Shown here one piece after another: positions 1 to 64,000 of a stretch of 64,000 nucleotides of DNA; the first letter of the stretch is position 1; every line of letters starts with the position of its first letter. The notes under the pieces are model-generated. The model searched no databases. It was given only the letters and a program-made list of their open reading frames with translations, and had not been told where the DNA came from. The position numbers were made by a program, and so were the translations under genes. Origin of the DNA: Podarcis cretensis. Its lineage: Eukaryota. The DNA lies in the NCBI GenBank assembly GCA_951804945.1, contig OX638155.1, positions 43,710,001-43,774,000 on the forward strand. The letters run 5' to 3'.

Positions 1-1616
1 ATATATTTGTTTAGGGGAATTGATTAGATAAACAAAGGCTTCTCCTTTAAATAAATTGTGTTTTATTTGCTGGAAACTTTCAAAAGCTGATAAGTTTCAC
101 TTGAAACATTTGCTAGACAAAATGAATTGTATTTATATTGTAATAACAGAGTTAATGTTTACAGGTTTCACAAGAACTCAGTTTATTGAGCCTTTGTACC
201 AAATGGAGCAAGTCTTAATTCACCCTCGTGGAAATATTAACTAACAGCCTTACAGAGGCATCCTATGCATGGTTACTCAGAAGTAAGGTCTAGAGCCCAG
301 TGCAGATGTTATAGTTTAGTGTGATGTAAACAAGCCACAGCAATCATTGTGCTCATGTGCTCTCTGCTATCCTTCTCTGACACAGTTGGAAGGAGAAGTA
401 AGGAAGTATTTGCTTCTGGCTTTGAACTGATAAGCTGGTTAACATTAACATTGTTTTGAACAAATCGTAGTTAATGTTTATTAATGCTAATTTGGACAAA
501 ACAGCATATGGTTCCCTTGTGGTGCAGGAGAGGAAAGAAGCACGTGAACCCATGGCTCACTGATGTTATGCTAAGCTACGGTTTAGTCCAGTGTCTGAAC
601 ATGACCAGTGTGTTCAGTGAGACCTATTCACTAGTGGGTGCATTCAGGATTGCAGCTTCAGTATATTTAATGCAGAAATTCACCTATATGCAAATACCAT
701 GTCTTTCTCTGATTCTTTCATGTATTAAAAACCATATGTATACATTAAATCTTGCATAATAAATTAGATTTCCAACAATTTTAAGATGGCAGTTCTGCAG
801 CTTTAAAAATGACAGTTCAGATCTGGAAGTTGTTTTAATCATTACAGTACACTGGTGACTGAGCTGGAATTGGAATCCAAGTCTCAATCCTAATCTTTAT
901 TCACTGAATCACAGTGGCAAACTAGTTGTCCAATGCAACATCAGAGTAAAGGAACTGGTGCATGCCAAGAATTATGTTTCTGCATGGCTGCTATATGCAT
1001 ACAGCATCTAAGGAAAGTTTCAAGAACTGATGGATTCAATATTATTTTCACTTTTTAACATATCTTTCCATTCCACATAGCAGTCATTATATTGTACAGT
1101 TTGTCCAAATATACAAGTTATGATGCTGGTAAATAGCTTTTCTACTGCATAATTAAGAGTAGAATCCTAAATATAGTTTGTTGTAAGCATTGTTAAGCTT
1201 AGTGGGACATACTTCTGAGTAAACTTACTTAGAAATGCACTACATGTATGTGTATATTTTCCAAATTTATTTTCTAAAGTGAGCATTGTGTACATGTGCA
1301 CATACACATGTGCACGACTGGTTGATGTTACCTCAGTCCTCATTTAACAGACTTAGCAGGTCTGTGAGGCACCAGAATAGCAGCTCATGACATGCAAATC
1401 TATGGGGCCATGTTAACTATTAGAACATGAAACAAATTCTGAAACTAAAGAAATGGTATAGAAAGATGTAGGACCTGGCTGTTTCAGTAAATTTCTGGTC
1501 AATTGTGGTCAGTTGGGGACTTTGTTTAGTAAAGAAGTTTGAAGAGAAAGGGCAGGGGGAGTTTGACGCCTTCTGAAATGATAAACAGAATGCTGTTATT
1601 GATAATCCTAGAGTGT

Positions 1617-1647
1617 GTTTGTTGTTGTTGTTGTTGTTGTTGTTGTT
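1617..1647. repeat. (GTT)n microsatellite
   Basis: About 9-10 GTT units. Confidence 0.9.
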
Positions 1648-1678
1648 TTAAAAATACAACTGTTAAAAAAATAAAGTA

Positions 1679-2709
1679 CCGTATTTTTCGCACCATAGGG
1701 CGCACCGGACGATAGGGCGCACCTAGTTTTGGGAGGCGGAAAACAAGAAAAAATTATTCTGAACCCCAGAAGCCAGAACAGCAAGAGGGATCTGGCTTCT
1801 GGGATACCGTGTGGCTGTTCTGGCTTCTGGGGTAACCGCACCAAGCCTCTTCAGGGCAGCGGGATGAAGGCTCCCCCTTCCCAAAGAGGCTGCGCAGGGC
1901 TAAAGCAGAAGCCAGGAGAGACGCGTCGCTGAAGGAGCACTGCGCCTTCTCTCTCTCTGCCCAGCGCCCCTCCTTCACAGGAGAGGTGCTGCGCAGAGAG
2001 GGAGAAGGGGCAGCGCCCTTCAGCGAACCTGGAGAAGGAACAGAAGGAGACCCTTCTGCCGCCCCAAGCCTCGCGCGCCCGGCGGGACCTCCCGCCGGGC
2101 GCGCGAGGCTTGCAGACACTCGCCCGAGTACGGGGAGCCCTCCGGAGGGCTCCCTGTGCTTTGGGCAACAGGCTGCCACCCCAAGCCTCGCGCGCCTGGC
2201 GGGACCTACCGCCGGGCGCGCAAGGCTTGCAGACACTCGCCCGAAGCACGCGGAGCCCTCCGGAGGGCTCCGCGTGCTTCGGGCGGCAGGCTGCCACCCC
2301 AAGCCTCGCGCGCCCGGCGGGAGCTCCTGCCGTGCGCGCAAGGCTTGCAGACACTCGCCCGAAGCACGGGGAGCCCTCCGGAGGGCTCCCTGTGCTTCGG
2401 GCAACAGGCTGCCGCCCCAAGCCTCGCGCGCCTGGCAGGAGCTCCTGCCGGGCGCGCGAGGCTTGTGGACACTCGCTGGGGCTGCAGGCTGCTGCCCGCA
2501 AGCCTCGTGAGCTCGCGGGAACTCCCGCCGGGCTTGCAAGGCTTGCAGATAGCTTCCTGAAGCCTGGAGAGCGAGAGGGGTCGGTGCACACCGACGCCTC
2601 TCGCTCTCCAGGCTTCAGCGAAAGACTGCATTCGCACCATAGGACGCACACACATTTCCCCTTCATTTTTGGAGGGGAAAAAGTGCGTCCTATGGAGCGA
2701 AAAATACGG
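1679..2709. mobile_element. Non-autonomous Tc1/mariner-superfamily (Tc2/pogo-like) DNA transposon, 1031 bp, with internal palindrome array
   Basis: 27-bp TIRs CCGTATTTTTCGCACCATAGGGCGCAC (1679) and GTGCGTCCTATGGAGCGAAAAATACGG (ends 2709), 2 mismatches. TA duplications at 1677-1678 and 2710-2711. No transposase motifs. Confidence 0.9.
2058..2546. repeat. GC-rich minisatellite, ~118-bp unit x ~4 plus a degenerate partial copy; unit made of two ~46-48-bp palindromes
   Basis: caagcctcgcgcg recurs at 2065, 2182, 2300 and 2418 (spacing 117/118/118) and in degenerate form at 2499. Confidence 0.92.
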
Positions 2710-3065
2710 TAAGTATCTGTGGCAACAAATAAAGCATTTTCCCTTGCATGAAGTTGTCTCTTAGGTATATGGTTATATATATTCCACTGTGAGGAGGAAG
2801 CTATTCTACATGCTTTCAATTTCCATGCCCATTTTTATATAATAAAATACACTGATCCTCCTACTTGAGTGCTTATGCACAGGAACATAATGTGGGACTC
2901 TACCCTAAATACATCAAACGTACAATGCCCATTCATGAAAGGAGTCTTTTACATCTGAAGATTACTAGCAAGCAAAGCTATTTATTATAGTCATTATATG
3001 CAAACAGTTTTAGTTCTCCAAATTCACCTGAATTTATTTCATATGCCATCTCTGATTTCTCACAG

Positions 3066-3249
3066 GGCTGGGAGAAGGTTCTGCACTTCTTCATCCAGAC
3101 AGCAGGTCACACCCTCGATCATTAGAGAAGAGCGCGTGGAGAACTTTCAAGGAGTCACAGTGTCCTCACATGTTGAAACATCTTCATAATGGAGCCCGAA
3201 TTACTGTGCAAATGCCTCCTACTATCGAGGGACACTGGGTCTCCACCGG
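3066..3249 (+). CDS. APCDD1: APCDD1 coding exon 2 (end of signal peptide, start of ectodomain); not in the supplied ORF track
   Basis: Acceptor ttctcacag at 3057-3065, donor GTAAG at 3250. Manual translation (phase 1 start) [62 protein letters not shown] matches the vertebrate APCDD1 N-terminus as I recall it. 184 bp; ends in phase 2, which matches exon 3. Confidence 0.96.
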
Positions 3250-3388
3250 GTAAGACTGCCGACAAACATGATGATGATACTATATAGAAAACATGCTACA
3301 ATGCTTTGGTAGACATTAATGTCAGGAGGCAAGTACTTTAGAGACATAGAAAAGTAGGACACCATACTGTACAGATTTGTTACTAGAT

Positions 3389-3753
3389 GGGACGCAGGTG
3401 GCGCTGTGGGTTAAAGCCTCAGCGCCTAGGGCTTGCCGATCGAAAGGTCGGCGGTTCGAATCCCTGCGGCGGGGTGCGCTCCCGCTGCTCGGTCCCAGCG
3501 CCTGCCAACCTAGCAGTTCGAAAGAACCTCCAGGTGCAAGTAGATAAATAGGGACCGCTTACCAGCGGGAAGGTAAACGGCGTTTCCGTGTGCGGCTCTG
3601 GCTCGCCAGAGCAGCGATGTCACGCTGGCCACGTGACCCGGAAGTGTCTCCGGACAGCGCTGGCCCCTGGCCTCTTGAGTGAGATGGGCGCACAACCCCA
3701 GAGTCTGTCAAGACTGGCCCGTACGGGCAGGGGTACCTTTACCTTTACCTTTA
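3389..3753 (+). mobile_element. Sauria SINE, full length, CpG-rich (young) subfamily
   Basis: tRNA-derived head GGGACGCAGGTGGCGCTGTGG (A box) and GGTTCGAATCC (B box), core gtgcaagtagataaatagg, (ACCTTT)n tail. Confidence 0.92.
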
Positions 3754-5325
3754 TATTTTGGTAGGCTATAATCCACTTAAACTCACAGCTAGTTTAATGT
3801 ACACAGTGAGCTTTTGTCTTTTCTTTCTCTTTCAATATAGCAGCCTCCCTAAACTAAAAAATGCTTCTAAAGCAGTTTACATTGTGGGGGCGGGGCGGGG
3901 TCTGCTATTGAGAGGAAAGCTGAAAACTTCTCCTATGGACACAGAAGCTTTTCTGGCCACAAAAGTGAGCCTTCAGAATTTTGTGGCCATTGTCCATATA
4001 TTAAACAGTAAGGCATTTCAGTCTTCCTTACTTTGGAAACCACAGTGTTGTTGAAAATTGCCAGCCTATTCATAGGATGTTCATATGTCATCTGCTTATT
4101 CAGACCGCTTGCAAGGGCGAGTGAATAAATCCTTGCCTTTATTGCTGTATCATGTGACATGTGTATAAAACAAAGTTCATTAACAAAATGAAATTATGAA
4201 GCTTTAGCTGACGAGCCCAAGCATGCACAAGTGCTTATCTGAGATCACAAACATTCAGTTAGGCAGAGGTATTTATTTTGTAGTCTCAGCTTGCAAATAT
4301 ACAGCTGTGTACTCGCAATTATTTTCTTAGGAAGGCTCCTTGGGATATAAGATTCCCTTCAAGCCCAGTCCTGCAGTCCTTATTCAGGCAAACCCATCAC
4401 TGAAGTTAATAAAAATAGTGTTTGAGTAAGCAGTAATCCTCACTCAAATCCACCACAGATATCACTGGAAAGTCAGGGAGAAGATGTTGGGCTCCCATCA
4501 CTTAGGAGGGATCTGTTGTACTTGCAGAAAGCAAGCAGACTAGGAAGAGCTCAGCTTAAAAACCTTTTTTTTTTTTTTTTGGTGCAACTATAAGCCTTAC
4601 ACAAATATTTCAGATGTTCTAGTTTGGGTTTATTTTATAAACACATTAAAGCATGTTTATTACTTTGCTTGCCTGAAGCCAGGCAGGTGTGGTCATTCCT
4701 TTTCCTTGTTGATTTTATCACCATGGAAGTAGAAATATATTAAAAGTGTTGCCTATCTCTTAAGAAACATAACCACATTGTCACACAGAAATAAAACAGG
4801 AAGGGGCTCATTGAAAAGCTATTGAGCTTATGAGAATATTTATCTTCAGGTCTAGAGGCTTTGACAGAAGCTTATTCATGTTATATATACATATTTAAGA
4901 AAAACTGAAGAAGGAAAAAAAGACGTTAAGTTGGATCCAGACATATTCACGCTTAGGGTAGAGTCACTGAAGTCACCTGAAGTTCCATTGATTTCAATGG
5001 GTTTACTCTAAGCATGATAGGCAAAGCAATTCTAAACCCTGGCCAGGAGCATCAAAACAGCTGTCATATCTGAAGCACTGCCAGCTCATGCCAGCCATTA
5101 TTTTCTGTTGTGGCAGCTCCAGGCTGGTGCATGTGGGGGGCCTGGAACAGCCTGGGGCTCAGCAGCTCCATGGCTAACCCTTCACTGCCTCATACCCATA
5201 ATGCTCTATTTCAGGGCCTTACTCTGGCCACTGCCAGCAGTAGCATTTGATCCACCACTGCCTGCCTGGTGGCAAAAGTGAACAGATAATGGTATTGTAG
5301 GGGGAAATCTTTGTCTTCCTTGACA

Positions 5326-5631
5326 GCACTGTGGTCTAAACCACAGAGCCTAGGGCTTGCCGATCAGAAGGTTGGCGGTTCGAATCCACAGCTGTTGCTC
5401 GATCCCAGCTCCTGCCAACCTAGCAGTTCAAAAGCACGTCAAAGTGCAAGTAGATAAATAGGTACCACTCCGGTGGGAAGGTAAGCGGCCAGAAGTGGCT
5501 TAGTCATGCTGGCCACATGACCCGGAAGCTGTACGCCGGCTCCCTCGGCCAGTAAAGCAATATGAGCGCCACAACCTCAGAGTCGTCCGTGACTGGACCT
5601 AATGGTCAGGGGTCACTTTACCTTTACCTTT
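5326..5631 (+). mobile_element. Sauria SINE (5'-eroded, internal deletions)
   Basis: B box ggttcgaatcc, core caagtagataaataggtacc, tail gactggacctaatggtcagggg...(ACCTTT)n. Confidence 0.9.
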
Positions 5632-5936
5632 GCAATTCTAAGTACTTGGTGCACTAAATGTGGAGAAAAGAGGAAGTCAGCAATAAAATGAAAAATAAAA
5701 GTATCAAATGCAGCATAGAACTAATATACCTTTTAAAACGTCTTTTAAAAAATGAAACCAGAAACTTAATGTTAAGTAAAGGAAGATGAGAAAAATTACT
5801 ATTTTGGTTCACTATTGCGAATATTGTGGTGTTAATTAAATGTGTTATTAGTGCTGTCATCTTCTTATTGACTACTTTGATATACTTCATTTCACACCTC
5901 ATTAAGCTTATGCTTTTATTTGCAATTTGGTTACAG

Positions 5937-6468
5937 TTGTGAAGTAAGGTCGGGCCCAGAATTCATCACTAGATCCTACAGATTCTACCACAATAATACA
6001 TTCAAGGCCTATCAGTTTTACTACAGAGGTAACCGATGCACAAACCCAATCTATACCTTAGTTATCCGTGGCAAAATTCGCCTTCGCCAAGCATCCTGGA
6101 TCATTCGAGGAGGGACTGAAGCAGATTACCAGCTGCACAACATACAGATAATCTGCCATAGTGAGGCAGTGGCTGAGAGACTAAGTCAGTTGGTGAACCG
6201 CACATGCCCTGGATTTGTACCAGAAGATAAAGCCTGGGAACAGAATGTGAGCTACGATTTATGGAGAGAAGAGAATGGCTACGAATGTACCAGAGCACTG
6301 AATTTTGCTATGCATGAGCTTCAACTAATCCGTGTAGAGAAACAGTACCTTCACCATAATTTAGATCACTTGGTCGAGGAGTTATTTCTTGGAGACATAC
6401 ACACTGATCCTGCTCAGAGGATGTATTATCGTCCATCTAGTTACCAGCCCCCTCTTCAAAATGCTAAG
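5937..6468 (+). CDS. APCDD1: APCDD1 coding exon 3 (first APCDD1 domain)
   Basis: Inside ORF 5920-6549: [29 protein letters not shown]...[14 protein letters not shown]. Acceptor ttacag ends at 5936, donor AAG|GTATGT at 6469. 532 bp, phases compatible with both neighbours. Confidence 0.97.
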
Positions 6469-7379
6469 GTATGTGAACATTTCGGTTTTCAGTTCCAAGG
6501 CACATGCAAAGAGTATCCCTTTATTGCAGGAAATGCCCCAAATACCTAAGCCAAAAACTCTCATGCAAAGATCTTCATATGCCACAAGCATGAGTCTTAT
6601 TTCCTCCACAGCTTTTGCCCAATGCCCTCTCACATCCCTTATTACTGCTGCTTCTTTATGACTTGCATCCCAATTTTTTTTGAGGGCCGCAGCTTTACAT
6701 GACCTGCACCTGACATCATACAATGTCATGTGAGTGACAGGTGGGCGTGGCAAAACTGCCCAACAGGCTACATTAGCTTGCCTAGGGCTCAAGGGCCAGA
6801 GCTTCCCAACCCCTGTATTACGTCTTTTGTCATTCTAAGCTGTACTGCCTCCTTTAACCAAACTATAGTTTCTTGTTGTTAACACTTCAACATGTTTCTA
6901 AGTATTGTTGTGGCAAACAGATTCTTAAGTAATAAGGTTCCCATCTTTTCCCTTAGCCTGTGCCCTTCCAAGCTTCCATGCACTTTGAAATGTTCCTGAT
7001 AATAATAGAATATATTCAATTTTTCTTGAATGTCTGGAAACTATTCCAGCCGACCAGCCAACCATCTCAGAGGCTATTTTGCTTTGCTTTTATGTTTTAC
7101 TAGAAATCTTGTATATCTGCAGGTCAGGTAAAAGTAGCTTAAGGTCACAACACAGTTGTGTGGTCTACAGACGCTCATTAAAATCCTGATAAAAAGAAGC
7201 AAATAAAACTTTACCTAAGTCATTGCTTTTGAGCACTTTCAGATTCAGTGTACATCCACTAAGATTTTTACTAATTTATATTCTTCATATTTTATGCTAC
7301 CAAATTCATAGTGTATTATTTACCTGTTCATTTAAAATCCAGTAAACTGCTTCATTCAGAACTCTGGCAGCTTGTGGAC

Positions 7380-7770
7380 CATCTTTAAAGATAGCCCCAC
7401 CTGGAATGCATTACAATAATCTAATCAAGAGGTTGCCAGGGCATGGATTATTGTGGCCAGTTTACTCCAATCTGGGAATGGTTCTAGCTTGCAAACAAGG
7501 GGGAACTGGAAAAAGGCACTCCATGCTACCTGAGCCTATGCTCAGTATCCCTATGCTACATACCTTTCCTTCAGAGAGAGTGCAACCCTGGACACAATCA
7601 CCCACCAACAGAATGTCCATCTTGCTGGGATTCATTCACCCCATTACAACCTTCAGGCATCTGTTAAACACCTGTGCAGTTTTACCTGATTCAGATGGTA
7701 AGGAGAAATAGACCTGGGAATCATCTGCATAGTGATAACACCATGCCCCAAATTCCCCCAATGACCTCAC
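7380..7770 (-). mobile_element. Degraded L2-like ORF2 fragment
   Basis: Minus strand reads LATIIHALATS*LDYCNA near 7405-7460 and a YADD-like tatgcagatgat at 7721-7732. Confidence 0.5.
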
Positions 7771-8567
7771 CCATCAGCCTCATATGTTAAAAAGCATGAA
7801 GCCTGTGAGACCCCGCAGCACAGACACATTGATAAGGGCCTGAGTAGGAATCCCCCAAATGCATATCTCTCAGAATAACCCTGCAGGTAAGCGTGGAACC
7901 ACCATACCGTTCAACTCCCAACCCATAGAGCTGTTCCACGATCAGTGGTACCCAAAGCTTCCAAGCGATCAAGGAGAAGCAACGGGTTCACATTCCCCAA
8001 TTTCCCAATAAAGGTCAGCAACCAGGGCAACTAAAGGTGTTTTGGTGCCAAGGTGGGCCTGAAGCCAGAATGCATTGGGTCCAGATAATAAAATGAACTA
8101 GTGAGCAGTAGCTCTTTTTTTCATGGTTTTTGAGGTTGCAGCCATTGAGTGCATAATGGTTCACACTGAGATAAGCCTAACACTAGCACCTGGAACTTCC
8201 TTTTGTCATAAAGATGAAACTGGGTATAACATAAGAATTGTCTTTGGAATTGCTGATATGATAGTTGTCCTGGAATGAGAACCATGCTGCTAAGGTCTAG
8301 CCTCCAATGTCCTGATCAAGATTGGAGGGAATAAAAATCAAGGAACACAGACTCTGGCTAATATTTCTAACTGTCCAAGTTTGCAAATGACCGTTTCATA
8401 CTTCATGGTTTAGATACATCACCTCTCTGCTAGTTGAATTCAAATAAGTCATTCCCTTTTGTCTTCCTGTTGTTGTTCGTTGCCCAAGGTACCTCTGTAC
8501 CTCTAGAAGTAACAGTTTTGATATGTGCCATGATATCTCTTGAAAATTGAAGCCAGAACAAAATATT

Positions 8568-8895
8568 AATAACAATAATAATTTATTTATTTATACCCCG
8601 CCCATCTGGCTGGGTTTTGCCAGCCACTCTGGGTAGCTTCCAACAGAATATAAAAAACACAATAAAACTTCAAACATTAAAAACTTCCCTAAACAGAGTT
8701 GCCTTCAGATGTCTTCTAAAAGTCAGATACGGTAGTTGTTTATTTCCTTGACATCTGATGGGAGGGCATTCCATAGGGTGGGTACTACTACCGAGAAGGC
8801 CCTCTGCTTTGTTCCCTGTAACGTTGCAGTGAGGGAACTGCCAGAAGCCCCTTGGCGCTGGACCTCAGTGTCCGGGCTGAATGATGGGAGTGGAG
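8568..8895 (-). mobile_element. L2-clade LINE 3' fragment
   Basis: Minus strand encodes the RAFSVV..LWNALPSDVKEINNY..TFRRHLK C-terminal motif, then a 3' UTR stem-loop and a (TAAA/TTA)n tail. Same family as 40087-40491. Confidence 0.8.
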
Positions 8896-9979
8896 AATTC
8901 TACTGAAGAAAGCAGATGTTGCTGAGAAGGTAGGCAAAGAAAGCATTGCTGGGAAATAGAATGGGGGTGATATAGCCACAACAAAAGACCAGGGGTTATA
9001 GTTTAGAGCATTAGGAGAGAAACAAGTCATTAGCAAATCATGTGTAAATCTGAGGAACTGAGAGAGAGAAAGAGGGATTGAAGCAGAGTGCTGCAGTTTT
9101 GGAGTGGGGCTGTCTGCACATCTTTTCTGATGGCATCTCAAAGGAATGCCTATAGCAATTGGAACCACATTCGAGACTTTAACTGTCATCAATTAGTTCC
9201 AGAAGAAAAGTTTTGGGTTAATTCTAGCTTAAGAATTCTTCTTTATTTTTCAATTATTTTTTGCAGAAGTGACCGTGCTTGTAACCAGCTTCGCATAATT
9301 ACTTAATAAAGCACCATTGAATGGACATGCAAAATATTTACATATCTGTGGTGAAATAGATTTTTTCTGTCAGTTAGGAAAGAATGTCAGCAAGAGAAAT
9401 GCAATCTATTTTTCAACAGAATACTTTTAAATACTGTTTTACATTTTGTATTCTTCTATTCAAAGTCACAATGGCTATGTTTTCATGAGAAACAAGCAGA
9501 AGAACCTCCTGGCTGGTCAGACCAGGTCCATCTTGACAAGCATTCTGTTTCCAGTAGGGGCCCAATGCAGATACTGATTTTAATGCAGACATGAATATAC
9601 ATGACCATAATATTTTGGGTCAAAACTACATGTTTCCCCTGTGGGTTTTTTTGTGGGGGGAGCTTTATTTAACCCAAAACCAAGTGGGGAGCATATCACT
9701 TCCACAGCAGTCTAATCTTCTCAAGCTTCAGCTGGTCCATTATGTAGCACCCAGATTACTGGCTGGAGTTCTGTTTAGAACTGATATCATGTTTAAACTC
9801 ATGTTTAAAACAGCTGCATTAGTCACTAGTTAGTTTTGGGGCCTAAATACATTAGTATTTAGAGTGTTTAATGATGTATGTTCTAAATATTTGAAAGACT
9901 ACTTCATTCCCTACAGAACATTTTGGATGTGTAGATCAGTGGGCGTGGGCCACCCTCAGAAATTTGGGGGGTGGGTGTG

Positions 9980-10230
9980 ATCCAGCAGAGGGCATTCTCT
10001 GTGGCAGATCCTAAATTACAGAATTTCCTCCCTACAGAAGTGTGTCTGACACCTTCATTATATAGTTTCTCTTTTATGCTGAAGACATTGGTCTTTGCTA
10101 ACTGTGACATCTTTTTATTACTCGCCCTAGTCATGCTACTGTAATTTATTTTTAAATTGTTGTAATCATAATAATTTGCCCCCAAGTGTTTTTTTTTTGG
10201 GGGGGTGCCATGGATGAGAAGATATTTGCA
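9980..10230 (+). mobile_element. Degraded L2-like 3' fragment
   Basis: agggcattctctgtggcagatcctaaatta...ctccctacagaagtg...ctgaagaca, i.e. an RAFSVA.P.L..LP.EV...LKT motif. Confidence 0.5.
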
Positions 10231-11495
10231 TTTGTATATTCCCCTCTTGGGTGTCAAAGAGCTTGCACAGAACAATTTGGAAAGGAAAAATATCTACTAT
10301 GGAAAGAGATGTCCTCCAATGCAAACTTTCACATCAGTTTACAGCTTCTCACAACTGCGTTGGGTAAAGCAACAACAACTCTCAAAGAAACATTTACACA
10401 TCTGAACATCATGTGCAGTTTGACCCCTTGTGTAACTTAGCTATAGGTCGTAATGGCTTTCCTAAATATATGAAGGATGAAAGCATAGGATGCATTTTGA
10501 GACCACACAAAATATAGAGCTATGAGGTTATAACCTTTCTCCTTTGAACTTCTTTCCTTTTCTAATTGTCAGTCCACGGGGACTCAGCTGAAAATGAGCT
10601 TAAATGCTTAATTGAGTTCAAAACCACTAGTCTCAGACTCTTCTGGAAACTGGACACCGTGCATAAACAGAAACATTAAATCAACTTGTTTTTTTTAAGG
10701 CTTTTATGGTCACATAGTGTGCTGGGTGAGGAAATCACCTCTGAAGTGAATCAGGTGTATTGTACAGAATCTGTCTGGCAAGGCTTGTTTCATTTCCTCT
10801 TTATTATTATTTTAAAAAATAAAAACACAGCTAAAATAATTAAGGCATCTATGAAAAATAAGAGAACCTTGAAGATTTTAAAGTTGATAAAGCTGCAGAA
10901 TTGGATGTGGAAGCCACATTTATACTACTAATATGGTTGAACTGAGTGCTAATTAAAAGCAAATGATTCCTGGATATGTTAGGAATGCTAAAGCTGAACA
11001 GAATTGATCTTATTCCAAATTCTTTATAGCAGTTTAGCGGCAGGATGATAAATCAAAGACCCAAAGTGAAAACCAGACAGATCTAAGCCAAGCTGCTAAT
11101 TTGAGCACGTTTCCAAAGACTCAAAAGTTTGTTCAAGCACACAGAATATAGCAGACTTTCCCTGCTAAAATGTCTTCTTTGTGGTCCTTAAGTAAATAGC
11201 ATTTATTCACAATTAAATATAATTAAATATAAAGACTGTCTTTATTCAAAAATTTATATAAACTTCATACCCTTCAACAATATGATCCCAAATGCATGTG
11301 TGGCAGGGGAATCCCAGCCAGATGGGTGGGGTATAAATTATTATTATTACTGTTATTAAATAGTGTAGCTGCACTAGTTAAAGCAGCACTTCCTAGTGGG
11401 GTAATAGCATCTGTTCAGTGCAGCATTTTGATTGCTCTCATGCAAAACATTTATTTCCAAGTATCAGGTAGTTTTGTGAAGAAAAGAAATGAGTA

Positions 11496-11817
11496 AAGGT
11501 AAAGGGACCCTTCCCTGACCATTAGGTCCAGTCGTGGCCGACTCTGGGGTTGCAGTGCTCATCTCGCTTTATTGGCCGAGGGAGCTGGTATACAGCTTCC
11601 GGGTCATGTGGTCAGCATGACTAAGCGTACGGAAACACCGTTTACCTTCCTGCCTGAGTGGTACCTATTTATCTACTTGCACTTTGAAGTGCTTTCGAAC
11701 TGCTATGTTGGCAGGAGCAGGGACCGAGCAACGGGAGCTCAACCAGTCACAGGGATTCAAACCGCTGACCTTATGATTGGCAAGTCCTAGGCTCTGTGGT
11801 TTAACCCACAGCGCCAC
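11496..11817 (-). mobile_element. Sauria SINE flanked by a ~60-bp direct duplication
   Basis: Reverse complement of the same consensus (aaaggtaaagggaccc...ttaacccacagcgccac). Flanks 11435-11495 and 11821-11917 are direct copies. Confidence 0.9.
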
Positions 11818-11839
11818 ACACTCTCATGCAAAACATTTA

Positions 11840-11875
11840 CAGTGGTAATTAAGTTCTTAACCTGAGGTACCACTG
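11840..11875. mobile_element. 36-bp Tc1/mariner (Tigger-like) MITE remnant with TA TSD
   Basis: TA-CAGTGGTAATTAAGTTCTTAACCTGAGGTACCACTG-TA. Absent from the left copy of the duplicated flank; its ends match the MITE at 60655-60872. Confidence 0.88.
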
Positions 11876-13024
11876 TATTTCCAAATATCAGGTGGTTTTG
11901 TGAAGAAAAGATGAGTACGGTAGGGTAAATGAATATGCAGTATAGGCCATGTGCAGTTGCAGCCTAGAAAATTTATTTACTTTGAGCATGCCAGGGGTGG
12001 GTGGAAACGCCCCACAAACAGATCAGTTGGCAGCGCCTTCTGGTTGTTGCGGTCAGGCCCCTTCAGAAGTCTCTAGGGAGATCCAGGCCAATTCTAGCTG
12101 TTAAAGAAACACAAAAACAAAATGAGCCAAAAAATAGTGGTATGTTTATATAATCAATTGATTTGAGGACACATTCATCATGTTCTGCTCTTGTGCCACC
12201 AGAACCAATATATTTTATTAATATTTATGAATATGTTAAGCTATTTAATATGACAATCTACAGCAGTTAACAAACAAATTATGCCTTTACCAAATCATAT
12301 ATCTTATTTGCTTCAATTTGCATTCTTTGTTGGAATTCACACAAATAACGGTAAATTAGATAGATCCTGGAGTGATTCAATAACAGGACAGTTATTAAGA
12401 ATATGCACTCTTAACACAATTTAATTGTGAAGAGGTTCTGCGTGTGGTCTGTCTTTTTCTAGATTTCCAGTAGCCAAGGCTACAATTACAAAGCATTATT
12501 TTACACACACTGGGGAATGCTGCACAATATTCAGTGACTCACAGCTGGCACATACTTTTAGGGATCAAGGAGTCTGATTTAGACAAATATAATTCAGAGT
12601 AGATATTACAAACTTGACCGTGTTCTCCCCTTCTGTAACACACACGTTGCAGCTTGTGGCCAGCTACCTCCTGCAGTGACATCAGCCCTCTAATTCCACC
12701 CATCAAATGATAGGGAAAGAAATGGATCCTTACTGCTGTCAGTCAGTGAAAAGCCCTGGAATATGATGGCTTCAGGCCCAATCATTCCAGATCCAGGCTG
12801 TTGCTGCAGCAGCAGCCTGTCTGCGCCTCACTTTGCACCCTGCATGTGTGGCAGGAGCTGCAGAAGCAGCAATGACCCAGCCAAGTTCTGCAGGGCTGGA
12901 GTCTTGATTGCTTCTTCTGTTTCTGATCATTTAGAATAGTTCAAAGCAAGTTAAATGGTTGACTTGGAAAAGTGATCAATTAAATAAGGCCTTTCAGAAG
13001 CATAGGAGTAGGTAGGATGCAGTC

Positions 13025-13372
13025 ATTATCCTTCTCAGTAGTTGCTCCCAGACTTTGGAATTGCCTCCCTAGAGAAGTTAGGCTGGCTTCCTCATTGTTG
13101 TCCTCCTGCCAGCAGGTGGAGACTTTATTGTTCCAGCAGGCTTTTGGGAACCGGCTGCTTTAAATGAAAGGGCTGGTGCCATGCTGTTTTTATTGTAATT
13201 ATTTGTATGGTTTTAATATAATTTATGTATATAGTTTTAATTCTATAAATTTTTAATTGTTTTTAATCCCCCTCTCCGTTTTTAGCTGGTTTTTATGTGT
13301 TTTTTTAATATCTCTAAGCAGCCTTTTCAGGGGAAATGTTTGGGGTGGATGGGTAATAAATAAATAAATATA
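13025..13372 (+). mobile_element. Older L2-like 3' fragment
   Basis: ccttctcagtagttgctcccagactttggaattgcctccctagagaagtt = FSVVAPRLWNCLPREV, then a T-rich 3' UTR and an (AATA)n tail. Confidence 0.65.
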
Positions 13373-15344
13373 AGCCTTTCTCGGAGATGTTTGCTGAAAC
13401 TATGAGAATGTATTCCTTTTACAGGCGAATTAGAATATGTTTTTTAAATACTGGCCTGAACTTTGTTTTTTTTAAAAAACAACTCCCTTAAACTTGTAAA
13501 ATGTACTCATGAATAAAAATGGCAAGTACTATATTGATGCATATATGCAGACACTACATAGAAATATTTCCCTTTCTTTTTTGGTACCTGGCACTTGTGC
13601 TTAACAGAAATTCAGTGCCAGGATCTTGGAAATGTCTGCAGTCTGGGCCAGGAATTTCAAGCAGAGCTGATATGGAAGCTAGCGAAGACCAGGAAGTTTG
13701 AAATAGACTGAGGTTGAAACATGAATTCTAGATCATTTCTGGGTTATAACATCAGCTCATTCTTTATGTTCAAATAATTTGTGTCCTACACAATTTGACA
13801 AATCGAAATGGTAATTTGATCCAAAGAAGGAAGGAAAATATGGAAAGAGAAGATTAAAAATAAAAGATTAGAGAGAACCTGCTTGAACTATTAAAGACAA
13901 GATAAATGGCTTAAGAGAGAGGTGAGGGAGAACAGCCTCTTAAGAAATGATTTCAGAGAATAAAACAGGAAGCATTCAGTCTAGATAAATAAGATGCCAC
14001 AGATAGCACCAGAAACAGTTGATGAATCCTCAATCCACAGGAATGTGCGTTATATCCCACACACACATTCACAGCCACTGCCAGTGGATGTTCTCAGATT
14101 ATTTTAGTGTGATTTTATTTTTATTTTTGAAATAATGCTCCAATTTTGCAACTTGCCACATCCAGGCTCAATCCTCATGTCAGTATTTTCTATGGGATGT
14201 CAAGTTGCTTTCTTAAAATATGTCAGAACATCCAGAAAATGAATGTCTCGCTCCTGTAACTTTACAGCTGACTTCAGCCATTGGAAAATAAATTACAATC
14301 AAATGATAGCAAATGCACCACATTAAAAAAAAAAATCATAGAGTGCAAAAAATTGTAGACTTGAGGTACAGATGAGCAGGAAACAAAGCATTTAAGAAAG
14401 TCAAATCCAGTTGACACAACTATTTCAGAGAAGACCTAGAAGGCAATGGCAGTCAATCCAGGGACAATTAGCACTTTTATAGCATTTAGATCTGCTCCTT
14501 AAACAAAATATTTAAAGACCAAGTACAAGGTTTGGATCATTTATGAAATTCTTTCAACTGCACAAAGCAGTTATTCAGAACATGAGAAGGAGACAGGCTT
14601 TATCAGAGTCAGAGAGGATTGCAGCTATCTTTGATGTTAATGCTATTTCCTGAAACTGGCGTTTTCAGTTTCTATACAGTGACCAGAGAGAAATAGAGGA
14701 ACAGTACACAATTTCACATAACACCTCCCTAGTTTCTCTCACTCTGTGTCTGTCTTATTATGCCTCCCCCCCCCCCACAAAATACTCAGGGATGCAAATA
14801 TGTGTTCAGGGGCCTGGGGCTCTTAGAAATAAGAATCTGGACTCAGACAATGCTAATTAGATAGGGCATGTTTATTTTATAGTTCCTTGCTTACAGTTAT
14901 GCAGACCAGTGTTCTTCCTTCCAGAATTCCCTTTGCCCCATTTCCTAAGGTGGACTATCTCATGCTTAGCTCAGAGCATTCTGAAATCCTGTTCTTGATA
15001 AAGGAATGGATTGGTCATAAACATTACATCTCTCCTTTCCCCCTAACTATCAAACCACAAATATAATTGAAAACACAGAACACTTGAAAACACTTCTACA
15101 ACTGTGTTACAAAAACTACAACTATAACAATATTATACAGCTAAAGCCATAGAACAAAACCAAATAATTGCTGTATGGTTCACAATGGAACACAATGGTT
15201 GGCCCTCGCTGGGTACCTTTGACCACACGGAAAGGAGTTGCTGGACTTGGTACAGCAGGAGTACGCTTTTTATGAAGTTGCCATCATGCCTATGAGTTCT
15301 GAGCGGTGCTGTGAAGTAGGTTATGGCACAGAATAGAAGAGCAC

Positions 15345-15424
15345 TGAGAGTATATCGAATGGCTTGAGATTGTATTGAGAGTGTATCGCGTGGCTTGAGA
15401 TTGTATTGAGAGTATATTGTGTGG
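15345..15424. repeat. 31-bp tandem repeat x ~2.6
   Basis: tgagagt(a/g)tatcg(aa/cg)tggcttgagattgtat at 15345 and 15376, partial at 15407. Confidence 0.85.
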
Positions 15425-15847
15425 ACACAAAGGGCATTCCACTTTGAGTGGAGTTTCTGTAGCTCTCTTACTCTGCTTCGTTGCAATATATGCCATATCT
15501 CATTGGTGCAAATTCTTGTTTTATATTGCTTCCATCTGCGGTAGCAATATATAGTTTTTTTTTAATAATAATTTTTATTAATTTTCCAATTTTTAACACA
15601 AAACAACAACAACACACAAACATCAACAAATACAAACACATACAAAGATATCATTTCTTAACCTCATTTTCATAAGCCTCCTTTCTCGGACTTCCCCATA
15701 CCTCACCCTTTTTGCATCCTTATTTTACAGTTTTTCAACAACCCTTTTTGCCAATTAAGTTTAAGCTCATTGTCATTCTCAATTTTACCTTGAATCATCA
15801 AACAGTTTTAGCTGCAATTCTGCATCTTCTTTCCCCTTGACATTTTA

Positions 15848-18800
15848 TCACTCCTCTATTTTACAACAGTTCTTAAGGTATACTTTAAACTTCTTTAAAC
15901 TTCTTCCAATCTTCCTCCACTGTCTCTTTCTCTTGGTCGCGGATTCTGCCGGTCATTTCTGCCAGTCCCATAAAGTCAATCACTTTTGTCTGCCATTCTT
16001 CCAGTGTGGGTAGTTCTTGTGTCTTCCAATACTTTGCTAAAAGGATCCTTGCTGCTGTAGTGGCGTACATAAAAAAAGTCTTATCCCTCCTTAACACCAA
16101 TTGGCCGACCATGCCCAGGAGAAATGCCTCCGGTTTCTTGTGAAAAGTACATTTAAGTACCTTCTTAATTTCATTATAAATCATTTCCCAGAAGGCCTTA
16201 ATCCTTGGGCAGGTCCACCAAAGGTGAAAGAAGGTACCTTCAGCTTCATTACATTTCCAACATTTATTATTGGGCAGGTGATAAATCTTCGCAAGCTTGA
16301 CTGGGGTCATGTACCACCTATAAATCATTTTCATAATATTTTCTTTTAAGGCATTACATGCCGTAAATTTAGTACCGGTGGTCCATAACTGTTTCCAGTC
16401 AGCAAACATAATGTCATGGCCTATGTCCTGTGCCCATTTAATCATAGCTGGCTTAACAGTTTCATCTATTGTATTCCACTTCAGCAACAGGTTATACATT
16501 CTTGATAAATTCTTAGTATTGGGTTCTAACAATTCTGTTTCTAGTTTCGATTTCTCCACCTGGAATCCAATTTTCCTGTCTTGTTTAAAAGTCTCCATTA
16601 TTTGATAATAATGGAGCCAGTCTCGTACTTTAGACTTTATTTTCTCATAGCTCTGTAGTTTAAATTTACCACTTTCTTGTTCTAAAATTTCAAAATATTT
16701 TGGCCATTTAGATTCCATGTTGAGTTTCTTCACCTCCTTGGCTTCCATAGGTGATAACCACCTAGGGGTTTTATTTTCCAACAAATCCTTATATCGAATC
16801 CAAACATTGTATAATGCTTTCCTAACAATATGGTTTTTGAATCCCTTATGTATTTTAACCTTGTCGTACCATAAATATGCATGCCAACCAAACCTATTAT
16901 CAAATCCTTCCAAATCCAGAATGTCTGCATTCTCAAGAAGTAGCCAGCAAAAAGCTGCTGATTCATAATACAATCTTAGGTCCGGCAGGGCAAACCCCCC
17001 TCTTTCTTTTGCATCAGTAAGTCTTAAATTTTATTCTGGGCTTTTTGCCCTGCCAGACAAATTTAGATATATCTTTCTGCCACTTCTTGAAGCAATCTAG
17101 TTTATCCACAATTTGTAATGTCTGAAACAAAAATAACATTCTAGGCAATACATTCATTTTGATCACTGCAATTCGGCCTAACAAGGAAAGCTTCAAGTTC
17201 GACCATATCTCTAGATCTTTCTTAACCTCTGTCCAACATTTATCATAATTATCTTTAAATAAATTCACATTTTTAAATGTCATGTTAATCCCCAAATATT
17301 TTACTTTCTTTGCCACCATTAGCCCAGTTTCATTTTGAAATTTCTCTCTTTCAACATTTGTTAAATTCTTTTCCAAAACTTTAGTTTTTTGTTTATTCAG
17401 CTTAAATCCTGCCACCTGACCAAAGATTTGGATCAACTCTAAAACTCTTTTTGTACTAGTGTCCGGCTCTTGTAAAGTCAATACTAAGTCATCTGCAAAT
17501 GCATTCAATTGGTACTGTCTGGCTCCGACCTGAACTCCTTTTACCAGCTGGTCCCCCCTAATCATATTCAACAGAACCTCCAGGACTGATATAAAAAGTA
17601 ATGGGGATATTGGGCACCCTTGCCGTGCCCCTTTTTCTATAGAAAGTTCATCAGTAACCACATTGTTTACAATTAACTTTGCCTTTTGTTCAGAATATAT
17701 TGCACCTATACCATTTTCAAACCTTTGGCCTACCCCCATCCCATGGAGATTCTTTTTCATAAAGTTCCAAGAAATATTGTCAAAGGCTTTCTCCGCATCC
17801 ACAAAAATCAACACTGCTTTTGTATTAATATTTACAGTTAACAGCTCCATAATGTCAATTATATTCCTTACATTCTCTGATAAATGTCTTCCTGGGAGAA
17901 AGCCTGCCTGGTCTTTGTGAATCTCCTCCACTAAAACCCTCTTCAATCTTTTTGCCAAAATATCAGCAAATATTTTGTAATCCACATTAAGTAATGATAT
18001 AGGGCGGTAGTTCTTAATCTGATTTTTTTCAGTTTCAGTCTTTGGTATAAGTGTAATAAAAGCTTCTTTCCACGATTCAGGTGCCTTTTTCCCCTCTAAT
18101 ATTTCGTTACAAACCTCCTTAAGCGGCTGTATTAGCCATTCCTTCAATGTTTTATAGTATCTGGAGGTTAGTCCATCTGGCCCTGGAGATTTCCCTAGTT
18201 GCATATTTTGAATGGCACCCTCTATTTCTTTATCTGTTATTTTCTCGTTTAAGATCAACATACTTTGTTGCGAAATTTTTTGTAATCCATATTTCTTAAG
18301 AAAATCTTCTATATCTCCTTCATTTTCTGGCCCTTGTGCATATAATCTTCTGAAATAACTCTGAAAACAATTGCTGATCTCATTTGGTTTAAAAATGTTC
18401 TTTCCATCCACCTCCAAACTTGTGACTGTATTTAATTTCTGTCTCTTCTTCAATTGCCATGCTAGAAGTTTCCCACATTTGTCCGCTGATTCAAATGACT
18501 TCTGTCTCATTTGCTTAATTTTCCATTCTATCTCCTGATTCATCAATTCCATATATTGCATCTGATAAAACTTGATTTCTCTCAGAATCTCATGAGACTT
18601 TGGTTTAGACCTCAATTTCTTTTCTCCTTCTTTTATTTTTTCCAAAATCTTATCTTTCTTCTCATTTTGTTTCTTTCTCTTTAAAGAATTCTGTTGTATA
18701 AGGAAACCTCGCATCACGGCCTTGCTTGCGTCCCAAATCACTCTTTTCTCAACCTCTGTCCTCAGATTTATCTCAAAATAGTCCTTCAAAGTTTTTGGGG

Positions 18801-19578
18801 CCTTTTTGTAAATCTCAACATCTTTAAATAGGGTGTCATTCATTCTCCATCTGAAGGAACCAGCTGTTGTCAGTTTCATTTCCATCTTCACTGCGTTATG
18901 GTCGGAGCATGTTTTTGGGCAGATTTCCACTTTTTTTATCCTTGGAGCCATTCCACTAGTAGTCCATATTTGATCTATTCTTGTCCATGTCATCTGTGCC
19001 TCTGAAAAGAATGTTCCCTCTCTCTCAAGAGGGTTTCTTGTTCTCCAGATATCAATCAAGTCCATATGTTCAGTCATTTCAAAGAAGGTCTTAGGTAGTC
19101 TCCCATCTTTAGAAACCACCTGTCTTTGTGCTTTATCCATGTTGGTAGAGACAACGCCGTTCATATCTCCTAACAAGATCACCTTGTAATCCAGATAGTC
19201 CATTAATGTCTCATGCAATTTCTTGTAGAATTCTGCCTTCCCTTCGTTTGGAGCATAAATGCCAACTGTCAAAATTTTTTCTCCTTGGATTTGTATCTCA
19301 ATTGCCAAAATTCTTCCATGTTCATCTTTAAAGATCAATTTTGGGGACAATTTCTCCTTTGCATAAATCACCACTCCTCTTTTCTTAACTTTATCCGACG
19401 AAATAAATTCCTGTCCTAATCTTTTGTTTATAAGCAATCTTCTGTGTACCCTTGTCACGTGGGTTTCTTGTAAGCATATCAAATCCAATTGTTCTCTTTT
19501 CAAAATATGAAATACCTCACGCCTTTTTCTGGGAAGGTTCAGTCCATTACAGTTCCAAGTTAGAAATTGCAGAGACAT
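15848..19578 (-). pseudogene. L1 ORF2p (APE endonuclease, reverse transcriptase, CCHC knuckle), disrupted by a frameshift at ~17022 and a 10-bp duplication at 15884-15903
   Basis: EN motifs WNCNGL, LQETH, GDMN, RIDQI, SDHN; RT motifs YRPISLLNVDYK, DAEKAFD, GARQGCPISP, FADD, KYLGI; CWKC..HLWWTC zinc knuckle. ORFs 17014-19578 and 15885-16973 join as KPRIKFK(x)LTDAKERGGFALPDLRLYYESA after one frameshift. Confidence 0.95.
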
Positions 19579-19584
19579 TATTGT

Positions 19585-20580
19585 TTAGTTACCTCCAGCC
19601 GCTCCCTGCGGCTGATCTTCTTCCGTTGGTGACTTGAGTCCAAAAGTCAAGTTTCCAAGATCTGTTTCAGACGTTGATTCTAACACTCCTTTCAAAAGGT
19701 CCTTCTCGTTTCTGTCCAGGAATTGTTCTTTATCTTGCACTGTTCTTATTTTGACTTTCTTTCCTTTGAAGTTGAAAGACAAACCTTGTGGAAATTCCCA
19801 CCTAGAAGGTATATTGTTCCTCTTCAGCAGGTCAACCAGATTCTTAAAGTATGTTCTTACCTCCAAAATATATTTAGGGATGTCCTTGTAAATCTGCACA
19901 GAGACATTTTGAATCTGAAGAGTTCTCTGGTAATGCAAGTTTAGTATTTTATCTCTTTCCTCTTTAGATCTCAAAGTTATCAGGCAATCCCTTGGGATCT
20001 TCCTGCCTTGCCTTCTGCCCAATCTGAAGGCAGTTGTTATCTTGAATTCTTCTTCCTCTAAGTTTACCTGCCAAAAATCTGAAAGTTCTTTTGTGAGAAA
20101 ATCCACTAGGTTGTCCCCTTCACTTTCAGGGACCAACCTAAATCTTAAATTCTTCTCTTTCCGTTGCATCTCCCATAAAGACAAGGCCGCCTCATGCTGG
20201 TCAAGCTTCTTACACACTGGTATTAGACTTTCCTGTGTGGTTTCTGCAGTTAGTTTAGCATCTTCCGCTATTTTTCGAATTGTAGCGTTTTCTTGGACCA
20301 ATTTGTTTATAGTCTCTGTATTAGATGTAATGCTCTTAGTGTTCAAGTCCAATTTTGTTGAAAGTTCTGTCAGTTGTTTAGTATTCTCTGTGCTCTGCTT
20401 TGTCAAATTTTCTAAAGATTCATTTATTTTAAGCAATGCTTGTGTCACTGAATCCATAAATGCGTTTATTCCCTTCTCCTGTCCAGCTGCGCCTGTTGAC
20501 AGTAAGCCTGTTATTGAGGCCCTTTTCTTTTGTGTTTTAACCTTAGATCTTGTTACTATCTCTTCTGCAGGGCCACTCAT
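19585..20580 (-). CDS. L1 ORF1p (331 aa; coiled coil, RRM, CTD), intact
   Basis: Heptad-rich N-terminal half, then RKEKNLRFRLVPE (L1 ORF1 RRxNLRxxGxPE-like), ...IYKDIP... and RWEFPQGLSF (L1 CTD-like). Lies directly upstream of ORF2. Confidence 0.9.
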   Translation of the reverse strand: MSGPAEEIVTRSKVKTQKKRASITGLLSTGAAGQEKGINAFMDSVTQALLKINESLENLTKQSTENTKQLTELSTKLDLNTKSITSNTETINKLVQENATIRKIAEDAKLTAETTQESLIPVCKKLDQHEAALSLWEMQRKEKNLRFRLVPESEGDNLVDFLTKELSDFWQVNLEEEEFKITTAFRLGRRQGRKIPRDCLITLRSKEERDKILNLHYQRTLQIQNVSVQIYKDIPKYILEVRTYFKNLVDLLKRNNIPSRWEFPQGLSFNFKGKKVKIRTVQDKEQFLDRNEKDLLKGVLESTSETDLGNLTFGLKSPTEEDQPQGAAGGN

Positions 20581-21229
20581 ATCCCAAGGTCGTTCCCACA
20601 GGAACAGCTTAAGTGGAAAAATCCAGTGACTTGTTTTTTAACAGACTATGTTACAGCTGTTACCTTTCAGCCCTCTAGAGGGAGCATCATTGTATCCAAT
20701 AAGCAAGCACAACAAAGAAACCCAAAGCCCTCAGAGGGGAGAAGTTTTTAACAACAGTCTTTCAATCTTTAAGTTGCAACAATGTTATTTCTATAGAGTC
20801 CAAGAGAACTGTATCCAATAAAGTCACCGCTTTGCGGCAGTTCTTGTCTGACAGTCTGACAGTCCCCTGTCAAAGTGCTTCACCCAGGCAGTCCGTTCCC
20901 AGAGTCAGAGACAGCAGGAATTTTCACTTAATTTTTCCTCTCATGCAGGTTAAAATTAGTTCCCTTTTCGTCCCCCCCTGCTCCTGCTTGCTGGGGGGGT
21001 AGTTCAAATTCATTGTCTAGGTTAAACAGTTCAAACAGTTCAGAGTTACTTTTCCTTCAATTGCAGCTTCTCGTGCCGTTGCTTTAAAAGTTCATGCAGT
21101 CCAGGGGAGGCAGACTTCCTTTATTTACCATCCCCACTTTCAGCCAAATTTCAATTATTTTAAAGTCCCGATAAGTTTTCCAATCCTACTTACGGGTGTT
21201 CAATTTCAGTCCAAATTTCAGGAAGGAAT

Positions 21230-21516
21230 CGGCGCTCTCCACTGATGGCGACGCGGCTTCACTCCACGGGCTGGGTAGCGACTCTCAGCACCGCACGATC
21301 CCCCGATGCTCCTCCGGAGCCTTTAAAAAGGCTCTTTTGCAGTAAAGGGGGGTGCAAATGGTGCCCGCCGAGTCTCCTTGTTCACAGGCTTCCGCGCCTG
21401 TGATTTTAGGGGTCCCCGCTTCGCCGTAGCGGTCAGACCCGAACTCGTGAAGCAGCCCTCTCTCCGGAGCTCGGGGAGAGAGCCGCCATTAAGCGCTGGC
21501 GCCGACCAGAAGTCCC
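21230..21516 (-). promoter_or_regulatory. CpG-rich L1 internal promoter region with YY1-like motif
   Basis: Element starts GGGACTTCTGGTCGGCGCCAGCGCTTAATGGCGGC; AATGGCGG is YY1-like (plus strand gccgccatt 21482-21490). Many undecayed CpGs. Confidence 0.6.
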
Positions 21517-24500
21517 CTGCGGTAGCAATATATAGAACTTCTGAATGTCCCTATAAACCTCTCAACCTGCCCATTTGTTTGTGGCCAATAAAGTGCAACG
21601 TTTCAGTGTTTGAATCCAGTATAGTCTGAAAATTAAGCAAAATGATGGTCCGTTTTTTACTTTGAGGATATGTTAGCTGCTTCTTGTTGGAATGATTCTG
21701 GAGCACATGCACAGTTTCAGTTTCTTTAGTGGGGCTCCCTTTCTCAATTTTCTGGAAATGTACAGTATTTCTGGCATTTCATTTGCCTGAGCAGTGTCTA
21801 TAGTGTTTTAGCAAGAGTCATCTGGGATTCTCATAAAATTTGCCTGAACATTATGTTGGCAGTGCATATTCTAAAACAGCTGAATAGCAGAATAAATATC
21901 TGTTGTTATATTGAATTAGTAAATGAATTAATTAAATGAGGTAGCTTTCAAAAATTGGCTCTTACAGTTTTTGAATTTTGTGTTTTGGGGGCAAAATAGA
22001 CTAGTGCTGTTCAACAGTATGTATGTATGTATGTATGACTTCACATTTGTTAGCTTGGCAAAGATACACTTACTTTGGTATTGTGTTCCACATACCCCTC
22101 AACTAATTAAGGACTCTTCAGCATATTGGATAAGCATTGTCTGAAGAGAGTTTATCAGTCAATCACTTTGATATCAAAATGTGGTGGAGGGTTGTTGTGA
22201 TGGCCTTTCCTTCACATTCTATCCCCTGCATCTTCTAAGAATTTGCAAAACTCTTTTCCAAAATATATACATTTGTCATTGCAAATTAGTATTGCTTCGG
22301 TAGAATAGGTGACAGATGCAAGCATGCATCTGAGAAAGACACTGTTTGCCTCATTTCTCATATTTCACAAAAATGCTAATGTTTAAATTCAAAGGAAAAT
22401 GAGCTATATTTTGCCTTCAAAGAGTTATAAAATTGAATGGAAGCAGACAAGCCAGACGGCTTCAGCATTTTACATTTATTGGTACAGAATGGTTTCAAAG
22501 GGTCACAAAGTGAGATGCAGTTGATTTCTTCCTAGTTCTAGATACCTGAACTCTTGAGTCCTTAAAAAAAGGACTTTCCAGTATCATTCCCATATAATTA
22601 TTTTGCAGTCTTAATAAACTCTGTGGACCATTTGTAAGCTTGAGTTATAATTGCATTTTTCAGGTCCTCCCCCACCCCCATGAGTTGCCTTATCCATGTT
22701 TGCCTCATCTATGAGGTCATGGAAAGCCTGCTACTTATCACTTTGTGGGGGAGAGATGCTAGCCATTCAGTAATGTGTTCTCTTGGGACTGAGATAGCAG
22801 AGTTGTGGAACACTAGTGGGAAATTGTGCTAAATATCTATGAAAGTATTTTTACATGGCATAAGCTCCACGGCAACAGAGGGCAAAAAATCCCAGACTTT
22901 TCCATTTGTTTTAAGTTATTTTCAGATCCATTTTGGAATCAAACACCTCAAGAGTTTTCCCTTGGGCTCTTCATGGGAAATCTTACCCAGAAGACCTAGA
23001 CACCGATTCAAGAGCCTTTAAAATACTGAGTATAATAATCCTGACCTAACATGCCCTTCTCTGCCATTAGTTGGCTGTGCCTGTAACTCAACAATTTTAT
23101 GGGCTTAATGGCTTGCTGCTAAGTACATCTTTTAAGGCTAACCAAAGTCAGCTGAATGAAACGGTTCTCTTAGTCGACATGTCTAATAGGCTAAAACTGG
23201 TTGTTCTTAACTCTTTCCAATACTCTCAACTTTTAAAACAGTTCTTGGTCTACAAACATCATCTGGTATAAATCAACACAGTTCCTTTAAAGTTTTTGGA
23301 TCGAAGGTTATTTACCTGATGAGAATCTGGACATTTTAGTTTGAATTGTGCCAGGCTGAAAAGAAAAAGAGGCAACAGGAAGAGAAATCCTGAAATAATT
23401 TTTACTTTAAACTTACAAAGTTTGTATTAAAAAATTATGGTGCATTAACCAGGGAAAAAAGAATGGTCTCAGATAAGTTAAGGAAGAGAACAGAAATGTG
23501 TGTGGTGTTTATATAATACATCCAAAGCATGCTAAAATGAAAGCTAGAAGTAATTGGTTCCCAGGCGCCAAGTGAGATATCACCCAAAAATGCAATCGTT
23601 CTGCATACCATTTGTGGGTTGATTTCTTTTTCTCTGTGGCATCACTAAAAGAGGAAGGAGTAGGATAAGGAAGGCTTCAAGGCCAGGATAAGAACAATCA
23701 TTTGCTTTCCTTTTGCTCCCATTATGAAAAGCTCAATTGTTTCATCTTACTGTTTTTATCATTTGGGAAAGGATACATTTAGCACACTGCAGCTCCAGAT
23801 AAAGGAGGCATCAAAGGTACATGCAACATATAAGGAAGAGAGAGGAACGTTTTTTCCAAACTGTTCTCTATTTCCACTCATTAAGATTCAGATTTTTAAT
23901 GCTTGTTTTCACCTAAGAATTAATATGTCACTTTAAAATCTGTACACCTCATACATTTTTTGTATTTTTTATATTAAGTTATATTGAATTTGGGCAGGAG
24001 ATTCTGGGAGTTAACATGGTATTTCATTAAAATGCATAGAAGGAAAAAGAATGTTTGAGCTTTGGGGTTGATTAAACACAAAGAAAAGAAGATCAGTCAC
24101 CTGAAGTGAGTGTAGCATGAAGAATTTTATTATTTTCATCTGTGGGATGAGAACATGAAAGTGATTAATAAATATGAGGTTCAGTGACTGGAAAGTAATG
24201 TAGAGTATTCCAAGACATTCAAGATAGTTTGTTGGCTTCCATCCAAGGAAATATATTGCATGTCTATTTTGCTTAATAGGACTTTATAGCAAGGCAAATT
24301 GTCTCATGCATTCCTGGATTCCATCTCTCCTTGCCTGAAGCAAGCCAGTTATATTCACCTTAAAACTCAGGGTCTGGAACACACTGGCACTGGCTCTTAC
24401 TGCCACAAGCTATATTGACTGGGCCACAAACTTCTGCCACTGTTTTAGAGATGGTTTTCCCTTGGGCATGCAATGAATTTGCAAGTCTTCTCCTGTCTTA

Positions 24501-26923
24501 CAGCTGTACTGAGGCAGATTGGAGCGTGGTAACCAATAAAAAAAAGTTCAATTTTACATGCTCTATCTCAATCAGATTTTATTGCAGCATTGCATAGTAA
24601 GGACAATTAACATTATCTTGCAAAAAAAGGTACCGGAGGTCAATTCATCTGTTGTTCTTTAAAAGGGCACTATATCTAGGACAAATATCTCTTGAGGAAT
24701 GGTGTCATTTTTCCTTGGTGGAAGTATGCATGTCTCATACAGTTGTCTATTTCCTGTGTTTATTCTGGAGGTAGGGCTGTTTCACGTTTTTTTCTACACA
24801 GAAATTACCATAGAAAATCCATATGCAATACAACATGAAACAAATGTGCAGTGTCCATTCTGGGCATAGGAACCATTATTAATATATGGCCACCATGTGT
24901 GGCTTGCCTAAGATTTTTTGCTACTCTTAACAACTCCACTTTAAAATCTGAAATTCCACTACAGATAATGCTGAGGTACAACTCTTGGGTCATGTGGTAC
25001 TTCAGCCAAACTCCACAAAACTTGCCGCCTCAAGCAACTGCTAGGTTTGGTTATGCTGTATTTCCAACCCTCTATAAGCCTTCTTAAACCACATATTCTG
25101 GAGGCAAGCCCATTCCCATAGAGTGATTGGAACTAGAATGGTCTTAACTCCCTCCAATAAAAGAAAGCTTTCCCATCTACCATCACTCTCCAGGATTAAT
25201 CTGCAGTCTGGATTACAGCACTTGATAGAAGATGCAGCCTGCATTAACTCAGGAAAGAACAAGAAAACCCAGACTTGCAAGGGAAGTTCCAGCAAAACTA
25301 AAACTGACCGGAGTTACACAGGGGCTTCTCGTAATCGTTTTTTTGTTTAGTCTTCAATGTTTTCATTGTTGCAGAGCTACAGTGGAGATCCCCACGAGGG
25401 GCTGAAGATTTTAATCAATAGTGTCGCTTAAATGCTTTGTGCTAAGATACAGTTTTAGGCACACTTCAGTACTTCAAATTCTTCTATTCCCTTTTAAGAA
25501 AGTTACTTATTCTTCTAAAAATATAAATATTATGCAGATACTGTGCATAATGATCCACATTCTCAACTACTCAGTCTTGCATTTCCCTCTTTTGTTCATT
25601 TCGCAATTAACATTTGGTATCTGGGAGGTGGAGACAACACATGGCAACTGCTTCCTGTTAAAATACCCAGAGCTCTTCTAAAGACTAAAAAAAAAATTAT
25701 CAAAGGTATACTGAAATAGGCAGCTGCTTGCCTGGGACTGAACAGCAAGGCTTGGGTCACAAAAGTATAAGTGTGTGTTCAAATAGAAATGGCACGACAT
25801 ATTATATGGTTTGTTTTTCCAAGAACGCTGTAGGATAGTAAATCATTCACTGGAATAAATGAATATGGTTATACTGAAAAGCATTATTAGTGCAAAAGGT
25901 GAAAAGAGGTATGGAAATACATTACAAATCTGGCCATGTATCAAATGTGGTTGCAACTGTGTAGAACCTGCAACGAGAAGGAAAAGACTTCCATTTTGCA
26001 CAGCACAGAAGCCCCAGAGTCTGCCTTGGTTGCCTTAGCAAACCTTGGAAGTAAATATTACAGCACAAGTCAGGGATGAGAACCTGTTGTGGGGGCTGAA
26101 GAAATTTGGAATCCAACAGTCTCTGGAAGATCACAGACTCCTCATCAGTGGCATAAGGTCACACTTGCATCCCAAGGGCTATTACAATGGCTAGGGTTGC
26201 TTGCCAAATTTTGGTTCTGTAAAATAATCTGCCTGTTAAACTTTTATGCAGTGTAAGTGGAACACACAGAAATTCTGCCATTATTGTTTTCCCGGAACAT
26301 GCCTCTAGGAGCTTCTAGACTGGGGACTTTTTAGCACTACAGTGGGGATGCAAACGGGATCCGAATTTTAGAATTCTACAAATGTTAGCATGCATAAAAG
26401 CAGAAGCTAAATTTTTTTGTTAATTTATGAAATGGCATGAAAGAGCCCAAGATAACAAAAAGGGGGAACTTTAAATTCTGTGGCCATGATCAGTCAAGGG
26501 AAGGTGGTAACTCTTGCTGTTGACACATAAGGGAAAAAGTGTTTCACTTTCACCTACTCTTAAGTACTATCTGTAGGCTGGAATTCACCAAATTACTTAC
26601 TTATTTATTTACAAATTGCTTCCCATAAAACATCCCAAAGTGATGTAAATATGCTCAAGTGTTTGAATATGCCCAGTGCAATTAAGTTGGGGGGGGAGCT
26701 TCCCCTTCCATTTCATATTACAAAATGATTATTTTTATTTATTTGTACCCTGCCCTTTCCCCTGCTTTTGAAAGTTTCCAGTTTCAAAAATATGCGTCTG
26801 ATGGCCCACCCATCTCTTAGGCACTCTAAGTACTGAACCTATAAGGAAATTTGATTTGCTAGCAACTATGTGTCTTACAAAGTTTCTATCAGTTTTACAA
26901 GGTTTCTGTTGGTTTTGTTTCAG

Positions 26924-27245
26924 AACCATGACCATTCATGTATAGCATGCAGGATCATCTATCGGTCAGATGAACACCACCCACCAATTTTACCTCCGAA
27001 GGCTGATTTGACTATTGGATTACATGGGGAATGGGCGAGTCAGCGCTGCGAAGTGCGTCCTGAAGTGCTCTTTCTCACCAGGCACTTCATCTTCCATGAC
27101 AACAACAATACCTGGGAAGGTCATTACTATCATTATTCTGACCCAATCTGCAAGCACCCCACTTTCACCATCTATGCCAAGGGTCGTTACAGCCGGGGAG
27201 TACATTCATCCAGAGTGATGGGCGGAACAGAATTCGTGTTTAAAG
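26924..27245 (+). CDS. APCDD1: APCDD1 coding exon 4
   Basis: Inside ORF 26870-27334: [37 protein letters not shown]...MGGTEFVFK. Acceptor ttttgtttcag ends at 26923, donor AAG|GTAAGA at 27246. 322 bp. Confidence 0.97.
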
Positions 27246-30200
27246 GTAAGATCATTAGTTTTCAACCAAAGCTCTTTCCAAAGTACAGCATAATTTTTAT
27301 AGCACGTAGCAAAACACATATGTGGAGGGATTAATATCATACCAAATTGCTCCACATGTTCTTGGATATCCATCTCACAGTAAACCAGCTCAGTTTCTTG
27401 TAGCCATGCAATGCTTTATTTAAGCTTCCTGCTGCCTTCAAGTAGGACTATATTCCCGTACTTCTCATGATTACTGCCTTGTGCTGCTGCACTAAGTTGA
27501 ATGGCCCAGACTGGCCAGGGAAGGGGAATCAGTAAGCATTATTGGGTATTTTGACAGATAGGAGCCAGACTCTCAGATTTCTGTAATAGACCACCTCTTT
27601 CTGTGACGCTTGTATGATGCTTTTGGGTGGTCTTTGGAAGAGGGGTTGGGCAGTTTCTAAAGCCTTTAAAAGCTGTTACACATCTTTGTTCTGGGTCCTC
27701 ACCTCCTTGCAGGGGTGGAAGCTCTGTTGCAAACGAAAATAAAGATCTTCCTTCCTTCTAAAGAAAGAAAGAAACTTGCTGCAAAGCAGCAAGGTCAAAT
27801 AGTGTCAAATAAAGGGCAAGTACTTAAAGCTTGGAAGTAGTGTAAGACAGACATGAACTAATTACCAAAAAATCAAGTTAAGATACCTGTTATGAAACAA
27901 TGGAATTAAATTCTAAAGTGTTGTAATCACAGCCAACTGTGTTAAATAAATATAAAACGTGTATCAGTCACCTTAAAGAGAGCAAGCAGTTCTCCTTGGC
28001 TTTTAAATAGAACCCCAGGGATAGCTGAGCTACAAACAGTTCTTAAAAGAATCAAATGAAAAAGACACATGGCAACTATAAAATGAAAGGTGGTTGTGCC
28101 TAAAGAGTAAGGCTGCGAGTTCTTTTTCCGAAATGGTGAGAGAACACACCAAACTCCTGCAGAGTTGAGGAACAAAAAGCCTTCACTCCTAACATCCATG
28201 ACAAACTTGGAGACCTTGCCCATCACTTTTATAAAGGCATTCCTGGGTTTGTGATCAATTGGTGGGCATTCCAGTCTTAAGCATAGACCATAAAAGCTAA
28301 CCTATGAAGTCAAAGGATGAAGTCAAACATAACAAATCTAAACAGGGCTGCTTCTGTGTTGAAATAACATGCAAGGGGGCCTGGATTTTTGTTAGGATTT
28401 GTTGAATTGTTCATATAAATTTATTAAAATATGCCACCCAAACTTGAAACAGGACCAACTTAAGTTTGTTTGGAATTCCCTTTCTTGAGGCCCTTTCAGT
28501 TCAGCTGGAACTCAAAACAAAATTGTTTAAATTACTTTTAAATTAAATCTAGTCAGTCTTTTCAGGATTAGGAGAACTTGGCTGATATAAATCAAGGTTG
28601 TTTTTTTAAAGCTCTGAAGTTTATAGATTATCCATTCTTCAAGATGTTGCACACATGAAGCTTTAAAAGTGTGGATAATATATGATGGTAATGGAGCTGA
28701 CATTTTCTGAGGTTTTTGGTTTCCATTTGGAACTGGTTACTTCATTAGCTTTCTGAGCAAGTATATGTTAAAAGACATAGCTTTATATCCTGGCTACAGA
28801 ACAATTTTTAAATGAAATTTGAGTGCAGTTTTATAGCGTCCTCTCTCATGAAAACCAACTTGGTTTTATTTGTAGGCTTGCCTGGGGCAGCAGGGTTGTG
28901 AAATAGAAACTGTTTAATCTCTTGCCTTTCCTATCTAGACATCAGTCTTTTTTTTCTTTTCTTTTTTGGTGGAACTTGCTTTCCCCTCTCCTTGAAGACT
29001 TAATTATGTGAACCAATGTTAGTTCATTTGCTTAGTATGCCCACAACACAGAAGCTAAAAATGTTTGTGAAAATTGAACAAGTAACTGACCCAATTTATT
29101 GTCCCCAGCTCATTATATAAATACATTTGAGTTTTACACTTTGAAAAATAGGCGTATTAAAATGTTTGATGACATTTAGAGGCTTAAAAAAGAAATCAAG
29201 AGCATAAAACTGGAAAAATGATTTATAATTAATTTCAAATAAATTTGCACCTTATTTTAAAAAGTGTATTAATTTTTGTGCTTACTGTAATGAAGCTTTA
29301 TTGAGCAACTGGATAGCTGGGGGTATATGTGTATGGAAACAAATTTCTATGAATGTATGTTTAAAGCTTGGATTGAGAGCAAAGTACTGAATCAGCACCA
29401 TGTGGCTGTTTTCCCTGTAAAATAACTATCAGAATTAAGCGTGCTTTTTTTTTAAAAAAAAAAGAATGTTAAATGTAGTTTTATGTTATATTTAGATCAG
29501 AGATCAGAACCACTCTAGTAATCACATGATCTAATCTAATGAGTAAAGGTATAAAGTAATTGTCACCTTTGATGCTATTTTATCTAGCATGTGCATAAGG
29601 AAGTTAGGGCAATAATAGACAACCCTCCAATCCAGAGGCTGCTTACGGGTACGGGAAGTCCATTTTAGCTCAGAACTCTCTTGCTTATAAACATGTGAGT
29701 GCATAAGCTTTGATTCAAGTCCTCCGTTGAAATGAATGTCAAAGAGATGTAAACACTGCTAACAAAATTAAATGCTTGCATTGGTCATGCTCATTAAAAC
29801 AAGAAAAAATGAGGATATGTTCATGCCTTGCTGAAATATTTGTTCATGGCCAAGGGTCAGTAAATCAATCAAGATTGGCGGTTTGCCGTCTTCCTTGGTG
29901 TAGCCTTTCCACGCACATACGTGTTACACAGCAGTTGCATGATTTCATATTTTAAGGAAATTTAAACCTTTTCTTAACATTGTCCAATAGCTGTAAAGCA
30001 GTCATATGATAGTCCAGTGACAATGAGAAGTGAAGCATGCCAAGGAGGAATACATATACCATACAGACCAGCAATGGTTACTATAGAAGAGGAGGTGATG
30101 CAACCTGTTTTGTATATCATAAGGTAGAGTAGCATATTAAATCTAGGTCATGCCCAAGGACTAATTCCTTTGAACGCTGTCGAGGCTGAGCTGCAAGAAA

Positions 30201-30600
30201 TGACACTTTTTGCAAGTCTCCCAACAGCAACAGAAAGCAAACCACCACCACACTAGACAATTTTGTTACTCAGGGAGTGAGCAAAAAAGTGTTTGCTCAT
30301 TGTGGGGAGAATGGTTCTCTTGGCTGAGGTCACCTATCTCAGCAGTTCAGGAAGCCCTGTCCTCACTCTCAGATCAGCTTTGTTTTCCATGATGTCACCA
30401 CATTCGTACATTATCCCTGATTCAATAGGAAGAGAGGAGAAATGAATGGCAACGTACAGGCATACAAAGTGACCATAAAGATAAAATGGGTGATTTGCAA
30501 AAACAAAATGGCTACCTTGAGAGCTTGTTTTCTGGTACTGCTCAAATTATTGAGCATTGTTACCACACTGAGAATTCAGCAGTGTCATTAAATCTATGTA

Positions 30601-30849
30601 CAGTCGTACCTCGAAAGTCAAACGCCTTGTGAGTCTAACGTTTTGGCTCCCAAATGTCACAAACCCGGAAGTGTGTGTTTAGGTTTGTGGACGTTCTTTG
30701 GAACCCAAACATCCAATGTGGGTTCCGCGGGTTCCGATTGGCTGCAGGAGCTTCTGCAGCCAATCAGAAGCTGCACCTTAGTTTCTGAACATTTTGGAAG
30801 TCAAACAGACTTCTGGAACGGATTCCGTTCAACTTCTGAGGTACAACTG
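30601..30849. mobile_element. Tc1/mariner (Tigger-like) MITE, 249 bp
   Basis: TA-CAGTCGTACCTC...GAGGTACAACTG-TA. Central palindrome ttccgattggctgcaggagcttctgcagccaatcagaa. Confidence 0.85.
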
Positions 30850-30999
30850 TATCTGATTTACATTTTGCTCACTCTTAAAATGACATGATTATTTTCATCT
30901 AGTCAAAACAGAGAGCACTGCTACAAGAAATTCCCACAATAAGCCAACCATGTACCTTACTAGTGTTCCACTACTAAATGCTAGATCTGAGAGCATATT

Positions 31000-31283
31000 T
31001 ATTCAACTCACTAACTTGTGGACATTGTTCTAAGAGCCACTAGCTTAGATAAATTTAAAAGGGGATTGAGACACATTCAGAAGAGGATAGATCTGTTAAT
31101 AGTGATCAGTTATGATAGCTAAATGGTTTACAGGAAGCTTACCTGTGAAAAAGCAGTTGCTGTGGGCAAACAACGGGAATGGCTGTCGCTTGTACTTTTC
31201 TTAAAGTATCTGGCTAGGCACTGCTGGAACAGGATGCTGAACTAGAAGGGCCCAGGAACTAATGAGCAGGGCTCTTCTTATGA
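31000..31283 (+). mobile_element. CR1-like 3' fragment in APCDD1 intron 4
   Basis: gccactagcttagataaatttaaaaggggattg... and 3' end gctgaactagaagggccc...agcagggctcttcttatg. Confidence 0.55.
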
Positions 31284-31527
31284 CTTCACTTGCAACTCTT
31301 ACTGGTTTTGGTTTTAAACCCCTTTTTTCTTTCTTTCCATACGCTTGAGTTACTCTTCACATTTATAAAGGCTTAGTTCAGAAGCAAATGCTGTGTCTTT
31401 CAAGGTCAATGGGTTTAGAAACTTCTACAGAAGAGAATCAAGCTCTTCCTGAAATAGAAATCTGGCTGTTGACAAAAGCATATTACCTCAAGGCACAATT
31501 AACAGTCCCTTCTTTGTTTTTTTGCAG

Positions 31528-31979
31528 TGAATCATATGAAGGTTACACCCATGGACATAGCTACTGCCTCTCTACTGAATGTCTTCAATGGAAATGAGTG
31601 TGGGGCAGAAGGATCCTGGCAAGTTGGGGTGCAGCAAGATGTTACTCACACCAATGGCTGCATTGCTTTGGGAATTCGCCTGCCGCATACAGAGTACGAG
31701 ATCTTCAAAATGGAGCAGGATGCCAGAGGGAGATACTTGTTGTATAATGGCCAGAGACCTAGTGATGGATCCAGTCCCGACAGACCAGAAAAGAGAGCCA
31801 CCTCATACCAAATGCCCTTAATTCAATGTACTTCATCCGCACCAAGAGTAGATGAAACTTTAGAAGAAAACAAACTAGGATGGTACAGCAGTGGAGCACC
31901 AGCAAAAATTCCCTGTGCTTTTGTTTTGGTTATGATGCTGGCTGTTAGTACTGTGCCAACGTTGGGCATTTACAGCTAG
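31528..31979 (+). CDS. APCDD1: APCDD1 last coding exon (end of second domain, hydrophobic C-terminus, stop TAG)
   Basis: Acceptor ttttttgcag ends at 31527. (V)[33 protein letters not shown]...[12 protein letters not shown]...LGIYS, stop TAG at 31977-31979. Confidence 0.97.
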
Positions 31980-32500
31980 AACTGCATTTTCAAATGACTC
32001 CTATCAGGGCAAGTGTAGGACTTAGGCTACATGGGGAGATGTCATAAAGCATCTTAACAGACAAAAAAAGGACATTTTCTTGATGCCTGAAGAACTGTTG
32101 TTCCTTTTATCCTCCTTGAATCATGAATAGCACCAGTTTGCTTCTGCTTTGAACTTCATCCAATCTGATCCATGGCCTGACATGACTGCACAACAGTAAT
32201 TGCACTTTAAAACTGCAGTTCTTCACCCTTCAACCCTGCCTTCAGTTTGTTCTTTGGAAGAAAAACTTATTGGGCTGAACTATCTTACACAACTTTTCAT
32301 CTACCAACTGTGCTGTTGCAGTTGCCCCTACTCCCCAAATCAGTTTCATCTTTGAATTTGATTATCTAGAATTATGCTTTTATCGTATTGTGTCAATACT
32401 GATAAACTGCATTGTTCTTATGTTACAGTGTATATATGTATATATGAAAAATCCAACTAAGGATGTATATTAAATACACTTTTATAGAGTTTACATAAAA
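31980..32500 (+). promoter_or_regulatory. APCDD1: APCDD1 proximal 3' UTR with candidate miRNA/Pumilio sites and variant poly(A) signals
   Basis: Directly follows the stop codon. GCACTTTA 32202-32209, tandem TGTATATA 32429-32444, ATTAAA 32469-32474, CATAAA 32494-32499. The true 3' end cannot be fixed from sequence alone. Confidence 0.5.
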
Positions 32501-33083
32501 TATTACATGATCTTTAGGATCAAGAATGCTGAATGGAAAATCTCAAATTAAACCTGCACAGATAATTTAAATGATTGTATATATAGGTGGTGAATTTAAG
32601 AATAATCGGAGATTTAGAGTGACATATGGCGCCAATGTTCTTTAATAAGTTGCCCAACTTATCACAGTTCAAAGCAATTTCAGGGGTCCACCAACCACTT
32701 TCCACCAACTTTGAAAAAGCAAAGACAAAGGGAAGAAAGCAACAAGATCTCTCAAATATAGAAACCAAGGTGAATTACACCATATCTTCATAAGAAATTC
32801 AGGATAGTGGACAGTTTGCCAAATGCAATGCACTTGACATTCATTTTATTAGACTGGGCAATTCAATAAAGCAAGCAAGGCTTAATCTTGATATATTTAT
32901 TTTTGCAAGACTTTTTTTAAAGAATTCATAATAGGTTGTGGCAAAAAATGGAGTTTAACGAGGAGCAGGATGTTAGCCAAGTCTGTTTCCTTTTATTAGT
33001 GAAGTAGACAAACTGAATATTAAATGATTCCTTTTTTCACTGGGAATGGGACAGGGGGTCATGTAAACTCCATTGCTTTAAAT

Positions 33084-33198
33084 CAGGGACAGGGAAACCT
33101 ATCGCTTTCACATTATTGGACAGAACCCCAGCCAGCTTGGTCATTGATGATGGGAGTTTAGTCCAGCTACATCTGGAGGGACAGATTCCCCACTCCTG
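33084..33198. mobile_element. hAT-type MITE, 115 bp
   Basis: CAGG...CCTG ends with an exact 8-bp TSD ctttaaat at 33076-33083 and 33199-33206. Confidence 0.85.
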
Positions 33199-34071
33199 CT
33201 TTAAATTCACAGTAGCCTCTTTGCATAGTGCCACAATGACAAGGCCAGGAAACACAGAATCAAAAGATACTCTCCCTAAATACCATCTTATTTAAAACCA
33301 GCAGTTTGAAGAACAAATTATATCTTCTCTTTCATGCATGTGTATTCACATATAATTTATTGACATGTACAAGGGGGACAAGTTTCAAATCCACTGGTGA
33401 AAAATAGTCGTGGGTAAACCAAGCCACGGTGTTGGGTCCCTTAGTATAATAGGAAGTGTTCTGTGATAAAATACAAACTTACAAATTGGGACGCATGATA
33501 AGAAGGAAAGGAGCAATAAGAAGCTGCAGAGGGAAGGTGGCATAAAGAAACTTTTCTCCCTTCTGTACATAGAAGCATAAGATCAGAGTCTTCTATCAAC
33601 AAAGGGACACAACTATATACAACCTGTGGTAAGGCACAACAAACAGAAAGTGAAGGATGCAACTGAGTCTACAAAATCTCGGAAAAGGGACCATTCTTAC
33701 CAGCAGAATTATAGTTCTAATGTATAAACATTCACTGGAAGCTGCTGCCATGGGCTTGCTTTCTCCACTTATTTTTTATCATCTGCAGAAGTGAAAGGGG
33801 AACTCATTTATGCTGAAGTAAGCAGAGATACAATTCAGAGAGAGATCTTGTACTTTTGACAATGACAGTGAAAAGCACCATGTGCAACACCTGTATTTCC
33901 ACATCTGCCATAACTAGATGTGAGAAACCTCTGCATATATTTGGCTCTGGGCTGCAGATTCTTTGACTGTTCTGCCACAGGGTAGATTATGATTCCTGAA
34001 TTGGGAATCTGCTACAAAGCTTCACCTGTCCATCAGCCCTCCCTGAGGGCTCCTCCCTGAAAATAATAATC

Positions 34072-35930
34072 TCAGAATTGTAGAATTTGAAGGGACCCCA
34101 AGGGTCATCTAGTTCAGGAATATCAACTAAATCATACATGGCATATGGCTGCCCAACATCTACTTTAAAACCTCCAATATCCTCCTTAAATTGTGGTCCT
34201 CAGAACTGGGCACAATACTCCAGGTGTGGCCTGACCAAGGCAGAATAGAGCAGTACTTACTTCCCTTGATTTGCTCCTGCATAGCACTGATGAGTCATGT
34301 TAAGCTTGGGGGGGTCCTTTCCACACGTACTATTGACAAACCAGATGTCCCCCATCTTATAATTGTGCAGTTATTCATGCCTAAGTATAGAACCTTACAA
34401 TTGTCCTTACTGAAATCCGTTTAGGCCGTTTTCCAATCTTGTTAAGGTCATCTTGAATCCCGATTCCAATGGCCCCGAATACTTTCATCCAAGTCATTTA
34501 TAAAGATGTTGAAAAACAGGCCCAGGACAGAACCCTGTGGCATCCCATTTGTCACGTCTTTTCAGGATGACAAGAAACCATTAGTGAGTACTCTTTTGGT
34601 TTGGGCAGTCAACAAGCTGCAAATACACCTAACAGTTACCTCTTCCAGTCCACATTTTGCCAGCTTCTCTGCAAGAATATGAGGGACTTTTGTCAAAAGC
34701 CTTACTGAAATCAAGATACACTATGTCCACAGCATTCCCCTGATCTACCATGCTTGTTAAAAAATGACTCTTCTGGCATGACTTGCTTTTGAGATACACA
34801 TGCTGGGTCTTTGTAATCAAAGCATCTTTTAATTATCTGTTCTAGGGCATTTCCTGGTAAAATGTTAAGCTGACTGGTCAATAGTAACCTGGGTCTTCTC
34901 CCCACCCTTTTGAAGATGGGGACATTTGCCTGCCTGGAGAACAGGTGAAATATTTCTGCCTTCTGCAAAGACTTCATCTGTTCTCCAAGAATTCTCAAAG
35001 ATTATAGGCACAGGCTCTGATATCAAATGTGCAAGCTCCTTTACTAGTCTTGGGTGCAGCTCATCAGGCCCTGGAGATTTGAACTCCTTACCACCTGGTT
35101 TACTATGTTGAGCTGCAGCTCCCTCCTTGCATTGTTTGTTATGCTTTCATCAGGTTAGGCACTGGCTTTCCTTTTGGGTGAAGGCAGAGGAAAATAGGTG
35201 TTGATCAGTTCCGCCTTCTGTCACCCAATAGCATTTCTCTATCTTCTCCACGCAAGAGATCTACTACTTGCTTGTTCTTCCTCTTGCTTCAAACACAACC
35301 AAAGAAACTTATTATTATTTTAAACCTCTCTTGCAAGCCTGAGTTCATTCTGAGCTTTGGCCTGCCTGACCTTCTCCCTGCAACTGTATACTCTTCCTTC
35401 CTGATTTCTCCTTCCTTCCTTTTCTTATACATTCCCTTCTTACACATCAGCTCATCTGTAAGCTCCTTATGCAGCCACACCCGTTTAGGTGCCTCCCACT
35501 TTTCTTGTTGCAAATTGTCTGCATTTGTGCCTTCAATATTTCACCTTTAAGAATCACGTACTGGGCTCCATTCTCTTCTGAGTATTTCTGACCACAGTAG
35601 TTCCTTAAGATTTTTGAAATCAGCCATCTTAAAGTCCAGAATGCATGTCGGACTACACTCGGTTTTCTCTTGCCTCTGAGGACATGAGCAGTTCCTCCCA
35701 AGGTTCCCTGTACTTTCACTTCGTTGATCAGTTCCTCCCTGTTGGTTAGTACCAAGTCCCCTTGCTGCTGCTTCCACTTTCTGGGAAGTGAGGGAAGTGA
35801 AGAATTTGTTGGATGTTACATTATTAGCAGAGTTTGAGTTCCAACAGATACTGAAATAGGTGGAAGTCTCCCGTGACTATACCACTTCTTTTCAAGTTTG
35901 GTAAAGTGCTCTAGGAAGGCACCATCCAGG
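34072..35930 (-). mobile_element. Degraded, internally deleted CR1 LINE between the APCDD1 and VAPA 3' ends
   Basis: CR1-type 3' end on the minus strand (gaactagatgacccttggggtcccttcaaattctacaattctg). RT motif VDIVYLDFSKAFDK in ORF 34629-34820, LVLTNREELINEVKVQGTLG in ORF 35447-35755, and SPGPD-like/ANVPIFK segments. Confidence 0.88.
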
Positions 35931-36752
35931 TTTGAAGGCATGTTTGATTGGGAAGTTGGAACAGAGTAGAGCTGGGAGCAAGTTTGAGATTTTAAGGTGG
36001 TTGTATATTTGCATAAAACCAAGGGTGTGTGTTTTTTAAAAAGATATTTTATTTTTGTAACATTAAAAAACTATTTTTTCTTCCCAGTTTTCTTCTCTAG
36101 TTTAAAGTGCCAGGGAAGTTTCAGTACTTGTTGAAAATGTGATTAAATAAAGAGTAAATGAAACCAAAATTCTTGGAAGTCTTCTCAGTAGTTTTTTCTG
36201 TATTCAATAGTTGTATCCACCAAGCTGAAGAATTTTAACTATAAGCTCTTCCTGTGTCCATGTGCACAAAGTTTATATTTTATATTGAGTAACTATTATC
36301 TACAGCTGCATATCAGGCCATATAAAGTTAAATATAAATCTTGTTTGATAGCAAGTAGCAATTTAATATGAGTTAAATGGTTCATACACCATTAAGCTTA
36401 TATATTATAAACATATAGCTGGGGGGTAAGCATTCATTCTTTTTCTGAGAGATTTTTTCCCCAAAATCTCCAAACTGATCTTTAATTTCCCTTGGCATCA
36501 ACAATCAAAGACAATCCTGCCATGTAAGCTTTCATCCCTAACTAAATGGAGCCCAATACTTTTAAAAAGCTTCCCTTCAACATCAGTAATCACAAGTATT
36601 TCACTTGGTTTCTGAAAATCTGAAGCCACATTAGTTATGGGTCACACAGTGCAGCAAGTTGTAGGCACACAGAGAAAAAGTTTTCCCGCATTTACACCAT
36701 TCAGCAACTACTGCGCAAACCCCTAAACTGTCCATAGTGGTTTAATCAAGTA

Positions 36753-36936
36753 CAGACATGCCTTGGGTAACAGACGCTTCAGGTTGCGTTTCTTTGGAAG
36801 TACCTAAATCATGCTTTGCGCAGAAGCGCCAAATCGCAACCCGCGCACGTGCAGACGCGCCACTGCAGGTTTCGAACGCTGTGGGTTGCGAACGTGCATC
36901 CCGCACGGATCACGTTCACAACCCGAGCGCCCACTG
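36753..36936. mobile_element. Degenerate Tc1/mariner-type MITE
   Basis: TA-CAG...CACTG-TA ends; CpG-rich island in AT-rich DNA with repeated ggttgcg/cgcaacc motifs. The left TIR is diverged. Confidence 0.6.
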
Positions 36937-39900
36937 TAATGAACATACTTACCCATTACTTAATGCTTACACATTTATTTGCATTTTTAAGTTAACCCTT
37001 CTCAAGTCATCAGGGCAGATAATAGAAGCAAATTTTAGAAATGCAAATATAGTATGCATTTGCCTAAAATAGTTGGGATGTGGGAGACAAGCACAAGTCC
37101 CTGTTAAGAATCCAAAACCGCTCACAAAAATTAATTCAGATTGGAGGTTGCTGAAAGGCCTGCAATAAACATGATGTATAATAAAACATTGCCACCTAGT
37201 GGTAACATCTTGTCTCAACTCTGAAGAAGACTTCAAAAGTTAAGAGCTCTTTGGCCGCAAACACAAATGGAGAATAGTTATTTTTTGGGGATGGGGTATG
37301 AAACCCTGCTCCATGGAAAAAGTCAAGCAGGTTTTATGAGACTAAGGAACTACTATTTCAATATTAAGTCTCTCAAACATTGTTATAAGCTAGCTAGTTC
37401 TGAGATGTTCTGTTTAAAACTGATTGCAAATAGAAAACTCTGCTGCTGTGGGGGGATCACATTTTGAAGAAATCAAGTGAATTAGGTATTCTCATGTTCT
37501 TTTCAAAACCTCATAATAAAAGTACATCTATTGTTTACCTTTGTACATGTTCTCTTTCTCATAAAAACTTTTAATTCAGGAATGCAATGCAACGCAAAGT
37601 GGGTTAAGATAAGAATGCTATGAACAATTAAATTACATCTGAAAATGTGGGATATACTTTAACGTTTCATGTAATCTACATCCTAGTCAAGCAGTATTAA
37701 CTTTTTAAACTAGCCATTCTGGTACAGTGTAAAAGAGAATTAAAGTAACTTCTATCAACTCTTTCAAGCTGGCATACATATATACAAACTTCAGCAATTA
37801 GGAAAATTTCCAGGTCTCGGAAAGAATAGCTAATCAACAGCACTTTCTGCTTTCCAACTTTCAATTAAGGGAACCCAAAACAGTTCTTGGCAGTGTAGAT
37901 GACTAACACAGACATTCTGACGTCTTCTCATCTGCACTGAAACTACTTTCAAAGCCAACACTTTCAGTGATTTAAACCAAAACAGAACACACAATAAAAA
38001 GTTAAAGTAATTCAATTGCCTAGCATTAAAATGTAATTCAGCTCTTGAGTGTATCAACAAGTCTTGAAAGCCAGAATACAGTTTCGTAATTGCTCCGTTG
38101 ACTCCCATAAATGCTTTTCATAAGCCACTTTGCTACCAACACTTGAAAGGTTTGGAGCTTAACGTCAAGGACAGCATGTTGATGGTGCCCTGAACTTTCA
38201 GAAAAATGGTCTGCAAACCAATAGCATGCTTAAATAAAGTACTTTTTTCCATTACAGAGTAGAAACAGTTTGTTATATTCAGAACTTAATTACGGTGATG
38301 GAAAGCCAAGTCAAGAAGCAGTTGATAATTTTAATGATAATTTCACTGCTTTGGGTCGGGTGATTCACACAGCCAAATTTATCATATAATCCAACTAATG
38401 AAGCTTTTTATGTATCACAAATAAAACTTATACTATGAAAACAACTATTGTTGATAAGGGTCCCTCCAACAGGGCCTCAGTACTATGCAGAACTGCCTAT
38501 ATTAGTTCATTTCATTTAATCCAGTGATCCTAAGAGAGTACAGTAGAGAGAAGAGCCAATTTCAGCAGCTGTCAGACCAAATATCAAATATAAAAAGCAC
38601 TTTTCAGTGGAATGTAGTGTTGGCATATTCGTGGCTCTACCACTAAGCTTCTGCATTATCTTGTACAATTTTCTAAGTCGAAGCCTTAAATTTCAATACC
38701 TTTCCTGCTGTTTTCCCTATGTTCAAGGTGCGTTACAACACTTAGAAGAGTACGAGCCCATACTTTAAGAAAATCCTTAGTCTCAAGAGTGAGACTAGCA
38801 GATAGATTGTGTGGTCAAGGGAATGCATGCACACAATTTGCAGTGCTGAAGTACCCAGCAGATAGCATTCCTGGGCAACTAGCAAACAGCAGGCAGAAGG
38901 AGCTGAATCTGGGTTAACCACATTACGCTGGCTATTGAAGACCACTTTTATTTGAAGTATAACAATTTCCTCCCTCAGCAATTTCATGGGTCAACTTCAA
39001 ACAACCTACTTAGATATGCTGCATTAAAAATCAAAACTATTATGAACAAGGGGCCTAAGAATATATAGGGCCATGATGGGATCCAAAGTATATTTTAGTT
39101 TACAAATTGAAAGTTTAAAAATATGCAAATGAATATAAACAAAGTAAGCATTCTTCAGTTTACATTATTTGTCCTTATGTCAAGATTTCAATTTCCAAGC
39201 CCAACAAACAGCAGGTGGCAGCAAAGCAGACTAATAAGGTGGTAGAAGTGCAAAAGAGAAAATCCCAACTCAGGTCTCATCCCAAATAGAAAATCCAAAA
39301 TATCTATCAAAGCATTTGTGCCTATTAACCTGGTTATCCTAACCTCTCCCTTTCCCCCTCCTTTGTTCCCCCAACTGTAGCAGCTGTGATAAAATATTAA
39401 TATTCTCATTAATAACTACCTGGATTTGGTAGTTCCAAATCCACCATTAATATAGATTTTTCATATTACTGGTACCCAAGACACCTGATATATGTAATAC
39501 TTGATGCATCTGAATTCCACCAAATACAAAGAAATTACTTCCATTGTTTATGAACAAGTAGACATCCATATCTCAGGTAAGCAAACTGTTCAGTGTCCCT
39601 ATTTGACGCTTAAGACAAAAATCAACCACTAACGTCAATTTTCTCTCCATGGCTAAGATTTCTGAAGTTCAGAGTTTATGCTAACATAACCTTAAAGGCA
39701 AAATATTTTATGAGAATGTTTACTAGTAAAAATACTTTTATGTGAGCATGTTGAATTTGTAATCATTATGTCCCTTGTAGAAAAAGTTTCACTGATTTGG
39801 GGATATTAACTCAATTGTCTGAAAACATTTTGTGATAACCATAAACTAAAATATAGTGAACAGGTTTTTCTCCTTGGGGGGGGGGGGCAATCTATACACT

Positions 39901-40085
39901 ATGATGGACGGCAACTTCCATCAAAGCCTTTCTTGTGTAAGAAATAAAACTATTAGAAAACAAACATTCTTGAAAGACACCACCTATTCATCTTACACAC
40001 TTACAATATTAGGTACCAGCCCAGAATTTTTGCAGCAAGGTATCATTTGATAACCACCTGAGAAATTGCTAATATAACCAGGGTC

Positions 40086-40086
<1 letters not shown>

Positions 40087-40128
<42 letters not shown>

Positions 40129-40491
40129 TTATTATTTATAGCCCGCTCATCTGGCTGGGTTTCCTCAGCCACTCTGGGCAGCTTCCAACAGAATATTAAA
40201 CAGAATAAAACTTCAAACATTTAAAACTTCCCTAAACAGAGCTGCCTTCAGATGTCTTCGAAAAGTCAGATTGTTGTTTATTTCCTTGACATCTGATGGG
40301 AGGGCGTTCCACAGGGTGGGTGCTACTACCAAGAAGGCCCTCTGCTTAGTTCCCTGTAACTTGGCTTCTCGCAGCAAGGGAACCGCCAGAAGGCCCTCGG
40401 CACTGGACCTCAGTGTCCAGGCTGAGCAATGGAGGTGGAGACACTCCTTCAGGTATATTGGGCTGAGGCCGTTTAGGGCTTTAAAGGTCAG
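40087..40491 (-). mobile_element. L2-clade LINE 3' fragment with (TAA)n tail
   Basis: Highly similar to 8568-8895 (gccactctgggcagcttccaacag, ctgccttcagatgtctt, gaaggccctctgct). (TTA)n at 40087-40127. Confidence 0.8.
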
Positions 40492-43084
40492 TAATTCATC
40501 CTACAGGCAACGTTGTAGGAACAGTATGCGTGCACATCCTCAACCACCCATTCCAAAATTACTTGAAACTACCAGCCTTCTCCCAGCATGCTTAGAAACA
40601 AAAAAAATAACACCAAAAGAAAATGTGCAATGATTTCTCCATGCACAAATATAAAAACATTTCTCCAAACTAGATGTATTTGCTGAACATGCGAACAGAT
40701 TTTAAAGAGTTGGCCTGATTCTTCAGACCAGGTATTAATAGTCCAAAGCAGCAACTATGAAGTTTTATCATAATCCTATTGTGCACAATACCACCAATCT
40801 TAAGGCTTAGTTGGAAAGACTTCAACACCTTTACAAATTTTCAAAATAATTCATTTTTTACAATTAAACTAATAGCACCCACTTAAAGTATTGGGCTGCG
40901 GTAGTGTATCAGTCAACATTTAGACAACAAAGATATGTGCATTGGAATGTACACCTCAAACTTCATTTAATATTATGTTATCAGAGGCTTCCTTTTTAAA
41001 CTGATTAAACAGAGCTTCAACAATGCTTCTCTGCCACTTTATACTTACTGAGCAAAAGAAGGATACATAGTTTATTATCTGTTCATTCATCTGCTTCTTT
41101 TAGGCTGCCTATATAATTTGAAATACACAATGTTTTCTATCATAATTTGTATTCGGCTGTAATGTACACTAAGACATGTTACAAAGGCTTATGACTATCC
41201 AGGCTGCAGGATCAAGTAATTCACAACATACATGAAATCTAATGTTAAGGGGACAGAAGGTTCTCACACACACAGTTTTTTGACGCTTATTAGTAACAGG
41301 GACAGATTTTCCTCACATTTATGTACACAAGCAAGCAGGCAAAGTTCTAACCATTTCAGGAACAGACAATTTAATCCGTGTTACATAATTTCACTGAATA
41401 CAGTTGATATCATCCAAAATCACTCCTGAGAGCAAAAAAATAGTTTAGCATTACATTTTATATACAATTATGAAAGGATTATCAGAAACCAGAGGCGCAT
41501 CCATTTAAGGAGCACCGCACTTTACGTATACTGGACATGACGCCCAAATGCACCTTGACTTGTTCAATAATAGTTCTCTTTAAAACATATAATCCAACTA
41601 CATGGACCAACAGGCTCTCACTACTTAATTTATCACTTATTCAATATTTATGATAATCAGATGGTAGTCTCTGGATCGTCATTATTTTCTGACATCAGGA
41701 TACTTCTCAATATTAAGCTTCTAAATTCAGTTTGCCTTTGATGAATTATTCTCTAATCTCTAACCCTAAAATGTGTAGCTATTACTACAAACCTTTGTAT
41801 ACACTCCTTTAACAGTAAATGTAACTTTTAAATTTTCTCCTTCCCTATAGAAATATCCAAATGCATCCAGAAGTTACAGCCTGTACATTAGCCCCCCCTC
41901 CCCCTGTAATCTTCCAATGGTCAAGTTCCTTTAAGGAATAAATGATTTCTTCTGACGTACCATTTATACACCACAGTATGGAGAGTCTTATGGTTTCAGA
42001 ACTGATGAAATGAGAATCAGACTTGAGCATACTTTTTCCAGTCACCATGGTCAGAGAAGACTTGAATGCAGATACCAGAACACATAAAAAGAAAACGTCT
42101 GTATTTGCATGCTTTTAAAGTGAAACATCATGCAATGGTTTGATCATCTTCTTCTTTGCAAATTGCATGTGTTATAAAAGTTTGCCAGAGACAGCAGTGA
42201 CAGTACATGATGTATATTTTCCAATAAAAAAGCACTAGAAATCAAAGGCAACCAATATGTATATTTTTGCTAGAACATTTCTCAGCTACATAAGATCGAA
42301 CAGTTAGCTGCATCCATATCCAAGAATATACAAAATTCTGCCTACAGGAATAAGCCTTTCAAGAATGTCAGTTCTGAAATAACTCCCTATGGTAGCTAAC
42401 AGTTAAAAATAGCTAAGTATTGTGCTTTCAAAATTATCTACTTAATGACATAGAGATCAGAAATGAAACAAGCCACGAGGTTAAGTGAGGAGAAGCAGTT
42501 CAGACCCAACAAAATAAACTTTCTAGAACATAGAAGGTATGCATAGCTAATGGGCAAGTGTGCCAAGACATATTTGCTGGACGAAACTTTATTTACCTTT
42601 CATATAACTAAACGATAAAAGATTGCTCAGCTGGAATCAACCTAAGGTACTTAAGGAAAAATTATTTGGAAAGGTCACACAGAATGTATTTCCAGAAAAC
42701 ATCTGGACTAGTCAGCCTGAATGTAAAATTATTGATCATTAAAGGACTACTGGGGACTCCAGATAAGGGAGCATCAATAAATCAACAGAAATATACCTAT
42801 TTGATACCTGCAAAGTCCATCACTATTTTAAAAGACAAGTTTAAAATACCTGCCTCTCATAATTAGTCCCATGTCCCAAAACAGAACTAATTCTAACCCT
42901 TCATTTTGCTTAAAAAGCCAGAAACCTTTTCTGCCGCTGTTAAATAGTATGGAAACAGCTATGTTTCTTCCAAAGCTTCGCTGGCACCAGTTCAAGCCAC
43001 AGCTAGTGAACTGAACATTCATCTGTGACAAGGTTATGTGTAAAACTTGAAGGAAAACTTTTCTCAGAGTGGAATTCACAGAAA

Positions 43085-43710
43085 CAAGCTACCCAGCATA
43101 AAGTATGTTAACAGTTTTATTTTTTTGTATGTTAAATACCATGGGACAGGGCTGTAAGGATGAAAACTTTAACAACTGCCTCACAAGGGGTAAGAAATTC
43201 TGCCATGATATTAGCAAAGTAAGGTAAAGGATAAAATTTACACACTAAGAGGAATCATTTCCCCGCAGAATGCCTCATCATATTCCTGAACAAGTGGGAT
43301 TAACATTCTAATAATCATTTTCCAAGAGGCAAGAGCAACAGATAATTTTTTTAAAGGATTATTAAAATAACATTTACAAGACTCTGAACAATTTTTGAAC
43401 TCTTATTAAAACCACAGAAAGAAAGAACAATTCTTTATTTATGTATGACTTTTCATAAAGGACTGAATGTGCAACTGACACCTGCTATTGATGAATTAAT
43501 ATACAATTTGTCCAGCAGCCGACCAGTTTGTCTTTTTATTGTGTTGTCTAACCGTGCAAGATCATTAGAGGCAAAGCCTGTATGATGCTGTACACAATAA
43601 TGGTCACTTGGGGCCATACTACCAATGAAGTGGTAGGTAAATACATTTTTTTCTGGCCAAGAAAAAAAAGGAAGCTGCATTCTGCATGCTTCTCTCTCTT
43701 TTTCCCCTCT
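43085..43710 (-). promoter_or_regulatory. VAPA: VAPA proximal 3' UTR with three AATAAA signals
   Basis: Minus-strand AATAAA at 43535-43540, 43434-43439 and 43116-43121; the last is followed by a GU-rich stretch (tagcttgtttctgtg). Confidence 0.7.
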
Positions 43711-43866
43711 CTACAAGATGAATTTCCCTAAAAAGAATCCAATGAAAATGGCTGCAATTACAACAAGAAGTGAGGGAAGAGGATTGGAGACATTATCTCG
43801 GAGAGCCAAGCCTGATGTTCCAGGTTTATCCAAGTGTGCCACCTTTCTCAGCCTCAAACCTTCATC
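43711..43866 (-). CDS. VAPA: VAPA last coding exon (tail-anchor transmembrane helix, stop TAG)
   Basis: [51 protein letters not shown], with GxxxG (GFFLG). Acceptor gttttcag. Confidence 0.97.
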
Positions 43867-45629
43867 CTGAAAACACATGGGGAAAATAATCAATCAAAAA
43901 TCATAAAAGAGATTGTTTCAGATATGAATTTAACCAAAACATTTTAAAACGTAAGACAGGTTTAGATGAGATACAAATTTATTTGTGTGTGTGTGTGCAC
44001 ACTATCTGACTTTAAAAGATGTCAAAATGTAGCACAAAATAAAACGTAGCATGTTGTGTATAAATTAGTAACAAGAGCAAAATATATTAATCCTTCTACT
44101 TATTTACTATCAATAATAGCCTGTTTAGAAAACCAGGGAAACAAAAGACCCAACTATTTGAACTGTTCCACTGATGATGGTAATTTATCCCAGAACACCA
44201 CTATTAGCTCAGGATTGCAAATTAATCAAACAGCATAACACTGCACCTTCTAGATTTTCAGTGACCACAAGATTTGTATGGCTTTGTGTAATGCTCAGAA
44301 ATGAAACGTAAAGACCAGCAAAAACAAACAAACAAACAACACCAAGGGAAAGCTTACACTGCCTTGGATGCAAGGAAGTGTAAAAGCTGAAAACTGGGGC
44401 AAATCCTATCTCTCCTTTACCCTCAACCCCCTGTTCAACAACTGACTTTATTTAGAACAGTCCCCTGATTCTTGGGAGAGGCCAAACCCCTTCTGTCAGT
44501 GGAAGCGACTGACTATGATTATTAGTCAGGCTGTTATAGTATTATTTCAAGGGTGGGTTGGTTTTAAATCAAGGAGATTTTAAAATTACCAAGAAAAAAG
44601 GATCAATTTAAGTAACTGAAAACTGATCCCCTTTAGGAATAATAAAAATACACTCAAATATCTTAAAACAAATAAAAAGACATGTTCACAACTAATTATT
44701 ATTCCTATGTTGTGCCATCAGTACATGGTACTTTGCAGAACAGAATAAATCAGATAGGTCCCTGACCCCAAGGGGCTTCCCATTTAAGATGGGGCAGTGA
44801 GTGGGGGAAGCTACAGGGACAGGCAGAGAATGCCAAGGGTAGGGAAGAAAGAACGTGGGCAGATATTTTATAGGCCGTGTTGGAAGTGATGCATAAGGAG
44901 CAGCAAGAAAAAATAGTCAGTCATGTAACAGAGGAAGAGACCTTCAGTCAACTGTGATAAAAGCCAAGAGAACTGATGTCACGGGCAAGGACGTAATGAG
45001 AAACAAGGACTAAAAGAGTGAGACAAGGCTGCAGACAAAGAGCTAGGAGCATAATCCAAAATTTTAAATCATGCATACCACATACATTTTACACTGTGCA
45101 TAATTATATATGCCTAAAGATAAGGGACAGGTTTCTGTTTGGCTGTTTGGGTCTCTGTAGAAATGCAAGCATACTAATCAAGAACACTTACTTGAAGGCT
45201 AACAGCTGCACTACTACAAATGTTTTTCTAGAAATTAAGCTCTACTGAATTTGGACTTACTTCTGATTAAAACTTCATATATCAGGCTGTAAATAAACTG
45301 AAACTTTCTAGGAGCAAAGCTAATAGTTACTAGGCAAAGAAGACTGTTTGGAATCCCAGAGCTTTGTGCATGAGCAGAAAGAACTTCTACTCGCACATGG
45401 TATATGAGGTTGGTGATTCCAGCTGCGGAACTGCAACTCTTGGACGGAAATCATACACTTTCAGGTACTTGGATCCTCTATAGTACCTTGGGGTGGGAGT
45501 GGCTCTTTTGAGAAGGGGGAGTGAGAAATCATCTACATACACATGGAATACTGCAAATTGGATCCAAGTCCGTGTTGGTCCATAAGATGCAGAATAAGTG
45601 TTATGTTCTTTTGTTTATAGTCATAAATA

Positions 45630-45977
45630 GGTAAAGGGACCCCTGATCATTAGGTCCAGTCGTGACCGACTCTGGGGTTGCGGCGCTCATCTCGCTTTAT
45701 TGGCCAAGGGAGTCGGCGTACAGCTTCTAGGTCATGTGGTCAGCATGACTAAGCCGCTTCTGGTGAAACAGAGCAGCGCACGGAAACGCTGTTTCCCTTC
45801 CCGCCAGAGCGGTACCTATTTATCTACTTGCACTTTGACGTGCTTTCGAACTGCTAGGTTGGCAGGAGCAGGGACCGAGCAACGGGAGCTCACCCCGTCA
45901 CGGGGATTCGAACCGCTGACCTTCTGATCGGCAAGTCCTAGGCTCTGTGGTTTAACCCACAGCGCCACCCACGTCCC
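45630..45977 (-). mobile_element. Sauria SINE, full length, in last VAPA intron
   Basis: ggtaaagggacccctga...cagcgccacccacgtccc. TSD ta(g/t)tcataaata at 45618-45629 and 45978-45989. Confidence 0.93.
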
Positions 45978-46184
45978 TATTCATAAATATTCATGATTTA
46001 AAAGTGGGTGATCCTTCACTCCTATTTTATACCCTCCAGCTACCTCTTCTCTGCAAAGTGTGTAGTTTTCACAGACACTAGAATACAGGACATACTCTTG
46101 ATGACAATTACAGGATGACATCTCTTGGATTCAAACCAAGAGAACCTCACAGTAAACTCACATATAAAGGAAAATACTTTCATA

Positions 46185-46455
46185 GAAAAGAAAGTACTTC
46201 TTCACATAGCACAGTTAAACTATGGAACTTGTTCCCACACGATGGAATGCCAGTGATAGTCACCAACCTGGGTGACTTTAAAAGAGGATTGAACAAATTC
46301 ATGGGTCTGTCAATGGCTGCTAGCTAAGACAGCTATATACTGCCTCAGCAGTTGGAAGCAGTATGTTTTTGAATAAGAAGCTAGAAACTACAGGAGGGGA
46401 GAGTGCTCTTGTCCTTGAGTCCTGCTTGTCGGTTTCCCACAGGCATCTAGGTGAC
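46185..46455 (+). mobile_element. CR1-like 3' fragment
   Basis: ttcttcacatagcacagttaaactatggaac...gactttaaaagaggattgaacaaattcatgg = VKLWN.FP...FKRGLNKFM, followed by a CR1-type 3' UTR. Confidence 0.65.
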
Positions 46456-47033
46456 CCAGGCAGGATCTTAGAGTGTAAATCCTAGTTTAAAATGTGAACT
46501 AAGTTTTAAGAATAATTTTATTTTCATCAACAAATCTGATTAGTCAGATTCTGGTTTGATATTCTGGTCTGGAGGTAGTGCTTAACAACAGGCACATGAA
46601 CAGAGAAGGCTTGGTGCTAACATGACTATCAGTTAAGAAAAGTCGCTTAAGTTGAAACCAGCGTCAAATTATTTTACTGTGCGTTATTAAGAAATTAAAC
46701 TTTATCTCTGACATTAAAAATTTGAAGAATTAAAAATAATCTGGCTGGGAAATTTGCTGTAGGTTTGCTAAATCCTGTGGGTGACATCCTTTCCTCCCCC
46801 CTGCAGTTCCTTACGCTCCCCCAAAATCTGCTCAAGTGTGAGGTGGGTGGGGAGGAGAGCCCTGTGAAATCCCATCATGTCTGCTACTGTGATGTTGCCT
46901 ATTGCCTACCAATTCTTTGTTCTTGGAAGAAAATGATATGGGATGTATAATAAGGGTACTATGATAAATACTTCCGTTTAAACAGGGTGGTCTTTTAAAA
47001 ACAACTTTCATGAATCTGCTCTTATGAACTTAC

Positions 47034-47210
47034 TCTCAGATGTCTGTTTTCCTCTGATAGTTTCACCACATCCGCCTGAAGTCTTTTGCATTCTTCCACT
47101 AGCTTCCTTGTTTCGGTGTCATTAAGCGAAACACTGTGTGGTTTTGGCATTGGACCATCCTGCTTAGCTGTATTCAGTATTGGAGCAGATTTGCTTGCAT
47201 CTATGTCATT
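47034..47210 (-). CDS. VAPA: VAPA coiled-coil exon
   Basis: [59 protein letters not shown]. Acceptor atttgcag, donor AGA|GTAAGT. 177 bp, phase 0/0. Confidence 0.96.
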
Positions 47211-48429
47211 CTGCAAATATTAAAAATGGTTTCAGAACAGGATTTTCTTTAATCAAAGCTAGCATTAAGCATTTTTTAAGTTTTAGTACCACGGGGGGGG
47301 GGGGGGGGGAGGGAATACCAAGTTAGTTACAAAGATGACAAAGCTGAAAAAACAACCAGAGAATAACCATTGTTAGAGATGATTGATAAAGATATGTTGC
47401 AGGACCATTTCCCCATTTTATGTCATCTCTGAATTCATTTTGCTCACTTAGAGCTTTGCAGTCTGAAATCTGCATATGAGCTTTACTAAATCTTTCCCAA
47501 AGAACAAATTGTTTTAAAACAGAAGTATGCACAAGCCTGTGTTCTCTTACAGTTCCTAGCACAAGTGAAAGGAACAAAATGTAAACAGATGAAGTATGGC
47601 GATAGAGAACAAAACACTAGGAGATGTATAGTATAGTTATTACACTAAATCCTAGGTCAAGAAGAGAACAAAAATATCAGCATAGATACCTGAAAGCAGA
47701 CATTGGCAGACCTCTAATACAATGAGCAATTAATCAGAAGACAATGAAGAAAGATGGTTATTATTTATAAAATTCATATACTGCCCCTTATCCAAAGATC
47801 ACAGGACAGTTTACAGTATAAAAACAGAAAATACGTAACATAATAACCAAAAAGAAAAAAATACACATGCACACACCCTGTGGCTATGTGTATGCACATG
47901 AGAAAGTTGGGGTGGGCTAGTAAGAAGAGCCAAAGGATCTCCAAGTGGTTTAAGAATAATGACAGTGTGCTGTAAGTGTGATTCTGTAATTGCTGTAATT
48001 GTCTGAAGTGGTAATTGCCTGTGTAGCTGAACGTGTATAAAAGATAAGGCCTAGAGGATCAAAGTATTAATAGAGGCCTAATTTTTCACTTAAAGCTGTT
48101 GTCCACTGGCATATCTTGGGAAAACCCTAGATTTTCCAACATCAATTTTTTTTAAAAAAGTCAAGTGGATTAAAATTAGCGAAACAATTCGTACCCACCT
48201 GATTCTAAGATGAGAAAAACTCAACAGAAATAAACATCTTAGCCCTGGGTGTAAGACAGACAGTAATCAAGTCCACACAATGTTCCTGGTGACCCAATTA
48301 TGGTTGGGAGATTAGGAATGTTCCTGGGCTTGCACACTCCTTATGCTCCCCTTTCTTAATGTGTTTGCCAACTGTGATTTTGAGCTAACCAGGATGAGCA
48401 TTAACATCACTGCAAAAGGTAATGCTGCC

Positions 48430-48474
48430 TTACGATTAGTTGTTATAATGTTGTTACGATTAGTTGTTATAATG
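48430..48474. repeat. Short tandem duplication (24-bp period)
   Basis: ttacgattagttgttataatg at 48430-48450 and 48454-48474. Confidence 0.85.
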
Positions 48475-49497
48475 GAGAGGAATAAATTAGAGCATGGCAG
48501 AGAAAGAAGTTAGGACATAAAGAACTGAAAAACTATGTATTTCATGTGGCAGTCACTAAGCACAGTGGCCAATCTGCAATACGACTCAAGAAGCTTCAAA
48601 TATTTAGCAAACATTTTTACTGTATTTGATTATAATACAAACAGTATAGGCTTGAATAAATGATATGGCAATAGTCACAGACTTGCAAAGTACAGTAAGA
48701 CGTCGTTGTGTATGCTGTATGCATTTGACACATACAAGGCTGAACCAAGCACAAAATTTGGCTTCCTAAAATTTTCATTTTTTAAAAGAGTTTTAATAAG
48801 AAACATTTATTATGCATAGTATCTAGGCCAGTACAAGGTTTGGAATTAAAATAACTGTAACATTTCAGATAAGTATATTTTGTAAACTAATAACCCCCTT
48901 AATATCAACTGTTATCTCCGTCAAATATTATTGACACATATTTCTTTCAGCTATGGCAAGTAATTCTACCCTATGCACATTCCTTTTTTGCAGGAAAAGT
49001 GCAAACCATGGTTTGCTGGTTCAGAAATAGTGAAAAACTATGATTTGTGAAAACCAGAAAATAACCACAAGTACAAGGGGAGGATGGAGTGAATGGGCTC
49101 TTTTGAGGCATTTCTCAGAACCAAACCATGGCTTGGTGTAATATCAGAACAAATCCAAAGATTTGTTTCCAGTTGCGAAGGAGAATTTGGGCTCCTGCCC
49201 TAAGACTGTTTCAACTGCCTTACTGACCCTTTTTGGTCCCTTCCAACTGAGGCCTTTCACTTCTTCCCCTTGCCATATATCTCAATCCTAGCAACAAAAA
49301 TTAATAAAGCAAAATTTGAGCGCAGGATACACTACAAAAGTAATGCTATTTTACCCATTTTCATAGTTGAGGTCTTTCTCAAATAATGCTCTCTTCCAAT
49401 TTAAGCCTATTGATATATTCTTAGCTAACTACAATAAATTTAATTAACCACTGAGGCACTAGAAGAGTTTGAGTGCTTTCAGCTCCCTAAAACAAAC

Positions 49498-49737
49498 CTG
49501 ATTCATCTTGTGTTTGACCTCACTGCCTTGCTCCATCATGTCAATCTTCTGGCTATAACTTGCAGGTATCTGAAGATTCTTGCTGTTGGATGAAGTTATG
49601 TGTACGGATCCTGATGAAGATAAAGTCTGAGGTGGAAGCTGAGACATGCCCTCAGCACTCAGCAGATCTCTCATTGCAAGACTGAGGGGAGTGACTAAAC
49701 CAACGGCTAAAGGATTAGGCTCTGCAACCCCTCTCTG
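49498..49737 (-). CDS. VAPA: Probable VAPA alternative (cassette) exon, 79-80 aa Ser/Pro-rich linker insert
   Basis: Minus strand: branch-like ttgac and a pyrimidine tract atgtttttct, then AAG TAG CAG. An open phase-0 frame QRGVAEPNPLAVGLVTPLSLAMRDLLSAEGMSQLPPQTLSSSGSVHITSSNSKNLQIPASYSQKIDMMEQGSEVKHKMNQ ends at CAG|GTTTGT. It lies in the intron where the long mammalian VAPA isoform has its extra exon; the PASY motif resembles the human insert as recalled (TPASYHTKDD). Confidence 0.7.
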
Positions 49738-49937
49738 CTACTTAGAAAAACATAAATGTTATGCACAAGCAGTCAAGTAACAGCTTACAAGACAGGAATA
49801 GGCAAAAAAGCTAGCTTCTTTTATTGATTTTGTTGACTAAGGGTGCTAATCTAATCATTTAGAAGAGAGTAAGCCTCACTGAAAACAGCAGGACTTACTT
49901 CTGGCTAAATATGTATATGATTGTGCTATACACAATA

Positions 49938-50162
49938 CAGTGGTACCTTGGTTCTCGAACTTAATCCATTCTGGGAGCCCATTCGAAAATCAAGGCAGAG
50001 ATTCCGATTGGCTGCAGGAGCTTCCTGCAGTCAAGTGGAACCTGCGCCAGACGTTCAGCTTCTGAAAAATGTTCACAAACCAGAACACTTACGTCTGGGT
50101 TTGCGGCATTCGGGAGCCGCTTTGTTTGGAAACTATGCTGTTTGGGAACCAAGGTTCCACTG
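49938..50162. mobile_element. Tc1/mariner (Tigger-like) MITE, 225 bp
   Basis: TA-CAGTGGTACCTTGGTTCTCGAAC...GTTTGGGAACCAAGGTTCCACTG-TA. Shares the central palindrome with 30601-30849. Confidence 0.85.
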
Positions 50163-52285
50163 TATACTGTAAACTATATACAGAACCACATATAGAAGTT
50201 AAGGCTACTTTTGTTGGGGTTTCCACAGCACTTCCAACTTCTGACAAGAAATTTTAAAAGCAGCTTGACAGCAGAACTTCAACGGCAAAACCACAGCAAA
50301 CAGATTTCTGGCTGGATTATAGTATATCCTCCAGCTCAGTTAAGTTCAATGTTTCCTCTCTCCTATTTTCTGTAAAGCAGCACTTTCTATAAAAAAGAGC
50401 AGCTCTACATAACTAGTTGTATCAAGGAAACATGCTTGAAATACAAAAACATCTGCAAATAATCTTCTGGTTTAATAAATGGAAAACTAAGCTAGCAAAT
50501 ATCAAACATCAGTGCATGGTGGACAAAGTGAATAATACTTCTGAAAAGCTTAAAATTGTCTTTCTTCTTAAGGTGGATGATATAGTATATAACTTTCTAC
50601 CCCAACCCTAGAGATTAAAGCATGGTGTTCCCTGCCTCTATCAATTATGGACTGGTAAATTACTCCAACCTACTAGATTTAAAAGTTCCTACATCCTTGT
50701 CTGGATATAGGTTTTACTTTTCCCCACAACTCAACCATGTATAATCATGTGAGAGCTGGCCCTCAACTTTCCCACAGCAACCTCTTCCTTAGGTACACTG
50801 CTCAAAATATTGCAAATGGAATTCGAGGCCATACATTTATTTACCTTTGTGACAATGACCGCAATAACTAAGTGGCAGTAGCTTGGGCCATTGATGCGGG
50901 GCAGGGGGAGAAGAAGAAAGCAGAAAGGATATTGGAGGGCAACAGATTTGTAGAGGCAAAAGAACAAGGATTTAAGAATCACAGGCAGGAATTCTTAAGT
51001 TGTACCAAGGTTATCATCGTGCCATTACTGTGGCTATCTGAAGTTTTTAAATATTTTGCAAAACATTTGCCCATTTAAATCTCTCAAAAATGAAAATTAG
51101 AAGACAGTTTTAAGAACATTACAGATCTCAGGGCCTTAGGATTTAGCAGCTTTTTCATTAAATCTAAGAGTTCTGTGCTTCATAGCATGATCTTGGCCAT
51201 ATCAATTTCTAGATACCCTAACTACAGTTACACCAGTGGCAAGGCTAGCCCTGCTTTAGGAAACACTATGAGATGGCAGGCGGTAAGGGCAGGAATTGTT
51301 GTCTGAATGCTGCAGCAAGGGTTTTGAAAACTGTTGTCCCTGAACGGAAGAGGGCACTGGAGCTCTATTTTAGGCAGCAAATGTCTTGGGTCAACACTGA
51401 GCAATGGTGCATCTTCATGCAGGAATCAACAAAAAGCACATCCTTGCAAATAGTATGACAACCATGTTCTGCTGCCCAGGACAATTTCCTACGTGGCTAT
51501 ACAGCATGTGCAACTTAACAACAGGTACCAGATAAGATGGTGCAGCCTAAATTGGCAAAGAAGGAATTGGATGCATACTGTCAGCTTCCTTTTCTCAGAT
51601 CTCACACTTGTAGCTTTTAGCTACAGCACTGAAATAAAAAATATAGAAGTTCCTATGCTAATAACCCCTTTCACTCATGCTTCCAACTTGTTTCATCCTC
51701 CTTAACAGGAGAGTATTGTAGGATTGCCCGTAGCTCATTGTGTCATAAAAACATAGAGCTCTTAGAATATATTACCATACTGCTTTATCTTTCGAACTGC
51801 TACCCTTCTTCAAAGATTTTTATGTGATCATACATGGGAGTCTTGAAGTTTTGTTGCTCAGTTCCCAGTGACAAGGTCATTGCACCTCTTTGAAACACAC
51901 CCCATCTTCCCAACTGACTAGATTGCACTCACGGTGTAAGCAACACAGTTTTCAAGAGGTGGAACCAAGGCAGCTTTCACTTTGACAAAATGAGCTAGGG
52001 ATATGCATGCAAAATTTCATATGGCACACAATGATGCAGAAATAGACTGATAAGAGAGGTTACAGAAAATAGTGCACTTATACTGTATGCTAAAAAGAAA
52101 TGTAAAAATACAAAGCTTTCTGTGTGCTACTGAATCACTGATTACACTGCCCCATATTTTAATTTATTTAATACAATTACATAAACTGTTCAGATACAAA
52201 GCAACTACGGAGCACATTCTTAGCTTAGGATACATTGTTATAAAATCACTACTTGAAGTTGTTTCATTTTTGTTTATTTACTTAC

Positions 52286-52366
52286 CAGCTTATCATTTTC
52301 ATTAGGCATTTCAAATACACATCTCAATTTGGAGTCCATTAAGTCATCAGACTTTGCATCCTTCCA
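52286..52366 (-). CDS. VAPA: VAPA coding exon 4 (end of MSP domain); not in the ORF track
   Basis: Manual translation [27 protein letters not shown]. Acceptor tgtcctag, donor CTG|GTAAGT. 81 bp, phase 0/0. Confidence 0.96.
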
Positions 52367-52616
52367 CTAGGACAATGAAAATAAATTAAATTTTAGCTGC
52401 TTTTTAGTAAGTCATAATATGCAAACTTTGTCAAATACACAGTACTTTAAGACTGAATAGGCTTAGAAGTGGGAAATCATGTTTCAAATAATTACTTAGA
52501 CATGAAGCTCTTAGGCAAACCAAGTCTGGGAAGATATTAAGCAAAAATATGTACAAGTCTTGTGTCTGAGCACACTGGGGGTATGCCACTATAAGTTTTC
52601 CTGGTTTAATTAGCCA

Positions 52617-52667
52617 TACATTCCCACTATATCCCACTACACTCCCACTATATCCCATTACACTCCC
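52617..52667. repeat. 21-bp tandem repeat x ~2.4
   Basis: taca(t/c)tcccactatatccca(c/t) repeated. Confidence 0.8.
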
Positions 52668-53712
52668 CAAATTGGGAGACTATGGTTACCAGGATCTGAA
52701 ACCATGGTTTGTTCCATTTCTGGCAAGCATAGGCTTCCATTTTAGATGTAACAGAAAATATAACATACACAGGTATGGGGCTTGTGCACCTCTCTGCTTA
52801 ATAAATAAAGAAATGACACTATCTCTCAAGCTAATCTTCAGTGCTTTGGTAAATATCAAATAGGAGGGGAAACTAAAACATGTCATGTTCAAAGATAGTG
52901 GGGGGGGGTTATTTTATTTTATTTTTTGTTTGGATCAGGCTATCAGGAAGGAAATTTGAATGGCATATTCCCTGAAAGAAGAGATTCCCCCTACTTTCTA
53001 GAATTAGAAACTCTGAAGTTGTATTTGCCACAAAATTGATAAACACAAAACTCTTCAGATTATAGATCTTATCAGGGGAAGTGAAACAGCAATCCAATAA
53101 ATTACCAGTAACAAGGAAAGATGTGCACCACTTTGCAACAGCATTTATGAAATTTAAAGGCAGAAAACAAGGATAATCCTTGTAGATACTACTTCCTGCG
53201 CTTAATACTGTACAACCATCTTATATTCTACTGAAATTTTGTCAGAAAAGAAGCACACAGAACGTCCTTGTTTCTTAAAACAGTATCATCTTTGAGATCC
53301 TGACTGAGAGAACAAGGACATTTTTTCTTCAAAATAGAAGTGGTAACATTAAGCACACTTTTAAAAAAAAGTGTGACCAACATTAATGTCTAATGCATTA
53401 AAATGGCTAGTTTATGCAACTAGTTCTAAGTAAGTATTGGTGTAACAACGACTGATGGCAAATACACTTTTTCCCCTGAAGATGAAGAAAGCAGCTCAAG
53501 GCTTAGTTCCTAAGTGGAATGTACATTTTGAGGTCTCTCGCAACAGTATTCTTCCAGCTTGTACCAGCAAAGCAACAGAGGAGAAGTTGGACAGACTCAA
53601 AATATATGTTGAACATAATACAAGAACCCTAATGGATAAAATATGGCAAAAGGCAAAAAATAAGAATTCATCTTGTTAGCTTACAATATTGAAATTAAAT
53701 CTATTTACTTAC

Positions 53713-53816
53713 CACTGCTTCCATATCTGTAATGTTTGAGGGGGCAAAGATTGTCTGTACCATAAACTTATGTTTACTCTTCTCATTTGGATCATAGTCA
53801 AAAGGCTGTAACATCA
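53713..53816 (-). CDS. VAPA: VAPA coding exon 3 (MSP domain); not in the ORF track
   Basis: Manual translation (V)[34 protein letters not shown]. Acceptor tatacag, donor GTG|GTAAGT. 104 bp. Confidence 0.96.
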
Positions 53817-54891
53817 CTGTATAATAGACAAAGTATGAATTACTAGAGGCATGCAACCTACTTTTCCTGTCAATTTCAAAATTCTAAACAGCATAAAAGA
53901 ATTGTGCAATCATTTGGAACAGATAATAAACAAGATCTCTTGTGAGAATCAAGTTCTATCATTTATTGCAAATTTGCCTTTTATGGTTATCTGTTATGCC
54001 CCGATATTATGAAAACAAGTTCACTTGCAAAATTAGGATTTTTATTTCCACATAACAACCTGAGCTTCCAAATATGATGTAAGTATGTAATTAAGTTAAA
54101 GCAGGCAGAAGTTTAAAACATCTGAAAATGGTGGGAAGAATTTATTAAAGGGCCACCCATTACCACTGTGATGTATACAAATATTGGGTAAGAGATGCCC
54201 AAGACCTTGAATGTTAGCAAAGGAGGACAGAAGAGATCTGCCACACTCCTTCAAACAGGAATGATATGATCACCAGAGAAAGAGAGTTTGCAGAGAATTC
54301 TTCTTGCCCTAATACTTTGCATATATAATTTGGATCCAAAGATACACTCCTTGGATCCAAGCTCTAAAAGAGAAGAGAGTTGAGAGAGTTGACTTCTTCC
54401 AGTCTCATCATCAGAGAGAAGGTAAGGATGGGAGAGAGAATGGAGGAAGTCAAGCATGGGAGCTTGGGAAGCCTACCACGGATGGCACTTTGATCATTTA
54501 TAGATGATCAATAGATGATCTAGCTCAGTGCTCTTTTTCATATGTCTGTCTGCCTCCCAGACAGTATCTCTGTCACTTTCACAGGAGACAGAGGGATGCT
54601 GACCAAGAGACAGAGGTGCTTAATGGAAGACAGGCAGGCACACATACAGTCAAGGAGCCCTGCTGCAAAGCTGTTTGTGCAGTAAGAGATTGTTCTCTGC
54701 ATGGGCATTTTGCTGTGTTTCCATGCTGCATGATGAGAAAGGGAGCTCCTTTCTTAGTATGCAAAATGGAAGTCAAGAAAACTTTACGTATTAGTGTGGA
54801 TGTGTGACTGGAGACAGTGTATGCGTGCTTTGGCCCTGTCCATTTTGGAATTTGCCCTGCTCACTGCTCATATGTGGACCTAGACAACTTT

Positions 54892-54893
<2 letters not shown>

Positions 54894-54935
<42 letters not shown>

Positions 54936-54992
54936 CTTTTATTTGTATCCTGCCCTCCCCGGCCAAGACTGGGCTCAGGGTGGCTAACATCA
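54894..54992 (-). mobile_element. LINE (L2-like) 3' tail with (AAT)n microsatellite
   Basis: (AAT)12 followed by tttatttgtatcctgccctccccggccaagactgggctcagggtggctaaca, a typical 3' stem-loop end. Confidence 0.55.
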
Positions 54993-55232
54993 AATATAAA
55001 CATTGATATAAAATCAAACAGTAATTAAATCACCTCTTAAAAAGAAGTCAGAATAAAATTAAAATCTGAATTAGATGGCTTTCTGCAGGATTTGGGTTGG
55101 GAACAGTAAATGCTCATCAGGCCCAACAGTGTACGCTGATCTTATATGGGCCATCAAAGGAATGTGGCCATTAGAGAGGAAAAAGGTTCCACACTGCTAA
55201 TAAAAGAAAGAAAAACAACCAAACATTTTTAC

Positions 55233-55385
55233 CTGATACAGTTACAGAAGAACCTGGGTCAATAATTCCACTGTTTGGCCTCACACAGTATCGACGAGGT
55301 GCTGTAGTCTTCACTTTAAAACATACTTTTCTGTCCGATGGATTTCGTAATTTAAGATTTGTAGTGACTACATCTGTGAAGGGAC
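55233..55385 (-). CDS. VAPA: VAPA coding exon 2 (MSP domain)
   Basis: (G)[50 protein letters not shown], containing the VAP consensus [16 protein letters not shown]. Minus-strand acceptor tttcag, donor CAG|GTAAAA. 153 bp. Confidence 0.97.
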
Positions 55386-57584
55386 CTGAAATTGTTAAAG
55401 GTTTATGTTTAGTAATTAGTCTATTTGTTAGATGTGATCTCCAAAAACAGGCATCACAAGCAAACCAATGGTCCAAATCAAGACATATCCACAGACCATG
55501 TGGTCAATGGTGACCAGCAAGTTATTATTGTCTTCCATCCTTTCTCCCAATATCTTGCAGTTTAGAAAAGCCTACTAGCAAGTCCCTGCCTCAATTAATA
55601 CTCTTTTTGTGCTCTGCTCTGCTCAGGCAATGTTTCTCTGGCTGGTTTTTGACAATTCCCTTTTCCTCCTATAGTCCCCATGACACAGCCCATACTATTC
55701 AAACCCCCTGGAGATACCTTTCAGAGGGCAGAGTGGAAAATAAGTTGTAAGAGCAGCCTTCCATTCACATAGCCATTGGTACTATGGCAGTGAAAACAAC
55801 AAAAAAAAGAAGAAAAAAAGGAAATAATTAGAAAAAGGATCCTCTGTGCAATACGGTCCAAAACCTCTCCTGCCTTTGCCTAAACTACTCTGCTATCACA
55901 GGAATATCATGTCCAAGCTGATAGGGAAGGAAAAATATTGTTTAGGGAATCTGCAACATTTATTCTGCAAAACAACCTCATGGAAGAGAAAGACTGGAAA
56001 AGGAACATGCATCATACAGACATACCGGAACGGTAGCAGTTACTGTTCTTCAGAGACCTACTTCTGAACTGCTGAGAATGGTCTCTGAAAAGACAGCATA
56101 AATTCCCCCCCATTGCAAGACTGGGCTGGGAGGTTCGTCTACTTCTAGCTCAGAACTCCAATGTGGAGGAAGAAGCCTTGTAAACCAATTTACAGAGATT
56201 GGTGGGCCTCATCTGGCCCATGGCTCAGCACCCTGCACTACGCCAACCTATTTTCATGACTGTTAATAAAAACCAGCAAGGATAATCCATTTGAATGATT
56301 TTATTATTATTATTTTATTTTTTTGAGGCTGGCATCTCACTAACAGCCACAAGGATAAGCCACAGCTGAAAAAGAATGAAAAAGAGAAGGCACGTAAACA
56401 GCCAGAGGCAAGAATGCCAATGAGGCAGCAGATAGAGGCAGAGGTCTCAAAGGACAAAAAGAAGGGAACAGTGGCCAAGAAACGAAACAGTGGAGAAAAA
56501 TCAGCTGTAAAAAGATGTGCCCTGCTATGACCATATTGCTACAAAAATTCCCATCATTTGGTGGAGATCCTATTAGCTGAAAACAGAACTATACATTTGT
56601 GTCATTATGTCATTACATAGATCTATGGTGCACGTGCATTTGAATACTCCCTGCAGCTGGACGATCACTGAGTAGCTAATTACCAAAATAAGCCAAGCAT
56701 CTTGCATAAAGAGAAAGGTGGAAGAAATTAGAATATTTTAGTTCAGAAAATGGAAGCCAAGATGGAACATAATAAAGCTTGTAAAATCAGGATGTGCAAG
56801 GAATGAAGAAAAGTATTTCCTCTCTCTGAGCTCTTAAGTTCTTGGGTAGTACAGTGAAATTAACAACTGGTCCAGGACCAATAAAATTCAACATATAAAT
56901 GCACTGGCCAGGAAATTTAAAAAATGAATGACCTGGCAATAGGTTTAACCATAAAAGCCAAAAATGGATCTTTCAACATGGAAGATCATGTTACCCTTGC
57001 ACAAGCATGTTGGAATTTCTCCTATGCAGCCCCCATTTGGAAAGAAATTATTATTTGACTTTAACCATCTTATCCCAAGAGCTCTCTAAATCCTCTTCAA
57101 CTTAAAACAAATAAAAAAACCTGGATCCTCCATACTCAGAGACAACATCTATCTGATTACCAAATTCTAGGGACAAATAGGCCCTCTCTTCTATCACTAC
57201 CTGTGTGTTTTCCAGGATCATCTTACTGGCTGCTGTTGGTGACAGAGCGCTGGACTACACTGAATTCAAGTCTGATGTAGCAAAACAATTATGATGGAGA
57301 ACAACTGTCAGATCAGGTGGCATCTTAGTAGCCCTTATGCTACATGCAACCATTATTCTTCTGTAAACAAAATACGAAAAGTAGAAAACAGCTCATGTTT
57401 ATAACACATACATGCTAGATTGTCAACATGGTATCAAATTAATAGTATCAGTGTATTCCTGAACATATGTCAACTTATATAAGAGAAATTCTTAGCACAG
57501 AAAGCTTTCTAAAAGCTGTTTTGCTCTTAAATGACAGTGAGAGATATTACTTCTATGAAGAAATCAAACAGTGTGAGTGCCTGC

Positions 57585-57688
57585 AGAATTTTAAGGGAGC
57601 AACTTATATTTGGGTATTCTCTCCCCCCCCCTTGAATTTTAAAGGTGTGGCTTATATTCGGGTGTGGCTTATATTCGGGCCAATACGG
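57585..57688. mobile_element. One end of a Tc2/pogo-like MITE
   Basis: Ends ...ggcttatattcgggtgtggcttatattcgggccaatacgg-TA, the same CCGTA.. terminus type as 1679-2709. The left TIR is not clearly identifiable. Confidence 0.55.
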
Positions 57689-59854
57689 TATATAAACAAA
57701 ACACAGGTCTTACATGTGCCACCTGACTAAAAGAAGCCACATCTGACTATACAACCAAAAATGATTGTTAACACCACTAGCCAAGATGGGTTTACATACA
57801 ACCCCTTTCTAATGTTATTCATCTAGGAACCATTCAAAGCAATTAACAGGATTAGCACTGAACTTCCAGGGGTATCCCCCAGAAGTGAATAAAAGCAAAT
57901 CACATGCTGAAAAGGCTCTGCTCCAAAAACAGAATCTGACTGTTATTAACTGTAGAACAAAAAAGAACTTAACTAAAACTGACAGACTTTTCCTTGATGC
58001 ACAGTTATTTTCAAAGTCATTTTCTAAATTTCTATCACAGGGTAAAGTACAAAGAATTATTGTTAGCTGACCATTGTTAATAATAAAAACATTATGAAAC
58101 TGAAGAAAATTATGCATGGAGCTAAATAATTAGGAGTCTTTTAAAAATAAAAGACTTTAGCTTCAATATAGCCAGAAACTGGTCAACAGACATCTTTCTG
58201 AATTACTTCAACAAAATCTCATTACCACCAAGGGCCTGGTGTGAATGCTTTTTAGAGCACTGCTTGTCGGGCTATGTTTGACTACACTGTAGAGAAACTA
58301 GCCTTCACCAGACTGGCTAGAAAATGCATTCAGTGTGCTACACTTTTAAAATTAAAGAAGGGTCCTCCTGGTATTGTGCTACAAATTGCCAAAGCTAAGG
58401 ATGAAAGTACAGCACTACAATTTTCCTCTTAACATTTTCTCATAAAGAAATGAATATGTCACATTGCACTTAGTATTGAGTAGAGGTCTGAAATTTTAGC
58501 TACCTTTTAAGCAGAGCTAGGCATCAGGTATTCTTATGCAGCCCTAATCTTTGCTTATCGACTTTACATTTATGTATTACCTAGCATTCCTTGATCAGCT
58601 TTAAATTGAAGCAGTATAAGGATTTTGTACATTCTTTTCTTTCTTCTGTGCTTTTAATTGGTTTTAGTGTTGTTTTTAATAGGGTTACTTATTTAATTGT
58701 TAATTGTTAGTATTTATACTGATACTGTGTTTCTAGTTGCGTTTGTTGAAATTCAAGCTCTGAGCCGCCTTGGATCCTGTCCCAAAAGAAAGGCAGGATA
58801 TAACTTAAATCAATAAAAATAATGTTGAGGGATTGATGTTTTCTTAAACAACAAAAACAAAAAAAAAACAAAAACAAAAAAACAAAAAAAACACATCACC
58901 TCATTGACTTCCCAAACTACATGATTATTTGAGACTAACAGCACAATACTATGCATGTCTATTCAGAAGTAAATACCTCAGATACATATGTACAGGATTC
59001 CACCCTGAGACTGCAATCAGAGTAAGTCTGAGTGAACTTTACTTCTAAGTAAACATGTACAAATTGGGTTGCAACTCAATTCTCCCGACCCCATATTTAA
59101 TGGCCACAGTGCTTACAACATGTAAGATTCTCATACCAAGGGCTTCCTTAAACCACCCCAGTTCACCCACCCATGGCATAACAAACTATGTCAGCTGTAC
59201 AGCCTGTTTCCTGTTCTTGGCACAAATGTCTTCTAGGTAACTGAACTTTTCAATCATACTGTCTATGCTTCCGGTTGTACACTACAGTGCCAAACCAGGA
59301 GTGCCAGCAGCTGTTTATGAGGATATAAATGCAACGTGTGCCAATGATGTTCACTATGCTAGTATAAATGTTACACATATTTCTCCATTAAATGTAACAA
59401 AAAAGCACAGAATATATTCCATTACCAACAGGGGCTGCATATTACACCATTTTAAATGGCTTCTAAATTTTATGATATTGGCTTGGCTCAAATATGCCTT
59501 TCTGCTACCAGAAATTGGTTGTATCTGACCTACTGGGAGAGCACTGCATTAGAAAAGTGATTCCCAATCCAAAAAAGTTATTCTACTTGTGCAAGCTCCA
59601 GCCCAAGATTTGGCACATGCTCTTTCAAAGACTTTACGACCCATAAAAAGTAGTTCATGCACTACTTATTCAACATGTTTCTCAAACTGCAATGCAAACC
59701 CTGATATACCTTAGTACTGTGCGGCAAGTAACCTTCTAACCTTCCGCTAGTACTTGCACAAGAGTATAATGAATAGCATGTAAACATTTTCTTCTTTAGA
59801 TAAATCCTAATAAAGTGATTTAGCATTCAGAACAACCCAAGCAATTTTTGCCTT

Positions 59855-60110
59855 ACCTATAACTAGAGATTTTCTGTGTGGAGCTCCATGTGGGGCTGCC
59901 CTTCGGCCTGGTCCAAAAGATCCAGCTAGTGTATAATACAGTGGGCCTACTGCTTGTGGGAGGAGGGCTGACTGTATGTGACATCTCTGCTAAAGCATCT
60001 GCACTGGCTGCCCAAATGCTACTGGGCAGGTTCAAGGTTCATACAAAGCCCTGAACAACTAGGGTCCTGGATACCTTAAAGGCCACCTGAGTCCTTATAC
60101 CCCAGTGAGA
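59855..60110 (+). mobile_element. Degraded L2-like ORF2 fragment
   Basis: ctagagattttctgt...ctccatgtggggctgccc...atccagctagtgtataat (..GLP..VQKIQLV.N) and tacaaagccctgaacaactagggtcctggatacctt (YKALNN.GPGYL). Confidence 0.55.
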
Positions 60111-60342
60111 ATATCCAGAGGAATACTGTTATTTGTTCCTGACGAGAAAACCTTTTCTCTGGCCTTTCCCTTTGAACACTTAGATCCTCTCACCTCTGTC
60201 CAGAACTATCCTGTCAAAATCATGCAGCTCTACCTTCCTTCATGCTATATCATTTCCTCCATAAATACCTCCATTGTCCATGACCTTTAGTCATTCAAAT
60301 ACTATCATCCTCAGCCTGTCCAAAAGTCTTATACTCTTAGAG

Positions 60343-60442
60343 CAGGGGTATCCAACATGGTGCCCTCCAAATGCTGTTTGACTGCAGCTTCCAATAGCCT
60401 TAACCAGCATTGCCAATGGGCGGGAATGGTTGAGCTGTAATC
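60343..60442. mobile_element. Truncated hAT-type MITE related to 33084-33198
   Basis: caggggtatccaacatggtgccctccaaatgctgtttgactgcagcttcc resembles the reverse complement of the right half of the 33084 element. Confidence 0.55.
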
Positions 60443-60654
60443 TTAACCAATATTAGAAACTGAAATATGAAAGCTAGGAGCTAAATGGCACCTTAAACCT
60501 AGGTTATAGGCGCAACAACGGAATGTCTAGGCACACTTTTTAATAACAAGAATACAAAGCTGTAGGTGAATGAAGTGCTGCTAAAATCTAGTCTAGTCCT
60601 CATCTGAAGACTGCAAAAAAGAAAGCCATGTTTCCCCTGCCCACCTCCCTAATA

Positions 60655-60872
60655 CAGTGGTACCTCAGGGTAAGAACTTAATTTGTTCTGGAGGTCTGTT
60701 CTTAACCTGAAACTGTTCTTAACCTGAGGTACCACTTTAGCTAATGGGGCTTCCCGCTGCCGCCGCGGCACAATTTTTGTTCTCATCCTGAAGCAAAGTT
60801 CTTAACCCAAGGTACTATTTCTGGGTTAGCGGAGTCTGTAACCTGAAGAGTCTGTAACCTGAGGTACCACTG
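60655..60872. mobile_element. Tc1/mariner (Tigger-like) MITE, 218 bp
   Basis: TA-CAGTGGTACCTCAGG...CCTGAGGTACCACTG-TA. Repeated taacctga motifs and an internal TIR-like copy at ~60716-60735. Confidence 0.9.
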
Positions 60873-62512
60873 TATTCTTAAGAGAATCTCTTCTCCAGTC
60901 TTCAGAGAATGGTTGGAAGCGGGGAAGCAGAAAAAGGTCCTTCTTTCCTTCCGCTCTGCAGACAAGCCCTACACACCCTTTCCTTCAGATAAATGTATCT
61001 TTTTTGGCACCACAACTGACACATGTTAAAGGCCTATACAACTGATGGCAGAGACACCCACCTTGAGTGTCCAGTTCGCAAACCTAAGACTTGCCATATT
61101 TTTCCATGTATAAGATGACCGCTAGATCTATTGGAAGTCTAGTGGGGAGGAATTTCTCCTCCCACACCCTCAGCGCCAGCAGTGCCAGTTTTAATCTGAA
61201 ATCTTAGGAGCAGTACTGTACCCAGAGCTCAGAAACTGCTCACTTTTATGAAATTCCCTGTTGCTAAATGTGCCTAGAACAATGGTAGTTTTGAATGCTG
61301 ATCTTAACATGTGGAAGGGCCCATGTTGGCCACCTCATCTAAGAATGATCCCACTTCCTCTCCCTTGCTGCTCCATTTAAGCCCAGAACACCCAAGTGGT
61401 GGCACCATTTTCCTTCAAGTTCCTCATCAATGATCACCTATTCCATGAAGCATCTGGCTTAACCCTTTTGCTTGTCTCCCATCCCTCGGTAAGTACCCAA
61501 ATTTAAAGTTCTTCAGGATTTATCTTGATTATATTACTTAGTAAAGAATCTCACGCATTATACATAATAATAATCTGCCAACATATTACCTCATACAAAT
61601 GGAAATTGGATAACTAAATTTATTTTTGTTGTTAGTTTGCATGTTACATAGAACAGTAACTCATATATTTAAAAGTCATACTTTCAAATAATAATACTAC
61701 TACTTGTCCAGCTTTAAATCACTTTGTAAGCAAGGAAAAGATAAGAAGAGATAATAAACAGGTACAATAAAATGTTTTCTCCTACGTGAAGTTATTTAAT
61801 TGCACTGTTCACAGACTCTTTAAAATTAAAACGATTTTTTTCAAAGGAATCTACAACATTCCTTTAAAGTCAACTTACCTTGTCTTCATTTTCAGCACAC
61901 TAAAAACCACATTAATAATTTAGAGCAGTATACCAACTGAGATAAGCAACTACAGGAAATGCAACATACTGATACTCTAGGATATGATGAACTAAGCAAA
62001 TAATATTATGTAAGCCCCAGTTAATACACACCCAGCCAAGATCAAACCCATTATACACCTAATGTTTGCAACAAATATGTCAGGCCTTACTTCAACAACC
62101 AGCTTATCATTTTAGCAGACCAACAAAAATGAAGGTTCCAAAGCAAACACAGCACAAAAAGTCGGCAGATGGATACTGCAATAAGTTGACTGACAGAAAA
62201 AGAACCCTATGCATTTTAAGTCAAAATTATAGAAATATGGTATGGTGCTTCTAGATACACAGAATTCCCCTCATGAAAGGCTACCTTTGGTCTGAGAGAG
62301 GTTGGGCTCTTGTCTGTGTCCTATGGAGATTTTTATGTTGCATTCATTAATATTATCAAGGCTTTTGTGCAACAATATAATGGTATGATGTGCTGAGCCG
62401 CATTAGACAAATTATTCTGGAATGAAGTACCACCTAAGGTAGTAGAGCATCATGAATCCTTTTATTAGCCTAGATTGACTAACATCTCACAATATGATCT
62501 AGTTGTTCATTA

Positions 62513-62856
62513 AAGGTAAAGGTAAAGGTAAAGGGACCCCTGACCATTAGGTCCAGTCGTGACCGACTCTGGGGTTGCGGCGCTCATCTCACTATATTGG
62601 CTGAGGGAGCCATCAGCTTCCGGGTCATGTGGCCAGCATGACTAAGCCACTTCTGGTGAACCAGAGCAGTGCACGGAAACGCCGTTTACCTTCCCGCCGG
62701 AGCAGTACCTATTTATCTACTTGCACTTTGACAAGCTTTCGAACTGCTAGGTTGGCAGGAGCAGGGACCGAGCAACTGGAGCTCACCCCATCATGGGGAT
62801 TCGAACCGCCAACCTTCTGATCGGCAAGTCCTAGGCTCTGTGGTTTAACCCACAGC
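62513..62856 (-). mobile_element. Sauria SINE, slightly 5'-truncated, in VAPA intron 1
   Basis: (AAAGGT)3 tail and consensus body. 11-bp TSD gttgttcatta at 62502-62512 and 62857-62867. Confidence 0.93.
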
Positions 62857-64000
62857 GTTGTTCATTACAGCTCCTTAATTATCAATGCATGACATACATG
62901 ACCCTATATAGTTCATCCAAAAGAATTTCATCCAGTAGAAATCCTAATGACATTGCATTTATTAAACTGCAGTCTGGTGGACAAATATGAGCAACCATTA
63001 TACAAAAATGAAGAGCATTAATTCCCACCTACCATTCCTTAACTATTCTAGACATTTACTACTTTCTGGTTAGAAGTTACACACAATACTGGAGTGATAT
63101 CATGCTCAACTGACTCAAATCTACTAAAGACATTTCTGACAAACTCCTCTGCTCCCCAGCTTTAAGTAGCCCAAACAATCTGCTTTAGCTGGCTTTGTAT
63201 TCAACCACTGCTGCACAGGTGGCCACAGAGCTATAACAGGCAGAATTTTTATTCCCAGTTTTATACTTCTGTTACCATACTTCATACTACAACCTCCCTA
63301 GAACTCCCTAGCAGTGTTATTAACTGTATCGTCTATACTGTTGTGCTCTATATTGATTTGCAAAGATAAAATATAAATAAAGACTTCCAACTGCTATACA
63401 GGAAGCCATAAATTTGTTACAAAATTGTTTTAGTGCTATGATCATTCCATGAGCAGAAGGGTCCTTCCATGGGCAATATGTTTGGTCTGATATAATCCAG
63501 TGCATTTTATGTGAAATGCTGGTAAGATTTAAAGAATAATTTCTGGAAATATTAGACAATCATCTTAGATTACTAAAACAGTAATTACAGAAATTAGATT
63601 CAACAATGAAATGCCATGCATCTTTACTGAGAAGTCTCAGCAATTTCAATGAGACTTCTTTCCTATTAAGAGTGCATAGTATTACAGCCTAAATATCAGT
63701 AGCTTTGTTTATGCAAGAAGGCAACCTGAAAAATTAAAGGTGAAATCAATACCCACCTGCCCAACCGCAACTTGAAGAACTGAGTAGAATTTATGTCCAA
63801 GAAAACATGCATTAAGATTGCAGAACTAAAAAGCGTTTTGTACTTAGAATGAATGAAACCAAGTTTGTTTTGGCCAGTGATGTGGGACAGAACATTTTCC
63901 AGTGCTTTATTTTTCCACTTCATAACTTAATTAACAACAATGCAAGGATATAAATGGAAAATATATTAGGCGAACTTGGCAGTTTCAATGTTTTTAGCAT

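What the first reader, a model, noticed from the sequence alone, without database searches (positions are those of the whole stretch)
31979..43711. APCDD1 and VAPA are tail-to-tail only ~11.7 kb apart: probable inversion breakpoint relative to the mammalian arrangement
Seen: the APCDD1 stop (+, 31979) and VAPA stop (-, 43711) converge, with only UTRs, a decayed CR1 and MITEs between them. Recalled knowledge: on human 18p11.22 both genes are on the same strand, VAPA upstream, roughly half a megabase apart across a gene-poor region, and NAPG is the 3' neighbour of APCDD1. Inference: APCDD1 and its upstream regulatory desert were flipped as one block, with one breakpoint inside this interval (most likely ~32.5-37.5 kb, where the CR1 lies). 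Such an inversion would keep the enhancer desert with APCDD1 and place the two 3' UTRs face to face, which could allow read-through overlap.
Basis: partly seen in the sequence, partly recalled or inferred. Interest (0 to 1): 0.7.

Follow-up and report, generated by a model that had tools for sequence, protein, structure and literature searches.

The report
Ancient APCDD1-VAPA tail-to-tail gene pair
In this reptile genome APCDD1 and VAPA face each other 11.7 kb apart, and the duplicate gene block on another chromosome has the same layout, so this is likely the old vertebrate arrangement and the half-megabase inversion likely happened on the line to mammals, not here.

Summary
APCDD1 (+, 515 aa, stop ends 31979) and VAPA (-, 248 aa, stop ends 43711) are intact and convergent, with 11,731 bases between the stops. 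The human layout differs as recalled: same strand, about 0.49 Mb apart. The duplicate block on contig C6 has the same order and strands over five gene pairs: PIEZO(+), APCDD1L(+), VAPB(-), RAB22A(-), PPP4R1-like(+). Its stops are 8,472 bases apart, and about 144 kb separate APCDD1L from the STX16-like gene upstream. That duplication predates the reptile-mammal split, so it serves as an outgroup. Chicken holds APCDD1 and VAPA within one 140-kb interval (strands not seen). The convergent layout is therefore most likely ancestral, and a mammal-line inversion flipped [desert + APCDD1]. The CR1-like element is a poor breakpoint marker: RNA-like contigs flank it on both sides. A 3' UTR overlap is not shown. 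Verdict: an ordinary ancient gene order; the mammalian inversion is a modest side finding.

The parts
3066..3249 (+). APCDD1 exon 2 (exon 1 lies upstream of the window, ATG at G000:C7:43703515)
5937..6468 (+). APCDD1 exon 3
   Evidence: Pfam APCDDC 272.6 bits; PDB APCDD1 378 bits
26924..27245 (+). APCDD1 exon 4
31528..31979 (+). APCDD1 exon 5, coding part, with stop TAG
31980..37670 (+). probable long APCDD1 3' UTR running through the LINE-like element (end inferred, weak)
   Evidence: unstranded RNA-like contigs of two studies cover most of this stretch to 37461 / 37669; AATAAA at 37515 and ATTAAA at 37627
34068..35900 (-). decayed reverse-transcriptase-type LINE fragment (CR1 label recalled)
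   Evidence: repeat-masked; its six longest local matches are 68-74% identical; no Pfam match on its frames
36751..36938 (.). short element with TACAG...CTGTA ends (MITE label recalled); skipped by an RNA-like contig of a relative
   Evidence: contig 12 of run X17 jumps 36734 to 36936
37670..40460 (.). probable true intergenic gap between the two transcript ends (about 3 kb); likely ortholog of the site where one mammalian breakpoint fell (inferred)
   Evidence: only low-depth RNA-like contigs (4-9) here against 52-217 on the APCDD1 side and 165-329 on the VAPA side; weak, since contig depth cannot show level or ends
40075..40491 (-). high-copy repeat tail (L2-like label recalled) with a TAA microsatellite
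   Evidence: 37 local matches, longest six 82-85% identical
40462..43710 (-). probable VAPA 3' UTR (end inferred, weak)
   Evidence: RNA-like contigs cover 40462-43050 and 41116-43050; AATAAA on - at 41076
43711..43866 (-). VAPA exon 6, coding part, with stop TAG
47034..47210 (-). VAPA exon 5
52286..52366 (-). VAPA exon 4
53713..53816 (-). VAPA exon 3
55233..55385 (-). VAPA exon 2, MSP domain (exon 1 lies beyond the window, ATG at G000:C7:43779818)
   Evidence: Pfam Motile_Sperm; PDB best match VAPA

Best explanation
APCDD1 and VAPA end 11.7 kb apart on opposite strands, as their duplicates APCDD1L and VAPB do on another chromosome of the same genome, so the layout is likely inherited from before that duplication, and the human same-strand layout likely came from one inversion on the mammalian line. 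The inferred ancestral block is PIEZO(+) ... trafficking gene(-) | gene desert | APCDD1(+) >< VAP(-), RAB(-), PPP4R1(+). The inferred inversion had one end just beyond the NAPG promoter and the other in the short 3'-3' gap between APCDD1 and VAPA. It would have turned the desert and APCDD1 round as one unit, keeping APCDD1's upstream regulatory DNA with it and breaking no gene. The LINE fragment and short elements are likely later insertions into an old interval. The two transcripts probably end about 3 kb apart.
For: Shown: (1) Five gene pairs match exon by exon between C7 and C6 in the same order and on the same strands: PIEZO, APCDD1, VAP, RAB, PPP4R1-like. Random order and strand would give this about 1 time in 1900. 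(2) The C6 stops (14586208 + and 14594681 -) are 8,472 bases apart. (3) The gene-poor stretch is on the same side on both: NAPG ATG to APCDD1 ATG 176,246 bases; STX16-like ATG to candidate APCDD1L ATG 143,973 bases. (4) The duplication predates the reptile-mammal split. C7 exons match VAPA (106 vs 92.8 bits), RAB31 (69.3 vs 50.2), APCDD1 (378 bits) and PIEZO2 (160.5 vs 139). C6 exons match VAPB (105.2 vs 90.7) and RAB22A (65.7 vs 53.5), and match APCDD1 only at 227 bits. [quoted passage not shown] PIEZO2 and PIEZO2L are listed as ohnologs in paralogon 10 (PMC8040251 supplement). Chicken APCDD1 and VAPA share a 139.88-kb interval whose gene list lacks NAPG (PMC10035218 Table 4). Human and mink have the other layout.
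Against: No strand was seen for chicken or for any turtle, amphibian, fish, marsupial or monotreme. A 140-kb interval does not rule out a shrunken desert between the chicken genes. The chicken NAPG position (GRCg6a) and the interval (Galgal5) are on different assemblies. A paralog outgroup can mislead if the C7 block inverted early and flipped back in squamates. Damas et al. list no breakpoint at human chr18 9.9-10.6 Mb among 323 human-lineage regions (5 of 323 on chr18, none there). That fits a pre-crown-mammal event but is not positive evidence for any inversion. No read or contig spans the whole interval. No colinear duplicated non-coding elements were found between the two deserts. No gene tree was built.
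Confidence: 0.87

Rival explanations
1. Reptile-lineage inversion: the human layout is ancestral for amniotes, and a squamate inversion with a breakpoint at the CR1-like element brought the two 3' ends together.
For: The layout does differ from human and mink, and a decayed LINE lies in the interval. No non-mammalian strand data were seen.
Against: It needs an early inversion plus a later reversal that restores the layout of the duplicate block over five genes. Chicken has the genes within 140 kb. RNA-like contigs run from the APCDD1 last exon into the LINE and go on beyond it, so APCDD1-side sequence seems to lie on both flanks.
Confidence: 0.08
2. Misassembly: the junction between the two 3' regions is an assembly artefact.
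For: No listed contig spans the whole interval. The LINE interior and the repeat near 40.1-40.5 kb are not bridged by any piece shown.
Against: DNA contigs of a second organism (run X9) tile 30823-34513, 35821-36841 and 36909-40078 colinearly. The joints and loose ends shown all fall in repeats, though 453 joints and 4536 loose ends were not shown. No N occurs in the window or the fetched flanks that were checked. An artefact would not be expected to recreate the layout of the duplicate block.
Confidence: 0.02
3. The pair is kept tail to tail because the 3' UTRs overlap and regulate each other by antisense read-through. This can hold together with the ancestral reading.
For: Both duplicates have kept a gap of only 8-12 kb between stops. 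Low-depth RNA-like contigs (4-9) cover most of 37.6-40.4 kb in 2 of 2 RNA-like runs laid.
Against: The contigs are unstranded and their RNA status is a guess. Intron bins show depth 1-3 in the same runs. The higher-depth blocks stop about 3 kb apart, near polyadenylation signals. The two paralogous intervals share only short matches, the two best inside the LINE. Mammals lost the pairing.
Confidence: 0.1

Closest known systems
PIEZO3-NPEPL1-STX16-APCDD1L-VAPB-RAB22A synteny block (human 20q13.32; PMC13228305, abstract, passages and one results section read; figures not seen)
   Same: Paralogous genes in the same order and on the same strands as the C7 block, with a tail-to-tail APCDD1-type/VAP-type junction and a long gap upstream of the APCDD1-type gene.
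   Different: C6 carries NPEPL1- and STX16-like genes where C7 carries NAPG. The paper's text gives order only, not strands, and links piezo2 with napg and apcdd1 without naming VAPA.
Human 18p11.22 VAPA-APCDD1 interval (PMC2994810, passages)
   Same: The same neighbouring genes.
   Different: Same strand and about 0.49 Mb apart; the desert lies between VAPA and APCDD1 rather than between NAPG and APCDD1.
Evolutionary breakpoint interval chr18 9.95-10.44 Mb, VAPA|APCDD1 (PMC2681463, supplementary table, part 3 of 3 read)
   Same: A synteny break is recorded between the same two genes.
   Different: It is scored in the first 2 of 6 species columns (second = mouse and first = rat, inferred; header not seen), a later and separate event. 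The other four columns are blank, and I did not read how the method treats small inversions.
Genomic regulatory blocks: a developmental gene with its enhancer desert, flanked by housekeeping genes (recalled concept)
   Same: A signalling regulator with a long upstream gene-poor stretch, bounded by trafficking genes; the inferred inversion moves gene and desert together.
   Different: No conserved-element array or chromatin domain was tested here.

Membership tests
Ohnologous (whole-genome-duplication) microsynteny block | Several paralog pairs on two chromosomes | tested here: met
   PIEZO, APCDD1, VAP, RAB and PPP4R1-like pairs on C7 and C6. The PPP4R1 name is recalled; Pfam gave no match on 2 of 2 exons.
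Ohnologous (whole-genome-duplication) microsynteny block | Same order and orientation | tested here: met
   5 of 5 pairs; gaps between stops 11,731 and 8,472 bases.
Ohnologous (whole-genome-duplication) microsynteny block | Duplication older than the lineages compared (reptile vs mammal) | tested here: met
   Best PDB matches split A/B in both directions for VAP and RAB, and by score for APCDD1. That the PDB chains are mammalian is recalled.
Ohnologous (whole-genome-duplication) microsynteny block | Dates to the 1R/2R duplications | not tested
   No tree was built; taken from PMC13228305 and the PMC8040251 supplement, both for the PIEZO genes.
Squamate-lineage inversion breakpoint | Layout differs from the outgroup state | tested here: not met
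   It matches the paralog outgroup, and chicken proximity agrees; chicken strand not seen.
Squamate-lineage inversion breakpoint | Homology switch inside the interval against outgroup genomes | not testable with these tools
   No other vertebrate genome is held (no relatives).
Squamate-lineage inversion breakpoint | Repeat marks the junction | tested here: inconclusive
   The LINE-like element has RNA-like cover on both flanks, which argues against a junction, but its interior is not bridged.
Overlapping tail-to-tail sense/antisense pair | Convergent genes | tested here: met
Overlapping tail-to-tail sense/antisense pair | 3' UTRs overlap | tested here: inconclusive
   Unstranded contigs; higher-depth blocks end about 3 kb apart with low-depth cover between.
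Genomic regulatory block | Gene-poor stretch beside a developmental gene | tested here: inconclusive
   176 kb lie between the NAPG and APCDD1 start codons. No gene was recognised there, but the screens were only a paralog comparison and a list of long frames read by eye.
Genomic regulatory block | Array of conserved non-coding elements within one chromatin domain | not testable with these tools
   No outgroup alignment or Hi-C; the desert-to-desert comparison gave 26 scattered matches on mixed strands.

The most novel reading that the evidence does not exclude
An unremarked inversion on the mammalian stem flipped the APCDD1 enhancer desert. It broke a VAP/APCDD1 tail-to-tail junction older than jawed vertebrates, swapped the desert's two boundaries, and so rewired this Wnt inhibitor of hair follicles around the time hair arose. 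The same interval was then broken again in rodents. That a mammal-line inversion happened is likely (about 0.85). Its stem-mammal date is less sure (about 0.5), and a regulatory effect is speculation.
Probability: 0.07. Interest if true: 0.7.

Novelty: new member of a known kind. Interest (0 to 1): 0.25.

Why it matters
It turns the finding round: this window most likely keeps a very old gene junction, and the rearranged genomes are the mammalian ones. That gives comparative work a probable example of a developmental gene and its desert inverting as one intact unit, with the ancestral state readable in reptiles and in the gene's own duplicate. Such inversions are a known kind of event, and nothing here shows a functional effect, so the value is modest.

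Tried and rejected
1) Pfam SNAP search of the genome missed NAPG on C7 (8 matches, on C3 and C8). NAPG was found by recalled short motifs and confirmed by a PDB match to gamma-SNAP. 2) Search for duplicated non-coding elements between the two deserts: 26 matches, not colinear, mixed strands, read as low-copy repeats. 3) Comparison of the two stop-to-stop intervals: 4 short matches, the two best in the LINE. 4) Pfam on 6 frames of the repeats in the interval: no family. Rfam on 31980-43000: none. 5) Strand data for chicken or other non-mammals: not found in the supplements of PMC10035218 (both files unreadable pictures), PMC8672471 or PMC8040251 (no APCDD1/VAP rows; file cut), nor in the text of PMC4046983. 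6) The Damas conserved-block table, searched by six coordinate prefixes, showed no chr18 row; this is uninformative. 7) No sequencing run is on record as RNA for this stretch (no RNA holder listed); the two runs used as RNA are guesses. 9) Earlier scan notes: nothing that bears on gene order. 10) No WCGPC motif (recalled thioredoxin site) was found in the repeat-unmasked C7 stretch, so no TXNDC2-like gene was seen; one motif is a weak test. One search was too loose to use.
Full report
Setting. The window is G000:C7:43710001-43774000 of a 1.51-Gb assembly in 51 contigs, and no relatives are held. I read it as a lizard-type reptile. [quoted passage not shown] I did not test the species.

Observation. 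Both genes are intact. APCDD1 has five exons and 515 aa, with its stop ending at 31979 on +. VAPA has six exons and 248 aa, with its stop ending at 43711 on -. The stops are 11,731 bases apart. PDB matches name them: APCDD1 378 bits and VAPA 106 bits against VAPB 92.8. The interval holds a decayed LINE-like fragment, a short element with TACAG...CTGTA ends and a high-copy repeat tail. The labels CR1, MITE and L2 are recalled; Pfam matched 0 of 6 frames from them, and Rfam found nothing.

Neighbourhood on C7. The order is PIEZO2(+), ending near 43.4985 Mb; NAPG(-), ATG 43527269; 176,246 bases with no gene recognised by my limited screens; APCDD1(+), ATG 43703515; VAPA(-), ATG 43779818; RAB31(-); and a PPP4R1-like gene(+) (name recalled).

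Mammalian layout. In human one locus lies 73 kb downstream of VAPA and 421 kb upstream of APCDD1, so the genes share a strand about 0.49 Mb apart (PMC2994810, passages). A supplementary table gives the gap as chr18 9.95-10.44 Mb (PMC2681463). In mink, RAB31 is at 182.13 Mb, APCDD1 at 182.66-182.69 Mb and NAPG/PIEZO2 from 182.74 Mb (PMC9690368, passages). A cattle region of 621 kb lists RALBP1, RAB31, TXNDC2, VAPA and APCDD1 (PMC7288235, passage); it fits but does not discriminate. The human strands of NAPG, PIEZO2 and RAB31 are recalled.

Polarity. The same genome holds a duplicate block on C6. After local repeat masking, translated comparison matches five gene pairs exon by exon in the same order and on the same strands: PIEZO(+), APCDD1-type(+), VAP(-), RAB(-), PPP4R1-like(+). 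The other matches in that call were scattered and read as repeats. The C6 stops are at 14586208(+) and 14594681(-), 8,472 bases apart. NPEPL1- and STX16-like motifs (recalled probes) lie on - between the PIEZO gene and APCDD1L. About 144 kb separate the STX16-like ATG from a candidate APCDD1L ATG, so the long gap is on the same side as on C7. The C6 exons match VAPB (105.2 vs 90.7 bits) and RAB22A (65.7 vs 53.5), while the C7 exons match VAPA and RAB31. The duplication is therefore older than the reptile-mammal split, and C6 is an outgroup for reptile C7 against human 18p. It sides with the reptile. [quoted passage not shown] One sentence in that section attributes the piezo2/piezo3 linkage to 3R instead, at odds with its discussion. 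Lamb's tables list PIEZO2 and PIEZO2L as ohnologs of paralogon 10 (PMC8040251; supplement rows only). A chicken region listing gives the same C6 order (PMC12159700, passage).

Chicken. A 139.88-kb interval on GGA2 (98,444,389-98,584,269, Galgal5) lists one LOC gene, APCDD1 and VAPA, and not NAPG (PMC10035218, passages). NAPG intron 2 is at 98,063,070 on GRCg6a (PMC7866652, passage). This favours the reptile layout in birds, but strands were not seen and the two assemblies cannot be compared directly.

Timing. Damas et al. list 323 breakpoint regions on the human line since the mammalian ancestor; 5 are on chr18 and none lies at 9.9-10.6 Mb (PMC9550189, dataset S7 read whole; main text not read). 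If the inversion is real, this fits a date before crown mammals, but a block this small could have been missed. The 2009 table scores a break in this interval in 2 of 6 species columns, inferred to be the rodents. That would be a second, later break.

Reads. The search listed 24 runs, 20 holding part of the stretch. I laid 4 of them on 30501-43050. DNA contigs of the same organism label (X4, possibly not independent of the assembly) and of another organism (X9) tile the interval colinearly, with breaks at repeats. No piece spans it, and many rows were not shown. Two RNA-like runs of a relative, from two studies, show higher-depth contigs from the APCDD1 last exon or just past it, on both sides of the LINE, to 37461 and 37669. 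Low-depth contigs (4-9) follow to about 40.4 kb, then higher-depth contigs from 40462 or 41116 onward. Polyadenylation signals lie at 37515 and 37627 on + and at 41076 on -. These contigs are unstranded, their RNA status is a guess, and they cannot show ends or levels. They are a weak hint that the LINE sits inside the APCDD1 3' UTR and that the transcripts end about 3 kb apart.

Mechanism. Shown: the convergent layout here and in the duplicate, and the different layout in human and mink. Inferred: the ancestral state is convergent, and one inversion on the mammalian line, with ends in the two short flanks of [desert + APCDD1], produced the human state without cutting a gene. Untested: that the desert holds APCDD1 enhancers, that read-through occurs, and that the inversion changed expression.

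In print. I found no paper stating this inversion. The terms APCDD1, VAPA and inversion gave 0 papers. With synteny there was 1, a list of neighbours of chicken BG0. With strand there were 7, of which I read passages of two. The library omits most subscription papers, figures are not held, and bioRxiv supplements are closed. The synteny figure of the Piezo3 preprint may already show the strands, and any genome browser would. PMC13338623, PMC4046983 and PMC8672471 were seen as passages only and added nothing on strand.

Verdict. Interest 0.25.

Noticed in passing
window 15888-20637 (-), APCDD1 intron 3: A near-complete LINE: a 350-aa frame, an 856-aa frame with endonuclease and reverse transcriptase (Pfam RVT_1 128 bits, Exo_endo_phos 58 bits) and a following 381-aa frame after a frame change. 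Looks young; the L1-type label is recalled.
   Followed up: partly
window 1677-2710, APCDD1 intron 1: A GC-rich insert with a 118-base unit in 3.6 tandem copies (2056-2476, 90% matches); by eye its ends look like the inverted ends of a non-autonomous DNA transposon. It mimics a CpG island.
   Followed up: partly
window 36751-36938: This short element is skipped by an RNA-like contig of a related organism (run X17, 36734 to 36936), so it is probably present in some relatives and absent in others.
   Followed up: partly
G000:C6:14343441-14349008 (+), loci L045: The 3' end of a third PIEZO gene with open frames, lying beside NPEPL1- and STX16-like genes as described for Piezo3.
   Followed up: partly
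G000:C6:14684619-14710981 (+): A paralog of the PPP4R1-like gene with many open, well-conserved exons (34-94% identity). The human counterpart PPP4R1L is recalled as a pseudogene, so this copy may be intact in reptiles.
   Followed up: no
G000:C7:43826387-43826499 and C6:14641564-14641677: A short similar stretch on the same strand in both blocks, near the RAB genes; it could be a low-copy repeat or a duplicated non-coding element.
   Followed up: no
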